Assembly: GCA_040375265.1 (NCBI GenBank)
Contig: JBEISV010000001.1
Location: 1-62,993, forward strand
DNA length: 62,993 nt
Reading direction: 5' to 3'
Origin: Verrucomicrobiales bacterium
Lineage (GTDB): Bacteria > Verrucomicrobiota > Verrucomicrobiia > Limisphaerales > UBA9464
The position numbers and the translations under genes are program-made. Position 1 is the first letter of the stretch, and each line of letters begins with the position of its first letter. Positions 1 to 62,993 of the stretch are shown in pieces. Under the pieces are notes generated by a model. That model was not told the DNA's origin. It did no database searches and was given only the letters and a program-made list of their open reading frames with translations.

Positions 1-3000
1 GAATTGTCCGGCCATGGCCTCGAGGCGGGCGACCTGAAGACGGCGCCGGACGGGGCGATCTGGTCCGTGGGGCAGGGAACGATCCTCCGGTGGGACTGTC
101 AGCCGGGGGCTTGGGAAGCCTGGCCGGAGCTGCCGCCGCCGGTCCTGGAGGATCGTGAAGGCCGGATGTGGTTTGCCGATGCCAAGGGGACCAAGGCGCT
201 GGAAAACGGGACGGTGACCACGGTTGGCGGCATGGCTGCCCCGCTGCGGGAGGATCCCGCCGGTGGCGTCTGGGGCGCGAGCGAAGACGGGTTAGCCCGC
301 TGGCAGCAAGGCCGGGTAGAGACCTACCCGGCTTCCGAGACCGGTCTGATGGAATTGGAACGGCTGGCGACCGATAAGGCGGGAGCACTCTGGTTCGCCG
401 GGGCGGACCCGGCCGGAAAAGGTATCCTAGTTCGCCATGATGCCGGCGGCTGGTCCCGGCATGGACCGGCCGAGTTGGGTGGTCGGCGTCTGACCTCACT
501 GACGGCCGATCCGACCAACGGCGTCTGGGTCGTGCTGTTCGATGCGCAGTCGCTCGAATTCGAGATCCGGCGGGGCGAAGGCGCGAACCTGCGGCCGGTG
601 CCCATGGCGGCTACCCGCCCCCGCACCGGCTGGCCCGAGCTCCAGGCTGGAGCCGGAAAACTATTCCTGTTCGGACAGGCCGGCCTGTGGGAATCGCCTC
701 TGGGAAGTCCGCTGACCTTCACTCCGGTGGCCCCGGCGGCGGGCAGCGCGTTCGCCGCATCGGCCGGGCAGGGAGACACCGTGGCGTTTCTCGCGGCGGA
801 ACATTCCGGCGGCGGCGCGGGCGTGCTGGTGGGACGAAACGGCCAGTGGCTCCAACACCCGCTGCGGTTTGGCCAAGGGATGTCCCTCGACCAAGCGGGT
901 TGGCTGCTGCTTTCCGACGGGCCCGACCTGGCGCTGTGGCAGACGCGTGAATGGTGGTCGCCCACCTATGTCAGCCCGCCGCTCGACGCGGGCCTGACGG
1001 CAGTGCTGCGGTGCGCCGACGGCGAGTATTGGCTGGGCACCAGCCGGGGCACGCTCCAGTTGCGGTCACAACTGGCCCCGCCCGAGACGGAGATCACCGG
1101 CCCGGATTCCTTCTCCGAAGGCAGTGCGGTGCGCGCCATGGCCCGGGGCATTGGCCGGTTTGTGCCCAAGTCGCGCCCGCAACGCCATTCGTTCAACTGG
1201 CGGATCGATGACGCCGCCTGGTCGGGCTTTGGTGATTGGCCGGAGCAGGGCGTGGCCCTCGGCCATCTGTCCGCGGGGATCCACGTCCTCGAAGTGCAGG
1301 CCCGTGACGGTTTGGGCAACGCGGATTCGACGCCGGCCAAGCTGGTTTTCCAGGTCCGGGCTTTGCCCTTGCAGGACCGGCGGTGGTTTCGGCCCGCGGC
1401 CGTCTCCTTGGGCGCGGCCTTCGCGGCGCTGAGCTTGGCCTTGCTGGTGGCCCGGATCCGGTTGACCCGGCATGCGCAGGAATTGGAGGGGCAGGTGGCC
1501 CGCCGGACGTCGGAATTGCGGGAGGACATCCGTATCCGGGAACAGGTCGAAGCCGAGCTGCGGGCCCGGGAAGTCCGCGCCCGGACCCAGGCCGAGGCCA
1601 TCGCCCGGGTCGTGATCGAGGAAGCCGCCAGCGATCCGGCCGCGGAGCCACGGTGGTCCCGGCTCGCGGAGGAAGCGGCCCGGGCCGCTGGGGTGGTGCG
1701 GGCCGGAATTTGGGAGCTCAATCCCGCCGGCACCGAGCTGCGCTGCCTGGCGTTGTATGACGCGTCGACCGGAACCCATTTCCAAGGCGTGGTGCTGCCG
1801 GCGGGGGCCTATCCTCGCCACTTCGCCGCGTTGCGGGCGGAAAGCGTGGTGGCCGCGGCCGATGCAATTACCGATCCGCGGACGTCCGAATTTGCCGAAG
1901 GTTACCTGCGGCCGCACGGGATCGGCGCGACGCTGGACGCCGCGATTCAGGTCGGCGGCCAACTGGCGGGCGTGCTGTGCCTGGAGCACGTCGGCGGGCC
2001 GCGGACCTGGCAGGCGGACGAGGAGATATTTGCCAATGCGGCGGCGGCGGTCGCATCGCAATTGCTCGCCAATCGCCGCCGCCAGCTCGCGGAAGCCACG
2101 CTGCGCGACGAACGCCTGCGGCTCGGCAGCATCATCGATGCGGCATGGGTCGGCACCTGGGAATGGAATGTGCAATCCGGGGCCACCGTCTTCAACGGGC
2201 GCTGGGCCGCGATCGTCGGCTACACGCTCGCCGAACTGGAGCCAATCGATATCCGCACCTGGATCCGCCTTACCCATCCGGACGACCTGAAACTTTCCGA
2301 CGAGCGGTTGCAGCGGCACTTCGCGGGCGAGCTGCCTTACTACGAATGCGACTGCCGCATGCGGCACCGTGACGGCCACTGGGTCTGGGTGCATGACCGC
2401 GGGCGCGTCATCACGACTACGCCCGAGGGGAAGCCCCTGCTGATGTTCGGCACGCATACCGACGTGTCGGAACGGCGGCGCATGGAAGAGGAGCGGGAGC
2501 GGTTGCAAGGCCAGTTGCTTCAGTCGCAGAAGATGGAATCCGTGGGCCGGCTCGCCGGCGGGGTGGCCCATGACTTCAACAACATGCTCCAGACGATCCT
2601 CGGCAACGCCAACCTGGCGATGTTGGAGCTGCCGTCCGGACATCCCGCCCGCGAATGCCTCGACGAGATCCAGGACTCCGCCAAACGGTCGGCCGAACTC
2701 ACCAAACAGCTGCTGGCCTTTGCCCGCAAGCAGACGGCCGCCCCGCAGGTGCTCCGGCTGAACGACACCGTCGGCCGCGCCCTGAACCTCCTGCGGCGCC
2801 TGCTGGGGGAGGCGATTGAGCTGTCGTGGCAGCCCGCCAATGACCTGTGGCTGGTCGAAATCGATCCCACCCAGTTCGACCAGGTGCTGACCAACCTCTG
2901 TGTCAACGCCCGCGACGCGATGGCCGGCCACGGGCGCATCACGATCCGGAGCGGCAACGTGACCGTGGAACCGGCGCAGGCCGCCGGCCATCCGGAGTTC

Positions 3001-3645
3001 GCGCCGGGCGACTACGTGGTGCTGTCGGTGTGCGACACGGGCTGCGGCATGTCGCCGGAGACCCTCGCGCACATCTTCGAGCCGTTCTTCACGACCAAGG
3101 ATCAGGGCAAAGGCACCGGCCTGGGCCTCGCCATCGTGTTCGGGCTCGTCAAACAGAACCGCGGCCATGTCTTCGTCGAGAGCGAAGTCGGGCAGGGGGC
3201 CACCTTCCGCATTTACCTGCCGCGCTGCACCGGTCCCGCGCCGGAGCCGGAAGCGCCGCCGGTGCGGGCCGAACTCTCCGGCCGGGAGACGATCCTGTTG
3301 GTCGAGGATGAGGAACAGGTCCTGCGGCTGGGCCGGAAGGTCCTGACCCAGCAGGGCTACCGCGTGCTCGCGGCGGCCTCGCCGGCGGCGGCGCTGGAAC
3401 TGGCCGAGCAGCACGACGGTCCGATCGACCTGCTGCTCACCGACGTCGTGATGCCGGGCATGAATGGCCGGCAATTGAGCGAGCTCCTGCGGGCCCGCCG
3501 GCCGGGCCTGCGGTGTCTTTTCATGTCCGGCTACCCCGCCGATGTGCTGGCGCCCCACGGCGTCCTCGAAACCGGCGTGGCCCTGCTCCAGAAACCGTTC
3601 TCGATCCAGAGCCTCAGCGAAAAAGTGCGGGAGCTCCTCGGATAA
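1..3645 (+). CDS. hybrid sensor histidine kinase/response regulator, 5'-partial (two-component-regulator propeller + Y_Y_Y sensor, TM, GAF, PAS, HisKA, HATPase_c, REC)
   Basis: Frame is open to the window edge; the TTG at 4 is only an ORF-finder start. Y_Y_Y-like 'FNWRIDDAAWSGF..VLEVQARD'. TM 'AAVSLGAAFAALSLALLVA'. PAS 'WEWNVQSGATVFNGRWAAIVGY'. H-box 'GGVAHDFNNML'. ATPase 'DTGCGM..GKGTGLGLAIV'. Receiver 'LLLTDVVMPGMNG'. Confidence 0.9.
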   Translation, partial: ELSGHGLEAGDLKTAPDGAIWSVGQGTILRWDCQPGAWEAWPELPPPVLEDREGRMWFADAKGTKALENGTVTTVGGMAAPLREDPAGGVWGASEDGLARWQQGRVETYPASETGLMELERLATDKAGALWFAGADPAGKGILVRHDAGGWSRHGPAELGGRRLTSLTADPTNGVWVVLFDAQSLEFEIRRGEGANLRPVPMAATRPRTGWPELQAGAGKLFLFGQAGLWESPLGSPLTFTPVAPAAGSAFAASAGQGDTVAFLAAEHSGGGAGVLVGRNGQWLQHPLRFGQGMSLDQAGWLLLSDGPDLALWQTREWWSPTYVSPPLDAGLTAVLRCADGEYWLGTSRGTLQLRSQLAPPETEITGPDSFSEGSAVRAMARGIGRFVPKSRPQRHSFNWRIDDAAWSGFGDWPEQGVALGHLSAGIHVLEVQARDGLGNADSTPAKLVFQVRALPLQDRRWFRPAAVSLGAAFAALSLALLVARIRLTRHAQELEGQVARRTSELREDIRIREQVEAELRAREVRARTQAEAIARVVIEEAASDPAAEPRWSRLAEEAARAAGVVRAGIWELNPAGTELRCLALYDASTGTHFQGVVLPAGAYPRHFAALRAESVVAAADAITDPRTSEFAEGYLRPHGIGATLDAAIQVGGQLAGVLCLEHVGGPRTWQADEEIFANAAAAVASQLLANRRRQLAEATLRDERLRLGSIIDAAWVGTWEWNVQSGATVFNGRWAAIVGYTLAELEPIDIRTWIRLTHPDDLKLSDERLQRHFAGELPYYECDCRMRHRDGHWVWVHDRGRVITTTPEGKPLLMFGTHTDVSERRRMEEERERLQGQLLQSQKMESVGRLAGGVAHDFNNMLQTILGNANLAMLELPSGHPARECLDEIQDSAKRSAELTKQLLAFARKQTAAPQVLRLNDTVGRALNLLRRLLGEAIELSWQPANDLWLVEIDPTQFDQVLTNLCVNARDAMAGHGRITIRSGNVTVEPAQAAGHPEFAPGDYVVLSVCDTGCGMSPETLAHIFEPFFTTKDQGKGTGLGLAIVFGLVKQNRGHVFVESEVGQGATFRIYLPRCTGPAPEPEAPPVRAELSGRETILLVEDEEQVLRLGRKVLTQQGYRVLAAASPAAALELAEQHDGPIDLLLTDVVMPGMNGRQLSELLRARRPGLRCLFMSGYPADVLAPHGVLETGVALLQKPFSIQSLSEKVRELLG

Positions 3646-3718
3646 CTTCCGCAGCCGAAACCACCCAAGGTGCTGCGGGTGCCCGGCGCGGCGGCCCAGC
3701 AGCTCCACCTGCGGCCGG

Positions 3719-4384
3719 TCAGTTCCCCAGATACCGCACCACCGCCTCGGTGCGGGTCTGCACCTGGAGCTTGTCGTAGATGCTTCGCAGGTGCGTGCGC
3801 ACCGTCGTCGCGCCGATGCCCAGGCGCTCGGCGATCTCCTTGTAGAGCAAGCCCTTCGCCAGCGCGTCGAGGATCTCCCGTTCGCGCGGCGTCAGGCTGG
3901 GCAAGGGCACCGCGGCCGGCGGCGCTGCGGCGGGACGGGCCGAACCCGCGGCCTGGAACGACGCCACCACCTTGCGCGCGATGAGGCTGCTCATGGGCGA
4001 ACCGCCGTCCGTCACGTCGCGGATCGCCTCCAGCAGTTCCGCCGGCGGCGTTCGCTTGAGCAGGTAACCGCTCGCCCCCGCCCGCAGCGCGGCGAAGATC
4101 TTGTCCGCGTCCTCATACACCGTGAGCATGATCACGAGCAGGGTCGGTTTCCGGCGTTTCAGCTCCGCGACGCACTCTATGCCCGAGCGGCCGGGCAGGT
4201 TGATGTCCATTAGCACCACGTCGGCAATATCCGCCACGGCGCCCGCGAGCGCCTCCTCCGCGCTGCAGAAGGCGTTCACGCAGCGGTAGCCCTCCGCCAG
4301 CTCGAACAGCGAGATCAGGCTGGCACGGATGCGGGCGTCGTCCTCGACGAGGGCGACGCGGATGGGGTCGGCGGAAACCGGCAT
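3719..4384 (-). CDS. NarL/FixJ (LuxR-type) response regulator
   Basis: Receiver 'IRVALVEDDARIR..DVVLMDINLPGRSG..MLTVYED'. LuxR HTH 'LTPREREILDALAKGLLYKEIAERLGIGATTVRTHLRSIYDKLQV'. Start taken at MPVSADP (4384); an upstream ATG at 4426 is possible. Confidence 0.9.
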   Translation of the reverse strand: MPVSADPIRVALVEDDARIRASLISLFELAEGYRCVNAFCSAEEALAGAVADIADVVLMDINLPGRSGIECVAELKRRKPTLLVIMLTVYEDADKIFAALRAGASGYLLKRTPPAELLEAIRDVTDGGSPMSSLIARKVVASFQAAGSARPAAAPPAAVPLPSLTPREREILDALAKGLLYKEIAERLGIGATTVRTHLRSIYDKLQVQTRTEAVVRYLGN

Positions 4385-4515
4385 GGACACGCCGCGGTTA
4401 TCGCAGTTCCGCCCGCCGGGCAACATCGTCCAAAAGGAGGAGGCGGAAACCCTCGCGCCTCGTCCGAAGGGAGGATGCCGGAACCCCGGGGCCGTATGGT
4501 AAGCAGGGAGAAGCT

Positions 4516-7500
4516 ATGGAACACCTCCGATTCATTCCGGCCTTCCGACGCGCTCTCGCCTTCGGCCTGGGGCTATTGCTCGGCCTGACCGTGACGCTCG
4601 CCCAGGGCACCGCGTTCACCTACCAGGGCCAGCTCACCGACGGCGCGGCGGCGGCCAACGGCACCTACGACCTGCGCTTCACGCTCTGGAACGCCGCGAC
4701 CGTCGGCACCCAGCAGGGCGCCACCCTGACGCAGGATGCCGTTGGGGTGACCAACGGCCTGTTCACCGCCACGCTGGACTTCGGGGCGCAATTCAACGGG
4801 CAGAACCGCTGGCTGGAAATCGCCGTGCGGACCAACGGCGCGGCGGACTTCACGACGCTGGCGGAACGGCAGCCGGTGCTGCCCACGCCCTACGCCATCC
4901 ACGCCGCCACCGCCGGCAGCGCAGCCACGGCGACGATCGCCACGACCGTGACCGGCACTGTGCCCGCCAGCCAACTGACCGGCACCCTATCCGCCGCTCA
5001 AATCCCGAACCTCAATGCGGGCAAGATCACCGGTGGCACGTTCACCGGCAATGGCGGTGGCCTGACGAACGTTCCTGTGGGGGGCTTGGTTCACGATGAT
5101 TCCATCATTGTTGGATGGGGCGAAGCCGCCAATGGTCGGACAACGGCGCCATCGGGGATTGAGGATGCAGTCGCCATCGCCGCGGGCACGGCCCATAGCG
5201 TGGCGCTCAAGCGCGACGGAACCGTCGTCGTATGGGGAGCAACGAGTGCGCTTTTGACGGGCGTGCGAGACGTCGTCAGCATCGCGGCAGGTTACAACGC
5301 GACGTTCGCGGTCAGGGCGAACGGCACGGTGGTGGGTGAAGGGCCGTCCGCCAATTCGATGCCACCTAATCTTGCGAATGTGGTCGCAGTCTCTTGCCGG
5401 GAATTGAACGCGATGGCCCTCAGGTCGGACGGGACTGTGGTGGTTTGGGGCCCCTTGTCGGTCGGAACCGCGGGCATCTGGGCCCCCTTGGACTCGGTAG
5501 TTGAGATCGCCGCCGGCGTGTCATTTGGTCTGGCGCTGAAATCCGATGGCACAGTGGTGGCATGGGGCGATGCGGGCGCCATGCCTCCGGGGCTTGCCGG
5601 GGTAAAATCCATCTCGGCAGGAAACAGTCACAGTTTGGCGCTGAAAGCCGATGGCACCGTGGTTGCCTGGGGAAACAACGCCTCCTTGCAATCCACAGTG
5701 CCGGCTTGGCTTACCGATGTGGTCCAAGTTTCCGCCGGCCTTGACTACAGTCTGGCCTTACGCCGGGATGGGACGGTGGTGGCTTGGGGAAATGGGGGTT
5801 ATGGTCGCACTGCAGTTCCCGCAGATCTCACTGGTGTAAGGGCCATTGCTGCAGGTGGCTACCACGCCCTTGCCCTGAGTTTACCCGCCAATTACGCCCG
5901 GCTGGATGAGGACAATGTTTTCCACGGAACGGTGACTGCCGGCTTGTTCCGAGGCAAAGGCTCCAGTCTGACTGGTTTGAATGCCTCGGCGCTGTCCATG
6001 GGCACGGTGCCGGCGGCGCGGATTCCCAACCTGGATGCCTCCAAGATCACCTCGGGCACCTTCACGGGGAACGGCTCCGGGCTTACTTCGCTGAATGCGT
6101 CGGCGCTGACAACGGGCACGGTGCCAGTGGCGCAGATTCCCAACCTGGATGCCGGGCAGGTGACCACCGGAGCCTTCGCCACCGCACGGATCCCGACCTT
6201 GACGCCGGGCCATATCCCCAGCTTGGACGCCTCCAAGATAACTTCAGGAACCTTCACGGGGAATGGCTCCGGGCTGAGCCAAATCCCGCTCGGCGCGCTG
6301 GTTCAGCCCAACTACACCGTGGTCGCGTGGGGCGATGACGCTCACGGTCAAACCACCATTCCGGCTGGCTTGAGCAATGTGGTGAAAATTGTGGGAGGAT
6401 TCAATTACGGCATGGCGTTAAAGGCGGACGGCACCGTGGTGGCCTGGGGAGACAATGCGGCGGGCAAAGCCACGGTCCCCGTCGGCCTGACCGGTGTCGT
6501 GGACATCGCCGCAGGGAATTCGCACAGCTTGGCACTGAGGGTGGACGGGACGGTGGTCGCCTGGGGCTCCATCGGGTCCGGCGAAACCGCCGTTCCCGGC
6601 ACCCTGAAACAGGTCACGGCGGTCGCCGCCGGAGCTTTGTTCAGTCTGGCACTTAAGGCTGACGGCACCGTGGTCGCGTGGGGCGATCCGTTGCATGGCC
6701 AAACCACCGTTCCGGTCGGCCTCGCGAAGGTCGTAAGCATCGATGCCGGTGTAAATCACTGCTTGGCGCTTAAGGCCGACGGCACGGTGGTGGCTTGGGG
6801 ACGCAACGACCATAGCCAAGGAACGGTTCCCAGTGGCCTGTCCGGGGTGGTGGCAGTCGCGGCCGGATCTTCTCACAATTTGGTCCTAAAGGCCGACGGC
6901 ACGGTGGTCGCATGGGGGAATAACTTCTTCGGACAAACGAATGTGCCGAGCGGGCTAAATGGCGTCGTGAGCGTGGCGGCCGGTGGCGGCCACAGTCTTG
7001 CATTGAAGTCAGACGGCACGGTCGTTTCCTGGGGCTACAATCCTTCCCAGCAGTGGAATGTTCCTGCTGGCCTTGCCGATGTGGTGGCGCTTGCCGCCGG
7101 AATTTCGAGCAGTTTTGCGCTGAAACAGGAACCGGGCAGCAACCCTGAGTTCGCTCGCCTTGACCGGCTCAATTCGTTCCGCGGCGCCATTTCTGCCCCC
7201 GCCTTCTATGGCAATGGTTCCGGGCTCACCGCATTGAACGCCTCCGCGCTCAGTTCGGGCACAGTGCCCCAGGCGCGGATCCCGACGCTGAACCCGAGCC
7301 AGATTCCGAACTTGGATGCCGGCAAAGTTACGACGGGGACCTTTGCCGCCGAGCAAATCCCGAATCTGGACGCTTCCAAGATCACCTCGGGCACCTTCAC
7401 CGGGAACGGCTCCGGGCTGACGTCGCTGAATGCGTCGGCCCTGACCACGGGCACGGTGCCGTCGGAGCAGATTCCCAGCTTAGACGCCGGAAAGATCACC

Positions 7501-7590
7501 AGTGGTTTGTTTGCTGGAGCGGTGATTCCCGATCTGGATGCCGGCAAGGTGACACCGGAACCTTCGCGACTGCGCGGATTCCAACTCTGA
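4516..7590 (+). CDS. giant secreted fibre-like protein, paralog 1, N-terminal piece (signal peptide, conserved N-domain, two 7-bladed RCC1-like propellers, IPxLDAxKITxGTF repeats); truncated by a frameshift
   Basis: SD-like gggaga before the ATG. Signal peptide 'AFGLGLLLGLTVTLAQG'. Two sets of 7 'AAGxxHSLALKxDGTVVAWG' RCC1 blades. Reading continues in another frame from about 7551 (see 7611..8294). Confidence 0.85.
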   Translation: MEHLRFIPAFRRALAFGLGLLLGLTVTLAQGTAFTYQGQLTDGAAAANGTYDLRFTLWNAATVGTQQGATLTQDAVGVTNGLFTATLDFGAQFNGQNRWLEIAVRTNGAADFTTLAERQPVLPTPYAIHAATAGSAATATIATTVTGTVPASQLTGTLSAAQIPNLNAGKITGGTFTGNGGGLTNVPVGGLVHDDSIIVGWGEAANGRTTAPSGIEDAVAIAAGTAHSVALKRDGTVVVWGATSALLTGVRDVVSIAAGYNATFAVRANGTVVGEGPSANSMPPNLANVVAVSCRELNAMALRSDGTVVVWGPLSVGTAGIWAPLDSVVEIAAGVSFGLALKSDGTVVAWGDAGAMPPGLAGVKSISAGNSHSLALKADGTVVAWGNNASLQSTVPAWLTDVVQVSAGLDYSLALRRDGTVVAWGNGGYGRTAVPADLTGVRAIAAGGYHALALSLPANYARLDEDNVFHGTVTAGLFRGKGSSLTGLNASALSMGTVPAARIPNLDASKITSGTFTGNGSGLTSLNASALTTGTVPVAQIPNLDAGQVTTGAFATARIPTLTPGHIPSLDASKITSGTFTGNGSGLSQIPLGALVQPNYTVVAWGDDAHGQTTIPAGLSNVVKIVGGFNYGMALKADGTVVAWGDNAAGKATVPVGLTGVVDIAAGNSHSLALRVDGTVVAWGSIGSGETAVPGTLKQVTAVAAGALFSLALKADGTVVAWGDPLHGQTTVPVGLAKVVSIDAGVNHCLALKADGTVVAWGRNDHSQGTVPSGLSGVVAVAAGSSHNLVLKADGTVVAWGNNFFGQTNVPSGLNGVVSVAAGGGHSLALKSDGTVVSWGYNPSQQWNVPAGLADVVALAAGISSSFALKQEPGSNPEFARLDRLNSFRGAISAPAFYGNGSGLTALNASALSSGTVPQARIPTLNPSQIPNLDAGKVTTGTFAAEQIPNLDASKITSGTFTGNGSGLTSLNASALTTGTVPSEQIPSLDAGKITSGLFAGAVIPDLDAGKVTPEPSRLRGFQL

Positions 7591-7610
7591 CTTCCGGGCA
7601 AATCCCCAGT

Positions 7611-8294
7611 TTGGACGCTTCCAAGATCGCCACGGGCACGCTGGCGGATTCCCGGCTCAGCGGAAACGTGGCGTTGGAAAACGGAAGTCCGGCGTTCACC
7701 GCGGCGGCGGATGTCCGGGTGGCCAGCTTCACCGGTTCGCGCACAGGCAACCACAACGCGGCGGTGGTCCATGTGGAAAACACCGAAACCGGACCGACCG
7801 CCGCACCGGCCCTGCGAGTGCTGGCCAAGGGTGGCGACACCGAAGGCGCCCTGAGCGTGACGGCAAATGCGGGCCCGATCGCGCGCTTCGGCAATTTCAC
7901 CACCTGGGTGGCCAAACTGGACAACGCGGGGAATTTCTCGGCGACGTCCTTCATTTCGCTGTGCGACCGCAACAAGAAGGCTGGGTTCGCCCCGGTGGAC
8001 GTGGATTCGGTGCTGGCGAAGGTGGCTTCGCTGCCGCTGACGACGTGGCACTACACGAACGATGTGGCGGCGACGCCGCACCTCGGGCCGATGGCGCAGG
8101 ACTTCCACGCGGCCTTCGGCCTGGGCGAGAACGACAAGACCATCGCCACCGTGGACGCCGACGGCGTCGCCCTAGCCGCGATCCAGGGGCTCCACCGCAA
8201 AGTCGAGGTGCTCTCTTTGGAAAACGCCGAACTCCGGGCGCGTTTGGAACGGCTGGAAGCGCTGCTGCTCAACCGGGAGAGCCGAGGCAACTGA
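7611..8294 (+). CDS. C-terminal piece of paralog 1: tail-fibre / peptidase S74 intramolecular-chaperone domain plus coiled coil
   Basis: 'CDRNKKAGFAPVD..LPLTTWHYTND..PHLGPMAQDFHAAFGLGENDKTIATVDADGVALAAIQGL' followed by the heptad-like 'ENAELRARLERLEALL'. About 85% nt identity to the 3' end of 8391..11690. The frame is open from about 7551 and the TTG at 7611 is only an ORF-finder start. Confidence 0.8.
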   Translation: MDASKIATGTLADSRLSGNVALENGSPAFTAAADVRVASFTGSRTGNHNAAVVHVENTETGPTAAPALRVLAKGGDTEGALSVTANAGPIARFGNFTTWVAKLDNAGNFSATSFISLCDRNKKAGFAPVDVDSVLAKVASLPLTTWHYTNDVAATPHLGPMAQDFHAAFGLGENDKTIATVDADGVALAAIQGLHRKVEVLSLENAELRARLERLEALLLNRESRGN

Positions 8295-8390
8295 AACCGC
8301 CTCCTCCTTTTGGACGAGGCGGCAACAGCTCGGCCTCCTCCCAAGGGACGATGCCCAAGGCGAACCAACCTGTGCTCTGATGTCACCGTT

Positions 8391-11300
8391 ATGAAGCTCC
8401 ATGCAACCAATCCCGCCGCCGCGTCCGGCCTCGAAGTAGGGCAGGCTGCCAGCCTGCCCGCTGCGCCGGCCGGCGCGAAATTCGCCGCCAATTTTACTCC
8501 CGCCGTGGGCAGGCAGGCAGCCTGCCCTACTTTGGCTGGAACGCCTCGGATCCTGTGGGCACTGCCTGGCACTGCCCCGGCCTCCCTCTCCTTCACTCGG
8601 AGTGGAGGAGAGGGCCGGGGAGAGGAGGAAGCCGTCCATTCTGGCGGCAACGCAGGTGAGCCACCCCTCTCCCCCACCCTCTCCCCGTGCTTCGCTGCGG
8701 GGCGAGGGAGTCTCTCTACGGGGGTAGCGGCAGGATGCGCCCGGTTCCTCCGCACATGGGCCGCGCGACTGCTGGGCGTGGTCGCCGGCGCGGGCCTAGC
8801 GTGGGCGCAGGGAACGGCCTTCAGCTACCAAGGCCAACTCACCGACGGCGCGGCGGCGGCTAATGGCACCTACGACCTGACCTTCTCGCTGTGGAACGCC
8901 GCCACCGCCGGCATTCAGCAGGGCTCCACGCTCACGCAGAGCGCGGTGGGCGTGACCAACGGCCTGTTCACCGCCACGCTGGACTTCGGGGCCCAGTTCC
9001 CCGGCGCCGGCCGCTGGCTGGAAATCGCCGTGCGGACCAACGGCGCCGCGACCTTCACGACGTTGGCCGAACGGCAGCCCGTGCTGCCCACCACCTACGC
9101 GATCCACGCCGCCACCGCCGGCAGTGCGAACACCGCGACGACCGCCACGACCGTGACGGGCAGCGTGTCTGCCAGCCAACTGACCGGCACCCTGTCCGCC
9201 GCCCAAATCCCGAATCTCGATGCCAGCAAGATCACCGGTGGGACGTTTACCGGGAATGGCGGTGGGTTGACCAATGTGCTCCTCGATTCGCTCGTGCGGA
9301 TGGCTGACCCGGTTGTTGCTTGGGGCTTCCAAAGTTCGGACTTACTCAAACCCCCGACCGACCTGAGGAACGTGGTAGCCCTGAGTGGAGGGAGCTCACA
9401 TGTCCTCGCCTTGAAGCAGGACGGTTCGGTGGTGAGCTGGGGAGACAATTTTCACGGCAGGGCCACGCCGCCCGTCGGGTTGACTGATGTGGTCAAGATT
9501 TCGGCTAGCGATGGGCACAACCTCGCTCTGAATTCGGACGGCACGGTGGTGGCGTGGGGCGTCAATTCTGCCGGCCAGACCAGCGTTCCCGCCGGACTCG
9601 CCGGAGTCACTGCGATCGCGGCCGGGCTCAATTTCAGCATTGCCCTGAAGTCCGACGGTCAGGCTATTGGTTGGGGATGGGTTGATAATCTGTTACGTCC
9701 TGGGGGAATCGTAATTCCCGGGCATTCCAACCTGATCGCGATCGCGGCCGGGTCTCTTCACTGGTTGGCCTTGAAGGCGGACGGGAGTGTGGCGGAATGG
9801 GACCTTTTCGGAAATGCGCGGAGCGTTCCAAACGGTCTAACCGATGTGGTGGCCGTTGCGGCCGGAATAAGCCACAGCCTGGCCCTGAAATCGGATGGCA
9901 CCGTGGTGGCCTGGGGCAATGTAGAAAATGGCCAGACGGATGTGCCAGTCGGTTTGACCAATGTAGTTTCGGTGGTGGGCGGATATTGGCACAGCTTGGC
10001 ATTGAAGTCGGATGGCACCGTGGTGGCGTGGGGTGAGACCGGATTCCCCTCTCAGACCTTCGGTGGGCAAGCCACAGTGCCGGTGGGCCTGCCCAAGGCT
10101 TCGGCGATCGCCGCAACATGGTTTTCGAGCTTTGTCCTGCGGGCGGATCCAGTTGTTCCTGCGAAGCTGGCGCTGCTCGATCGCAGTAATGTTTTTGAAG
10201 CGGCCGTCTCTGCGCCGGGATTCTCAGGAGACGGCTCGGGCCTGACCAACCTCAACGCCTCGGCGTTGACCACGGGCACGGTGCCAGCAGCGCGGATTCC
10301 GACCCTGACGGCAGGTCATATTCCCAACTTGGACGCCTCCAAGATCACCTCGGGCACCTTCACGGGCGACGGCTCCGGGCTAACGTCGCTGAACGCCTCT
10401 GCGTTGACGACGGGCACGGTCGCCGACGGGCGTTTGAGTGCGAACATCCCGCGGCTGGATAGCAGTCCGACCATGGCCTCTCCACTGCGTCTGAACGGCC
10501 AGAAACTGCTTCTGAGCGCGCCCGTAAACGACGCCAGCGTTCTCCGGTATGCCTCATCATTCGCCGGGAACGGTGTCGCCGGGCCGGTTCTCTCGGGAAA
10601 TCAAGGCGGGGTGTTGGGCACGGGTGACGGCATTTCCGGACAGGAGCTTGCCGTGCTGCGTTGGCACTGGGACGGTGGTGTAATTGTTCCCGGGGCCCTG
10701 ACGGCGGGAACCGTTAGTGGTAACGGCTCCGGGCTGACCTCGTTGAACGCCACCGGCTTGAGCGCCGGCACGGTCAGCGACGCGCGGCTGAGCGACAACG
10801 TGGCATTTCTGAACGGGAGTCCGGCGTTCACCAGCAGCGTGCGGTTGGCGGACACCAACCTGTTCCTGCGGGGCGGTTCGGATACCAATCACGGGCTGGT
10901 GTGGTTCGGCGGCAGCCGGAGCTTTGCGGGGGAAACAGTGGACGGCCCCGTGCTCTATGGGTTTCTGGGCGGGGCGCTGGGTTCCACCAAGAACTCAGCC
11001 AAGATCGCCCTACGGTGGAACGACAGCGCGGACGTCAGCCTGGGTGGTGACCTGACGATCACCAACAACCTTAGCGTGAGCAGTCCGGTCGGAACTCGCG
11101 CGGCGAGCTTCACCGGCTCGCGCACCGGAAACATCAACTCGGCGGTGGTCCATGTGGAAAACACCGAGACCGGACCAACCGCGGCACCCGCCTTGCGCGT
11201 GGTGGGCCGGGGCGGCGATACCGAAGGAGCCCTGAGCGTGACCGCCAATGCGGGCCCGATTGCGCGGTTTGGCAATTTCAACGCCTGGGTGGCGACGATC

Positions 11301-11690
11301 CACAACAACGGCAACCTGAGCTTGAGCGGCACGGTCAACCCGCCGAGCGACCGGAACGTGAAGGCGGGCTTTGCGCCGGTCGACGTGGAGGCGGTGCTGG
11401 CGAAGGTGGCCTTGCTGCCGCTAACGACGTGGCATTACACGAACGACGCGGCGGCGACGCCGCACCTGGGGCCGATGGCTCAGGACTTCCACGCAGCCTT
11501 CGGCCTGGGCGGGGACGACAAGACCATCACCACCGTCGACGCCGACGGCGTGGCCCTCGCCGCCATCCAGGGGCTGCACCGCAAGACCGAGGCCCTCGCG
11601 GCGGAGAATGCGGAACTGCGCGGGGAACTCACGGACCTCCGCACGCTCGTCCTCCAGCTTCAGCAACAGCTCAACGCGAACCGTCCATGA
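8391..11690 (+). CDS. giant secreted fibre-like protein, paralog 2 (conserved N-domain, one 7-bladed RCC1-like propeller, long beta-rich stalk, C-terminal peptidase S74 chaperone domain)
   Basis: 'AQGTAFSYQGQLTDGAAAANGTYDL..RWLEIAVRTNG' matches paralog 1. Seven RCC1 blades. 'SDRNVKAGFAPVD..HLGPMAQDFHAAFGLGGDDKTITTVDADGVALAAIQGL' plus a coiled coil. The stop is secure. The start is uncertain: the first in-frame ATG (8391) reads through the palindromic repeats, and the signal peptide sits at about 8742-8806. Confidence 0.85.
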   Translation: MKLHATNPAAASGLEVGQAASLPAAPAGAKFAANFTPAVGRQAACPTLAGTPRILWALPGTAPASLSFTRSGGEGRGEEEAVHSGGNAGEPPLSPTLSPCFAAGRGSLSTGVAAGCARFLRTWAARLLGVVAGAGLAWAQGTAFSYQGQLTDGAAAANGTYDLTFSLWNAATAGIQQGSTLTQSAVGVTNGLFTATLDFGAQFPGAGRWLEIAVRTNGAATFTTLAERQPVLPTTYAIHAATAGSANTATTATTVTGSVSASQLTGTLSAAQIPNLDASKITGGTFTGNGGGLTNVLLDSLVRMADPVVAWGFQSSDLLKPPTDLRNVVALSGGSSHVLALKQDGSVVSWGDNFHGRATPPVGLTDVVKISASDGHNLALNSDGTVVAWGVNSAGQTSVPAGLAGVTAIAAGLNFSIALKSDGQAIGWGWVDNLLRPGGIVIPGHSNLIAIAAGSLHWLALKADGSVAEWDLFGNARSVPNGLTDVVAVAAGISHSLALKSDGTVVAWGNVENGQTDVPVGLTNVVSVVGGYWHSLALKSDGTVVAWGETGFPSQTFGGQATVPVGLPKASAIAATWFSSFVLRADPVVPAKLALLDRSNVFEAAVSAPGFSGDGSGLTNLNASALTTGTVPAARIPTLTAGHIPNLDASKITSGTFTGDGSGLTSLNASALTTGTVADGRLSANIPRLDSSPTMASPLRLNGQKLLLSAPVNDASVLRYASSFAGNGVAGPVLSGNQGGVLGTGDGISGQELAVLRWHWDGGVIVPGALTAGTVSGNGSGLTSLNATGLSAGTVSDARLSDNVAFLNGSPAFTSSVRLADTNLFLRGGSDTNHGLVWFGGSRSFAGETVDGPVLYGFLGGALGSTKNSAKIALRWNDSADVSLGGDLTITNNLSVSSPVGTRAASFTGSRTGNINSAVVHVENTETGPTAAPALRVVGRGGDTEGALSVTANAGPIARFGNFNAWVATIHNNGNLSLSGTVNPPSDRNVKAGFAPVDVEAVLAKVALLPLTTWHYTNDAAATPHLGPMAQDFHAAFGLGGDDKTITTVDADGVALAAIQGLHRKTEALAAENAELRGELTDLRTLVLQLQQQLNANRP
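8433..8708. repeat. cluster of REP-like palindromic units
   Basis: GAAGTAGGGCAGGCTGCCAGCCTGCCC (8433-8459) recurs inverted at 8508-8533. Each copy has an internal GGGCAGGC/GCCTGCCC stem. Two further hairpins with CCCTCTCC/GGAGAGGG-type arms lie at 8584-8614 and 8677-8708. Confidence 0.7.
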
Positions 11691-12583
11691 ACGTGCTTCA
11701 CCCGATTCCTGCCATGAAACCAGCTCCATTTGTTGGCTCAGTGCCCACGGGCGGCACCCGTTCGGTTGCCAATCCGCAATCCGCAATCCGCATTCCGCAT
11801 TCCTACGGAGCCTCCTCACGTCGGCTGCCACGGACGGGGTTGGCGCTGCTGTTGGGATTGGGCTCGGCGATGGCGGCGGACTACGCCATGGCGCGGCACA
11901 CGTTTGCCGGCGGGGCGGTGAGCAGCGGCGGGAACTTCGTGGTGCGCGGGAGCATCGGCCAGGCGGTGGCGGGACCGGTGAGTGGCACAGGGGCGACGGT
12001 GCAGGGCGGCTTCTGGAACCTGCTGACGCTGCCCAGCCTGGTGGCGCCGGCGGAGGATGCGGTCGAGTTCCTGGCGAACCGGTCGGTGAAGGTGCCGCTG
12101 TCCACGTTGGTGGCGAACGACCGTTCGCTGCTCGGTTACGGCCTCACGGTGGTGGCCGTGGACCCAGTGACGGCCAACGGCGGCACGGTGACCATCGCCG
12201 GCCGCTGGCTGATCTATCAGCCGCCCGCGGGACCGGCGGCGAACGACAGTTTCCACTACACGCTCGGCGACGGCCAGCCGGGCGCCCAGCACACGGTCAC
12301 CGGCACAGTCCGGCTGAGCTTGGAAACACCGAACCCGAATGACGGTCCGGCGCCCAACGCGGCGCACATCGCGTGGGCCGGCGACGACGTGACGATCACG
12401 TTCATCGGCGTGCCGTTTCGCGAATACCGGGTGCAATACACGGAGAACACCGTGCCGCCGTTGAACTGGAACGACTTCAATCCGGCGGGCGTCCACGCGG
12501 CGGCGGCGAACGGCGTCTTCGTCCACACCGATGCCAACCCCGGCAGCTCGCTGCGCCTTTACCGCGCGATCGCCAACCCCTGA
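11687..12583 (+). CDS. secreted cadherin-like/Ig-like domain protein
   Basis: The ATG overlaps the upstream TGA (ATGA at 11687-11690). Signal peptide 'GLALLLGLGSAMA'. 'VANDRSLLGYGLTVVAVDPVTANGGTVTIAG..NDSFHYTLGDG' is cadherin-like. C-terminal module ends 'LRLYRAIANP'. The start is uncertain (long N-region containing a 7-nt repeat tract). Confidence 0.75.
   Translation: MNVLHPIPAMKPAPFVGSVPTGGTRSVANPQSAIRIPHSYGASSRRLPRTGLALLLGLGSAMAADYAMARHTFAGGAVSSGGNFVVRGSIGQAVAGPVSGTGATVQGGFWNLLTLPSLVAPAEDAVEFLANRSVKVPLSTLVANDRSLLGYGLTVVAVDPVTANGGTVTIAGRWLIYQPPAGPAANDSFHYTLGDGQPGAQHTVTGTVRLSLETPNPNDGPAPNAAHIAWAGDDVTITFIGVPFREYRVQYTENTVPPLNWNDFNPAGVHAAAANGVFVHTDANPGSSLRLYRAIANP
11771..11805. repeat. heptanucleotide tandem repeat (AATCCGC x3, ATTCCGC, ATTCCTA)
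   Basis: Read directly: aatccgc aatccgc aatccgc attccgc attccta. The unit length is not a multiple of 3. It lies between the candidate start codons and the signal peptide of the 11687 gene. Confidence 0.9.
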
Positions 12584-12593
12584 GGAATTCAAA

Positions 12594-13295
12594 ATGAAGA
12601 CTGGAACCATGAAGAATGGATTGTTGCTCGGGGCGCTGTTTGCCGCCGCGCTGCCGGCGTCCGCAATCATCGTCACGGAGCCCACGCAGACGTGGTCGGT
12701 GGGTTACACGGTGAGCGACGACGGGAACACCGCCGGGCCGTTTGGGATCGATGTCACGGGTTCCGCCATCGGGGCGATCACACGCGTCGAGGTGGGGCTG
12801 TCGTTCAGCGGGGTGGGCGTGGACGGCGGCTTCGCCGGCGACCTGGTGGTGACCCTGGCCTGGACCCCGATGGGCGGCGGGCCGCAGGACATCGTCACGT
12901 CGCACCTGCTGAACCGCATCGGGGCGGGCACGTTGGGTGGGGGAACGTTCGGCTTCGCCTACGACTCGGTGAACGTGACGTTGAGCGATGATGCGGCCGG
13001 CGGGGACATCCACACCACGTCGCTGGTAGGCGCGGCGTTGACCGGCGCCTTCGAACCCGATGGCCGGTCGGTGGCCACGGGGAGCGCCCGTGATTTCCGG
13101 CTGAACGTTTTCAACGGCCAGCCGGCGGACGGCTCGTGGCAGCTCTTCGTCACGGACATGAGTTCCGGCGGCCAGATGCGGCTGGACAGTTGGTCACTCA
13201 CGCTGACCGGCGACAATCAGGTGCCCGAGGCATCCACCTGGGCGGCGGGCGCGGCGATGCTGGGCTTGGTCGCATGGCGGCGGTGGCGCGGGTAG
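12594..13295 (+). CDS. proprotein-convertase P-domain protein with PEP-CTERM anchor
   Basis: SD 'gagga' 7 nt upstream of the ATG. Signal peptide 'LLLGALFAAALPASA'. P-domain-like 'GDLVVTLAWTP..' and 'FNGQPADGSWQLFVTDMSSGGQMRLDSWSLTLTG'. C-terminal 'VPEASTWAAGAAMLGLVAWRRWRG' (PEP motif, TM, Arg-rich tail). Confidence 0.85.
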   Translation: MKTGTMKNGLLLGALFAAALPASAIIVTEPTQTWSVGYTVSDDGNTAGPFGIDVTGSAIGAITRVEVGLSFSGVGVDGGFAGDLVVTLAWTPMGGGPQDIVTSHLLNRIGAGTLGGGTFGFAYDSVNVTLSDDAAGGDIHTTSLVGAALTGAFEPDGRSVATGSARDFRLNVFNGQPADGSWQLFVTDMSSGGQMRLDSWSLTLTGDNQVPEASTWAAGAAMLGLVAWRRWRG

Positions 13296-13348
13296 GGCCG
13301 GAACGGCCATTCCTCGGTAGACGGGTTTGGGCAGGCTGCGGACGCGAG

Positions 13349-13532
13349 GCAAAGTAGGTCTCGTGAGGGAGGAGGCAGCCACCGGGACCCGTCCACCGAA
13401 GGATGGCAACGGAACGCAGCGGGAGCGCGGCGCAATGTGCTGAAGGGAGCCAGCCACCATTTGAGCAAAGGATCATTCGCGGCTCAGAGAGCCGCGCTCC
13501 CGAACCGCCCGAGATCCGCCGACCTACTTTGC
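13349..13532. repeat. 184-bp element bounded by perfect 13-bp inverted repeats, with nested palindromes
   Basis: GGCAAAGTAGGTC (13349-13361) pairs with GACCTACTTTGCC (13520-13532). Nested 11-bp pair GGGAGCGCGGC (13421-31) / GCCGCGCTCCC (13491-501). 7-bp hairpin GCGGCTC-aga-GAGCCGC (13479-95). Confidence 0.7.
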
Positions 13533-13533
13533 C

Positions 13534-16500
13534 CTACTTCAGGGGCAATTCGACGCTGATCTTCGTGCCGGTCGCGGGCGTGCTGGTGATCGTGCAGCGG
13601 CCGCCGGCGAGCCGGGCGCGTTCGCGCATGTTGCCGAGTCCATCGTTGAAGCGGCCCGCCGTGGCAGGATCGAAGCCGCGGCCGTTGTCGGCGAGTTCCA
13701 GCCGGAGCGTGCGTCCCTCGACCGCGGCGCGGACCGTCACCTCCGTCGCACCGGAATGCTTGAGCGCATTGTTGAGGGCTTCCTTCATCAGGAGCAGGAC
13801 GTGGTGGCGCGTGGCGGCGGGCACCGGGTCGTCCGGCAGGCGCGGCGGCAGGTCGAGCCGGCACGCCCAGCCCGCGGGCGCAACGTATTCCTGGGCGAAA
13901 CCGGCGAGGTATTCGACCAGTCCGGCCACGGTGTCGTGCTCCGGGTCCACGGTCCAAACCATCGCATCGAGGTTGCGCACCACGTCGCGGGAAAGGTTGC
14001 CCAGTTCGTCGAGGCGGGAGGCGGTGCCGGCCGGATCCTGGAGCTGGCGGCGGGCCAGTTCGCTGAGCAGGCCAATCTGCGTGAGACTGGCGCCGACGTC
14101 GTCGTGCATGTTGCGGGCGATTCGGGCGCGCTCGCGATTGACAGCCTGGTCGCGTTCGAGGGCGGCGACCTGGAGGCGTAGCCGGCGTTGCGACAGCCAG
14201 CGCACCGCTCCCGCCAACAGGATCAGCGCGACGGTGGCGGCCGTCAGGCGGAACGGCAGCGTCTGCCACAGGAAAGGCCGCACGGTTACGGCCACGGTTG
14301 CCCCGAGGTCGTTCCACACGCCGTCATTGTTGGCGGCGGTGACCCGGAACGTGTAGTTGCCGGGCGCCAGGCGGGTGTAGGCGGCGGAACGGATGTTGCC
14401 GGTTTCGCGCAGTTCCTCCTCGAAGCCGACAAGGCGGCAGCGGAACCGGTTGCGTTCGGGCGCCACAAAGCTGAGGGCGGTGAACCGGAACTCGGTGAGC
14501 AAGGTGCCCGGCGGAATTTCGACCCGCCCGGCCCGCAGTTCCAAGGCGTGCCCATCGGCCATCACCGCCTCGATCACCACCGGCGGGACGAGGGGATTCT
14601 TGGGCAGGTTCTTCGGGTCGATGATGGCCAGCCCGTTCAACGTGGCGAACCACAGCCGCCCGTCCGGGCCTTTCCAGACGGCCGGCTGGATGCCGCCGCA
14701 CTCATTGGAAGGCATGCCGTCGGCGCGGTCGAAACGGGTGGGTTCAATCCGTGGGCGGCGGCCTTCGCAGAACTCGTCCAGCTCGGACTTGGCGCAGCGG
14801 ACAACGCCTCGGGGGGTGCCCCACCAGAGGGCGCCGTGATCGTCGGCGACGAGGGATTTGATCGTCTCGACCGGCAGTCCGTCGCCGGCGCGGATCGGGG
14901 TGAACTTGCCCTCCTTGAGCCGGGTAAGGCCGCCGCCGCCGATCCACAGGGTGCCATCGGCGTCGCGAAACAGCGCACGCACGTGGTCATGGGCGAGCCC
15001 GTCGGTGCGGGTGAAGGTGCGCGTGCCGGCGTCGTCCACGCGGACGAGTCCGCGATTGCCGCCGGCCCAGACGGCACCCGCGCCGGCCTCGGCCAAGGCT
15101 CCCACGTAATTGTCGGGCAGGCCGTTGGTCTGGGTCCATCGGCGAAACTGCCCCTGGGCGCGCCGCGACAGCCCCTCGGCCCCGCCCACCCAGAGTTGCC
15201 CCAGAGAATCTTCCAGCAGCGCGAACATCGGCCCGCCGATGAGCCCCGGGGCATTGGTCGGGAGCCAGACCCGGGACGTCGCCGAGCCCGGCGCCACGTC
15301 GAACAGACCCAGACCATACGAGCCCACCCAGAGGCCACCGTCTGGTCGCGGCCAGACGCACCAAGCGAGCTGACTGTCGTTCAATGCCGGCGGCCGCAGC
15401 ACCTGTTCGAAGCGGCGGCCGTCGAAGCGCTGCACACCACGGCCGTGCACCGCCGTCAGCACCTCGCCCTCCGGACGGACCGCCACCGAGAGCACGACCG
15501 GCCGGGTCAGCCCTTCGGCTGTGCCAACCGCCCGCACGCTGCGGCGACGCAACCGGAACAGGCCGGCGCCATCGGTGCCGATCCACAGGTTGCCCTCACG
15601 GTCCTCCAGGGCGGCCCGGTGCGCGTTGCTGGCCAGGGCGGTTTCCCGCCCGACTTCGGCCCAGCCCCCGGCCGGTCCCCGGCGAAACAGCGGCCCTTGG
15701 TTCAGGCACCAGAGCGTGCCCCCGCGTTCGCGGCAGAACCGCGCCCCGGAACGGCTGGGGAACGGAAACCGTTCGAACAGTTCGAGTGCGCCCTGATGGT
15801 GTCGCAACAGATGGGAACCACGGGGCACGCCTTCCACCAACACCGAGCCGTCGGGCAAGGGCACGATGCCGCTCCCGGCGCGGCCTTCGCCCTTGGGCTT
15901 GAAGCGGTGCCAGCGGTTCTGTTCGAGGTAGGCAAACTCGCCCACCTGCTCGGTCCAGATGCGGCCGGAGTGGTCGAAGACCAGTTGCCAGAGCTCTCCC
16001 CAGTCCGGCCGCGGCGCCTCCGCGGCCACCACGAACCGTTGCCCGTCACGGCGCAACAGGCGACCGGCCTTGGTCCCCGCCCACACCGTGCCATCGGGGG
16101 CGGCCTCAATCCGGGGTGAAGTGCCGCCGGGCAGCCCATCCGCTTCGGTGAGCCGGTGGAAGCGGCCGGCCGAGTAGTGGGCGACTGGGCCATCCGAGCC
16201 GCTCAGCCACAGCCCGTTATCCTTGTCTGTGCTCAGGTAGGTGAAATAGCTGGCGAGCTCCGGCACCTGGTCCGGATCAAACACCTCAAAGCGAACGCCG
16301 TCGAAGCGGGCCAAGCCGCCGAAGGTGGACAGCCACAGGTAACCGTCCGTCGTCTGGGCGATCGCGATGACCGAGTTCTGCGGCAGGCCGTCGTCGGAGG
16401 TCCACTGCTGGATCAGGTATTCGCCGGAAGCGGAAGGCAGGTTGGTCCCGGTCGGTCTTGGCATTTCGGCGCCGAGCAAGCCGCACCCGCCGACCAGGGC

Positions 16501-16614
16501 AAGCAGGGCAATCTTCAACAGGGCGGAGGTCACCCCGGCAGCTTGCCCCCGGGGGACGGCGCCGAAAAGCCCGCGGACGCCGAAATTGGCAGACCCGGCC
16601 GTCCCGGCCAGCAA
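13534..16614 (-). CDS. sensor histidine kinase, two-component-regulator propeller + Y_Y_Y sensor, HisKA_3/HATPase_c (NarX/LiaS-type output)
   Basis: Repeated 'LWIGT/LWVGG..GL.R' propeller blades. TM 'LTAATVALILLAGAV'. HisKA_3 H-box 'ERARIARNMHDDVGASL'. ATPase 'EALNNALKHSGA..DNGRGF'. Confidence 0.9.
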   Translation of the reverse strand: MLAGTAGSANFGVRGLFGAVPRGQAAGVTSALLKIALLALVGGCGLLGAEMPRPTGTNLPSASGEYLIQQWTSDDGLPQNSVIAIAQTTDGYLWLSTFGGLARFDGVRFEVFDPDQVPELASYFTYLSTDKDNGLWLSGSDGPVAHYSAGRFHRLTEADGLPGGTSPRIEAAPDGTVWAGTKAGRLLRRDGQRFVVAAEAPRPDWGELWQLVFDHSGRIWTEQVGEFAYLEQNRWHRFKPKGEGRAGSGIVPLPDGSVLVEGVPRGSHLLRHHQGALELFERFPFPSRSGARFCRERGGTLWCLNQGPLFRRGPAGGWAEVGRETALASNAHRAALEDREGNLWIGTDGAGLFRLRRRSVRAVGTAEGLTRPVVLSVAVRPEGEVLTAVHGRGVQRFDGRRFEQVLRPPALNDSQLAWCVWPRPDGGLWVGSYGLGLFDVAPGSATSRVWLPTNAPGLIGGPMFALLEDSLGQLWVGGAEGLSRRAQGQFRRWTQTNGLPDNYVGALAEAGAGAVWAGGNRGLVRVDDAGTRTFTRTDGLAHDHVRALFRDADGTLWIGGGGLTRLKEGKFTPIRAGDGLPVETIKSLVADDHGALWWGTPRGVVRCAKSELDEFCEGRRPRIEPTRFDRADGMPSNECGGIQPAVWKGPDGRLWFATLNGLAIIDPKNLPKNPLVPPVVIEAVMADGHALELRAGRVEIPPGTLLTEFRFTALSFVAPERNRFRCRLVGFEEELRETGNIRSAAYTRLAPGNYTFRVTAANNDGVWNDLGATVAVTVRPFLWQTLPFRLTAATVALILLAGAVRWLSQRRLRLQVAALERDQAVNRERARIARNMHDDVGASLTQIGLLSELARRQLQDPAGTASRLDELGNLSRDVVRNLDAMVWTVDPEHDTVAGLVEYLAGFAQEYVAPAGWACRLDLPPRLPDDPVPAATRHHVLLLMKEALNNALKHSGATEVTVRAAVEGRTLRLELADNGRGFDPATAGRFNDGLGNMRERARLAGGRCTITSTPATGTKISVELPLK

Positions 16615-16655
16615 AGCCCGCTCGACGCGCCGGCTTCGGGCGCCACACTGCCGCC

Positions 16656-17180
16656 GTGAGCGAACTGACTGTGCGCCGGGCCCGGCGGGACGATTGCCCG
16701 GCCATCCTCGCCATCTACAACGACGCCGTGCTGACGACCACCGCGAGCTACGACTACGAGCCGCGCACGCTGGAGCATCGTCAGGACTGGTTCGACGCCC
16801 ACCAGCGGGAGGATTACGCGATCTTCGTGGCCGAGGAGGTATTGCCCGACAGCTCGAAACGGGTCCTCGGGTGGAGCGCCCTGAACAAGTTCCACGACCG
16901 CATGGGTTACCGGTTCACCGCGGAGAATTCCGTCTATGTGGCCGCCGAGGCGCGCGGCCGCGGCCTGGGTTCCGCCCTGCTCGGGCTGCTGGTCGAGGCG
17001 GCGCAGGCGCGCGGGTTGCACGCGATCCTGGCGGTCATTGACGCGCAGAACGAAGCCAGCCTCCGGCTGCACGCCAAATTCGGCTTCGAGCAGGTCGGGC
17101 TGTTCAAGCAGGTGGGCTTCAAGTTCGGCCGCTGGCTCGACGTGGCCTACCTGGAGAAGCTGCTGCCGGACGTGGACTGA
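16656..17180 (+). CDS. GNAT N-acetyltransferase, phosphinothricin/methionine-sulfoximine acetyltransferase-like
   Basis: GTG start. '[53 protein letters not shown]'. Confidence 0.85.
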
Positions 17181-17244
17181 ACGCAGGAGTCGGCGGCCGA
17201 CCTTCGGCTGGCTTCCGCCCCGGACTTCGACGAGGGTGCCGGCC

Positions 17245-18210
17245 ATGAGCGACCTGCTTTCCGGACTCAAGCAAAACAGCATCGTCGTGGCTGACACGGG
17301 CGATTTCGCGGCGATGCGGAAGTATCAGCCCCGCGACGCCACGACCAACCCCAGCCTGCTGCTCAAGGCGGCCACCATGCCCGAATACGCCGAGGTGGTG
17401 GCACGCACGGTCGAGGACGCGAAACGCGAGGCGCCGACCGCGGCCGCCGCACTGGGCCTATGCATGGACAAGCTGGCCGTCGCCTTCGGCCTGGAGATCC
17501 TGAAAATCGTGCCGAACCGGGTTTCGACCGAAGTGGACGCCCGCCTGTCGTTCGACACCGCGGCCAGCGTCGCCAAGGCGCGCCAGCTCATCGCGATGTA
17601 TGAGGCCGCCGGCATTCCGCGCGAACGCATCCTCATCAAGCTGGCCTCCACCTGGGAAGGCATCCGGGCCGCCGCCGAGCTCAAGCGCGACGGCATCCGG
17701 TGCAACCTCACGCTGCTGTTCTCGTTCGCGCAGGCCGTCGCGTGCGCCGAGGCAGGCGTGCAACTGATCTCGCCGTTCGTCGGCCGCATTCTCGACTGGC
17801 ACAAGAAAGCCACCGGCACGGCGAGCTACGCCCCGGCCGAGGATCCGGGCGTGAAGTCGGTCACGAAAATCTACGCTTACTACAAGAAGTTCGGCTACGC
17901 GACCGAGGTGATGGGCGCCAGCTTCCGGAACAAGGAGGAAATCCTGGAACTCGCCGGCTGCGACCTGCTGACCATCGCGCCGGCCTTGCTGGAAGAACTC
18001 GCCGGCGGAACCGGTCCGGTGGCACGCAAACTCGCCCCGGAAGCGGCCGCAGCCGCGAACCTCGAGAAACTTTCGCTCAGCGAGTCTGCCTTCCGCTGGC
18101 AGCACAACGAGGATGCAATGGCCACGGAGAAACTGGCCGAGGGCATCCGGCTGTTCGCCGCCGACTCGCTCAAGCTGGAGAAATTCCTGGCCGAACGTTT
18201 GGCCGCCTGA
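17245..18210 (+). CDS. tal: transaldolase
   Basis: '[30 protein letters not shown]'. Schiff-base Lys context '[11 protein letters not shown]'. 321 aa, TalB-like length. Confidence 0.95.
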
Positions 18211-18236
18211 ACCGGCGGCGGCCTCGGGTCGGACTG

Positions 18237-18926
18237 CTACCGCACGTAGACGACCTGCGTGCGGGCGATCAAATCGTGCAGGGCACGCCGCTCGGGCGTC
18301 AGGCCGATCAGCAGGTAGCCAAATCCCAGCGTGACCTTGCTCAGCCAGTCCGCGAACTGGCGCCCGATGGCCTGGCCAAAGCCGATGGGTGAGCCGTCCA
18401 AGCGGACGATCCGGAGGCCGAGCATGCGTTTGCCGGGCGTGGCGCCCCGCAGGGCGTTGAAGAGGATGAAATAGGCGAATGCGATCGGGATATCCACCGC
18501 TCCGAGCGTCAGCAGTGCCCGGCCCAACACCTTGGGGTCGGGCTTCTCCGCCTTCATTTCGGTCTCGACCGCCTTCTGCAACTCCAGCCGTCCGTCCGCC
18601 CACGGCAGCGTGACGAACGAGATCAGGCACAGCACGATCAGCCAGTCGAAGAGGTAGGCCAGGAAGCGGATCCAGAAGCCCGCCCGCCGCGGAATGCCCG
18701 ACCTAGGTGTCTCCTCAGTCAGGACGGGGGGGGCGACCACCGGTTTCGGCAAGTCCCACTTGAGTTCGTCCCGACCGTCCGCCGGCAGCCAGCGGGCTTC
18801 ATCGGCACGCCAGACCAGCGTGGCCGGGGCCACCCGGCCGTCTTCGCACCATTGCCGGAGTTCTTCCAGCGTGGCCGGGCCGTATTCGTGGCCGTCACCG
18901 CCGATGATCTTGTATTCCGCCGCCAT
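18237..18926 (-). CDS. GYF_2 (DUF4339) domain + RDD-family membrane protein
   Basis: 'YKIIGGDGHEYGPATLEELRQWCEDGRVAPATLVWRADEARWLPA' then 'RRAGFWIRFLAYLFDWLIV..PGKRMLGLRIV'. Start at MAAEYK. Confidence 0.8.
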   Translation of the reverse strand: MAAEYKIIGGDGHEYGPATLEELRQWCEDGRVAPATLVWRADEARWLPADGRDELKWDLPKPVVAPPVLTEETPRSGIPRRAGFWIRFLAYLFDWLIVLCLISFVTLPWADGRLELQKAVETEMKAEKPDPKVLGRALLTLGAVDIPIAFAYFILFNALRGATPGKRMLGLRIVRLDGSPIGFGQAIGRQFADWLSKVTLGFGYLLIGLTPERRALHDLIARTQVVYVR

Positions 18927-18972
18927 TGATAGGGCGGTGGATAGCGGTGGAAGGGGGTGGTCGCAAATGGAA

Positions 18973-19602
18973 TCAGTCCCCGCGCATCTGCTTCCGCAGT
19001 TCACGCGCGAGGTTGAACCCCTTGAATACCTCGAACAAAGCCCACGCCCGGATGGCGACCGCAAACCACGCCTGGACGACCGCCGCCTCGTAGAGCCGGA
19101 ACGCCACCAGGATTCCGCCCAGCACAAACGCCCACGGGAACGCCTGCCGGGCCAGGAAACCGAGTCCGAGCAGCGCGGGGCCGAAGATGACGAGGCGGAC
19201 CAAGGTGCCCGGAGGCGCGCCCTCGCCGTTGAACACCGCCATCAGGCCGTAGAACAGCTCGAAACCGGCGATCCAGAAAAACCAACTGCCGTGCGCCCGC
19301 ATTTCGGCGACCGCGCCCGGATCAAGGTTTTCCAGGCTGGTCCCGCCGCGCGAACCGGCGCCGGCAGGACGGAAGCTGTCCACCGGCGTTTCCACCAACA
19401 CCGGACTCGGCGCGGCGGCCTCCGCCGGCCAGGCAAATTCCTGGTAATCGCCAGCCCGGAACCACCCTTCGACGTCGCTCCGCGCCATCTGCGTTTCCCG
19501 CGCCACCCGCCCTTCGTTGATCCACGCCTGGATCGTTTCGTGGGAATTGGCGCCGTAAGTCTGGCCGTCGCCGGCCACGATGGTGTAGGTGGGGGAACTC
19601 AT
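18973..19602 (-). CDS. GYF_2 (DUF4339) domain membrane protein
   Basis: 'YTIVAGDGQTYGANSHETIQAWINEGRVARETQMARSDVEGWFRA' followed by several hydrophobic helices. Start at MSSPTY. Confidence 0.75.
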   Translation of the reverse strand: MSSPTYTIVAGDGQTYGANSHETIQAWINEGRVARETQMARSDVEGWFRAGDYQEFAWPAEAAAPSPVLVETPVDSFRPAGAGSRGGTSLENLDPGAVAEMRAHGSWFFWIAGFELFYGLMAVFNGEGAPPGTLVRLVIFGPALLGLGFLARQAFPWAFVLGGILVAFRLYEAAVVQAWFAVAIRAWALFEVFKGFNLARELRKQMRGD

Positions 19603-19715
19603 GAAACGGTGGTTTTCGGTAACGGTTTTGCCGTCCCGGCTCAACGGGGAATTCGCCGTGAAAAATGGGCCTTGTCAGCCGGGGCTCCGCTGTTAGCGTC
19701 CGCGCTCCAATTTTT

Positions 19716-20006
19716 ATGAAGCCAGATATTCACCCGAAGAACTACCGGTTGATGATCTTCCGGGACTCTTCGAACGGTCAGCAGTTCCTCACGCGCTCTT
19801 GCGCGCACACCAACCTGAACGCGACTTGGGAAGACGGCCAGGAATACCCCCTCTACCTGCTGGGCATCTCGTCCTTCAGCCATCCGTTCTATACCGGACA
19901 GCAGAAGTTCGTGGATACGGCCGGCCGCGTGGACAAGTTCACGCAGCGCGCCGCCAAGACCGCCGAAATGCAGGCTGCCAAGGCGTCCACCGGCAAGAAG
20001 AAGTAG
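19716..20006 (+). CDS. rpmE: 50S ribosomal protein L31, type B (no CxxC zinc motif)
   Basis: 'MKPDIHPKNY..SSFSHPFYTGQQKFVDTAGRVDKF'. The Cys pair of type A is replaced by 'SSFSHPF'. Confidence 0.95.
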   Translation: MKPDIHPKNYRLMIFRDSSNGQQFLTRSCAHTNLNATWEDGQEYPLYLLGISSFSHPFYTGQQKFVDTAGRVDKFTQRAAKTAEMQAAKASTGKKK

Positions 20007-20020
20007 GTCGCTCCCCGCTC

Positions 20021-20066
20021 ACCGCCCGTCGGCCGGATTTTCCGCCGCCGGGCGGTTTTCTTTTGC
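20021..20066 (+). terminator. rho-independent terminator after rpmE
   Basis: ACCGCCCG (20021-28) pairs perfectly with CGGGCGGT (20049-56), followed by TTTTCTTTT. The loop is long (20 nt). Confidence 0.55.
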
Positions 20067-20076
20067 CCCGATACCG

Positions 20077-21168
20077 TTGCCCGCCGCCATGGACCTCCAC
20101 CCTTTCATCAGCCATTTCCGCCAGCGTTTCGCCGAGGTGGAAGCCCGCCTCAGCGCGCCGGACGCCTTCGCCAATCCGCAGAAGGGGCAGGAACTGACCC
20201 GCGAGCACGCCCGCCTTAAGGACCTGGTGGAAACCGGCGATACGTTCCTGAAGGCCGAGGCCGAACTGGCCGACAACCGCGCCATGCTCGCCGCCGAGGC
20301 GCCAGGCTCCGAAATGGCGGTCATGGCCGCAGAGGAAATCCAGCGGCTGGAAGCGACCTTCGCCCGCCTGACGCAACGGCTGCGCGAAGGCATCGTGCCG
20401 CCCAGTCCCAGTGATTCGCGCAACTCGATCCTCGAACTCCGCGCGGCCGCCGGCGGGGCGGAAAGCGCCCTGTTCGCCGCCGACTTGCTCCGCATGTATC
20501 AGCGTTACGCCGAGGGCAAGGGGTGGAAGTTTGAGGTGATGGACGCCAGTCCGTCCGACCTCGGCGGCCTCAAGGACGTGGTCGTGGGCGTGAGCGGCAC
20601 GGACATCTACAAGCGGCTGAAGTTCGAATCCGGCGTCCACCGCGTGCAGCGCGTGCCGGCGACCGAGGCACAGGGCCGCATCCACACCAGCACGGTCACC
20701 GTCGCGGTCATGCCTGAGGCGCAGGAAATCGACGTCGTCATCAAGCCCGAGGACCTCGAGATCAACGTCTGCCGCGCCGGCGGCCACGGCGGCCAGGGCG
20801 TCAACACCACGGACTCCGCGGTGCGCATCCTGCACAAGCCCACCGGCACCGAGGTGCGCTGCCAGGACGAACGTTCACAGCTCAAGAACAAGGCCAAGGC
20901 CATGATCGTCCTCCGGTCCCGACTGCTGGAACGCAAGCTGGCCGAGGAAGCGGAGAAGGTGGCCAAGGAACGCAAGGAACAGGTCGGCTCCGGCGAACGC
21001 AGCGAGAAGAGCCGCACCTATAATTTCCCGCAGAACCGGGTCACCGACCATCGTGTGGACCTGACGCTCTACAATCTCAGCGCCGTCATCGAAGGCGACC
21101 TGGACCCGTTGATCGAGCCGCTGATGGCCGACGAACTCCAGCGCAAGTTGGCGGAACTGAAGCTCTGA
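20077..21168 (+). CDS. prfA: peptide chain release factor 1
   Basis: 'RVPATE' (PxT tripeptide of RF1) and the GGQ motif 'AGGHGGQGVNTTDSAVRILHKPTG'. Confidence 0.97.
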   Translation: MPAAMDLHPFISHFRQRFAEVEARLSAPDAFANPQKGQELTREHARLKDLVETGDTFLKAEAELADNRAMLAAEAPGSEMAVMAAEEIQRLEATFARLTQRLREGIVPPSPSDSRNSILELRAAAGGAESALFAADLLRMYQRYAEGKGWKFEVMDASPSDLGGLKDVVVGVSGTDIYKRLKFESGVHRVQRVPATEAQGRIHTSTVTVAVMPEAQEIDVVIKPEDLEINVCRAGGHGGQGVNTTDSAVRILHKPTGTEVRCQDERSQLKNKAKAMIVLRSRLLERKLAEEAEKVAKERKEQVGSGERSEKSRTYNFPQNRVTDHRVDLTLYNLSAVIEGDLDPLIEPLMADELQRKLAELKL

Positions 21169-21235
21169 GAGCCGGATGCCACCCGGCGCGGGAACGCCTT
21201 GCGGGCCGGCAGACGAGGGCAAAAGCTCGCGCCCG

Positions 21236-23863
21236 ATGTTTGCGCGTTGGCTGTTCGTGATCCCGTGGCTGGGGCTGCCCTTGGCGGCCCAACCGGCGCT
21301 CCAGCCGGCCGGCGCGCTGAGCGGGCGGGTGGTGTTCATCGGCGCCGGGCATGGCTGGACCTATGCCAACACCTCGGCGAATCCCCGCTGGTTCACCCAG
21401 CGCGGCGTCGCCAACTCGATGGTCGAGGACTACGGCAACCTCGACCAGATGAACCTCTTCGCGGACTACCTGCGGCGCGCGGGCGCCACGGTGGTGCCCA
21501 CGCGGCCCGTGGGTTTCCAGACCAACGAAGTGGTGCTCGACAACACGTCGGCCTGCGTGCGGTTCACCGGCGGCTGGACCGTTTCCAGCGGCCCGGTCTA
21601 CTTCGGCGCGAGCGGCCAACCGGCCTACCGCTTTGCCGCGGTTGGCGCGACCGAGACGGCCACGGCGGCTTACGTGCCCACGATTCCGGCGGAAGGCGAT
21701 TACCCGGTCTATGCCTGGGCGGCGCACGGGACGAACCGGGTGAATCAGCTTTATCGCGTCCGGCACACCGGCGGGGAATCCCAGGTGCAGGTGCCGCATC
21801 ATCGCGTGGGCAACGGCTGGGTGTGGCTGGGCACGTTCCACTTCGCGGCCGGCCGGAGTGAGGACACCGGGTCCGTGATCGTCAGCAACGCGGCGGAACC
21901 CGGGACGGTCGCCTCCGGCGTGGTGGTGGCCGACGCGATCCGCTTCGGCAACGGCCTCGGGGACGTCGCGCGCGGCCCGGACGACGGCAGCCGGCCGGCG
22001 CGGGTGAGCGGTTTCCCGCGCGAAGAGGAGGCATCGCGCTACTGGATCGAACGAGGGCTGGGTCAAGGCCAGGACCGCGGCCTGTTCCACCGCGCCTCGC
22101 TCGACGACAGCGGCGACAACGTCGGCGCCCCGATCCGGTTGGCGGCCGAGATGAACCGCGAGGCGGCCAGCGGCTACTTCGACCGGCTCTACGTCAGCTT
22201 CCACAGCAATGCCGGCGGTGGCCGAGGTGTAACCGGGCTCTGGAACAACGACGCCCTGTTTCCGGGCACGAAGACCCGGCGGCAGAAGGAACTCGCGCTG
22301 GGGCTCGCGACGGAATTGCAGAACGAAATGCTGGCCCGGCAGGGCGCCGGCGAACTGGAGACCCCGTGGTTCACCCGGACCGTCAGCGGGCTGACCTTTG
22401 CCCGGACCGACTACGCGTTCGGCGAAATCCGCGCGGACGCGCTGGGCAACGAGATGGACGCCACGATCGTCGAGACCGCCTTCCACGACAGCGTCGAGGA
22501 CGCCAAGCTACTGCGCTCGCCCGTCGTCCGCGACGCCATGGCCAAGGCCACGACCCGCGGCGTGGTGCGGCACTTCGCGACCTACGGCGGCGGGACGGTG
22601 GCGTTTGCGCCCAATCCGCCCGCCCAGGTCCGCGCAACCCTGACCCGTGACGGCATCCAGGTGGCCTGGAACGCGGCGACCCGCGGCTTCACGCCGGCGC
22701 GCTACGTCATTTACCGGTCGGCGGACGGACGGGGCTTCGGCCGGCCGCAACCGGTGGCCAACGCGCTGGATTTCACGTTCACCGACGCCATGCCGGGACG
22801 GACTGAATTCTTCCGGGTCGCCGCGGTGAACACCGGCGGGGAATCCGCGCCGTCGCCGGTGGTGGCCTGCCGCTGGGTGCCCGGGGCGACGCCGGTGCTG
22901 GTGGTGAATGCGTTCGACCGGCTCGACCGCGCGTTGAATCCCCGGCAAAACATCAACGGCCCCGTCATCGAACGCGTGCAGCCGGGCCGGGCCAATGCGG
23001 GCGACTACGTCGGGGAGCACGCGCGGGCACTGGCGGACTGCGGCCTGGGCTTTGACTCGGCCCATGCCAGCGCGGTCGGCACCGGACGGGTGCAGCTGGC
23101 CGGTTACTCGGCGGTGCTGTGGGCCGCGGGCAACGAGTCCACGGCCGACGAGACCTTTTCCGCCGCGGAACGCGCGCCGGTCGCAGCCTACCAACAGGCG
23201 GGGGGCGCCCTCTTCGTGTCCGGCGCGGAAGTGGGCTGGCACCTGGGCCGGTCCAGCGGGCCGGACGCCGGCGAACGACAGTTCCTGGGCGGGGTCTTGC
23301 ACGCGGCGCTGGCCAGCGACCTGGACGACGACGCGGGCACGGCCCGGGCACGGGGGCAGGCGGGCGGCCTGTTCGGTGACTTGGGGGAATTCCAGTTTGG
23401 CGACGCGGTCGGCGGACGTTACGCGGTCAATTCCCCCGACGTCCTGACGCCGGCCGGCTTTGGCGCGACGGCCGCGCTCGAATACGTCGGTGGCCGGACC
23501 GGGGCGGCAGCGGTGGCCTATGACGGTTCCAGCGGGGGCGGGCGCACAGTGCTGCTGGGCTTCCCGTTCGAGACCGTGGAGCCGGCGATTCAGCGCACGC
23601 GGCTGCTGGCGGAGGCGCTGGAATTTTTTGGGCTATTGCCGGCGCCCTCGCTGGGCATCCCGGAAAGCGTGGCGCCCGACACGGTGCGCCTTCGGGTTGC
23701 CGCGATCCCCGGCAAGCGTCACTGGCTTCAGGCCTCTACTGGCGCGCCGGGCGAACCGTGGGCCAATGTCGGCGAACCGGTCGTGGCCGAGGAGCCGGAG
23801 CTGATCTTCGACGTGGGCGCGGTGCCCGCCGGGGCAGGTTGGTTCCGGGTCGTCCGGGAGTGA
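21236..23863 (+). CDS. large secreted Amidase_3-like (N-acetylmuramoyl-L-alanine amidase fold) protein with a golvesin-C-like insert
   Basis: Signal peptide 'MFARWLFVIPWLGLPLAAQP'. 'VVFIGAGHGW', 'YVSFHSNAGGG' and 'ETAFHDS' are amidase_3-type motifs. Insert 'GDYPVYAWAAHGTNRVNQLYRVRHTGG..GWVWLGTFHF'. Ends 'GWFRVVRE'. Confidence 0.75.
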   Translation: MFARWLFVIPWLGLPLAAQPALQPAGALSGRVVFIGAGHGWTYANTSANPRWFTQRGVANSMVEDYGNLDQMNLFADYLRRAGATVVPTRPVGFQTNEVVLDNTSACVRFTGGWTVSSGPVYFGASGQPAYRFAAVGATETATAAYVPTIPAEGDYPVYAWAAHGTNRVNQLYRVRHTGGESQVQVPHHRVGNGWVWLGTFHFAAGRSEDTGSVIVSNAAEPGTVASGVVVADAIRFGNGLGDVARGPDDGSRPARVSGFPREEEASRYWIERGLGQGQDRGLFHRASLDDSGDNVGAPIRLAAEMNREAASGYFDRLYVSFHSNAGGGRGVTGLWNNDALFPGTKTRRQKELALGLATELQNEMLARQGAGELETPWFTRTVSGLTFARTDYAFGEIRADALGNEMDATIVETAFHDSVEDAKLLRSPVVRDAMAKATTRGVVRHFATYGGGTVAFAPNPPAQVRATLTRDGIQVAWNAATRGFTPARYVIYRSADGRGFGRPQPVANALDFTFTDAMPGRTEFFRVAAVNTGGESAPSPVVACRWVPGATPVLVVNAFDRLDRALNPRQNINGPVIERVQPGRANAGDYVGEHARALADCGLGFDSAHASAVGTGRVQLAGYSAVLWAAGNESTADETFSAAERAPVAAYQQAGGALFVSGAEVGWHLGRSSGPDAGERQFLGGVLHAALASDLDDDAGTARARGQAGGLFGDLGEFQFGDAVGGRYAVNSPDVLTPAGFGATAALEYVGGRTGAAAVAYDGSSGGGRTVLLGFPFETVEPAIQRTRLLAEALEFFGLLPAPSLGIPESVAPDTVRLRVAAIPGKRHWLQASTGAPGEPWANVGEPVVAEEPELIFDVGAVPAGAGWFRVVRE

Positions 23864-23893
23864 CCTCCGCCCAAAAACGCCTGGCAAACCGGT

Positions 23894-23929
23894 AAAAGAA
23901 AAAAGCCCCCGCGAGGCGGAGGCTTTTTC
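23894..23929. terminator. bidirectional rho-independent terminator
   Basis: A-run, then stem GCCCCCGC-gag-GCGGAGGC (one mismatch), then TTTTT. It sits between the convergent amidase-like gene and tRNA-Phe. Confidence 0.65.
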
Positions 23930-23934
23930 GGGAG

Positions 23935-24010
23935 TGGTGGCTGCGGCCGGAATCGAACCAGCGACACGCGGATTTTCAATCCGCTGCTCTACCAACTGAG
24001 CTACACAGCC
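23935..24010 (-). tRNA. tRNA-Phe (anticodon GAA), CCA encoded
   Basis: The reverse complement folds as a cloverleaf: acceptor GGCTGTG/CGCAGCC, D-arm GCTC-AGTTGGTA-GAGC, anticodon arm GCGGA-TTGAAAA-TCCGC, T-arm GCTGG-TTCGATT-CCGGC, discriminator A plus CCA. 76 nt. Confidence 0.95.
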
Positions 24011-24121
24011 CCAAACGCGGGGCGGAATAGAGACGACAGAGCATGGCTCGTGCAAGAGCTTTTTGCCGGAAGTTTGCCCGCCGTCGCGCCATTTTCCGAC
24101 GCCGGTAGGCAGGCATCGGCC

Positions 24122-24325
24122 TTAACGGACCGTTGCCCGAAGCATCGCCGGGTAGTTGGTGTCGGTGATGCGGACGATCGGGCGCTGGTGATCGCCATTG
24201 TCGTAGATGCTGGGACCGTAGCGGAGCTGGGTCAGCGGGTAGGACGAGGAGGCGCAGCCGTTGGCCAGGAGGGCGGCGAGCAGCAAAGCGCCCGCGCACA
24301 GGAGGTGACGAGGTTTGGTGGTCAT
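24122..24325 (-). CDS. small lipoprotein, unknown function
   Basis: 'MTTKPRHLLCAGALLLAALLANGC' with lipobox LANG|C. 67 aa. Confidence 0.55.
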   Translation of the reverse strand: MTTKPRHLLCAGALLLAALLANGCASSSYPLTQLRYGPSIYDNGDHQRPIVRITDTNYPAMLRATVR

Positions 24326-24404
24326 AGGCAGTCGTATTGGAGGAACCCATTCTCGGTAGCGCACCTTCGCGCCCGGGTCAACCCGCCCGGCGAATGCCCG
24401 GGCC

Positions 24405-25997
24405 CTACGGCCGGGGTTCCGGAGGAATGGCCACAAAGCTCAGCCGAAGGTCTTGGATCTTCGGCACCGCTTCCGGCATCAGGGTGAAAAAGACCTCGAT
24501 ACGTCCGTGGTCGCCCAGCAAGGCGAACCGCCCGCGGAGTTGGTTGTCCGGGGTGAGCGGGGTCACGGACCGGATCGTCCCGGCCTGCCGCAACAGCTCG
24601 TCCACCTGTATCCGCCAATCGGCTTCCGACTTGTCCTGGAAAACATTCGGCGCAAACGCATCCGCCACGAGCTGGGCGGGCCACTGTTGCAGGATCATCG
24701 TCAGTTGGCTGGCCCGGGTTTGCAGGTGCGGCGAGGGCACCGGCAGGCGCGGCCGAAGTTTCGCCTGTTCGAGCAGCACTTCCATCGCCTGGCCGTTGAC
24801 CGCGGTCATGGGCGCGTAGGTGAGGTTGGCGAAGGAGATCAGCGCGACCCCGTGCTCGGGCAGGAACCGGTATTCGCTGCCGAACCCGGGCAATCCGCCG
24901 GCGTGGCGAACCCAAGTGGCGCCGCGCGCGTCGGTATTCCAACTCAGTCCGTAGCTGTAGGCGGCCACCCGGGGATTGGATTTGCCGTCCACGGGCGGCG
25001 TATCGGTGATCACCGACAGAACCTCGGCCGGGCGGTGCATTTCGCGCAGCGTGGCGCGCCGAACGGGGCCGGGTTCGGCGTCGTCGCGCGGCGGCCAGGC
25101 ATCCAAGTGGAAGGCGACGTAGCGGGCGAAATCGTCCACGGTAGTGATCAGCCCGCCCATGGCGCCGAACGTGCCGTCGTGCAGCATCGGCTCGGGATTC
25201 CACCGGTCGTGTTCCCAACGGTAACCGTGCGCCAGCCGCTCGGCGGGAACCTGGTCGAATTCCCAGACCGTGTTGGTCATGCCCAAGGGGCGCAGCAGTT
25301 CCCGGGTGATGTAGAGCTGGTAGGGGCGGCGAGCGGCGCGGGTGACCACCTGCCCGAGCAGCGCGTAGCCGAGGTTGCTGTATTCCCAGCGGATGCCGGA
25401 GGGGTTCGAGTAACTCAGGCCGGCGGCCACGAGGTGCTCCAGTTCGACCACGGTGTCGGCGAGGCGTCGGTCGCCCCACGGGTCGTCCTGCGGGAATCCG
25501 GCGGTCATCTTGAGCAGGTGCTGCACGGTGACCTTGGGCGAATCGGACGTCAGCGGCTTCACCTTGCGAAACTGCGGGATGAATTTCTCGACCGGATCCT
25601 CGAGCGAAAGGCGCCCGGCATCCCGTAGCTTGAGGATGGCCAGCGCGGTGAAGCTCTTGGACATGGAGGCGATCCGGAAACGCGTCGCCGCGGTCACCGG
25701 GCGGTCCGGCTGCAACTGGGCCTGGCCCCAGGCAAGCGTATGGACCAGTTCGCCGTCGAGGACCACGCCATAGACGAAGCCGGGCAGGTGCTTGTTGGTG
25801 GCATGCTCAAGGTAGATCCGGTCGAGCTCGGGCAGGACCCGTTCCAACCGGGCCCGGCGGTCGGAGTCCGCAAATGCCGGCGGCGTGTAAGTCCGGGCGA
25901 ACGGCGACGGGGCATACGGGGACGGAACGAATGCGGGTTCGGCCTGGGCCAACCAGACGGCGCCGAACACTTGCAACAGGCAGACGAAGGGTCGCAT
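24405..25997 (-). CDS. serine hydrolase, beta-lactamase/PBP (class C-like) family
   Basis: Signal peptide 'MRPFVCLLQVFGAVWLAQA'. SxxK 'ASMSKSF'. YxN 'LSYSNPSG'. Confidence 0.85.
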   Translation of the reverse strand: MRPFVCLLQVFGAVWLAQAEPAFVPSPYAPSPFARTYTPPAFADSDRRARLERVLPELDRIYLEHATNKHLPGFVYGVVLDGELVHTLAWGQAQLQPDRPVTAATRFRIASMSKSFTALAILKLRDAGRLSLEDPVEKFIPQFRKVKPLTSDSPKVTVQHLLKMTAGFPQDDPWGDRRLADTVVELEHLVAAGLSYSNPSGIRWEYSNLGYALLGQVVTRAARRPYQLYITRELLRPLGMTNTVWEFDQVPAERLAHGYRWEHDRWNPEPMLHDGTFGAMGGLITTVDDFARYVAFHLDAWPPRDDAEPGPVRRATLREMHRPAEVLSVITDTPPVDGKSNPRVAAYSYGLSWNTDARGATWVRHAGGLPGFGSEYRFLPEHGVALISFANLTYAPMTAVNGQAMEVLLEQAKLRPRLPVPSPHLQTRASQLTMILQQWPAQLVADAFAPNVFQDKSEADWRIQVDELLRQAGTIRSVTPLTPDNQLRGRFALLGDHGRIEVFFTLMPEAVPKIQDLRLSFVAIPPEPRP

Positions 25998-26048
25998 GGG
26001 ACCAAGGTGCTCCGGGCGCCCCGCCGACGCGAGCATCGGAATGCCCGG

Positions 26049-26825
26049 TTACAACCAGCCCTTCAGCCGGTAGTAAACCAAGCCAAGTTCCTCGTGCAGC
26101 CAGTAGTTGAAGTGGCGGAAACCCTCGGAGTCCGGCACTGCGCGAATCCAAGCGCCCCCGTCCCGGTGCTCCAGGCCCAGGAACTCGGCCCCCACCATGT
26201 CCACCTCCAGACCGGTCTGCCGGAAAACGCCTTCCGCGCGGAGGAGGTGGTAACCGGAACTGACCACGATGACCCGTTTCCACCCACGCTGGCGGGCCAG
26301 TTCTGCCGTCTTGAACGCCTCGTCCCGCGTGTCGCGGCAGATGCCGAGCGGGATGATTTCGCCGGCGGCAACCTGCCAGCTCGCGAGCCAGCGGATGATG
26401 ATTTCCGAATCCGGCCGTTCGACCCCATCGCGCTTGTAGGCGGCACCGCCCAAGACAAGGACCTTCGCGTGCCCCTGCCGCACCAATTCCACCGCCGCGA
26501 GGATGCGATCGCTCGGTTCGCCGGCGTTCCAACCGACGAGGGACCGGGCGCTGAAGCCGTGGGCGCCGCCGAGCATGACCACGGCGTCGGCTCCGGCCGG
26601 CGGCAACGGGTGGGTCTTGGGATCGTAGGGCGCCTCAAGGCGGCTGAGCAGCCAGGCAGGCAGCGTCGTGCCGCCCACGAGGTGGAGGACCAAGGCAATG
26701 CTGCCCGCAAAGGCGGCGAACGCCCGCCGTCGTTTGGCCATGCCCCACATCGCCGCGCCGAGGCAGCCGAACCAGATGAACCCCACCGGCTGCAGCAGGG
26801 ACTCGATCAGGGAGGGCAGGCTCAT
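26049..26825 (-). CDS. DUF218 (YdcF/ElyC-like) membrane protein
   Basis: N-terminal TM helices, then 'DAVVMLGG..', 'VLVLGG', 'CRDTRDEAFKTAELARQRGWKRVIVVSSGYHLLRA'. Confidence 0.8.
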   Translation of the reverse strand: MSLPSLIESLLQPVGFIWFGCLGAAMWGMAKRRRAFAAFAGSIALVLHLVGGTTLPAWLLSRLEAPYDPKTHPLPPAGADAVVMLGGAHGFSARSLVGWNAGEPSDRILAAVELVRQGHAKVLVLGGAAYKRDGVERPDSEIIIRWLASWQVAAGEIIPLGICRDTRDEAFKTAELARQRGWKRVIVVSSGYHLLRAEGVFRQTGLEVDMVGAEFLGLEHRDGGAWIRAVPDSEGFRHFNYWLHEELGLVYYRLKGWL

Positions 26826-26834
26826 ACGACAGAA

Positions 26835-27383
26835 TCAGCGGAAGGATTCGCGATAGTGGGCATAGCGCTCGGACACGTCGCGGATATAGGCCCGGGTGCT
26901 GGCAATTTCCACCCGGGCGAGGAAGGCGGCGCTATTTGTCGCGGCGGCGCCGGTCATCCACTTGAGCACCCGGCCGCGCCCGGCGTTGTAGTCGGCGAGG
27001 CCGTAGGGCAGCGGGTTGTCGGTCTTCAGGTAACGACGGAGGACCTTCCCTAGGTAGTAGGTGCCGGCGAGCGTGTTGGTCCCGGGATCAAGCACGTGCT
27101 CATGGGAAAAATGCGGCAACCGCTGGGAGCCGGCCCACTCGAAGGCGGTCTCCTCCATCAGCTGCATCAGGCCGAGTTCCCCAGCCCCGCCGCGGGCCCC
27201 GGGATCGAACCGGCTTTCCTTCCACACGACCGCCTTCACCAAGGCCGGCGCCACGCCGTAACGGGCGGCCGCCGCCCGGATTTCGCGGTCGAACCGGTGC
27301 TCCTGCCGCCAACGATACGACCACCACGCGGAGAAATTGAACGCGAGGATGGCCAGCAGGGCGATGACCCAGTTGCGGAGCAC
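26835..27383 (-). CDS. lytic transglycosylase (SLT domain), membrane anchored
   Basis: 'ALVKAVVWKESRFDPGARGGAGELGLMQLM..AGTYYL..ADYNAGRGRV'. Confidence 0.9.
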   Translation of the reverse strand: MLRNWVIALLAILAFNFSAWWSYRWRQEHRFDREIRAAAARYGVAPALVKAVVWKESRFDPGARGGAGELGLMQLMEETAFEWAGSQRLPHFSHEHVLDPGTNTLAGTYYLGKVLRRYLKTDNPLPYGLADYNAGRGRVLKWMTGAAATNSAAFLARVEIASTRAYIRDVSERYAHYRESFR

Positions 27384-27547
27384 GGCGCCAGCCTTGGCGG
27401 CCCGCCGGGAATTGGGAAGCCGGAAGGCGTGGCGTGCCGCGTGCGGTTTTGCCGGGACGCCGGTCGAACTGGACGGACAACGACATCCTCGGCCCGGCCG
27501 AGCTTTGAACTTTGAACTTTGCGCCGCCCATTTCTACCTTCGCCCGC

Positions 27548-28198
27548 GTGGACACCTCCTCCTCCGGCGCCCGTCGCGCCACCGTTGACGACCTGCCGTC
27601 GTTGCAGGCGCTCTGGATCGAGGCCGGGCAGCCTTGGGAGGAATTGGAGAAACTGCTGGCGGAATTCCAGGTGGTGGCGGACGAGGACGGCTCACTGCTG
27701 GCCGCCGTGGGCCTGCTCGTCGAAGGCAGTGAAGGCCTGCTGCATACGGAAACCGTCGCCGCCCGGGCCGGCGAACAGGCCGACGAACTCCGCGCTCAGC
27801 TCTGGCGCCGCATCCAGATCGTCGCCCGCAATCAGGGAGTCGTGCGGCTCTGGACCGCGGAGGACGCGCCGTATTGGGCCACCGAGTTTTCCGTCGCGCC
27901 CGCGGCGACCGTGGACGCGGCCGGAGCCGGATTCCTGGGCAATGATCCGACCGCGAGCTGGCGGGTCCGGGAGCTGGTGGACCCCAACAAGGCCCGCCAG
28001 TTGGTCAATGAACAGATGGCGATCTGGTCCGCCACCCGGGCGCAGGAACAGGAGCAATTCCAACGCAAGACTCGCACCTTCATGCTGTTCGCCCTCGTGC
28101 TGGTGGCAGCCATCATCGGGACCTGTGCCTGGATGATTTTCCGGGTCATGAGCGCCCAGCCCGACCTGCTCCAGCGCATCTTCCGCGGCGCCCGTTGA
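27548..28198 (+). CDS. hypothetical protein, GNAT-like N-terminal region and C-terminal TM helix
   Basis: 'RRATVDDLPSLQALWIEAG..LLAAVGLLVEGSEGLLHTETV'. C-terminal 'FMLFALVLVAAIIGTCAWMIF'. Start uncertain (GTG 27548 or TTG 27512). Confidence 0.55.
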   Translation: MDTSSSGARRATVDDLPSLQALWIEAGQPWEELEKLLAEFQVVADEDGSLLAAVGLLVEGSEGLLHTETVAARAGEQADELRAQLWRRIQIVARNQGVVRLWTAEDAPYWATEFSVAPAATVDAAGAGFLGNDPTASWRVRELVDPNKARQLVNEQMAIWSATRAQEQEQFQRKTRTFMLFALVLVAAIIGTCAWMIFRVMSAQPDLLQRIFRGAR

Positions 28199-28316
28199 CC
28201 TTGCTCCGGCGCCCGGACCGGCCCGCAGCCCCGGAAATTGGGGGCTTGCCACTCCCCCCTCGCTCGCTAACGTGCGCGCTCTTTGCCGCCCGAAAACAGG
28301 CGCAATCACTTTTCTT

Positions 28317-28877
28317 ATGGCCGTCAACGCGAACGAAATCCGCAAGGGTCAGGCGATCCTTCACAACAACGACGTGTGCGTGGTGCTCGAAGTCACCCAC
28401 CGCACCCCGGGCAACCTCCGCGCCTTCGTCCAGGGCATCATCCGGAGCATCAAGACCGGCAAGTCCATGGACGTCCGTTGGACCTCCTACGAAAAGATCG
28501 AGACCGTGCCGCTGAACACCCGCCGCATGGATTTCAGCTACATGACCGGTGACGACTACGTGTTCTCGGATCCCGAGAATTACGAAGAGGTGACCGTCGC
28601 CGCGGAACTCGTTGGCGAATCCAAAAACTATCTCGTCGAGAACGGTTCCGTCACCGTGACGTCCGTCGGCGAGAAGGTGGTCGTGGTCGAAGTGCCCGCG
28701 AGCGTCGTGCTCACGGTCACCGACGCGCCGGAAGGCCTGCGTGGCGACTCGGCCAACAACGTCCAGAAGGCCATCACCCTGGAAACCGGCCTCGTTGTGC
28801 AAGCCCCGCTCTTCATCAAGACGGGCGAGAAGATCAAGGTCGATACCCGCACCGGGAAATACATGGAGCGGGCGTAA
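28317..28877 (+). CDS. efp: elongation factor P
   Basis: 'ANEIRKGQAILHNNDVCVVLEV..' and C-terminal 'TLETGLVVQAPLFIKTGEKIKVDTRTGKYMERA'. 186 aa. Confidence 0.93.
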   Translation: MAVNANEIRKGQAILHNNDVCVVLEVTHRTPGNLRAFVQGIIRSIKTGKSMDVRWTSYEKIETVPLNTRRMDFSYMTGDDYVFSDPENYEEVTVAAELVGESKNYLVENGSVTVTSVGEKVVVVEVPASVVLTVTDAPEGLRGDSANNVQKAITLETGLVVQAPLFIKTGEKIKVDTRTGKYMERA

Positions 28878-28928
28878 TCGCCGCAGCAATTTTGAGCCGG
28901 CGAGTGCCGGTTTCGTGTGTGAAAATGC

Positions 28929-28960
28929 AAGGCCCGCCGTTCGGCGGGCCTTCTGATTTT
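28929..28960. terminator. rho-independent terminator (usable in both directions)
   Basis: Perfect stem AAGGCCCGCC-gttc-GGCGGGCCTT followed by CTGATTTT, with an A-rich run upstream. It lies between the convergent efp and cysteine desulfurase genes. Confidence 0.8.
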
Positions 28961-28994
28961 CCGGGTCAATCTCGGCTGTCGCCCGTCCGTGGGC

Positions 28995-30161
28995 TCATTC
29001 GCCGCGGAGGCGCCCAAGCACGTCCGGCAACACCGCCAGCACCCGTTCGACTTCGGCTTCGGTCGAATCCCGGCCTAGCGACAGTCGGACCAGCGCGTTG
29101 GCTTCCGCCGCCGACACACCCATCGCCCGCAGCACATGGCTGGGTTCTAGCGACCCTGCGGAGCAGGCCGAACCGCTCGACGCGCAGATGCCTTCCAGGT
29201 CGAGGGCGGCCATCAACGCGATGCTGTCCGTGCCGGCGACAGTGAAGGCCAGCGTGTTGGCGAGCCGTTGCGCCGGATGCCCGCGCAACGTGACGCCCGG
29301 AATTCGCGCCACGCCGTCCGCGAGGCGTTCCGTCAGCGCGCGCAATCGTTCCGCGGGGAAAACCGGCGTCGGCACGAACCGCTCGAAGGCGTGCACCAGG
29401 CCGACGATGGCCGCGAGGTTCTCGGTGCCGGCCCGGCGTTCGTTCTCGTGCCCGCCGCCAACCTGGGTGGCCAGCGGTTGCAGCGGCGACCGGATGAACA
29501 GCGCGCCGGCGCCCTTGGGACCATGAAACTTGTGCGCGCACACCGCCACGAGGTCCGCCTGGAATTGGTGGATGTCCGTGAACGGCAGCTTGCCGAAGGC
29601 CTGCACGGCATCGGTGTGGAACCTCACTCCGTGCTCCCGGCACAGGGCTCCGATATCCGCGACCGGCTGCAAGGTGCCAACCTCATTGTTGGCAGTCATA
29701 ACGGACACCAGCGTGGTATCCGGCCGGAGCGCGACGGCGACGTCCTCGGTCCGCACCAATCCGTTCGCGTCCACGGGCAGCCACGTCACCTCGAAGCCTT
29801 CATGTTTCGCGAGGTGCTGGAAGGCATGCAGCACCGCATGGTGTTCGACCGGCGACGCAATCAGGTGCCGGCCCTGGTCGCGGAGCAACCGGGCGGTGCC
29901 GAACACGGCGAGGTTGTTGGCCTCCGTGCCCCCGCCGGTGAAGACGACCTCGCTGGGCTTGCACCGCCACAATCCGGCCAGCCGGTAACGGGCGTCATCC
30001 AAGGCGGCCCGGGCGGCCCGCCCCACGGCGTGAACGCTCGACGGGTTGCCCCAGATCCCGTCGAGGAACGGTAACATCGTGTCGCGCACCGCCGCGTCGA
30101 GCGGGGTGGTGGCATTGTAGTCGAAGTAGACCGGCGGCACGGGCTGACGGTGGCGATTCAC
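28995..30161 (-). CDS. cysteine desulfurase (NifS/IscS family)
   Basis: 'VYFDYNATTPLD'. PLP Lys 'CAHKFHGPKG'. Catalytic Cys 'SSGSACSAGS'. Start set at GTG 30161; ATG 30227 is the longest option. Confidence 0.9.
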   Translation of the reverse strand: MNRHRQPVPPVYFDYNATTPLDAAVRDTMLPFLDGIWGNPSSVHAVGRAARAALDDARYRLAGLWRCKPSEVVFTGGGTEANNLAVFGTARLLRDQGRHLIASPVEHHAVLHAFQHLAKHEGFEVTWLPVDANGLVRTEDVAVALRPDTTLVSVMTANNEVGTLQPVADIGALCREHGVRFHTDAVQAFGKLPFTDIHQFQADLVAVCAHKFHGPKGAGALFIRSPLQPLATQVGGGHENERRAGTENLAAIVGLVHAFERFVPTPVFPAERLRALTERLADGVARIPGVTLRGHPAQRLANTLAFTVAGTDSIALMAALDLEGICASSGSACSAGSLEPSHVLRAMGVSAAEANALVRLSLGRDSTEAEVERVLAVLPDVLGRLRGE

Positions 30162-30236
30162 GGCGAAACTTTCGAGTTTCGAGTTGGGCCGAACACGGCA
30201 CTCGAAAAGACCAAAGACTCCCGGCATCCTCGTGGC

Positions 30237-30800
30237 GTGCTGATCGCCTTCAACAAGCCCTACGGCGTGCTGTCGCAGTTCACGCCGGACGGCTCACCGA
30301 ACCGGCCGCTGGCGGAGTTCGCGTTGCCGCCCCGGGTGTATGCGCTGGGGCGCTTGGACGCCGATTCGGAGGGGCTTTTGCTGCTGAGCGATGAACCCGG
30401 CCTGAACACGCGCCTGCTGGATCCGGAGCACGGCCACCGCCGAACCTATTGGGCCCAGGTGGAACGCGTTCCCACTGACGAGGCGCTGCGGGAACTGGAG
30501 CGGGGCGTGACCATCCAGGGTTATCGGACCCGTCCTTGCCGTGCCTGGCGGCTGGAACCGCAGCCGGAGGTGCCGCCGCGGGACCCGCCCATCCGGTTTC
30601 GGAAGAGTGTGCCGGACTGCTGGCTCGGCCTGGAATTGATCGAGGGCAAGAACCGTCAGGTCCGCCGGATGACGGCGGCCATCGGCCACCCCACGTTGCG
30701 GCTCATGCGCCGGCAGATCGGCGAATTCGGCTTGGGCGACTTGGCGGCCGGCGCGTGGCGGGAACTCACGCCGGCCGAGCGGAAACAGGTTCTGGGCTAA
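30237..30800 (+). CDS. rluE: 23S rRNA pseudouridine synthase, RluE-like (RsuA family)
   Basis: 'VLIAFNKPYGVLSQFT..ALGRLDADSEGLLLLSD..YWAQVE..NRQVRRMTAAIGHPTLRLMR'. Start is GTG 30237 or ATG 30150. Confidence 0.88.
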   Translation: MLIAFNKPYGVLSQFTPDGSPNRPLAEFALPPRVYALGRLDADSEGLLLLSDEPGLNTRLLDPEHGHRRTYWAQVERVPTDEALRELERGVTIQGYRTRPCRAWRLEPQPEVPPRDPPIRFRKSVPDCWLGLELIEGKNRQVRRMTAAIGHPTLRLMRRQIGEFGLGDLAAGAWRELTPAERKQVLG

Positions 30801-31421
30801 TCAGGGCGCGGGCGGCAGCGAGGCCGGTTCCACCGTGAACGGCGACTTGGGCTCGACGAAGGGAATCGGCTGCGAACGGAAATAGATCAGCCGGTAGGCG
30901 ACAAACGCGAAGAACAGCGTGCCCAAGGCAATCAGGGCGAGCCGCCGGGTGGCCTTGCGGGTTTCGGGTGTCACCGCGGGCCGCAGGTTGATCAACGGTG
31001 CCCGCTCGCCGTCCATGATCACCTTGGCGCGGGCCAGCACCGGGCCCGGTTCAAACTTGCCGGCCGGACTGAGCTCCAGCGTGTAGAAGCGCGCCTCGCA
31101 ACCGCTGCGGGGACAATAGCCCAGGCGCAGCCGTTCGAGCTTCGCCGGCAGGCGGTGTTCCCCTTCCTCCGTGGCGGCGACCATCAGTTCGCTGAGCTCA
31201 CCGCCGGTGACGCTCATGCCGCAACCGGTGCAGGTCGCGCGGACACCGGTGGCGAAGACCGCCGGCAGTTGCTGGCCACCGATCCCGGCCTCGCCCAGCG
31301 CGCAGGCGACCGCGTGAAACGCCTTCGGTAGGTCCTGAACGCCCAGGCGCAAGTTCGCCGGCCCGGCCAAGGCGGGCGACACCGGCGCAGTGACGTGAGG
31401 CGTGGAAGCCGGCTCGGACAT
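30801..31421 (-). CDS. hypothetical membrane protein with a Cys-pair (zinc-ribbon-like) region
   Basis: 'CTGCGMSVTGG..GYCPRSGCEARFY'. C-terminal TM 'LALIALGTLFFAFVAYRLIYF'. Begins 11 nt after the upstream gene's stop. Confidence 0.6.
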   Translation of the reverse strand: MSEPASTPHVTAPVSPALAGPANLRLGVQDLPKAFHAVACALGEAGIGGQQLPAVFATGVRATCTGCGMSVTGGELSELMVAATEEGEHRLPAKLERLRLGYCPRSGCEARFYTLELSPAGKFEPGPVLARAKVIMDGERAPLINLRPAVTPETRKATRRLALIALGTLFFAFVAYRLIYFRSQPIPFVEPKSPFTVEPASLPPAP

Positions 31422-31432
31422 CGGGCAGACGA

Positions 31433-32329
31433 TTACTGAACACCGCCCGGTTTGCCAGTCGCCTGATACCACCGCCAGTCGCCGGTCGCCTCGTAGGGAT
31501 GAAGCGGATCCAGGGTGAGCGCGCGGGTGAAGTTGTGATCCTTCACGTGACCGTCGGTGAACAGGATCGGGGACCGGAACCGCGCCGGCGCAACCCGCGG
31601 GTCCACGAACTCCGCCGGGCCGGCGCCGCTGAAATGCCATTGGAACCACCGCGGGCCAGTGCCGAGGCAGCCATAGATTCGCGCGGGCGGCTCATGGAGC
31701 AGGATGAATTTCGAAGGCTCCGTCACCCAGCCTTCCGACTGGCCGCCGATGGTTTCCCGCAGGTTGGGCGAACCCAGTTCACGGAAACCGCCCCCGGACA
31801 GCAACGTCAGCGGCCCGCTGTTGTATTGGTAGCTGTTGCCGATCGCCTTGAAGTTGGACGGCGTCAGCTTGGCCTCCGACTCACACGGCAAGATGCGTTG
31901 CCCGCGGTCGTCCGGGCACAGGAACACGCGGGACGGCTTCACGTAATCCCACAGCGGCCGGGAACGGGCGTTGGGATAAAACTGCGCTAACCCGCCCACC
32001 GGGTCGTAGCCGCCCAAGGCCGCGGCGGTCGGGCGAAGTTGGGCCTGGCCGAGCGGATAGCCCGACGTCGGATCCCGCTGCATCACGTAATCGGTCGGGT
32101 AATGCTGCCGGGCGTCGTCGACATACATCTGCATGGCCAAGCCCTCCTGGCGCAGGTTATTGACGCACTGGATGAGCTTCGCGCGCTGCTTGGCGCCGCC
32201 GAGGGACGGCAACATCATCGAAGCGAGGATGCCGATGATCGCAATGACGACCAGCAGCTCGATCAGGGTAAAACCGAGGCCCGCCTGCCTGGGGCGAACG
32301 TCGGCCTCGCGCTGGATACCCGTAATCAC
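31433..32329 (-). CDS. DUF1559 protein with prepilin-type N-terminal cleavage/methylation domain
   Basis: '[23 protein letters not shown]' and C-terminal '[11 protein letters not shown]' (H-X9-DG-like). Confidence 0.85.
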
Positions 32330-32427
32330 GCCGCCAAGGTGCCGTCGATGTTTACGCCTGTAAAGCGGTTGCTGTCAGAATCTCCCGTGAACCATGGCCG
32401 GCCGATCCAAAACCAAGCCGCCGACCG

Positions 32428-34677
32428 TCACGGCCAGCTCACCACGGCCGTCGCCGCCGTTGAGGGATCGGCGCGTTCTTGCAGCGATTTGACGAGGTTT
32501 GCCGCTTTCCGGACCACCGGCCCCGCGAAGACTTCCCGCCCGTTCAACGTGACCTTGAGCGGATCGTCGAGGTCCAGCAGGCGGTCCGAAAGGCGCAGGC
32601 AGAGGGTGGCGGCGGAGTCGCCTTCGATGGCGATGGTCCGGCCGGTCACGGTGGCGACGATCTTCTGGCGCTCCCGGATCGCGGCCCGGTCGCCAACCTG
32701 TAGCCAGTAGAAGCGCTCGTGGACCACGTCGTCCTGCTGCCAGACGACGCGCTTCGGCCAAGGGTCGCGCGCAAACTGCGCCATCCAAGGCACGCCCTCG
32801 GCATCCTTGCGCTGCATCCAGTGCCCCAAACCTTCGTAGATGCGGACGAAATGCACGTAGCCGCCTGCGTCATCCTTTTCCAACTGGTCAAGCAGGGCTC
32901 CCCGTTCGGCGGCGATCTTATTGCGGTTGTAGGCCTTGTCCTCGCCGCCCATGAAGATGGCGAACGGCAGGTTCCGCAGCCCGAGCAACGAGGCTTCGTT
33001 CGGATGACCTGCCATCATCGCGGCGGCGGCAAAGCGGTCAGCCATGCGGGGCGCGAGCTGCCAAACGCCGTCACCGCCGGCCGAATAGCCCATGAGGTAA
33101 ACCTTGTCGGGATTCACGCCGCGGAGCGCGACGTAATCCTCGATCAGGCGTTGGAACAGGCCGTCCACGTGGGCTTCGTGCCAGAGATTCCAGGTGTCGG
33201 TCGGACCGCGCGGCGCGACGTAAATGCCCTCGGCCGGCTGGTAGAGCCCGATCTGGTTGGTCCACTGCTTGTCATTCACCGCGGCGGGGGCGTTGCCGCC
33301 GCCATGCATCGATATCCACAGGCTGCGGCCGTTGGTCGGCGCATCGCCGAACGTCTTGTTCATCCACCGCAGGGTTTTGTCGCCGAGGGTGATGGATTTC
33401 TGCTCCAGCTCGTCCTGACGCTCGTCGCGCAACTGCGCGGTCCGGTCGGCGACCAGCAGTTCCAACGCCCGGTCCGCCTCCGCCCGACTCAGCGGCAGTT
33501 GCAGCACCGGCGCATCGGCCTTGCGTTCGGCCTCGGGCAACGCGAGCCAACCTTCCAGCGCGGCGAGCGCGGCCGACACCGGCTGCAGCTCGGACCACCG
33601 GGCGTCAATCGTCGGATCGCCCTGGGCCAGGGCAGCGAACGGCATCTCGCGGACTTCCGAACCCAAGGTGAAGCGCAGCCAGCCCGTCGCGCCGGGCTTG
33701 AGCGTGAAGCGCGGCAGGTCGTTCAGGTCGGCGGTGCCGGCCTTGGTTTCGGCCAGCGCACACTGCCGGCGCACCCCGTCGAGCACACAGACCTTGGCGG
33801 CCAGCCGGGTGCCGCCGGCTTTGTCCCACAGACGGACCCCGAGGCGGGCCATTTCCCCGGGAGCGACCGCCTTGGCATAACGGGCCGTGACGTTCACCGC
33901 CGAAACGGCGTCGCTGCCGCGCGCCCAGACCATCGGGAAGGCGACTTCCCGCTTCCAAGAGGTGGCGTAGATCGCGTGTTTGGGCACGTCCGCCTTGGCC
34001 TGCGCGGCGTCCCCTACGAACCAGCCGCGGTCGAGCCCGCTGGCGTCGTATTCGTCGGCCCCGGTGAAGTGCCAGTCGCCGTCCCAAACCTCGACCCACG
34101 TGTGGTTGCCGCGCTCGTTCGCCCATAGCGGCGTGCCGACGGCCCGGGCCGGAATCCCGACCGCCCGGCAGGCATCCACCAGGATGATCGACAGGCCCGT
34201 GCAGGTCGCCTTGTTCAGGGCGATGGACTCGCTCGGGCTCTGGTTGGGGCGTTTGCGGCCGGTGTTGTAGTGGACGTTGATGAGCTTGAAGAGCCCGCGG
34301 TTCAACGCCTGCGCCGCCTCGGTGGCCGTCCGGGCGTCCCTGACCAAACCTCGGGCCTTTTCCAGGAAGTCGGCCCGCCAAGGCTCGCGGGTCTCGTCGA
34401 ACACGGCGTAGGGGAGCACGTCGTTGTGGAACAGGTCGGCCGGCACCGCCTTGGCCCACGGGAACTCCGCGCGCGCCTGGAAGGCGAGGTCGAGGTTCAC
34501 GGTGAGAAATTCCGCGGACAGCGATTCGCGATCCCGCGCCGGCATGTGTTCGACGAGGAAGCGGGCGGCAGCCATGCCAGGTTCGCCATGCCTCGCCCCA
34601 GCCGCCGTGACGAAGTCTTCCAGCGGACCGGCCCAGGCAAGTCCCGTGGCCAAAAGGAGGAGCCAAAGATAACGCAC
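32428..34677 (-). CDS. transglutaminase-like cysteine protease core fused to a C-terminal alpha/beta-hydrolase (esterase/peptidase) domain
   Basis: GTG start with signal 'VRYLWLLLLATGLAWA'. Transglutaminase core 'CTGLSIILVDACRAVGIPARAV..GNHTWVEVWDGDWHFTGADE'. Hydrolase 'LWISMHGGG..' with nucleophile elbow 'YLMGYSAGGDGVW'. Confidence 0.8.
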   Translation of the reverse strand: MRYLWLLLLATGLAWAGPLEDFVTAAGARHGEPGMAAARFLVEHMPARDRESLSAEFLTVNLDLAFQARAEFPWAKAVPADLFHNDVLPYAVFDETREPWRADFLEKARGLVRDARTATEAAQALNRGLFKLINVHYNTGRKRPNQSPSESIALNKATCTGLSIILVDACRAVGIPARAVGTPLWANERGNHTWVEVWDGDWHFTGADEYDASGLDRGWFVGDAAQAKADVPKHAIYATSWKREVAFPMVWARGSDAVSAVNVTARYAKAVAPGEMARLGVRLWDKAGGTRLAAKVCVLDGVRRQCALAETKAGTADLNDLPRFTLKPGATGWLRFTLGSEVREMPFAALAQGDPTIDARWSELQPVSAALAALEGWLALPEAERKADAPVLQLPLSRAEADRALELLVADRTAQLRDERQDELEQKSITLGDKTLRWMNKTFGDAPTNGRSLWISMHGGGNAPAAVNDKQWTNQIGLYQPAEGIYVAPRGPTDTWNLWHEAHVDGLFQRLIEDYVALRGVNPDKVYLMGYSAGGDGVWQLAPRMADRFAAAAMMAGHPNEASLLGLRNLPFAIFMGGEDKAYNRNKIAAERGALLDQLEKDDAGGYVHFVRIYEGLGHWMQRKDAEGVPWMAQFARDPWPKRVVWQQDDVVHERFYWLQVGDRAAIRERQKIVATVTGRTIAIEGDSAATLCLRLSDRLLDLDDPLKVTLNGREVFAGPVVRKAANLVKSLQERADPSTAATAVVSWP

Positions 34678-34826
34678 GCCGGCGAGGCTATCGGGTGGAC
34701 GGCGGCACTGCACGCGCGTTCCGTGGCCCGAGAAATTCCGGTGGCAGTTTTGGCCGCTTAGGGGAACTTCCGGGCAAAGCTCCGGACCGACCCTGCGGTC
34801 GGCGGCACCACCATTCGCCATTTCCC

Positions 34827-37800
34827 ATGAAACGCTGGATTCGCCTCGCCCTTGTTGGCCTGCTTGGCCTGCCTGCCCTAGCTCAGGAAACCGTCACCGT
34901 GCTGGTCGGCCTCGAGGGGCAGCCCCTCGCCGAGCTCACCGCCGGGCAAGGTTCCGGCGGTGCCGCCCGGGCCGCCGTCGGCCGTGCGATGGCCGTCCGC
35001 CGCGCCGAGATCGTCAACCAGCACGAAGCCTTGCGGCCGCGCCTCGCGGCCCTGGGCGCCGAAGTCGTCCAGCAGCATGACACCTTGGTGAACGCCGTGG
35101 TCGTCCGGCTGCCGGCCGACCGGCTCGCCGAACTCCGGGCGCTGCCGGGGGTCACCAGCGCCCGGCGCGAGCGCACCCATCATCGTAACCTCGAAACCAG
35201 CACGCCGTTCCTCGGCGCCCCGGCCGCGTGGCGCAGCCTGCCCACCGGCCTGACCGGCCGCGGGATCAAGATCGGCATCATCGACACCGGCATCGACTAC
35301 ACCCACGCCATGTTCGGCGGCTCCGGCTCCGTGGACGATTACGACAACAACGATCCCGAACAGATCGAGTCCGGGACGTTCCCCACCGCCAAGGTCGTGG
35401 GTGGCCATGACTTCGTGGGCGATGCCTACTCCGGGCCAGGCACCACCGCCCGGCCCGACCCGGATCCGCTCGATCCGCCGCTGGCCGGCCACGGCAGCCA
35501 CGTGGCGGGCATCGCGGCCGGTTTGGGCGCGCTCAAGAATGGCGAGACCTTCGCCGGCAATTATTCCGCGCTCACCGATTTCAACCAGTTCGAGATCGGC
35601 CCCGGCGTGGCGCCACAGGCCAGCCTCTACGCCCTGAAAGTGTTCGGAGAATTTGGCGGCACCTCGGACAGCGTGGTGATTCAGGCCCTGGAATGGGCGC
35701 TCGACCCGAACAAGGACGGTAATTTCGCAGACCGGCTTGACGTGGTGAACCTCTCCCTTGGCAGCGAATTCGGCGAGGACCTCGCGGACGACCTGGAGGC
35801 GCAGGCGGTCAACCGGGTCTCGCGGAACGGCGTCCTCTGCGTCGTCTCGGCCGGCAACGGCGGCAACACCTACTTCATCAACGGTTCGCCCGGCAGTGCG
35901 CCGAACGCCCTGACCGTGGCCAATTCCTTCGACGACGGTGCCGCCTTCCAGGCGCTCAAGGTGACCGCGCCGGAGGAGATCGCCGCCGACTACGACTTCG
36001 TCGAGGGCGCCTTCACGGAGCCTTTGGACGTTACCGGGCCGGTCTCCGGCCAATTGGTCTACGCCGACCCGTCGGATGTCTGCGCCGACACCATCGCGAA
36101 TGCCGCCGCCCTCAGCGGAAAGATCGCCCTCATAGACCGCGGAACCTGCTTCTTCGTGGACAAGATCCGCAAGGCCCAGGCGGCCGGGGCCATCGCCGTG
36201 GTGATGGTCAACAACCAGCCCGGGGCCCCGATCATCATGGGCGGCGATGCCGACGACATCACCATCCCCGGCGTGATGATCTCCCGCGCCGACGGCAACG
36301 TGATCAAGTCCCAGCTCGCCCACGGCGTGCAGGTCGTGCTCGACGCCGGCGTCCGCACGACCCGGCCGGAGCTCGCAGACCGGATCGCCGAGAGCAGTTC
36401 CCGCGGACCGATCACGCCGACCGGCCGGCTCAAGCCCGACCTCGCGGCCCCTGGCACCGGCATCAAGTCCACCGGGGTCGGCACCGGCACCGAGGGCGAG
36501 TTCCTGACCGGCACCTCGATGTCCGCACCGCAGGTCGCCGGCGCCGCCGCCCTCATCCGCCAGGCCCGGCCCGCCTGGACGCCTGAGGACGTGAAGGCCA
36601 CCCTCATGAACACCGCCATCCTCATGCATGACGCCGAGGGCGACGTTTATCCGGAATCCCGCGTCGGCGCCGGCCGGATGGACGTCAGCAAGGCCGCCGT
36701 GAACCTGCTCACCGCCCGGGCCGAGGGCACCAACGGGCAGGTCAGCCTCTCGTTCGGCTTCCAGACTGTCCGCCAGCAGACTCGGCTGACGAACCGGATC
36801 CGCCTGCACAACTTCGGCGGCGTCGGCGTGACCTTCCAGGCGAGCGTCAGCAACACGGTTCCGCAATCCGGGGTCACGCTGTCCGTGCTGACCAACAACA
36901 TCATCGTCCCCGCGGGCGGGTCCGTGCTCGTCACCACGGTGCTCGACATTGACCCGGCCGGCATTGCCACCACGGGCGACGCCACCTCCGAGAGCACGCT
37001 GAACGACCGGACCCGGTTCAGCCTGCCTGAGGCGAGCGGCCAGGTATGGTTCACGGCCGCCAACGCCCGCATCCACCTGCCCTGGCACGTCGTCGTGCGG
37101 GCCGCCGCGACCTTCGACGTGCTGGCCCTGGCCATCGGCCTGCCCACCACCAACCGCTTCGAGCTGCCGGTGCCGACCCGCGGTCCCACCGGCCACCGGC
37201 AACCCGTCGTGTCCGGCTTCCTTTTCGGCGGCTCGAAAGGCGCGATCAGTGGCTTCGGGGCCGCATCCGATTTCCCCACCAAGAAGTCGGTGGGGGAAAC
37301 CCGCCTCTGGTTTGGCATCGCGCTTTCCGAGCCGTGGGAAACCCCGCAGCGGCTCTTCAAGTCAGTGGACGTCGAGATCGACCCGGTGGGCAGCGCCGCG
37401 CCGAGCTATTCCATCATCAACAGCACCATCGGCAACGTGCGCGCGCAGGAGGAATACGACGTCGGCAGCATGAACGACGCATTCGTCACTGCGATCCGCA
37501 ACGAGACGGCCACCTCCGACAAGCTCTCCGCCGTCTACGTCCTGGGCGGCATCGAGCCCGGTGTCCGCGACACGGCGATATTCAACAATTCCGTGCTCGT
37601 CCATTCCGTGAAGGCCTCCGAGATCGGGATCACCGCCGCCAAGACGAAGTTCCGCTACCGGATCAACATCGACGAGGGCACCGTTCTGAGCGACTGGGTG
37701 AACTTCGACCTCGCCAAACCCGTGCTCGACCCGACGCCCTACGGCATCGACGGCTCGCCGTTCTTCGACGAGGGCCGCGGCGTCCTCTTCAACTTCGACC

Positions 37801-38288
37801 GCAGCGAGGCCACCGCCGCCGGCTTTTCCGCGACGGTCAGCCCGCGCGTGCTGCTGCTGCACCACAACAACACCGCGGGCGCCCAGGTGGACAACCTTCG
37901 CCTCGATCTCGCCAAGGCCGACGCCGACAACGATACCCTGCCCGACCTCTGGGAACTCGCGAACCTCGGCGAACTCACCAGCAATGCCACCGGCGACGCC
38001 GACGCCGACGGCCGGACCAACGCCCAGGAATTCGCGGCCGGCACCAATCCGCTGGACGTCGCACTCACGGGCCGCACCGAAGCCGGCGCCGGCGCCACGC
38101 CGGGTTCCGCCGTGCTGCGCTGGGGTTCCGCCACCGGCCGCTACTACACGGTCGAGCGCAGCAGCAGCCTGGGCGGGCCGTTCACCCCGGTGCGCCGCCG
38201 GATCACCGCGACGCCCCCACTCAACACCTTCACGCTCCCCGACGCCGAGGCCGGCCGGCCCGTGTATTACCGGATCATGCCGGACTGA
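34827..38288 (+). CDS. secreted subtilisin-like serine protease (S8) with PA domain and large C-terminal extension
   Basis: Signal 'MKRWIRLALVGLLGLPALA'. Asp 'GIIDTGIDYTH', His 'GHGSHVAGI', Ser 'GTSMSAPQVAG'. PA 'KIALIDRGTCFFVDKIRKAQAAGAIAVVMVNN'. TSP3-like 'DADNDTLPD..DADADGRTNAQE'. Ends 'VYYRIMPD'. Confidence 0.9.
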   Translation: MKRWIRLALVGLLGLPALAQETVTVLVGLEGQPLAELTAGQGSGGAARAAVGRAMAVRRAEIVNQHEALRPRLAALGAEVVQQHDTLVNAVVVRLPADRLAELRALPGVTSARRERTHHRNLETSTPFLGAPAAWRSLPTGLTGRGIKIGIIDTGIDYTHAMFGGSGSVDDYDNNDPEQIESGTFPTAKVVGGHDFVGDAYSGPGTTARPDPDPLDPPLAGHGSHVAGIAAGLGALKNGETFAGNYSALTDFNQFEIGPGVAPQASLYALKVFGEFGGTSDSVVIQALEWALDPNKDGNFADRLDVVNLSLGSEFGEDLADDLEAQAVNRVSRNGVLCVVSAGNGGNTYFINGSPGSAPNALTVANSFDDGAAFQALKVTAPEEIAADYDFVEGAFTEPLDVTGPVSGQLVYADPSDVCADTIANAAALSGKIALIDRGTCFFVDKIRKAQAAGAIAVVMVNNQPGAPIIMGGDADDITIPGVMISRADGNVIKSQLAHGVQVVLDAGVRTTRPELADRIAESSSRGPITPTGRLKPDLAAPGTGIKSTGVGTGTEGEFLTGTSMSAPQVAGAAALIRQARPAWTPEDVKATLMNTAILMHDAEGDVYPESRVGAGRMDVSKAAVNLLTARAEGTNGQVSLSFGFQTVRQQTRLTNRIRLHNFGGVGVTFQASVSNTVPQSGVTLSVLTNNIIVPAGGSVLVTTVLDIDPAGIATTGDATSESTLNDRTRFSLPEASGQVWFTAANARIHLPWHVVVRAAATFDVLALAIGLPTTNRFELPVPTRGPTGHRQPVVSGFLFGGSKGAISGFGAASDFPTKKSVGETRLWFGIALSEPWETPQRLFKSVDVEIDPVGSAAPSYSIINSTIGNVRAQEEYDVGSMNDAFVTAIRNETATSDKLSAVYVLGGIEPGVRDTAIFNNSVLVHSVKASEIGITAAKTKFRYRINIDEGTVLSDWVNFDLAKPVLDPTPYGIDGSPFFDEGRGVLFNFDRSEATAAGFSATVSPRVLLLHHNNTAGAQVDNLRLDLAKADADNDTLPDLWELANLGELTSNATGDADADGRTNAQEFAAGTNPLDVALTGRTEAGAGATPGSAVLRWGSATGRYYTVERSSSLGGPFTPVRRRITATPPLNTFTLPDAEAGRPVYYRIMPD

Positions 38289-38383
38289 ACCCGGACGACG
38301 GACGAAATCAATCACGGCGGGTGCGGGCCATTTTGCGCTTCGCACCGCCGTTTTGCGTGGCCACGCTCAGCCAACTTCTCGCC

Positions 38384-39463
38384 ATGAAAAAGCGCACCTG
38401 GAAAATTGCCGGCATCAACTTCGACCACTTCCACATGGGCGACCTGCTCCGCTACACGCACGAGCACCCCAACGCGGAGATCGTCGGCATCAGCGACGAG
38501 CAACCCGCGCGCATGGAGGAGGCGATCCGCAAGGGCCTCGTCAGCCGCGACCGGGCCTTCACCGACTACCGCGAGTGCCTAGAGAAAACCCAGCCCGACG
38601 TCGTCATCCTGTGCCCCGCCGCGTCGAAGCACGGCGAATGGGTGAAGAAGGTGGCGCCCTTCGGCCCGCACATCATGGTGGAGAAACCCTTCGCCGCCTC
38701 GCTCAAGGAAGCCGACGCCATGGTCAAGGCGATGGGCAAGGACCAGCGCCTCATGATCAACTGGCCGCTCCAATGGGTCGGCTCGCACCGCAAAGCCTAC
38801 GAACTCGTATCCAAGGGCCTCATCGGCGAGGTGCTCAACGTCTGGCACATCGGCGGCAACCGAGGTCCGCTGTTTCATGGCGCCGACAAGGACGAGAAGA
38901 CCCGCGAACAGGTCGCAAAGGAGAAGCCGCATTCCTGGTTCTACAAAAAGGCCCAGGGCGGCGGCTCCCTGCTCGATTACCTCGGCTACGGCACCACGCT
39001 CGGCACCTGGTATCAGGGCGGACGCCGCCCGCTTGAGGTCACCGCCACGGTGGACGAACCCGCCGGCCTGGAGGTGGACGAGCACAGCATCGTCGTTGCC
39101 CGCTACGCGCACGGCCTGTCGAAGTTCGAGACGCGCTGGGGCACCTTCACCGATCCGTGGATCATCCAGCCGCAGCCCAAGTGCGGTTTCATCATCCTTG
39201 GCACCGACGGCACGGTGAGCAGCTATGACTACGACGACTACGTGACCGTGCAGACGCGCAAGAAGACCGTGCCGCACCAGGTTCCCGCGCCCGCGCCCAA
39301 GGCACCCAACCAGAACCCGGTGCAATACCTCCTGCACTGCCTCGACAAGGGCGTGCCGCTGGAAGGCCCGGTGAGCCTACCCATCAGCCGCATCGGCCAG
39401 GAGATCGTGGACGCGGCCGTGAAGAGCGCGAAACTGAAGCGGGCGGTGAAGCTGGCTCAATAG
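38384..39463 (+). CDS. Gfo/Idh/MocA family oxidoreductase
   Basis: 'WKIAGINFDHFHMGD..EIVGISD..VVILCPAASKHGEWVKKVA..IMVEKPFAASLKEAD'. Confidence 0.85.
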   Translation: MKKRTWKIAGINFDHFHMGDLLRYTHEHPNAEIVGISDEQPARMEEAIRKGLVSRDRAFTDYRECLEKTQPDVVILCPAASKHGEWVKKVAPFGPHIMVEKPFAASLKEADAMVKAMGKDQRLMINWPLQWVGSHRKAYELVSKGLIGEVLNVWHIGGNRGPLFHGADKDEKTREQVAKEKPHSWFYKKAQGGGSLLDYLGYGTTLGTWYQGGRRPLEVTATVDEPAGLEVDEHSIVVARYAHGLSKFETRWGTFTDPWIIQPQPKCGFIILGTDGTVSSYDYDDYVTVQTRKKTVPHQVPAPAPKAPNQNPVQYLLHCLDKGVPLEGPVSLPISRIGQEIVDAAVKSAKLKRAVKLAQ

Positions 39464-39511
39464 CCGATCCACCGGCGGTGATCGGCCAGCGGTCACCGCA
39501 GCTAACCGTCC

Positions 39512-40324
39512 TCACGGCTGCGGTTTCATCAGCTGCTGATAAATTAGCTCGAACGAGTCAGGTTCTAGGCTGTGGTGACCTTGGAACGGCAGATCCAAGG
39601 TCGCCAACAGGAAGATCAGGAGTCCGAGGAGCGATGCCAGCATGGCTGTCAGCAGGTCGTGCAGCCTGCGGTTTTCCAGCACCATGAGCCACGTCAGCAT
39701 GACGCTCATCAGCGAGCCGGCAAACACGACAACCCACAGGATTTCCGGCAATTGTTGGGTGACGCTGTCGAGGCGGAGCCGGCGACATTCCACGAGGTGG
39801 GTAAACTGCCGCAGGGCCTCCGCGTGGACTGCGCTCTGCCCCTCCGTCCCCGGTTCGAAGGCCGCCAAGGCTCGTTGGAACCGGGTAATGATCGGGTTGC
39901 CACCGGCGGGAACAATTCCCCGGCGCATTTCCGGCCACGCCACGTCGATGACCTGCCGGGTGTATTCGCGCAGCAAGGTGGTCAGTTCGGCCCGCTTGGC
40001 TTCCGGGTAGGTGTCCACGCTGCGGTATAGAGTTGCGACCGCAGCGGCCTCCTGGCTGACCTTGCCTTCCACCTCTCCGTAGTTCTCCCACGCGCCAACG
40101 GAAATCAGCCCGAGCGTGATCCCGTAAAGCAGGCCGACCGCCGAGAGATACTGCCCAACCACGTCATTGTAGTCGCGGTCACCCAGCCAGCGCCGAACGA
40201 GCCTCCTCGTCGCGACCTGCCCGGCGAGCGCCCCACCCACAAACACGACAATGACGATCAGGCAGAACAGCCACTGGGGCAGATCGTAGAGCCACATAAC
40301 ATTGAAGGACGATTGCATACGCAA
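39512..40324 (-). CDS. membrane protein (DUF4239-like)
   Basis: N-terminal TM 'WLFCLIVIVVFVGGALAG' and further helices 'LLYGITLGLISVGAW', 'ILWVVVFAGSLMSVMLTWLMV'. The family assignment is from memory. Confidence 0.65.
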   Translation of the reverse strand: MRMQSSFNVMWLYDLPQWLFCLIVIVVFVGGALAGQVATRRLVRRWLGDRDYNDVVGQYLSAVGLLYGITLGLISVGAWENYGEVEGKVSQEAAAVATLYRSVDTYPEAKRAELTTLLREYTRQVIDVAWPEMRRGIVPAGGNPIITRFQRALAAFEPGTEGQSAVHAEALRQFTHLVECRRLRLDSVTQQLPEILWVVVFAGSLMSVMLTWLMVLENRRLHDLLTAMLASLLGLLIFLLATLDLPFQGHHSLEPDSFELIYQQLMKPQP

Positions 40325-40590
40325 GCCGAAGCTGAATCCGGACCGCCCGATTACTCCATCCTGAACTCATCAAGCCGTGTGCCGCTGAAATCCATCCGGT
40401 AGATCATGCCGCCGTAGCCGATGGCGTAGAGGTTGCGTGCCGCGGCGGAATTGGCCGCCGGTGGGAGCCGCGGCGAAACCGGGCGGCGGCCAACCCTGAT
40501 TTTTGGCCGGGAGGGCGCCGTTGTCCCCGGAACCGTCACCGAACCGCCGATTGACCCCGGCCCCCCGGCCTCTAGGCTGGCGGCCGTTTT

Positions 40591-41820
40591 ATGAGCAAAT
40601 TGGACGAAGTGTATTCGAAGCTGACGATCAAGACCGGCGCCAAGCTCGCCCTCGTGGTGCTGGACGGACTCGGCGACATCGCCACCGCGGCGCAAGGCAA
40701 CCTCACCCCGCTGGAAGCCGCCAAGACCCCCAACCTCGACGCCCTCGTGCGTGCCGGCTGCGCACAGGGCCGCCTCACGCCCGTGGCCCCGGGCATTACG
40801 CCCGGCTCCGGCCCTGGCCACCTCGGCCTGTTCGGCTACGATCCGCTGGAATTTGAAGTCGGCCGCGGCGTGATCGAGACGCTCGGACTCGGCATTGAGC
40901 TCAAGGCCGGCGACGTCGCCGCTCGCGCCAATTTCTGCACACTCGACGACAAGGGCATCGTCACCGACCGCCGCGCCGGCCGCATCGCCACCGAGATCTG
41001 CGAGCGCCTCTGCGGCATCCTGTCCGGCAAGATCAAGAAGCTGGGCACCTCGCAGGTGTTCATCTACCCGGGCAAGGAACATCGCTTCGTCGTCGTGTTC
41101 CGCGGCGCCGGCCTCGAAGGCCCGCTGACCGACACCGACCCGAACCGCGAAGGCCTGCCGATCGCCGACGCCCAGCCGGTGGACGCCAAGAACGCCGGCC
41201 AGAAGAAGGTCGCGAAGCTCATCGCCGACTTCTACAAGGCCGCCCTGCCGCTGCTTGCCAAGGAAAAGCCCGCCAACGGCTTCCTCATGCGCGGCATCGC
41301 CCACCAGCCCGACATCCCCACGTTCGAGCAGCGCTATCAGCTCAAGGCCGCCGCCCTTGCCGTCTATCCGATGTATAAGGGCCTGAGCCAGCTCGTCGGC
41401 ATGACCAAGATCGAGGGGCCGCAGACCATCCGCGAGCAGTTCGAGCGCTACGTCGCCGAATACGAGAACTACGACTACTTCTTCATCCACTTCAAATACA
41501 CCGACAAGGCCGGCGAGGACGGCAACTTCGCCGCCAAGGTGAAGGCGATCGAGGAGTTCGACTCCGCGCTGCCCGTGCTGCTCGCCCGCAAGCCCGACGT
41601 GCTCGCCATCACCGGCGACCACTCGACCCCGTGCGCGCTCAAGGGCCACTCGTGGCATCCGCAGCCCGTGCTGCTGCACTCCGCGAGCTGTGGCAACGAC
41701 AAGCTGGACCGCTTCACCGAGACCGGCGCGAACCTCGGCTCGCTGGGCGTGATGGAGGCGAAGTATCTGATCCGCCACATGCAGGCCAATGCGAAGATGT
41801 TCGACAAGTTCGGCGCCTGA
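40591..41820 (+). CDS. apgM: cofactor-independent phosphoglycerate mutase, archaeal type
   Basis: 'LALVVLDGLGD..TPNLDAL..PGSGPGHLGLFGYDP..DRRAGRI..ITGDHSTPC'. Confidence 0.88.
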   Translation: MSKLDEVYSKLTIKTGAKLALVVLDGLGDIATAAQGNLTPLEAAKTPNLDALVRAGCAQGRLTPVAPGITPGSGPGHLGLFGYDPLEFEVGRGVIETLGLGIELKAGDVAARANFCTLDDKGIVTDRRAGRIATEICERLCGILSGKIKKLGTSQVFIYPGKEHRFVVVFRGAGLEGPLTDTDPNREGLPIADAQPVDAKNAGQKKVAKLIADFYKAALPLLAKEKPANGFLMRGIAHQPDIPTFEQRYQLKAAALAVYPMYKGLSQLVGMTKIEGPQTIREQFERYVAEYENYDYFFIHFKYTDKAGEDGNFAAKVKAIEEFDSALPVLLARKPDVLAITGDHSTPCALKGHSWHPQPVLLHSASCGNDKLDRFTETGANLGSLGVMEAKYLIRHMQANAKMFDKFGA

Positions 41821-41850
41821 GCGGTGGCCGGGAAGGCCAACGCGGAAAGC

Positions 41851-41888
41851 AAAACGCCGGCAGCATGACTGCCGGCTTTTTCATTTTT
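41851..41888 (+). terminator. rho-independent terminator after apgM
   Basis: Perfect stem GCCGGCAG-catga-CTGCCGGC (41856-41876) followed by TTTTTCATTTTT. Confidence 0.85.
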
Positions 41889-41917
41889 CGGTGCCGTTAG
41901 CGCGACCGTCTTCCGAT

Positions 41918-42508
41918 TCACCAAAGATTGATGTCCGGCCCCGGGAACGTAACCCACTCTCCATTTTCGTCCCGCTTGGAACAATCGCAGTGCGGTTCCC
42001 TTGTCGTCCGGTAGGACGAAGCGCCTTCGGGGCTGGGGTCAATCTGGGCAAAGGCCTGCTCCACCAGAAAACTGAGCCCGGAATTCAAACAACGCTCAGT
42101 CCCGGCGAAGTTCAACGCGGGTTCGTGCCTCAGTTCAACCCGCCGCGCACCGGCATAGGCTCGGCTAGCGCGATACAACGTCGCCTGAAACTTGAGCTTT
42201 GGAACGGGATCGCCGCAGTTGTAGTTGGTCAGAGGGCGTTGAAACGCTTCCGAGTTTACAAGGTCCACGAGCTTTCGAAGTTCTGGGACGCCAAATTGTC
42301 CGGAAACGGCGTGGGCATTCGCATGGCTGTTCTCGCCAAGGACTTCCCCGACACTGACCACCAGCTCAGGATTCATCGCCCGGTTGAGCGCAAAGAATGG
42401 AGCAAGAAGGATTGGAATTCTCGCGTGACCAGAATCCACCCAAGTCATCATTCCCACGACACAGGAGACGATGATTGCGATAACCACGTGCTTCCGTCGC
42501 TTTTTCAT
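41918..42508 (-). CDS. hypothetical membrane-anchored protein
   Basis: 'MKKRRKHVVIAIIVSCVVGMMTW' N-terminal anchor. No recognisable motif. Lies in a lower-GC stretch. Confidence 0.55.
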   Translation of the reverse strand: MKKRRKHVVIAIIVSCVVGMMTWVDSGHARIPILLAPFFALNRAMNPELVVSVGEVLGENSHANAHAVSGQFGVPELRKLVDLVNSEAFQRPLTNYNCGDPVPKLKFQATLYRASRAYAGARRVELRHEPALNFAGTERCLNSGLSFLVEQAFAQIDPSPEGASSYRTTREPHCDCSKRDENGEWVTFPGPDINLW

Positions 42509-42951
42509 GCGGGTCTACTTCCGCCTGCATGATTAGCCAATCGGTTTCCAAATGTTGAGAGCCAAACGAGCCTCGGAAACATCAGGCCGACGTTCAGCTA
42601 CTTGAACGTCATTTTCCAGTCTCAACCCAATAGTTCCCCACCGCGCTCCGGAGCTAAGCGGTGGCGCCCGTCGGTCCCTGGTGGACCAAGGTTCCGCAGG
42701 TAGTCGTGGCCTTCAATCCACGGAACAGACCGCCCCCGCCTTTCGTCGCGGAGCGACGGCTGGCCGCCAAGTTGGCACAGCTTTCAAGAAACGCACCGAC
42801 ACCGTGCGCAGTTGATCCCGCCCCGGCATTGGCGCCGCGTAGAAGGCCGTGCCTGTGAAGTGTGAGGGCGGGCGTGATCTCATGTTTCACGCCGCACCCA
42901 ACCGGAGCGCGATGGCCAATTGCGCTGCCGCGTAGGGTTGGCGTTTCCGGT

Positions 42952-43452
42952 TCATTTGGTTTTGGGCGATTCGGCATTCTTCCTTTGAGACTGAATCTTC
43001 CGGAGTTCGTAGCGAGTCCCAGCGGCTTCAAAGCCCTTCGGCGTCTCTTCGGCGTCGTCACCCATCGTGGCCAGGGTCAAGGTCCCGTCCTCAATCTTGT
43101 AGAAGGCTCGGACAACTTGGCCGATGCTGCTGGCCTGTGACGGTGGACAACCTTTGATGGTGGCGTGCAACTGCTTGGGGTGTTTGCCTGCAGGCAGTGT
43201 GATTGTCGTCTCGAACCAAAAGTTCGTGTCCCGGTGAAAATGCAGTGAATTGTCGGTGAGCGTGATGGTGATTTTGCCGTCCTTCTCCTGGCCCACCATG
43301 ACTCCCTCCCAAGTTCCTTGGAGCAATTGCTGATCGGCGGCGGTTGGTTGATTGACCGCAATTTTGGCTGTGGCAGTGGATTGTTCGGCAGCGTCAGCGA
43401 TGAAAGCAGCGCCGAGGCAAATAACGGTGATGATTTGGCGAAGGCTTTTCAT
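42952..43452 (-). CDS. TIGR03067-type (lipocalin-like) secreted protein
   Basis: Signal 'MKSLRQIITVICLGAAFIADA'. 'LLQGTWEGVMVGQEKDGKITITLTDNSLHF..YKIEDGTLTL' fits the PVC TIGR03067 pattern, which I recall from memory. Confidence 0.7.
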   Translation of the reverse strand: MKSLRQIITVICLGAAFIADAAEQSTATAKIAVNQPTAADQQLLQGTWEGVMVGQEKDGKITITLTDNSLHFHRDTNFWFETTITLPAGKHPKQLHATIKGCPPSQASSIGQVVRAFYKIEDGTLTLATMGDDAEETPKGFEAAGTRYELRKIQSQRKNAESPKTK

Positions 43453-43747
43453 GGCTTCAAGTGTCTGACGGTTGGCTGCGTAGGTTGTCAGGAAGTTGTG
43501 AGAGGAATGTAAAAGGTTCGTTCAAAGGGGCACGAGGAAACGCCTGCCGCTGCATCCCACTGGCTGGACAGGTCGCCTATCAGGGCAGCATCGCGCCAGT
43601 TCCCAACGGCAGGCACGTAGATTCCAACCCAAAGGCAGGTTTTCGCTGCTCTCCGTGGTTAAGCGGCGGCGTGTGAAAGTGTCGCTCCAATTCCCCCTGC
43701 GTGGCGAGAGCGCACGGCCATTGGGCGCATTCGGCCACGACGGTGGA

Positions 43748-44110
43748 TCACTGCTCGCCCTGAGCCTGGTCCGCCGGATCCGCGGAGTCCGCAAGATTGC
43801 CCGGCAAGTTGGGATCCGGAGTGCGTCGTCGGAAATAGGCCCGACTTCGCACGGTCTGGCGGGACCGCGCCAGGAGATCGGGCCCGTCGCTTTTCCGCGT
43901 TCGCGTGGGAGCAAAAGTCCGGATGTAGTTCCGTCGAACCTCCGCGAGGTGAGCGCTCAAGGTTTGGACGTCCAGCGGATGGCCAATCCACCGTGAGGCG
44001 TCATCCGGGCCGCGGGGAGTGTCCTTGGCCCGCTGATGGCGTCGTCGGAGCAAATACCCGCCCAGGACGATCAGCGCCGCGATGCGTAGAAGGAACTCCG
44101 GGACTGACAT
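43748..44110 (-). CDS. hypothetical small protein with N-terminal TM helix
   Basis: 'MSVPEFLLRIAALIVLGGYLL' then an Arg-rich tail. No homology recognised. Weak call. Confidence 0.3.
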   Translation of the reverse strand: MSVPEFLLRIAALIVLGGYLLRRRHQRAKDTPRGPDDASRWIGHPLDVQTLSAHLAEVRRNYIRTFAPTRTRKSDGPDLLARSRQTVRSRAYFRRRTPDPNLPGNLADSADPADQAQGEQ

Positions 44111-44228
44111 AGCCAGATGGTGCGGCCTTTCCGCCACGTATCCCGTCCGGCGGCAACTGAAGTCCGCCGTTGGCCGGAATCACGGCCCGGCGGTTGACGC
44201 GCCGGAAGGCCCCTGTTTGCCTCAAACG

Positions 44229-47200
44229 GTGCGTCGGCTTCTCCCCATCGTCGGTTTGACCCTTGGCTTGGGCGTCTCGTGCCGGGCCGCGGGCGACCTG
44301 CAATGGACGGCCGGCGCCGGCTTTCGCAGCGCGCCGGTCCGGCCGGTGGGGACGGGCAAGGTGGGCTTCACAGTTCTGCCGGGCACGGCTACCGGCCTGA
44401 CGTTTACCAACACCCTCGCCGGCGATGCCTTCCTGACCAACGCGGTGGCCCACAACGGCGCCGGGGTCGCGATCGGCGACGTGGATGCCGACGGTCGGCC
44501 CGACGTTTACCTGTGCAATTTGCAGGGGCCGAACCGGCTGTTCCGCAACCTCGGGGACTGGAAGTTCCGCGAACTGCCCCTCGGCGACGCGGCCTGCGCG
44601 GAACAGTTTTCCACCGGCGCGACATTGGCCGACGTGGACGGGGACGCCGACCTCGACTTGCTAGTGAACGGGATCGCCGCCGGCACCCGCCTGTTTCTGA
44701 ACGACGGGAAGGGGACCTGGGCCGAACGGAAGGATTCCGGCCTCTCCCGCACCGCCAGCGCCACCTCGCTCGCGCTGGCCGACATCGACGGTGACGGCGA
44801 CCTCGACCTTTACTGCCCGCATTTCATCGACGTGATGATGCTGTCCGACCCGACGACGAAGTTCGCCGTGGCCCGGCGCGGGGACCAGTGGGAGGTGTCC
44901 AAGGTGAACGGCGAATCGGCCCGGTCGCCCCGCTGGAAGGGCCGCTTCGAGGCGTTGGCGGATGGGCGCGTGCGCGAACTGCCGGAGGTCCACGGCTTCT
45001 ACCGCAACGAAGGCGGCGGCCGCTTCACGCCCATCGAAAACGAGCCGGGGACGTATCAGGACGAAACCGGGAAGCCGATCCCGCCGTTCCGCGACTGGGG
45101 CTTGGCGGCGATGTTCCGGGACCTGAACCGCGACGGACTGCCCGATCTGTATGTCTGCAACGACAACACGTCGCCGGACCGGATCTGGATCAACACGGGC
45201 AAGGGACAGTTCCGGGCGCTCGACACGCGGCGGCTTCGACACACGAGCCGGTCGTCGATGGGCGTGGATTTCGGGGACCTGAACCGCGACGGCTGGGACG
45301 ATTTCTTCGTCGTGGACATGCTGGCCCGCCGGCACGCGAAGCGTCTGACTCAGCTCATGCGGGACCGACCGCTGTTGGCCGACGCCGAACGCCCGGAAGA
45401 GCGGCCCCAGTTCAACCGCAACACGCTGTTCTTCGGCCGGCCCGACGGTTCCTTCGTTGAAACGGCGCTGATGGCTGGCGTCGCCGCGACGGATTGGACC
45501 TGGACCTCGCTCCTGCTCGACGTGGACCTGGACGGGTTCGAGGACATCCTCGTGACGAACGGCTTCGAGTTCGACGTGATGGACCAGGACAGCCACAACG
45601 TCATCAAGGACGGCCGACGCAAGCTCACCGACGCGCAGTTGAAGCGATCGATGCAGTTCCATCCCGGTTGGCGGACGCCGAACGGGGCCTTCCGCAACCT
45701 GGGTGACGGGCGTTTCGAACCCGCGGGCGAGGCCTGGGGTTTTGCGCAGGTCGGCATTTCCTACGGCACCGCACAGGGCGACCTCGACAACGACGGCGAC
45801 CTCGACCTGGTAGTGAACAACCTGAACGCCGAGGCCGGAGTGTATCGCAATGATGCGCCGGGTGCGCGCCTCGCGGTCCGGCTCAAGGGCGCGGCCCCAA
45901 ACGGCGCCGGCGTGGGCGCCCGCCTACGGTTGGTCGGCGCCCGGCTGACGCAGTCGCAGGAGATGATCAGCGGCGGCCGTTACCTTTCAGGCGACCAAGC
46001 GGTTCGCCCGTTTGCCGCGCCCGATGGTCAACCCCAGCGGCTCGAAGTTTGCTGGCGCAGTGGTCGCGAAAGCATCGTCACTAATGTGCTGCCGAACCAC
46101 GTTTATGAAATCGACGAAGCCGGAGCGGTTGCGGCGAATCCGCCGACCGAAGCGAAGCCGGCGCCGATGTTTGAGGACGTTAGCGGGCTGATTGGCCACG
46201 TGCATTCCGAGGAAGCCTTCGATGACTGGTCGCGGCAAGCCATGCTGCCGAAGCGGCTTAGTCGGCTGGGGCCGGGCGTGAGCTGGTTTGATGTGGATGG
46301 CGACGGCTGGGAAGACCTGCTGATCGGCGCTGGCAAAGGCGGTTCGCCGGCCGTGTATCGCAATGATCAGGGCCGTAGCTTCCTGAAGCTGCCGGGCTTC
46401 CCTGTGGCGGAAGGGGACCAAGGTTCGCTGATCGGTTGGCCCGACGGCCATGGCGGGCGACGGGTGCTCGCCGCGGTCGCCAACTACGAACGCACCACCC
46501 CGGGCGAATCTGAAATCATGGTGCTGGACCCGGCCCAGCCCGCCGCCGCGCAACGTCTCCCGGCCGGCCTCGCCAGCCTTGGCGCCCTGGCGTTGGCGGA
46601 CGTGGATGGTGACGGCGACCTCGATGTGTTCGCGGGCGGACGCTTCCGGCCCGACCATTATCCGGAAGCCGTGTCGTCGGCCATCTGGCTCAACGAAGTC
46701 GGCCGGCTTGTGGTCTCGGCGGCGGCCAGCGAACCCTTCAAGGCCGTGGGTTTGGTGAGCGGTGCGACGTTCGCGGATTTGGACGGCGACGGCGCGGCGG
46801 ACCTCGCGCTCGCGCTCGAATGGGGACCGGTGAAGGTGTTCCGCAACGAGTCTGGCCGCTTCCGGGACGTCACCGCCGCGTGGGGCCTGGCCGATTTCAC
46901 GGGGTGGTGGACGGGCGTGGCGGCGGGCGATTTCGACGGCGACGGACGATTGGACCTCGCGGCGGGCAACTGGGGACGCAACACGGTTTACGAATTGAAC
47001 CTGCCCACCACGTGCCGGGCTTACTACGGCGAATGGAACGGTGACGGCGTGGGCCAGTTGATCGAGGCGTGGTCCGCGGGCGCCGACTGGTTTCCGGTCC
47101 ATGATCGCACTTGGCTGGAACGCGGGTTTCCCCGGCTGACCGACCAGTTCCCGACGCACGAAGCCTTTGGTCAGGCCACGTTGCGGACGATCCTGGGAAC

Positions 47201-47879
47201 GCAATTCGACACCGCGAAGTTCGTCGAGGCCAAGCGGCTCGAATCGGCCGTGTTCCTCAACCGCGGCGGGCGCTTTGAAGCCGTCGCTCTGCCGGCCGTG
47301 GCCCAGTTGGCACCGATGTTCTCGGTGAATGTGGGCGACGTGAACGGCGACGGCATCGAGGACTTGTTCTGCTCCCAGAATTTCTTCGGCACGGCGACTG
47401 ACATGGCCCGTGACGACAATGGCCGCGGCCTGTGGCTGCGCGGGTTGGGCAACGGGCAATTTGCCGCCTTGGAGGCCGAGGCAACCGGCGTCCGGGTGCT
47501 CGGCGAACAGCGCGGGGCCGCCCTGGTGGACTTCAACCATGACGGGCGGCTGGACGTCGCGGTCTCGCAAAACAACGGCGCCACCCAGCTTTACGCGAAC
47601 CGCACGGCGAAGCCCGGGCTGCGGGTTTCGCTGGCCGGCCTCGCCGGAAATCCCGACGGCATCGGCGCGCAGTTGCGGCTGAAGCGCGCGGATGGAACGC
47701 TCGGCCCGGTTCGCAGCGTGTCGGCGGGCACCGGTTACTGGTCGCAGGACGCGGCGACGCAGGTCCTGGGTTCGGCGGAGCCGCCGGTCGCGCTCTGGGT
47801 TCGCTGGCCGGGAGGCCGAGAGCAGTCGGTGAACTTGAACGGCGCCGAGCGGGAACTTCGGGTGGAATTCAAACCATGA
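44229..47879 (+). CDS. FG-GAP/VCBS repeat protein with ASPIC/UnbV C-terminal domain (CRTAC1 family)
   Basis: Many 'DVDGDGxxDL' FG-GAP/VCBS units. C-terminal 'GAQLRLKRADGTLGPVRSVSAGTGYWSQDA'. Start is GTG 44229 (signal 'VRRLLPIVGLTLGLGVSC') or ATG 44082. Confidence 0.88.
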   Translation: MRRLLPIVGLTLGLGVSCRAAGDLQWTAGAGFRSAPVRPVGTGKVGFTVLPGTATGLTFTNTLAGDAFLTNAVAHNGAGVAIGDVDADGRPDVYLCNLQGPNRLFRNLGDWKFRELPLGDAACAEQFSTGATLADVDGDADLDLLVNGIAAGTRLFLNDGKGTWAERKDSGLSRTASATSLALADIDGDGDLDLYCPHFIDVMMLSDPTTKFAVARRGDQWEVSKVNGESARSPRWKGRFEALADGRVRELPEVHGFYRNEGGGRFTPIENEPGTYQDETGKPIPPFRDWGLAAMFRDLNRDGLPDLYVCNDNTSPDRIWINTGKGQFRALDTRRLRHTSRSSMGVDFGDLNRDGWDDFFVVDMLARRHAKRLTQLMRDRPLLADAERPEERPQFNRNTLFFGRPDGSFVETALMAGVAATDWTWTSLLLDVDLDGFEDILVTNGFEFDVMDQDSHNVIKDGRRKLTDAQLKRSMQFHPGWRTPNGAFRNLGDGRFEPAGEAWGFAQVGISYGTAQGDLDNDGDLDLVVNNLNAEAGVYRNDAPGARLAVRLKGAAPNGAGVGARLRLVGARLTQSQEMISGGRYLSGDQAVRPFAAPDGQPQRLEVCWRSGRESIVTNVLPNHVYEIDEAGAVAANPPTEAKPAPMFEDVSGLIGHVHSEEAFDDWSRQAMLPKRLSRLGPGVSWFDVDGDGWEDLLIGAGKGGSPAVYRNDQGRSFLKLPGFPVAEGDQGSLIGWPDGHGGRRVLAAVANYERTTPGESEIMVLDPAQPAAAQRLPAGLASLGALALADVDGDGDLDVFAGGRFRPDHYPEAVSSAIWLNEVGRLVVSAAASEPFKAVGLVSGATFADLDGDGAADLALALEWGPVKVFRNESGRFRDVTAAWGLADFTGWWTGVAAGDFDGDGRLDLAAGNWGRNTVYELNLPTTCRAYYGEWNGDGVGQLIEAWSAGADWFPVHDRTWLERGFPRLTDQFPTHEAFGQATLRTILGTQFDTAKFVEAKRLESAVFLNRGGRFEAVALPAVAQLAPMFSVNVGDVNGDGIEDLFCSQNFFGTATDMARDDNGRGLWLRGLGNGQFAALEAEATGVRVLGEQRGAALVDFNHDGRLDVAVSQNNGATQLYANRTAKPGLRVSLAGLAGNPDGIGAQLRLKRADGTLGPVRSVSAGTGYWSQDAATQVLGSAEPPVALWVRWPGGREQSVNLNGAERELRVEFKP

Positions 47880-48685
47880 ACAGCAAGCGGTGCTCCGCGA
47901 ACGCGGCGACGAAATGGGGTTGGCTGGTGGCCTTGGCTGCCGCGGGCCTGCTCACGGCGTGCGACCGGAAGCCGGCCGCACCGCCGCGGTCCGAATTGGT
48001 GCCGCTGACCAACATGGTGCCCATCCGTGCGGGCACGTTCCAGCGGATCAAGTTTCCGGTCACGATCACCCGCGACTATTGGATCGGGAAATACGAGGTG
48101 ACCCAGGGCGAGTTCCTCTCGCTGATGGGACGGAACCCGAGCCACTTCACCAATGACCTCAGCCTGCCCGTCGAGAAGGTCTCGTTCCTCGACGCCAGCA
48201 ACTATTGCGCGGCCGTGACTCAACGCGAACGCGCCGCCGGACGGTTGCCGGACGGCTACGTTTACCGACTGCCCTACGAGTCCGAGTGGGAATACGCCTG
48301 CCGGGCCGGCGCGACCAACCAGTTTCACTTTGGCGACAATCCCGACCAAGCCGACGCCTTCGCGTGGACCGGTGAGAACAGCGATGCGATGACCCATCCG
48401 ATCGGTCAGAAGCAGCCCAACGCCTGGGGACTGCACGACATGCACGGCAACGTCTGGGAATGGTGCTTCGACTGGTTTGCCGCCTATCCGGCCCAGCCGC
48501 TGACGGATCCGGTCGGCCCGCCGACGAGCAAATACAAGCTCTTCAAGGGCGGCGGATGGAACCAGGACGCCCAGTTCGGCCGGGCGTCCAGCCGCTTCAT
48601 GATGTCGCCGTCCAACGGCATTCACTTTGTCGGTTTCCGTGTCGCCCTCGGCCAGACTCCCCCCCTCAGCTTGCCACCCAACTGA
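47876..48685 (+). CDS. formylglycine-generating-enzyme (FGE/SUMF1) domain lipoprotein
   Basis: ATGA overlap with the upstream stop. Lipobox 'LLTAC'. 'YWIGKYEVTQGEF..WEYACRAG..GLHDMHGNVWEWCFDW..GFRVAL'. Confidence 0.88.
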   Translation: MNSKRCSANAATKWGWLVALAAAGLLTACDRKPAAPPRSELVPLTNMVPIRAGTFQRIKFPVTITRDYWIGKYEVTQGEFLSLMGRNPSHFTNDLSLPVEKVSFLDASNYCAAVTQRERAAGRLPDGYVYRLPYESEWEYACRAGATNQFHFGDNPDQADAFAWTGENSDAMTHPIGQKQPNAWGLHDMHGNVWEWCFDWFAAYPAQPLTDPVGPPTSKYKLFKGGGWNQDAQFGRASSRFMMSPSNGIHFVGFRVALGQTPPLSLPPN

Positions 48686-48694
48686 TTCCTGACC

Positions 48695-50653
48695 ATGAAC
48701 TCCAACTTGCCCTTCCGCCTTCCCGGTTACGTTGTCGCGATCGCGCTGCTGCCCGTCTCGGCCGTGTTGGCCGCCGAGGGACCGGCCGGAAAGCAAGTCG
48801 TCGATCCGTTGGGCCTGCGGGCCAGCACCGTGCAGGCGTTGGAGGAAAACCGCGCACGGCAAATTGAGGCCGCCAAGGGCTGGCGCACGGTTCACAACTT
48901 CCAGTTCACCGACCGGCGCGCGGAAAGCGGCATCACGTTCGAGCATCAGCCGGTGGATGACGCCGCCAAGAATTACCTCGCCGTGCATTACGATCACGGC
49001 AACGGCCTGGCCGCCGCTGACGTGGACGGTGACGGGCGGACGGACCTCTATTTCGTGAACCAGCTCGGGGCGAGCCAGCTTTGGCGCAACCTCGGCGGCG
49101 GCAAGTTTGAGGACATCACCGCGCAGGCGGGCGTGGGCCTGGCGGATAAGATCAGTGTCGCGGCGGCGTTTGCGGATCTCGACAACGACGGTTTGCCGGA
49201 ACTGCTGGTCACGTCGGTCCGCACCGGCAATTCGCTGTTCAAGAACCTCGGCGGCGGCAAGTTCCAGAACATCACCGCGGCGTCCGGGCTCAACGCGGGC
49301 CGGCCGACGCATTCGTCGGGCGCGGTCTTCTTCGACTTTGACCGCGACGGTTTGCTGGACCTGTTCGTGACCAATGTGGGCAGCTACACCCGGAACGAAA
49401 AGGGCCGCGGCGGCTTCTACCTCGGTCGGCCGGATGCGTTCCAAAGCTGGCAGTTTCCCGAGCGGAGCGAACGCAGTCTCCTCTACCGGAACCTCGGCGG
49501 CGGGAAGTTCGAGGACGTGTCGGCCAAGATGAACCTGGAGCACCGTGGCTGGAGCGGCGACGCGACCTTCTGCGACCTGAACCAGGACGGTTACCCGGAC
49601 CTCTACGTCCTCAGCATGTCGGGCGAGGACCGGTTTTACGAAAACGACCGCGGCCAACGGTTTGTGGAAAAGACCGCAGCTTACTTCCCGAAGACGCCGT
49701 GGGGCGCGATGGGCGTCAAGTTCTTCGACTACAACCTCGACGGCCTGATGGACCTCTACGTGACCGACATGCACTCGGACATGACGTCGCTCCAGATCAA
49801 GGCCGGGGAAAAGAATTTCAGCGCGCGTTTCGAAAAGGAAAAGAGCGACGTCTGGTGCGCCGCGGATTGGACGCCGATCACCAAGCTGAGCGCGACCAAC
49901 TGCGTGCTCGGGAATGCGTTTTACCAGAACCAAGGCCAAGGCCGCTTCGTCGAGGTTTCTGGGAAGTTGGGCGCGGAAACCTATTGGCCTTGGGGCGTGA
50001 CGGTGGCCGACCTGAACGCGGATGGCTACGAGGACGCCTTCGTGACCGCCGGCATGGGCTATCCGCTGCGGTATGCGGCCAATTCCGTGCTGCTCAACGA
50101 GGGAGGCCAACGGTTCGTGGACAGCGAGTTCGTCGTGGGCGTCGAACCGAGAAAAGACAACCGCATCGAGAAAGAATTCTTCACCCTCGATGCTTCCGGC
50201 GAGGACCGACGGCATCCGCTGAGCCGTGGCAAAAAGGGGCTTCTGAGTGTGTTGGGCACCACCAGCACGCGAGGCTCGGTGGCCTTCGATCTGGATGACG
50301 ACGGCGACCTGGACCTGGTGACTGGCGAATGGAATGACCGCCCGATGGTGCTGGTCAGCGATTTGGCCGCGAAACAGCCGGTCCTCTATCTCGCGGTGAA
50401 GCTCGTCGGCACCACGTCCAACCGCGACGGCCTCGGCGCCACCGTGAAGGTCCGGAGCGGCGCGAAAACCTACACCCGCTACCACGACGGGAAGACGGGC
50501 TACCTCGCGCAGGGGTTGCTGCCGCTGTATTTCGGCTTGGGTGACAACGGGAAGGTGGAGCAGATCGAGGTCCTTTGGCCGTCGGGCAAGACCCAGGTGG
50601 TCACGGCCGGCCTCGCGGCCAATTCCCGGCTCACGATTACCGAGCCCCGCTGA
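48695..50653 (+). CDS. FG-GAP/VCBS repeat protein with ASPIC/UnbV domain (CRTAC1 family)
   Basis: 'AAADVDGDGRTDLYFVNQLG..LWRNLGGGKFEDIT' repeats. C-terminal 'GATVKVRSGAKTYTRYHDGKTGYLAQG..IEVLWPSG'. Confidence 0.9.
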   Translation: MNSNLPFRLPGYVVAIALLPVSAVLAAEGPAGKQVVDPLGLRASTVQALEENRARQIEAAKGWRTVHNFQFTDRRAESGITFEHQPVDDAAKNYLAVHYDHGNGLAAADVDGDGRTDLYFVNQLGASQLWRNLGGGKFEDITAQAGVGLADKISVAAAFADLDNDGLPELLVTSVRTGNSLFKNLGGGKFQNITAASGLNAGRPTHSSGAVFFDFDRDGLLDLFVTNVGSYTRNEKGRGGFYLGRPDAFQSWQFPERSERSLLYRNLGGGKFEDVSAKMNLEHRGWSGDATFCDLNQDGYPDLYVLSMSGEDRFYENDRGQRFVEKTAAYFPKTPWGAMGVKFFDYNLDGLMDLYVTDMHSDMTSLQIKAGEKNFSARFEKEKSDVWCAADWTPITKLSATNCVLGNAFYQNQGQGRFVEVSGKLGAETYWPWGVTVADLNADGYEDAFVTAGMGYPLRYAANSVLLNEGGQRFVDSEFVVGVEPRKDNRIEKEFFTLDASGEDRRHPLSRGKKGLLSVLGTTSTRGSVAFDLDDDGDLDLVTGEWNDRPMVLVSDLAAKQPVLYLAVKLVGTTSNRDGLGATVKVRSGAKTYTRYHDGKTGYLAQGLLPLYFGLGDNGKVEQIEVLWPSGKTQVVTAGLAANSRLTITEPR

Positions 50654-51811
50654 TCAGGGCTGCTTCCCGGCTGCCGGTTTCGCGACGCCGACCGGCCGGT
50701 AGCCAGCGTGGGCGTATTCCGGTGCGGCCGGGACGAAATCCGCATCGAACCGTGGCGGCGGGGCCGACAGGAGATTCTCGGTCGCCGACACCTTCTGTTG
50801 GACGTCGATGATCTTGCCGGTGAACACGCAGCCCCTGACGGACGCGCCGGCGTTCACCGCGAGTTCGTAGCGCGCATGCCCCTTGAGGCCGCCTTCGAGC
50901 GTGTTGTCCGCGAAGATGCAGTTCAGGTAAGTGCTGGCCCCGCCCATGTCGTCCACCCCGTTGCGATTGCCCGTGAAGGTGCAATTCCGGAACTCGGCGT
51001 GAGACTTCCAGAACGTGGTCACTGCGCCGTTGTTCACGAACGGCCGTTCACCGGACGCCTTCGCCACCGGATCATCGCCCATGTTCGAGATGTTGCGCAC
51101 GAACAGGCAGTTGTTCAGCCGGGCCGCACTGCCCGGGAGGAGGTCGAGGGCGGACCCGGTGCCCTGCGCCCGGTTGTTGATGAAGCGGCAATTCTCGATC
51201 ACTACCGCACCCTGCTTGTGCCCCTCGTGCTGGATTGAAAGGCCCGCGCCACAGGGACTGGTGAAGTTGTCCTCCATTTCGATGTCCAAGAGCGTCGGAT
51301 ACGACCGGCCAAACACCTTGATCGCCCCGCCGTCGGAGTAGAAAAATAGATTCTTGGGAATCGTCCGGTCCGGTTCGAGTTCCCGGGTCTTGGCCTTGGT
51401 GAGGAAACTGTTCGCGCCGGTGATGCGAAACCCCTTCAGCACGGTGTTGGTGGAGATCCCGTCGCCGAAATAGACAACGTGGTTGACCACGGCGGGGTAG
51501 CCCGCGTCGGACGGCAGGGCCAGTTGCGGATTGGCGGCCGACAGGGTTACCGGACCGGCCGCTTCGAGCCGCACGCCATCGTGCATCCGATTGAACCACA
51601 CCAGCGCCTGCTGTTTGGCCGCCGGCCGATACTCTCCGGCGAGGACCCGCACCACCTTGTTTGTGGGGTTGGCCGCAGCCAGTTGGACCGCCTCTTGGAT
51701 GTTGTCCCCGGGATGCACCTCGTAACCTGCGGGCGTCAGCGTGATGGCCGCAGGGAGTCGCCCGGCCCAAAGAGCCATGCTGGCGACGAGCGCGGCAGAA
51801 CGAGGGTGCAT
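50654..51811 (-). CDS. right-handed parallel beta-helix repeat protein (pectate-lyase fold)
   Basis: Signal 'MHPRSAALVASMALWAG'. Serial 'ENCRFINNRA / NNCLFVRNIS / RNCTFTGNRN / LNCIFADNT' beta-helix rungs. Confidence 0.75.
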   Translation of the reverse strand: MHPRSAALVASMALWAGRLPAAITLTPAGYEVHPGDNIQEAVQLAAANPTNKVVRVLAGEYRPAAKQQALVWFNRMHDGVRLEAAGPVTLSAANPQLALPSDAGYPAVVNHVVYFGDGISTNTVLKGFRITGANSFLTKAKTRELEPDRTIPKNLFFYSDGGAIKVFGRSYPTLLDIEMEDNFTSPCGAGLSIQHEGHKQGAVVIENCRFINNRAQGTGSALDLLPGSAARLNNCLFVRNISNMGDDPVAKASGERPFVNNGAVTTFWKSHAEFRNCTFTGNRNGVDDMGGASTYLNCIFADNTLEGGLKGHARYELAVNAGASVRGCVFTGKIIDVQQKVSATENLLSAPPPRFDADFVPAAPEYAHAGYRPVGVAKPAAGKQP

Positions 51812-52028
51812 TTCAGCGAAGATTCCGGGGTGGGAACGCCGTCGGCCAGCCAAAATCGCCGCCCGCTCACCCCGTGATTTCACCCGCTCACCCCACCCAG
51901 CCGGCGACTCACCCAAAAAAATCCCGTCGTCGTCGGAGAAAAGTCTTGTGGATTTGACCCCTCCGTTGAAAAAGGTCGAGGACAAGAGCCCCTCATTGTC
52001 CCAAGTAGCTCTTCCGACGAACGAAATC

Positions 52029-54695
52029 ATGAAACTAAACCTCAAACCAGCCTTGGCCACGCTGGCATTCTGCCTCGGCGGAATGTCCGCTTTCGCCAAG
52101 AATGACATAGAACCCACCAAAGAGTTCTACACGGTCGTCCACGCTCCGGCTCCCATCGTCTTGGACGGTGAGCTTGGGGAGTGGTCCGGCGTTCCGATTC
52201 TGGCCGACCCCAAGTTCGCGGTGCCCAAGGGCTCCGGTTCGACTGCCGAAAACCCCAACTATGTGCTCTTCGAGCAATATTCGGGTGGCACGTGGTCCGG
52301 CCCGGACGACCAGACCTCGGCGGTGCAGGTGGTTTACGATGCCGACAACGTTTATTTCGGTTTCGTGGTGACGGATGACTATCACGAAAACTCCGCGAAC
52401 AGCGCCTGGAACGGTGACTCCATCCAGTTGATGATCGCCAGCGGGGACCGCGCCTCCCAAGTGGCTCTCTATAACTATGCCCTCGGCGGCATCGAAGGCG
52501 CCACAACCGACGTGATCATCATGCACGAAGCCGGTCCTGCGGGCACGGAAGAGTGCAATTGCGCGACCGAAGCCGTCGTCAAACGCAATGAGGTCACCAA
52601 GAAGACCACTTACGAAATCAAGCTGCCCAAGGCCGCTGTCGGACTGACCTCCCTGCGTGGTGGCCCCAAGTTCGGTCTCGGCATGGCGATCAACGACGGT
52701 GACAACGGTCCCGGGCAAGCCGGCCAAAAGGGCTGGGGCGGTCTCGGCGCCCATGCGCTCGTATTCGGCAAGTCACCCTCCGAAACGGCGGAAATCACCC
52801 TGTCCAAGGGCAATGACATTGAGCCGGGCAAGGAATACTACACCGCGCTGAAGACCACCAAGACGATCACCCTCGACGGCAACCTCGGTGAGTGGACCGG
52901 TGCGCCGGTTCTGGCCGATCCCAAGTTTGCAGTGCCCAAGGGTTCCGGCTCAAACCCGGCCGTTGCCAGCCCCAACTATGTGCTGTTCGAGCAATACTCA
53001 GGCGGCACTTGGTCCGGACCGGATGACCAGACGTCGGCCGTGCAGGTCGTCTATGATGCCGACAACGTCTACTTCGGCTTCGTCGTGACCGACGACTACC
53101 ATGAGAATTCCGCGAATAGCGCGTGGAACGGCGACTCGATCCAGTTGATGGTGGCCAGCGGCGACCGCACCCAGCAGATCGCCCTTTACAACTACGCCCT
53201 CGGCGGCATCGAAGGCGCGACCACCGACGTGGTCATCATGCACGAAGCCGGTCCCGGCGGGAGCGCGGAGTGCAACTGCGCGACCGAAGCCATCGTTACC
53301 CGCGACGCTGCGACCAAGAAGACGACCTATGAAATCAAGCTGCCCGCTGCGGCCCTCGGCCTGACGCCACCGCTGACGGTCGGCACCAAGTTTGGCCTCG
53401 GCATGGCCATCAATGACGGTGACAACGGTCCCGGCCAGGCCGGTCAGAAGGGCTGGGGCGGCCTCGGCGCCCACGCGCTCGTGTTCGGCAAGTCGCCTAC
53501 CGAAACCGCTGAAGTGACGCTCGGCACCACGGTTACCGGCTCCGACAAGCTGTTCCTTTCCGCGGTTAATCCCGGTCTCGGATCCTTCAGCTTCCGTGCG
53601 ACGGACAAGGGTGCCTCGATCGTTGACCCGGCAGCCACCAAGCTGACGATCAACGGCAAGGACGCTCCCCTGACCGCGGTCAAGTCCGGTGACGCCACCG
53701 ACTTCACCCACACGGCCAGCTCTGCCCTCGCGCTGGGTGCCACCCACAGCTACGTCATCACCGCCAAGGACACCCTGGGCACCACGGTGGTTGACCAGGG
53801 CACCTTCAAGATCAACCCGATCAAGGTCGGTCTGAACTTCGGTGCCGATGAGCCCGTTGCCGCCGAACCTCCCGGTTCGGCCTTGGCTGCTGACGTTGTT
53901 GCAGGCGTTCCCGCGGTGGCCCAGGCGAACTGGAACAACCTCTCGGGCGCCGCGACCCCGCTCGACGGCGAAGGCAATCCGGTTCCGTTCGGCGCCAAGA
54001 CGGACACCGCGGGTTCCACCTCGGTGACGGTCACTTGGGATTCCAATAATACGTGGTCCTCCACCGGCAGCGGCGAAGAAAACAACACCTTTGCCGAAGG
54101 CAACCTGACCCTGCTGACCGGTTATCTCGACACCGAAGCCGCGACCACCACCAAGGTGAACATCGCCGGCATTCCCGACGCACTGACGGCCGGTGGCTAT
54201 GACGTTTACGTCTATGCCCTGGGCGGCGTTGCGGGTCGTGGCGGTGGTTACCGCGTGGTCAGCCCCACCGGCACCGTGCTCAAGCCATACGTGCTCGCGA
54301 AGTCCCCGGCCAATCCCTCCACCTATCAGGAGGTTGTTGCCGGTGCGACCCACGCGGCAGGCACCTACATGGTGTTCTCCGCCCTCAAGGCTGGCGCGAT
54401 CACCATTGAAGCCACGTCGGCCGCCCCGCAGGGCACCGGCAGCCCGGCTCGCGCCCCGATCAACGCCATCCAGCTCGTGCCGACCGCGGTTCCCGCCGGC
54501 CCGACGGTTTCCACCACGCCGCCTAGCGGCTTGGGCGGCAGCCAGCTCACCGGCGTGGTTATTGATGCGACCGGCAAGACCATCACCGCGGACCTGCCGG
54601 CCACCGGCGCCAGCGGCTTCCTGACCATCACGCCGTCGGTTACGATCAGCAGCGTGAAGATCGAAGGCGGCAAACTGGTCATCAAGTATCAGTAA
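52029..54695 (+). CDS. secreted protein with two tandem CBM9-like (carbohydrate-binding family 9/DOMON-like) modules and a long C-terminal region
   Basis: Signal 'MKLNLKPALATLAFCLGGMSAFA'. Twice 'LDGxLGEWxG..DADNVYFGFVVTDDYHENSANSAWNGDSIQLM..KFGLGMAINDGDNG'. Confidence 0.85.
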   Translation: MKLNLKPALATLAFCLGGMSAFAKNDIEPTKEFYTVVHAPAPIVLDGELGEWSGVPILADPKFAVPKGSGSTAENPNYVLFEQYSGGTWSGPDDQTSAVQVVYDADNVYFGFVVTDDYHENSANSAWNGDSIQLMIASGDRASQVALYNYALGGIEGATTDVIIMHEAGPAGTEECNCATEAVVKRNEVTKKTTYEIKLPKAAVGLTSLRGGPKFGLGMAINDGDNGPGQAGQKGWGGLGAHALVFGKSPSETAEITLSKGNDIEPGKEYYTALKTTKTITLDGNLGEWTGAPVLADPKFAVPKGSGSNPAVASPNYVLFEQYSGGTWSGPDDQTSAVQVVYDADNVYFGFVVTDDYHENSANSAWNGDSIQLMVASGDRTQQIALYNYALGGIEGATTDVVIMHEAGPGGSAECNCATEAIVTRDAATKKTTYEIKLPAAALGLTPPLTVGTKFGLGMAINDGDNGPGQAGQKGWGGLGAHALVFGKSPTETAEVTLGTTVTGSDKLFLSAVNPGLGSFSFRATDKGASIVDPAATKLTINGKDAPLTAVKSGDATDFTHTASSALALGATHSYVITAKDTLGTTVVDQGTFKINPIKVGLNFGADEPVAAEPPGSALAADVVAGVPAVAQANWNNLSGAATPLDGEGNPVPFGAKTDTAGSTSVTVTWDSNNTWSSTGSGEENNTFAEGNLTLLTGYLDTEAATTTKVNIAGIPDALTAGGYDVYVYALGGVAGRGGGYRVVSPTGTVLKPYVLAKSPANPSTYQEVVAGATHAAGTYMVFSALKAGAITIEATSAAPQGTGSPARAPINAIQLVPTAVPAGPTVSTTPPSGLGGSQLTGVVIDATGKTITADLPATGASGFLTITPSVTISSVKIEGGKLVIKYQ
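52101..53522 (+). repeat. in-frame 711-bp tandem duplication (2 copies of 237 codons) inside the CBM9-like gene
   Basis: Copy 1 starts AATGACATAGAACCC (52101) and copy 2 starts AATGACATTGAGCCG (52812). Long blocks of identical protein sequence, e.g. 'NYVLFEQYSGGTWSGPDDQTSAVQVVYDADNVYFGFVVTDDYHENSANSAWNGDSIQLM'. Confidence 0.9.
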
Positions 54696-54730
54696 GCGGT
54701 GACCGGGAATTTCCCGGTTCCACAACGAAC

Positions 54731-54765
54731 AGGGCCGGACGCACGTCCGGCCCTTTTTGTTTTTC
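54731..54765. terminator. rho-independent terminator
   Basis: Stem GGGCCGGACG-ca-CGTCCGGCCC followed by TTTTTGTTTTT. A second small hairpin ACCGGGA-att-TCCCGGT lies just upstream. Confidence 0.88.
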
Positions 54766-54813
54766 CAACCTCAGCCTGCGATGAACGCCTGCCGCGCCCG
54801 CCACGGCGGAAGT

Positions 54814-55851
54814 TCAGTCCGCGGCGTCCGGCTCGGCTTCGCCCAAGCGTTTCTCCAGCTCGCTGACCCGCCGGAGCAATTCCGGCAGCCGTTCGACCGC
54901 GAGGAGTTGGCGCTTGGCGACCCGGTCCGGCTGGGCTGGGGAACCCATCCACTTCTGGCCTTCGGGGATGTGATTCATCACGCCCGACTGGGCGGCGATG
55001 GTCACCTTGTCACCGATTCGCAAATGACCGGTGATGCCGACCTGGCCGGCGATAGTCGTGTAGCTGCCGATCTTCGTAGAACCGGCGATGCCGACTTGGG
55101 CCACGATGATGCAGTGCTCGCCGATGGTTACGTTGTGGGCGATCTGCACGAGGTTGTCGATCTTGGTGCCCTTGCCGATGACCGTGGCCCCGAGGGCCGC
55201 CCGATCAATGGTCACGTTGGATCCGATCTCCACGTCGTCATGGATGATCACCGAGCCGACTTGCGGCACCTTGCGATGTTGTCCTTGGTCGAAGACGTAA
55301 CCGAAACCGTCCGCCCCCACGACCGTCCCGGCGTGGATGCGCACCCGGCGGCCGAGCACGGAACGGGTGTAGAGCGTGACGTTGGGAAATAGCCGCGTGC
55401 CCTCGCCCAGCACCGAGTCATCACCGACGAAATCGCCTGCCTGCAAGACCACGCCGGGACCGATCTTCACCCGCTCACCCACGACACACTGCGGGCCGAT
55501 GTGTGCGGTGGGATCCACCTGTGCCGATGCGGCCACGACGGCGGTCGGATGCACGCCCGGCGCAAACACGGGCTCGGGAAAGAACAGCGGCAACACCTGG
55601 GCGAACGCCACCCGGGCATTCGCCACCTGAATCAGAGTCTTGCTATTCGTCGAGGCGAACGGTCCCGCTACAAGGATCGCGGCCGCGGCGCTCTGGTCGG
55701 CCCGGGCAAAGTAGGTTTCGTTTTCGGCGAAGGTCAGTTCACCGGTCTTGGCGCTATCCGCCGGGGCGAATCCGGACAGGGGAAGCGCGGGGTCGCCGAT
55801 GACCTGTCCGTTGAGCTTTTCGGCGAGTTGGCCGGTCGTGAAGATGGGCAT
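54814..55851 (-). CDS. lpxD: UDP-3-O-acylglucosamine N-acyltransferase
   Basis: 'MPIFTTGQLAEKLNGQVIGD' N-domain, long hexapeptide-repeat region, C-terminal helix 'VAKRQLLAVERLPELLRRVSELE'. Confidence 0.92.
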   Translation of the reverse strand: MPIFTTGQLAEKLNGQVIGDPALPLSGFAPADSAKTGELTFAENETYFARADQSAAAAILVAGPFASTNSKTLIQVANARVAFAQVLPLFFPEPVFAPGVHPTAVVAASAQVDPTAHIGPQCVVGERVKIGPGVVLQAGDFVGDDSVLGEGTRLFPNVTLYTRSVLGRRVRIHAGTVVGADGFGYVFDQGQHRKVPQVGSVIIHDDVEIGSNVTIDRAALGATVIGKGTKIDNLVQIAHNVTIGEHCIIVAQVGIAGSTKIGSYTTIAGQVGITGHLRIGDKVTIAAQSGVMNHIPEGQKWMGSPAQPDRVAKRQLLAVERLPELLRRVSELEKRLGEAEPDAAD

Positions 55852-55853
55852 GG

Positions 55854-56216
55854 CTACTTTCCCCGGATGTTGACGATGCGGTTGGCCTCGCCCAGCACGA
55901 TCACCGTGGGCGCCCAAGCGGACGCCTGGTGCTGCTCGATCTGCGTGAAGGACATGATGGTGATGCGGTCGCCGGGTTTGCCGAGGTGGGCGACGGCACC
56001 GTTGAGCTCGATGGCTCCGGAGGCCCGCGGGCCCTTGATCACGTAGGTTTCCCACCGGGCGCCGTTGGCCATGTTGCTGCACAGGATGCGCTCGTAGGGA
56101 ACGAGCCCGGCGGCCTCGATGAGATCCTCGGCGATGGTGAGGCTGCCTTCGTAATCCACGCTCGCGGCGGTGACCGAGGCGCGGTGAATCTTCGATTTAA
56201 GAATGTGGACCAGCAT
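55854..56216 (-). CDS. panD: aspartate 1-decarboxylase
   Basis: 'MLVHILKSKIHRASVTAASVDYEGSLTI' with the Gly-Ser self-processing site. 120 aa. Confidence 0.95.
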   Translation of the reverse strand: MLVHILKSKIHRASVTAASVDYEGSLTIAEDLIEAAGLVPYERILCSNMANGARWETYVIKGPRASGAIELNGAVAHLGKPGDRITIMSFTQIEQHQASAWAPTVIVLGEANRIVNIRGK

Positions 56217-56290
56217 GTGGGAGGATCGTTCTTCGGCGCGCGAACCCTTCGCCTTGTGGCGGGCTAAAACCCGCGCGCACCGAGTCGTTC

Positions 56291-56319
56291 GTTGACCCGA
56301 AATACGGTCGGGACTATTA
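56291..56319 (+). promoter_or_regulatory. sigma70-like promoter (TTGACC-N17-TATTAA) for the 56372 gene
   Basis: TTGACC at 56291-96, a 17-nt spacer, TATTAA at 56314-19, about 50 nt upstream of the ATG. Sequence match only. Confidence 0.45.
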
Positions 56320-56371
56320 ACGCCGCGATTTCCGCACACAACAGAACGTTTCAAACCATCAGTTACACGTC

Positions 56372-57535
56372 ATGAGTCGCAAAATTCGTTACGGCATGGT
56401 CGGCGGCGGGCGCGGCGCCTTCATCGGGGCGGTCCACCGCATCGCCGCCAACATGGACGGGCAGATCGAGCTCGTCTGCGGCGCCTTCAGCTCCGATCCT
56501 GAGAAGTCCAAGGCCTCCGGCGCGGACCTGTTCCTCCCGCCCGGCCGCTGCTACGGCAGCTTTGCCGAAATGATCCAGGCCGAGGCCGCGCTCCCGGTCG
56601 GAGAGCGGATGGACTTCATCGCCATCGTCACGCCGAACCACATGCACTTTCCGCCGGCCAAGCTGGCGCTCGAAAACGGCTTCCACGTCCTCAGCGACAA
56701 GCCGGCGACCTTCGACCTCGCCGAATCGAAGACCCTGCAGGCGCTCGTGAAGAAGTCCGGCCTGCTTTACGGCCTGACCCACAACTACACCGGCTACCCG
56801 CTCATCAAGGAAGCCCGCCACCTCGTTGCCAGCGGCAAGCTGGGCAAGATCCGAAAGGTCGTCGTCGAATACCCCCAGGGTTGGTTGGCCACCCGCATCG
56901 AGGCGAGCGGCCAGAAGCAGGCCGCCTGGCGCACCGATCCGAAACGCTCCGGCGCCGCCGGCTGCATCGGCGACATCGGCACGCACGCCGAGAACCTCGC
57001 CGAATACGTTACCGGATTGCAGATCAGTGAACTGGCCGCTGACCTCACCGCCTTCGTGAAGGGCCGCAAGCTGGATGACGACGGCAACGTGCTGCTCCGC
57101 TTCAAGGGCGGCGCGAAGGGCGTGCTCCATGCCTCGCAGATTTCCGTGGGCGAGGAGAACAACCTGAACCTCCGCGTGTATGGCGAACTCGGTGGCCTCG
57201 AATGGCATCAGCGCGAGCCCAACACGATGCTCGTGAAGTGGCCCGACCAGCCGATGCAGGTTTACCGCACGGCCAACGGCTACCTGAGCGACATCGCCAA
57301 GGCCGCCGGCCGCACCCCGCCAGCCCACCCCGAGGGTTACCTGGAAGCCTTCGCGAACATCTACCGCAACTTCGCCGGCGCCGTCCGTGCCCGCGTGGAC
57401 GGCCGCAAGCTGGCCAAGGACGATCCGACGCTCGACTTCCCGAAGATCGAGGACGGCGTCCGCGGCATGGCGTTCATCGAGGCCGTGGTGAAGTCGTCCA
57501 AAGCCAATGCCGCGTGGACGAAGCTGGAAGTCTAA
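56372..57535 (+). CDS. Gfo/Idh/MocA family oxidoreductase
   Basis: 'IRYGMVGGGRGAFIGAVHR..DFIAIVTPNHMHFPPAKLALENGFHVLSDKPAT'. Confidence 0.88.
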   Translation: MSRKIRYGMVGGGRGAFIGAVHRIAANMDGQIELVCGAFSSDPEKSKASGADLFLPPGRCYGSFAEMIQAEAALPVGERMDFIAIVTPNHMHFPPAKLALENGFHVLSDKPATFDLAESKTLQALVKKSGLLYGLTHNYTGYPLIKEARHLVASGKLGKIRKVVVEYPQGWLATRIEASGQKQAAWRTDPKRSGAAGCIGDIGTHAENLAEYVTGLQISELAADLTAFVKGRKLDDDGNVLLRFKGGAKGVLHASQISVGEENNLNLRVYGELGGLEWHQREPNTMLVKWPDQPMQVYRTANGYLSDIAKAAGRTPPAHPEGYLEAFANIYRNFAGAVRARVDGRKLAKDDPTLDFPKIEDGVRGMAFIEAVVKSSKANAAWTKLEV

Positions 57536-57560
57536 GCGGACTCGAACCCGGCAGGATTGC

Positions 57561-57596
57561 CACGGGCGCGGATCAATCCGCGCCCGTTTTCATTTC
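57561..57596 (+). terminator. rho-independent terminator
   Basis: Perfect 11-bp stem ACGGGCGCGGA-tcaa-TCCGCGCCCGT followed by TTTTCATTT. Confidence 0.88.
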
Positions 57597-57822
57597 AGCG
57601 TCCGGGATTCCCGCGCCTTGTCCGCCGGCAGCCGGCGGCGTCCTCGTTCCGGGGGAAACGCCACGTCGCCTGAGGAAGGGCAAGGCGCGCCGCCGCCCGG
57701 GCATTGCGCCCAGAGCGGCGGCCACGAGCCGGCCCATCTGGTTGGGGCCCTTCATCCTTTGCCAGCAATGCCAATGCAGCCGCGGGGCCAACGCCGGCGG
57801 AGCTCTGGGCGGCGCCGAACCG

Positions 57823-59034
57823 TCAGCGGGTCCAGGCGTGGATCGTGATCAGGTTGTTCACGGGCAGGCCGACCGGGATGACCAGCGTGGCCGGATTTTG
57901 GGCCGTGTTCACGATGTTCGTGTCGATCACGATGCGGGGACCGCTGTCGGGCGTGAGCGTCAGGCGGATGGGCACGTCGGCGTTGAAGTCCTGCGCGCGG
58001 AGCGTGACGGTCTGGTTCGTGTCGGAGTTGAAGGGCAGTTGCACCTGCACGGTGTTGCCGGTGCCGAGCGGTATGTCTTTGCCGGCGGCTTTCACGAGAT
58101 CCAGGCGGGGAATCACGCTGGGCGCGACAAACATGTTCGCACCCACCGTGGTTTGGCTCAGCGGCTGAAAGGCGAGCGTGAGCGCGGTCTTGTCGAGGCA
58201 GTCCACGCGGATGCGGCCGTCGCCACCGCCGGAACCGCCGCCATCGACGTTGATGATTCCCCGGCCCTCCACCTTCGGGGCCAACAGGCGAATCGCCCCG
58301 CCAGACCCGCCGTTGTGTGACGAGCCCCGCCATATGCCGCCTTGCGAGTCAATTCGGCCGCCACTGTTCACGGCGATGCGGGTATTCGACGCCACCAAGA
58401 TTGCCCCGCCGCCGCCGCCGCCGCCATTGCCAGGCGTTCCGGTGTCGCCGCCGCCACCGGAGCCGCCCATCAGCGGAATCAGCAGCGGACTGCCGTAGGG
58501 CTGACCCTTGAAGGCGGAACCGGCCCCTCCCGCCACCGAGCCGTAGCCCCCGCCGCCAGCTGTCGCTGCACCGCCACCTTGAGTGCCGGCACCCCCTGCA
58601 CCGGGGCCATAGCCGTCACCCGGAGGGAAACTGGCCCCAAAGCCGGGTTTGCCCCCGTCAAAGCCGCCGGGCCCACCCGCTCCGCCGATGGGAGGAGAGC
58701 CCGGGGCCTGGCGCCCCGAGACATTGACGGCCCCATCAATCACCACGTCGCCCTGCGCCAGCAGGTAAACGGGCGTGTTCAGGGCATTGCGGTTGAAACG
58801 CAGGGTGCGCCCCGCCGCGACGGTGACGGTGGTGTAATGCAGCCGGCCGTCCGGCGGCAGGTCCACGGTCACATCTGCGTCGGCCACGTTGAGGGCGCCG
58901 AGGGCGCCGTTGCTGCCGGCGTCGAAGTTCTGGGCCCACGCGGGCGCCAGCGAGGAGACGGCCAGGAGAATGGCCGCCAGGAGTTGAGTTTTGGCTTTCA
59001 TGTTTTGAGTAAAGGAATGGGGCAAACGGTTCAT
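57823..59034 (-). CDS. secreted glycine-rich protein, predicted beta-helix-like
   Basis: ATGA overlap with the upstream giant gene. Signal 'KTQLLAAILLAVSSLAPAWA'. Gly-rich core 'GGAGGPGGFDGGKPGFG..GGSGGGGDTGTPGNGGGGGGGAILV..GGSGGAIRLL..GGGSGGGDGRIRV'. An alternative start is M12 (59001). Confidence 0.75.
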   Translation of the reverse strand: MNRLPHSFTQNMKAKTQLLAAILLAVSSLAPAWAQNFDAGSNGALGALNVADADVTVDLPPDGRLHYTTVTVAAGRTLRFNRNALNTPVYLLAQGDVVIDGAVNVSGRQAPGSPPIGGAGGPGGFDGGKPGFGASFPPGDGYGPGAGGAGTQGGGAATAGGGGYGSVAGGAGSAFKGQPYGSPLLIPLMGGSGGGGDTGTPGNGGGGGGGAILVASNTRIAVNSGGRIDSQGGIWRGSSHNGGSGGAIRLLAPKVEGRGIINVDGGGSGGGDGRIRVDCLDKTALTLAFQPLSQTTVGANMFVAPSVIPRLDLVKAAGKDIPLGTGNTVQVQLPFNSDTNQTVTLRAQDFNADVPIRLTLTPDSGPRIVIDTNIVNTAQNPATLVIPVGLPVNNLITIHAWTR

Positions 59035-62000
59035 TGGGACAGGAATTCGACGGTGGCCGGCGGTTGGGCGAGCACGGGACCAAAATCACCCCCCGGGCCA
59101 AATCGGGCCGCGGGGGCGAGCACTTCCACGGGCGGTTGCGCCAGGGTCGGGCCGAAGGCACTGCCAGCCCCGAACACCGCGGCAGGAGCGATGACCTCCG
59201 CGGGCGGATTCGCCAGCGTGGGACCAAAGGCACTGCCCGGCCCGAATACGGCGGCCGGGGCGATCACCTCGACTGGCGGATTAGCCAGGGTCGGGCCGAA
59301 GGCACTGCCGGCCCCAAACACCGCGGCCGGGGCGAGGACTTCCAGCGGCGGATTCGCCAGCGTCGGGCCGAAAGCACTGCCTTCGCCAAACACGGCGGCC
59401 GGAGCAATCACTTCCACCGGCGGATTGGCCAGAGTTGGGCCAAAGCTGCTGCCGGGTCCGAACACCGCGGCGGGCGCGACCAGTTCCACGGGCGGAATTC
59501 CGAGCGCACCGACGAAGGGCCGGGACAACGGATTGAGCGGGTCGCTGCCGCCGGTGACTTCGCCCTCGTCGGGCCAACCGTCGCCGTCGGTGTCTGCCCG
59601 CAAGGGATCGGTGCCGGCGGCCAGTTCCCGCCGGGCGCTCAGGCCATCGCGGTCGCGATCTTCATCGCCGTCGTTGACCCCGTTGTCGTCCGAATCAACC
59701 CGCCGTGGATCGGTGCCGAAGACGATCTCGAAGGCGGAGGTCAGGCCGTCGCGGTCGGGATCCTCGGCGCCGTCGGGCACGCCGTTGCCGTTGGAGTCGG
59801 CCTTCAGCGGGTCCAGGCCCAGCAGCCGCTCCACATCGTCCGGCAGGCCATCCCCGTCGGTGTCCACCGCTGGATCGAAGACCACCAAGTCCACCGTGAC
59901 CGGAGCCGCCAGGGGATTGCCGGCCAAATCCGCCAGCGGGGGGGACAGCACCAACCGGTAGGCGCTGGGCGGCAACGGTGAGGCGGCGCTGAGCGCCACC
60001 AGCGGGAGCTGCTCCCGAAGTTCGCGGGTGAGGTCGGACACCGCCTGGTCATCCTCCGTGCCCAGCACCTGGTCGGGACCGGGAGCCAGCAGCCGGACCG
60101 ACGTTTCGGTAACGGTGGCCGGATCCAATGCCTCACTGAAGAGCGCGAGCACGCTGCTCAGTTCGCGCAGCAAGGCGCTGCTTTCGGGCGCGGTGCGAAC
60201 GAGGCGTGGCGGCGTGGCGTCGGGCACCAGTTGCAGCGTCAGTTCCTCGCTGAAGGCCGCATTGCCGGCGGTGTCCACCGCCTTGGCCCGAATCCGCAGC
60301 GTCGTTTGGACGGCCGTGAGCGGCGGCGCATTGAAGGCGACTTCAAAGGGGAAGTTGCCATCCACTGCCAAGGGTTGGCCGTCGCGATAGAACTCGACCT
60401 GCCGCACCTGCACATCGTCGGTCACGGAGGCCCGCAACCGCAGCAACTGTCCCGCCTCGGCCCGGCCTTCGGTCGACGAAGTCCGCAGGGTGATCGTCGG
60501 CGGATTGGTGCCGGTGTCGCTTGCCAGGTAATTGACGATCTGGAGCCCGGCCGCGGTATCGGCCACGTAGGCGAGGTTGTTGTAGAGAGCGGCGGCCCGG
60601 GCGACTCCGGGCGTGGTCAGAATCGTCCCGGCGGCGTTGTTCACCGCGGGATTGCGAAGGTCGAACACCTGCACGTTGTGGGTGGCCGCGTTGACGGCAT
60701 TCGGGGCCGCACCCACGACCGCCAAGCCCGCGCCGGAACCGTTCGGCAGGATCTGCTTGAACGACGCCGGGCCATAGGCCTGGGACCTTGAAATTAGCGC
60801 GGGCGTGCCGGGGTTCGTGAGATCGAAGCGGGCGAAACCGTCCAAGTCGGTAACCAGGGCCACGCCGTCCCCCACGGAGACCCGGCGGCGACGGGTGACC
60901 AAGTCCGGGCTGCTCAGACTCAAGGCAACCTGCCCCCGGCGCGCCAGCACCCCGGCGACGAACTCGAAGGTGATCAGTTCGCTGTTGAGCACTACGGACG
61001 CGAGGCCGGCTTCCAGGGCCACGTCCAGGGCCGCTCCGGGCAGGGCCGCCGTGCCGAGCGGCGTCCCCGTGGAGAGGTCTAGCAAATGGAGTTCATTGGC
61101 CTGGGTCGCGACCCAGGCGATGCCGCCTTCTACCGCCGCCGCGGTGACGTTCCCGCGAATGGCGATCTGGCGGAGGGTGGCGGTCGGATCCCGCGGATCG
61201 AACACCAGCAGGCCGGCAAAATCGCCCCCGGCCACGGCGAATTCCTGGCTGAGCGCGACCACCTTGACGTCGCCCGGCGCCGGCAGGCGAGCGATCAGCA
61301 CGCCCAACTGACCGCTGGCTACGTCCAGGACTCCAACGCCACCGCTGCCCAAGGCCACCACGGCGCGGTCATTGAAGGCCGCCACATCGACTGCCTCGCC
61401 CGGCAGCGGCACAGAGCCGATTACCCCTACGGCCATCGGGCGGCCATCCAAGGGGTTCAGTCCCTGGTCCAGCTCGGCACCATCGAGGATGCCGTCGCCG
61501 TCGGTGTCCGGATTCTGGGCCGGCGTGCCGATGATGAATTCGGCCAAGTCGGCCAGACCGTCGCGATCCACGTCTCGGCCGTCGGCCTGGTCCACCGCCG
61601 TCTCGATGAGATCGGCAATCTGATTGAGCCGGGCCGCGAGGGGCTCCCCGATGCCGGTGTGGAGAGTCAGCTCAATCTCGGCCGAGGCCGGCAGCAGGGG
61701 CACAGTTTCGCCCGGCCGATCCACCAGCGGCACGAGCGTAAACGAGGGCAGGCGTCCGTCGCGGGGTCCGCCACTTCCCAGGCGGGTGCCGGACCGGCCC
61801 ACCGACCGCGTGCGTGGGTCATAGAACCAGTTTTCGATCCGCTCCGTGGGCCGCAGGTTGATCCCGAAGAAATTCGCCAGGGTGAACACCTGATACTGGC
61901 CGTAAGGTTCGGTCAGCGCCCGCACCAACGAGCTCCGGACGCTGGTCTCCGGCAAACCGGCGACAACTTGCCGCAGGGACGCCAGCACCAGACCGGCGCG

Positions 62001-62993
62001 ATAGACCGGATAGGGCGGTGCGCCCCAGGAATAGACGTCATTCGCCGCGGCCTGATCGAGCGCCTCCGCCTGTGCTCGGGCGAAGAAAGCGGAAATGTCG
62101 GGGCCCGTGATCAGACGGATCTGTTCAAGGATGGCATTGATCTCGGTGACTTCGGCCGCCGACGGCACCCGGCCCTGCTGCCGGATTTCGGCCAGCCGGA
62201 CCCCGATCTGGTCCATGAGGGCGCTGGCCTGCTCCGCCGCGCTGAGGGCATGGCGAACCACCCCGGTGCCATTGGGGCCGGGACCGCCCGCGCCACCGCC
62301 GCACACGGTCGTGACACAGCTGTCGGCGCATTTGCGCCGGCTTTCCCGGGCAGCCGCCTTGCAGCGGTCACGCGCCTCGCCTGCCGCCGTCAAGCCGGCG
62401 GCGGTCAGTCCGCCGGCCACCTTGTCGTTGAACTCCTTGTCGCAGTCATTTTCCGCCGCCCGGCCTGTATCGTCGCACCGGGCAACGCAGCGGGGGTCCG
62501 TCCGGGTCTTGCAGTCATTCACGTCATCGGGGACGAAAGGCTTGTTGGGCGGGATCGGAGGCGCCCCGGGTGGGGTGACGGGCGGCGGTCCCTGGAAGCC
62601 ATGCCAACCGGGTTGCCGTATTCCGACGCCGGGATCAGTGCAGACCAGCTTGCCGTCCGCACTCACCGTCATGGTGCCCACCGTTTCCCATTTGCCCGTG
62701 TCGTGGTTGAAGGACATGAGCGCTGCCTTCCCTCCTGGCGCGAGGGGAAAGCCGGCGCTGTTCGGAACATTGGGGAAACACGCCGGCACAGGGCGGTCAA
62801 AATTTTGCCCGCCGTCCGACTGCACGGTGATGTCGAGCAGATGCTCCAACCCAGCGGGCAGCGGTTCGGGCAGGCGCGTGGGATCGACAATTGAGATGCC
62901 GACGCGGCCGCCGCGCTTGCCGTCGTTGTCGAAGAGCGAGTTGGCCGGGACGGTGATTTTCACTCCGGCCAGCTCCGGATTCTCCGCGAGCAC
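59031..62993 (-). CDS. giant secreted adhesin-like protein, 5'-partial (Cys-rich segment, TSP3-type Ca-binding repeats, LVIVD beta-propeller repeats, Ig-like domains, C-terminal 24-aa tandem repeats)
   Basis: Open to the window edge. 'DTDGDGILDGAE', 'DTDGDGLPDD..DSNGNGVPDGAEDPDRDGL..DSDDNGVNDGDEDRDRDGL' are TSP3-like. 'AYVADTAAGLQIVNY' and 'VQVFDL' are LVIVD-like. 'VRQVEFYRDGQPLAVDGNFPFEV' is Ig-like. Confidence 0.85.
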   Translation of the reverse strand: MLAENPELAGVKITVPANSLFDNDGKRGGRVGISIVDPTRLPEPLPAGLEHLLDITVQSDGGQNFDRPVPACFPNVPNSAGFPLAPGGKAALMSFNHDTGKWETVGTMTVSADGKLVCTDPGVGIRQPGWHGFQGPPPVTPPGAPPIPPNKPFVPDDVNDCKTRTDPRCVARCDDTGRAAENDCDKEFNDKVAGGLTAAGLTAAGEARDRCKAAARESRRKCADSCVTTVCGGGAGGPGPNGTGVVRHALSAAEQASALMDQIGVRLAEIRQQGRVPSAAEVTEINAILEQIRLITGPDISAFFARAQAEALDQAAANDVYSWGAPPYPVYRAGLVLASLRQVVAGLPETSVRSSLVRALTEPYGQYQVFTLANFFGINLRPTERIENWFYDPRTRSVGRSGTRLGSGGPRDGRLPSFTLVPLVDRPGETVPLLPASAEIELTLHTGIGEPLAARLNQIADLIETAVDQADGRDVDRDGLADLAEFIIGTPAQNPDTDGDGILDGAELDQGLNPLDGRPMAVGVIGSVPLPGEAVDVAAFNDRAVVALGSGGVGVLDVASGQLGVLIARLPAPGDVKVVALSQEFAVAGGDFAGLLVFDPRDPTATLRQIAIRGNVTAAAVEGGIAWVATQANELHLLDLSTGTPLGTAALPGAALDVALEAGLASVVLNSELITFEFVAGVLARRGQVALSLSSPDLVTRRRRVSVGDGVALVTDLDGFARFDLTNPGTPALISRSQAYGPASFKQILPNGSGAGLAVVGAAPNAVNAATHNVQVFDLRNPAVNNAAGTILTTPGVARAAALYNNLAYVADTAAGLQIVNYLASDTGTNPPTITLRTSSTEGRAEAGQLLRLRASVTDDVQVRQVEFYRDGQPLAVDGNFPFEVAFNAPPLTAVQTTLRIRAKAVDTAGNAAFSEELTLQLVPDATPPRLVRTAPESSALLRELSSVLALFSEALDPATVTETSVRLLAPGPDQVLGTEDDQAVSDLTRELREQLPLVALSAASPLPPSAYRLVLSPPLADLAGNPLAAPVTVDLVVFDPAVDTDGDGLPDDVERLLGLDPLKADSNGNGVPDGAEDPDRDGLTSAFEIVFGTDPRRVDSDDNGVNDGDEDRDRDGLSARRELAAGTDPLRADTDGDGWPDEGEVTGGSDPLNPLSRPFVGALGIPPVELVAPAAVFGPGSSFGPTLANPPVEVIAPAAVFGEGSAFGPTLANPPLEVLAPAAVFGAGSAFGPTLANPPVEVIAPAAVFGPGSAFGPTLANPPAEVIAPAAVFGAGSAFGPTLAQPPVEVLAPAARFGPGGDFGPVLAQPPATVEFLSQ
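59034..59495 (-). repeat. 72-bp in-frame tandem repeat, 6 copies plus a partial 7th, encoding PPVEVIAPAAVFGxGSAFGPTLAN
   Basis: Copies occupy 59424-495, 59352-423, 59280-351, 59208-279, 59136-207 and 59064-135. A 10-codon partial unit runs to the stop. Confidence 0.92.

Follow-up and report, generated by a model that had tools for sequence, protein, structure and literature searches.

Is a run of genes whose fibre proteins end in a phage-type S74 chaperone domain, and which lies between the two genes of a two-component system, a piece of phage or a device of the bacterium that carries it, and what would such a device do? The host of this cassette is a freshwater Verrucomicrobiota lineage, and the window analysed is one whole contig of 62,993 bp. 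The genes of the cassette are the following.

3719-4426, minus strand: response regulator (RR) of the NarL/LuxR type (REC and GerE HTH), divergent from paralog 1
4516-8294, plus strand: fibre paralog 1 (Pfam RCC1_2 and Peptidase_S74), with a 1-nt frameshift
8391-11690, plus strand: fibre paralog 2, a public gene call of 1099 aa
11687-12583, plus strand: secreted Big_9 (Ig-like) accessory protein (Big_9, 1.2e-8)
12594-13295, plus strand: secreted P-domain protein (P_proprotein) with a PEP-CTERM-type tail
13534-16614, minus strand: HisKA_3 sensor histidine kinase (HK; Pfam Reg_prop, Y_Y_Y, HisKA_3 and HATPase_c), convergent on the operon end

The two fibre proteins share a common plan, whose parts are located as follows.

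4516-4602, plus strand: paralog 1 signal peptide
4603 to ~4917, plus strand: paralog 1 N-domain
~5095-5883, plus strand: paralog 1 propeller A
~6307-7131, plus strand: paralog 1 propeller B, followed by stalk repeats, the tip and then CDRNKK
7962-7979, plus strand: paralog 1 CDRNKK
to 8294, plus strand: paralog 1 S74 domain and coiled coil
8394-8741, plus strand: in-frame, hairpin-rich insert of paralog 2, which separates the conserved start codon from the core of the signal peptide
8742-8807, plus strand: paralog 2 signal-peptide-like segment
8808, plus strand: paralog 2 mature-type start (QGTAF)
8808 to ~9122, plus strand: paralog 2 N-domain
~9303-10148, plus strand: the one seven-bladed propeller of paralog 2, followed by stalk repeats, two repeated beta modules and then the tip
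11346-11363, plus strand: paralog 2 SDRNVK, with the S74 domain following
11565-11687, plus strand: paralog 2 coiled coil

Every domain named in the original prediction was recovered by Pfam at its predicted position, including the C-terminal S74 chaperone of both paralogs (Peptidase_S74, 3.3e-11 in the 3' part of paralog 1 and 1.6e-10 in paralog 2). The N-domain, foreseen as a conserved stretch of ~100 aa, is 88% identical between the paralogs; its structure model is confident and all-beta (pLDDT ~82-96 over residues 1-95), with no significant match among PDB and viral structures. Complete seven-bladed RCC1-like propellers, a pair in paralog 1 and a single one in paralog 2, are borne out by the RCC1_2 matches (6.5e-96 and 1.4e-38, respectively) and by seven blade motifs per propeller. 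They had also been pictured as displayed heads, and this picture must be abandoned because the propellers are internal, BLIP-II-type modules, with stalk repeats on both sides and a non-propeller tip beyond. The S-D-R-x-x-K motif occurs in paralog 2 and in all 16 homologues examined. Modelled as a monomer, the C-terminal 306 aa gave a poor structure (pLDDT 60), with which a fold search returned nothing significant.

The cassette is not confined to this contig. As the comparison of related genomes shows, the gene order RR, fibre(s), Big_9, P-domain/PEP-CTERM and HK recurs in ~10 related Verrucomicrobia loci with differing flanks. Identity between the window and one of these loci, L001, is 97% for the RR, 95% for Big_9, 88% for the P-domain protein and ~90% for the HK core, and 22-56% for the fibre middle and tip; when near-identical genomes are compared, hypervariability is confined to the fibre middle and the HK sensor, all else being conserved. 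Within the fibre, the N-domain is the most conserved part and the middle and tip vary: the fibre of L004 has no propellers, that of L003 has added FG-GAP repeats, and the tips are of at least three types.

These proteins share several features with phage fibres. Like K1F endosialidase, T5 pb1 and the phi29/GA-1 appendages, they match PF13884 (41-44 bits, cut-off 22), with an S-D-x-x-x-K motif in a C-terminal position and helices after it; the stalk and S74 regions match PHROG tail and tail-fibre families, and phage fibres populate the weak, non-significant list from the C-terminal fold search. If the proteins were domesticated tail fibres of a phage, a tailocin or an eCIS, serving as receptor-binding fibres of a contractile or phage-tail-like particle encoded elsewhere in the genome, these matches would be explained, and our view is confined to a contig that ends at 62,993 bp. 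However, the cytoplasm is where phage and eCIS fibres are assembled, whereas paralog 1 and the family members P0010, P0063 and P0014 have classical N-terminal Sec signal peptides. Sheath, tube, baseplate, capsid and terminase genes are absent from the 63 kb and from 10 related loci; likewise, no phage structural or integration genes occur among the substantial ORFs of the whole contig, in line with the original remark that no capsid, terminase, portal, baseplate or integrase genes are visible on either side, and the contig carries housekeeping and secretome genes throughout. Across GenBank phages, no single protein matches over more than 33% of the fibre. The N-domain family comprises 45,116 clusters at E<=1e-3, nearly always at the protein N-terminus, and occurs in viral sequence at a single IMG/VR locus among 2.9 M viral contigs; its members in Verrucomicrobiota are annotated by PGAP as "tail fiber domain-containing protein", and one member is found in Phycisphaerales. 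Together with the conserved, dedicated two-component genes and operator-like boxes described below, which would place the fibres under a control that sets them apart from phage S74 proteins, these data make a phage-derived particle fibre very improbable. Because the contig genes are of housekeeping and secretome type, the ~10 loci have different flanks and the N-domain is rare in viral contigs, the original view that the cassette is cellular and not a prophage is supported.

The two accessory genes are closely tied to the fibre. In all related loci the fibre gene is followed by Big_9 (as a short homologue in the distant L003), whose ATG here overlaps the stop of paralog 2 as ATGA, an overlap kept in L001 and L002. 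This overlap had been correctly predicted; the protein had been called cadherin-like, and its Pfam match is to Big_9, with Cadherin_5 below the threshold. The protein, which has an N-terminal motif AGG..SGG..GxIGQ...GGFW and a C-terminal module ...RLYRA, is found in only 11 clusters in 5.8 billion. The P-domain PEP-CTERM protein expected just downstream is confirmed, starting at ATG 12594 after a 10-nt spacer and scoring 26.4 bits for P_proprotein (cut-off 21). Such a P-domain is a beta-sandwich like that of the proprotein convertases. The tail VPEASTWAAGAAMLGLVAWRRWRG (13221-13292) is PEP-CTERM-like, and 8 loci share this type of tail (VPEx, ~17 hydrophobic residues, Arg-rich end); no exosortase gene is present on the contig.

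No outer-membrane translocation or anchoring signal was recognised in the fibre itself, and the sole sorting signal, of the PEP-CTERM type, is on another protein. The fibre could thus be released rather than anchored to the cell, as a trimeric binding protein or inhibitor, e.g., a secreted lectin-like or BLIP-II-like factor that would coat or neutralise an environmental target protein or polymer. The propeller of paralog 2 indeed matches over its full length (E 2e-33) the beta-lactamase inhibitor BLIP-II of Streptomyces exfoliatus (PDB 1JTD, 3QHY), a compact seven-bladed propeller of ~270 aa, although in the cassette such propellers are built into a fibre as modules, one or two per chain, and do not stand alone as inhibitors. 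We regard release as unlikely: a best-conserved N-domain beside a variable middle and tip is what one would expect of an end that docks in a constant way, the fibre never lacks its two small, conserved surface or secreted partners in the cassette, Pfam detected no catalytic domain, and characterised analogues of like layout are surface-displayed (PMC10769870).

Whether the cassette is intact in this genome must also be considered. For paralog 1, the giant secreted fibre originally proposed stands as to its domains, signal peptide and S74 region, but not as a single ORF: the frame is broken by a 1-nt frameshift at ~7554/7555, with an in-frame stop at 7588-7590. The S74 part, which runs to 8294, continues in a different frame, and one inserted base restores a 1259-aa protein. 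The ortholog in L001, P0001, is intact (1328 aa). A cleavage motif had been expected in both paralogs; paralog 2 has it as SDRNVK, whereas in the CDRNKK of paralog 1 a Cys replaces the nucleophile Ser, in comparison with intact orthologues. Judged from the frameshift and this exchange, paralog 1 on this contig may be inactive. In paralog 2, the hydrophobic core of the predicted signal peptide is present but not N-terminal, lying ~120 residues inside the sole ORF with a canonical start. Its ATG at 8391 aligns with the real starts of other fibre genes and is without an obvious Shine-Dalgarno sequence; it lies 117 codons upstream of the signal-peptide-like segment, directly before which there is no start codon. 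The insert of ~350 nt contains a 32-nt inverted repeat (8434-8465/8501-8532) and has an RNA fold z of -5.7, and the Big_9 gene has an insert of ~40 codons carrying (CAATCCG)n that is absent in L002. Read as damage, these features would make the cassette a relic, with paralog 1 a pseudogene and paralog 2 and Big_9 crippled by repeat insertions that precede their signal peptides. This is conceivable but rather doubtful, as the inserts are in frame, stop-free and, at 95% identity, conserved in L001, and several other relatives have comparable N-terminal extensions. Furthermore, the coding sequence beyond the inserts is undamaged and well conserved, the RR, the HK and both accessory genes are intact, and the frameshift of a single base could have arisen in assembly, the contig being a repeat-rich one from a metagenome.

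The flanking two-component genes were found as predicted, the LuxR-type RR divergent from the operon and the HisKA_3 propeller-sensor kinase convergent on it. The RR (Response_reg 1e-24, GerE 3e-17) is a 235-aa product in the database gene call on the contig, with an alternative start at ATG 4384, and lies upstream of the fibre in six related loci. The HK, at the equivalent position in nine, consists of an N-terminal TM, a ~750-aa periplasmic Reg_prop double propeller plus Y_Y_Y, a second TM, HisKA_3 and HATPase_c. The pair resembles HisKA_3-LuxR systems of the NarX/NarL type in its HisKA_3, HATPase_c, REC and GerE domains. In Bacteroides hybrid two-component systems, Reg_prop/Y_Y_Y periplasmic sensors are glycan sensors. 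The cassette HK shares these sensor families, but it is not a hybrid, HK and RR being separate genes that bracket their target operon, and its sensor domain is hypervariable between close relatives. Two pairs of palindromes accompany these genes.

4426-4441 and 4460-4475, unstranded: pair of 16-bp imperfect palindromes, TCSTCC-N4-GGASGA, between RR and paralog 1; candidate RR operator, the second box ending ~40 nt before ATG 4516
8302-8317 and 8336-8351, unstranded: second pair, ending ~40 nt before ATG 8391

The 63 kb contain six exact copies of the motif against an expectation of 0.04, and four of these copies sit upstream of the two fibre genes. L001 and L008 also keep the second pair between their paralogs, box pairs spaced 34-35 nt stand upstream of the fibre genes in five loci, and in every locus that keeps the RR they lie ~40-90 nt upstream of each fibre ATG. 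Locus L012 has kept the fibre trio and lost RR and HK; all that is left there is one box with a single mismatch and a fragment that by eye looks like the RR 5' end. Conserved synteny and a cassette-specific palindromic box pair upstream of every fibre gene support the predicted regulatory link between the cassette and the RR and HK at its flanks. The HK sensor alleles do not covary with the fibre variable regions across six loci (rho 0.07), and therefore the sensed ligand need not be the target of the fibre.

The original prediction was aware of no characterised example of this architecture; an analogue does exist. In the mosaic adhesive trimer (MAT) fibres of Bdellovibrio bacteriovorus, whose S74 subgroup includes Bd3182, a signal peptide and a conserved beta-rich N-domain come before a trimeric fibre with an S74 or other tip, and the family is already recorded from both PVC and FCB bacteria (Caulton et al. 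2024, PMC10769870). Both are cellular, non-phage proteins of ~1000 aa with several paralogues per genome, in which the signal peptide is directly followed by a conserved beta-rich N-domain of ~100-130 aa without PDB homologue, a long phage-fibre-like shaft with mosaic, exchangeable distal parts, and a C-terminal S74 chaperone/protease with an SDxxxK motif (PMC10769870). The N-domains are likened by layout and not by sequence, and the S74 profile of the fibre family matches solved structures only marginally (MyRF, E 0.044), with no match to Bd3182, K1F or T5 in the PDB. Unlike MATs, for which this domain is not listed (PMC10769870), the cassette fibres carry RCC1/BLIP-II propellers in the shaft; they also have a dedicated HisKA_3/LuxR pair with operator-like boxes, two conserved co-encoded accessory genes, and a Verrucomicrobiota host that is not a known predator. 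The cassette is thus a variant of recently described bacterial MAT fibre adhesins and not a new kind of system. Our main reading, to which we assign a probability of roughly 0.6, is a trimeric adhesive fibre, analogous to these proteins, that is exported by Sec, assembled by S74 and placed under two-component control; its trimerisation, cleavage, surface display and ligand are what we infer.

The locus can then be described as a chromosomal, self-contained "sense-and-display" module. The periplasmic double propeller and Y_Y_Y of the HK would detect an external ligand, probably a glycan by analogy with its sensor class, and the HK would phosphorylate the adjacent RR, a pairing suggested by family rules and conserved synteny. 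The RR would bind the paired palindromes before the fibre ATGs and in its own divergent promoter region, and so drive the fibre gene(s) together with Big_9 and P-domain/PEP-CTERM, which are tightly coupled to them. Following the S74 family, the exported fibre proteins would trimerise from the C-terminus on the intramolecular chaperone, which would cut itself at SDRNVK and be removed with the coiled coil (~114 residues). The mature fibre would have a conserved Ig-like N-domain proximal to the cell, phage-tail-fibre-like stalk repeats, a variable beta-rich tip and one or two BLIP-II/RCC1-type seven-bladed propellers per chain as lateral binding modules. More speculatively, the Big_9 and P-domain partners, one of them exosortase-sorted, may be the likeliest surface dock or assembly factors for the N-domain. 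In function, such a mosaic fibre would resemble the MAT adhesins, its base staying constant and the part that binds the target being exchanged rapidly.

The two giant fibre genes of the window belong to a cellular cassette linked to a two-component pair. In this respect, the original prediction proved essentially right, both from the scans of the contig and from the synteny conserved in other genomes, and the observation behind it is real, with three corrections needed; the trimer, its cleavage, and its display are putative. The DNA has a G+C content of about 67%, and the products of the RR, paralog 2, Big_9, and P-domain genes are all recorded from one public contig of 62,993 bp, i.e., the window itself. 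All the domains that had been named beforehand were recovered by the Pfam scan, and the features considered here are arranged as follows.

Features of the cassette and its surroundings
3719-4426, minus strand: NarL/LuxR-type response regulator (RR), with REC and GerE domains (Pfam)
4426-4475: first pair of palindromic boxes (copies at 4426 and 4460, 34 nt apart), ending about 40 nt before the ATG of paralog 1
From 4516, plus strand: run of four fibre and accessory genes (Pfam), encoding the two giant paralogs, the Big_9 protein, and the P-domain protein
8302-8351: second pair of palindromic boxes (copies at 8302 and 8336, 34 nt apart), ending about 40 nt before the ATG of paralog 2
8394-8741, plus strand: nested-hairpin insert of about 350 nt in paralog 2, with 32-nt inverted repeat arms at 8434-8465 and 8501-8532
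11693-11810, plus strand: insert of about 40 codons, in frame, directly behind the ATG of the Big_9 gene, with (CAATCCG)n at 11770-11799; the orthologue at locus L002 is without it
13534-16614, minus strand: sensor histidine kinase (HK), with Reg_prop, Y_Y_Y, HisKA_3, and HATPase_c domains (Pfam), convergent on the run
23935-24010: tRNA-Phe, the sole RNA gene, 7 kb from the cassette and with no integrase beside it

Both fibre proteins draw on one set of modules, namely the N-domain, one or more RCC1_2 propellers, short stalk repeats, a beta-rich tip, the Peptidase_S74 chaperone domain (S74), and a terminal helix predicted to be a coiled coil. The N-domains of the two paralogs are 88% identical, and in paralog 1 the sequence QGTAF follows a signal peptide of 29 aa. 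The 7-bladed propellers are present as announced, a pair in paralog 1 and a single one in paralog 2 (RCC1_2 matches of 6.5e-96 and 1.4e-38 in Pfam), and each of the three is complete, with seven blade motifs at a spacing of about 39 aa. The nearest protein to the propeller is the Streptomyces beta-lactamase inhibitor BLIP-II, matched over residues 1-269, the whole length, at an E value of 2e-33. The stalk repeats, of the IPxLDAxKITxGTF and GNGSGLTxLN types, match tail-protein families of PHROG.

The C-terminal Peptidase_S74 domain (PF13884, gathering score 22) was likewise found, at 43.7 bits in the 3′ part of paralog 1 and 41.5 bits in paralog 2. The Ser-Lys dyad motif S-D-x-x-x-K holds for paralog 2 (SDRNVK, 11346-11363) and fails for paralog 1 (CDRNKK, 7962-7979), which has a Cys at the position of the cleavage nucleophile; S-D-R-x-x-K occurs in 16/16 homologues examined. 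The C-terminal 306 aa gave a poor AF2 monomer model (pLDDT 60), for which Foldseek returned no PDB match at E<=0.001. The C-terminus searched as a single sequence also found no match in the PDB, and the S74 profile matched only MyRF there, marginally (E 0.044).

Paralog 1 had been read as one ORF, and this reading has to be given up: the reading frame meets a stop at 7588-7590, and the part that carries S74, which extends to 8294, lies in another frame. Judged against the neighbouring repeats, 1 nt is lost at about 7554/7555; one added base restores an uninterrupted protein of 1259 aa, and the orthologues at loci L001 and L008, from other genomes or metagenomes, are intact. At the other end of the gene, an upstream ORF of 36 codons (4475-4585) runs, in a different frame, into the start of paralog 1; its ATG is embedded in the second box of the first palindromic pair (GGAGGATGCC). 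The equivalent upstream ATG of L001 is in frame and was taken by the gene caller as the start of the fibre (P0001). A second frameshift, suspected in the S8 protease region at 37-39.5 kb, turned out to be a separate oxidoreductase gene.

The signal peptide of paralog 2 is not N-terminal, and the signal-peptide-like segment at 8742-8807 has no nearby upstream in-frame canonical start. GTG 8778 would leave the signal peptide too short, and ATG 8735 and ATG 8756 are out of frame, as they also are in L001; since L001 is 95% identical there, this is not a sequencing error. In an upstream alignment of seven fibre genes, the ATG at 8391 lines up with the true ATGs of three of them, namely paralog 1 and the fibres of L002 and L007, and therefore about 350 nt are inserted, in frame and stop-free, before the signal-peptide core. 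As folded RNA, the insert is unusually structured (MFE -256 kcal/mol, z = -5.7), and it is 95% identical in L001. The fibres of L004 and L008 also have in-frame inserts, of other sizes.

The two accessory genes follow closely. The ATG of the gene for the Ig-like Big_9 protein overlaps the preceding stop as ATGA, just as had been described, and the gene for the protein with the P_proprotein domain begins 10 nt past the Big_9 gene. The latter protein has the tail VPEASTWAAGAAMLGLVAWRRWRG, which conforms to VPE[APST] followed by a stretch of about 17 hydrophobic residues and an end rich in Arg, an arrangement kept in 8 orthologues, and the L002 orthologue carries the canonical VPEP. The sole NCBIfam match of this protein, PEP_CTERM_FxDxF, is sub-cut-off (20.6 bits vs 50), and Pfam scans found no exosortase gene among the substantial ORFs of the 63-kb contig. 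The heptanucleotide repeat of the Big_9 insert translates as ...NPQSAIRIPHS..., and similar "PQSAFRxP" stretches occur in the N-terminal extensions of the fibre homologues P0005, P0007, and P0013.

The idea that these genes are part of a prophage was rejected on the evidence of Pfam scans, of searches of phage genomes, and of a scan of IMG/VR. As had been claimed, the window has no genes for a capsid, terminase, portal, baseplate, or integrase, and it has none for a sheath or tube either, a result that covers the contig's substantial ORFs, scanned with Pfam, together with the gene tables of related loci, in which no virion, tail-particle, or integrase genes were found. The flanks hold, among others, genes for a hybrid kinase, transaldolase, an RDD/GYF protein, a release factor, an amidase, a beta-lactamase-fold protein, SLT, EF-P, an aminotransferase, an S8 protease, FG-GAP/ASPIC proteins, and LpxD. 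With tblastn against 50,697 phage genomes, only separate weak matches were obtained (23-36% identity for the RCC1 modules, 37-43% for S74), and none covered >33% of a fibre protein. Among 2.9 million IMG/VR contigs, a single one encodes the N-domain; this contig, L011, is 49.6 kb long and has it in a 902-aa ORF at 3576-6284. The mentions of "RCC1" in a prasinovirus paper are strain numbers of a culture collection and not the domain. Elsewhere in the window, the G+C content drops to 0.59 at 41800-44000 vs about 0.67 in the remainder; the ORFs scanned in this stretch have no Pfam match, no mobile-element gene was found in it, and 42991-43672 aligns to an L001 gene called Fib_succ_major.

The link with regulation is genetic, in that a HisKA_3 and HATPase_c kinase and a REC and GerE regulator accompany the fibre genes both in the Pfam scan and in conserved synteny, as anticipated. 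In the HK, about 750 aa of periplasmic sequence lie between an N-terminal and a second TM segment. Two exact copies of one 21-mer are present in the window, the first upstream of paralog 1 and the other, in inverted orientation, ahead of paralog 2, and this 21-mer resolves to a 16-bp imperfect palindrome, TCSTCC-N4-GGASGA, of which the window has six exact copies vs 0.04 expected. Ahead of their fibre genes, L004, L007, L008, and L013 also have box pairs 34-35 nt apart, and L001 has two such pairs. L002 has one exact copy. Palindromes of this size are typical binding sites of GerE/LuxR-type dimers. The paired boxes, which are observed as such, are a candidate operator to which the RR would bind. 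Autoregulation of the RR is plausible because the first pair sits in the divergent region between the RR and fibre genes. The fifth exact box (15032-15047) is within the coding sequence of the HK, and L014 likewise has one match in its HK gene; the sixth (42004-42019) lies near 42 kb, where L001 has no extra match. A sigma-70 promoter and terminator scan of the window gave nothing informative, and an Rfam scan of the window found only a tRNA.

There are close homologues that combine RCC1 and S74, 60-64% identical at best, one of them being a "tail fiber domain-containing protein" of Pedosphaera parvula (P0063). The synteny check on relatives, which drew on the contexts of these homologues and on two locus scans, bore out the arrangement, with a divergent RR, one or two fibres, the Big_9 protein, the P-domain protein (with its VPEx-hydrophobic-Arg tail), and a convergent HK. 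Loci with this full order are L001/L005, which belong to an uncultured Verrucomicrobiota MAG, L007, which comes from a Verrucomicrobia bin and shares its contig with the P0014 locus, and also L002, L004, L008, and L013, while the short contigs L006, L009, L010, and L014 have the same order as far as they extend. The outer flanks are unlike between related loci. The HK adjoins the end of the operon in 9/9 related loci that extend that far, and the RR lies upstream of the fibre in six of the seven that cover that region. The exception, L012, has a fibre trio and no two-component genes; a stretch that by eye resembles the 5′ end of the RR and a 1-mismatch relic of one upstream box remain there, so that the loss is secondary. 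In the distant variant L003, the fibre, a short GGFW-motif protein, the HK, and the RR are all on one strand. With 11 clusters in 5.8 billion, the Big_9 partner is rare, and this exact cassette is therefore confined to a narrow clade, although metagenome run ERR9973199 also contains a contig with it; locus scans with the Big_9 protein gave three loci in genomes and three in metagenomes, which makes the specific cassette rare although the fibre family is huge.

Compared with the window, L001 appears to have the segment from about 3685 to 40526 inverted (breakpoints at about 3650-3685 and about 40527), and the DNA corresponding to 40527-50314 lies reversed directly beside its RR gene, so that one breakpoint is at the edge of the cassette. 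In the window, a hybrid sensor kinase (GAF, PAS_3, HisKA, HATPase_c, and REC domains) at 1-3645 on the plus strand, with its 5′ end lost to the end of the contig, abuts the RR. Its 94% identical counterpart in L004, with Reg_prop-like N-terminal repeats, also abuts the RR, and in L001 the hybrid kinase is not adjacent to it. This kinase may be a second input to the RR.

The N-domain marks a much larger family. At E<=1e-3, its profile matched 45,116 cluster representatives (clusters at 50% identity), of which 12,339 are left at E<=1e-30, and in most of the 150 matches listed it starts no more than a few dozen residues into proteins of 200-1200 aa. The named members are each a "tail fiber domain-containing protein" of Verrucomicrobiota, along with one hypothetical protein of Phycisphaerales. 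The Pfam scan placed no family over the domain. Its AF2 model is confident and all-beta, with six strands and a pLDDT of about 82-96 over residues 1-95; fold searches of the PDB and BFVD gave generic Ig-like similarity only, with nothing at E<=0.001, and the profile had weak, sub-significant matches in the PDB to the Ig-like Cpe0147 and FlgD. An unrelated metagenome contig, L015, has tandem S74 fibre genes at 4352-7589 followed by a MazE/PIN toxin-antitoxin pair; one of these genes seems to be divided into two ORFs, one of 147 aa with the N-domain only and one of 359 aa with a beta-helix and S74, and many database matches to the N-domain are short fragments of this kind.

Variation within the cassette is concentrated in the middle of the fibres and in the sensor. 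Between L001 and the window, the flanking DNA is 91-95% identical, the RR 97%, and the Big_9 protein 95%, and the fibre orthologues are 59-64% identical overall: their N-domain and S74 region reach 86-100%, the propellers and stalk repeats are mostly at 34-60%, and the tips are as low as 22-24%. In summary values, the N-domain stands at 90% or more against 22-56% for middle and tip. In fibres elsewhere, the number of propellers ranges from none (L004) through one to two, extra FG-GAP repeats occur in L003, and there are at least three types of tip. For the HK, the same comparison gave mostly 88-98% in the kinase core vs 32-82% in the periplasmic sensor. The sensor alleles (about 14250-16500) are shuffled with respect to phylogeny: that of the more distant L007 is 87-88% identical to the one of the window, and the HKs of L001 and L008 share another allele (90%). 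Since these alleles ignore relatedness while the kinase core tracks the RR (rho 0.98, six loci), the pattern suggests that sensor domains are exchanged by recombination. Co-variation of the sensor with the variable regions of the fibres was also considered and rejected (Spearman rho 0.07, p 0.81, from six loci and n = 15 non-independent pairs).

The closest characterised system is that of the mosaic adhesive trimer (MAT) fibres of Bdellovibrio, surface-displayed proteins of about 1000 aa, in which a signal peptide precedes a conserved N-domain of about 130 aa that is rich in beta structure and has no PDB homologue; a trimeric phage-like shaft comes next and ends in an autoproteolytic S74 domain (SDxxxK) or in other tip domains (PMC10769870). 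Members are listed in PVC, FCB, and other groups (PMC10769870), and the PDB entries for the Bdellovibrio proteins are of tips only. Paralog 1 resembles them in having its signal peptide directly before a beta-rich N-domain without significant PDB match, whereas paralog 2 differs in that its signal core is not N-terminal; both fibres of the window also have a constant base and mosaic, exchangeable distal parts. The fibres of the window are MAT-like in layout and very probably work in the same way, as candidate members of the MAT family. New here are the placing of BLIP-II-type propellers in the shaft, a two-component pair of the cassette's own, accompanied by operator-like boxes, and two constant accessory proteins, Big_9 and the P-domain protein with its PEP-CTERM-like tail. 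That the latter dock the constant N-domain, or assist in its assembly, is speculative.

A bolder and unlikely reading is that the cassette would be an autonomous target-recognition module of an unsuspected lifestyle of freshwater Verrucomicrobia, in which they would attach to other microbes or algae, prey on them, or live on them as epibionts. Its hypervariable sensor and propeller/tip modules would be reshuffled between strains like the receptor-binding proteins of phages, and the Big_9 and PEP-CTERM partners would be the long-sought dock for the N-domain common to tens of thousands of MAT-like fibres across bacteria.

Cellular fibres terminated by S74 were characterised only in 2024, in one predator, and this locus of Verrucomicrobia follows the same building plan, with an N-domain that marks an enormous family labelled by annotation pipelines just as "tail fiber domain-containing protein". 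The conserved ends, set against the hypervariable middle and sensor, offer a compact example of phage-like diversification of receptor binding in a cellular gene. The dedicated kinase and regulator, with the candidate operator, provide a regulatory handle that MAT fibres are currently without, and the two small surface proteins always co-encoded with the fibres are candidate docking partners, so that what holds such fibres on the cell becomes directly testable. As a result, a large and barely studied MAT-like family gains a regulator, a candidate operator, and candidate docking partners.
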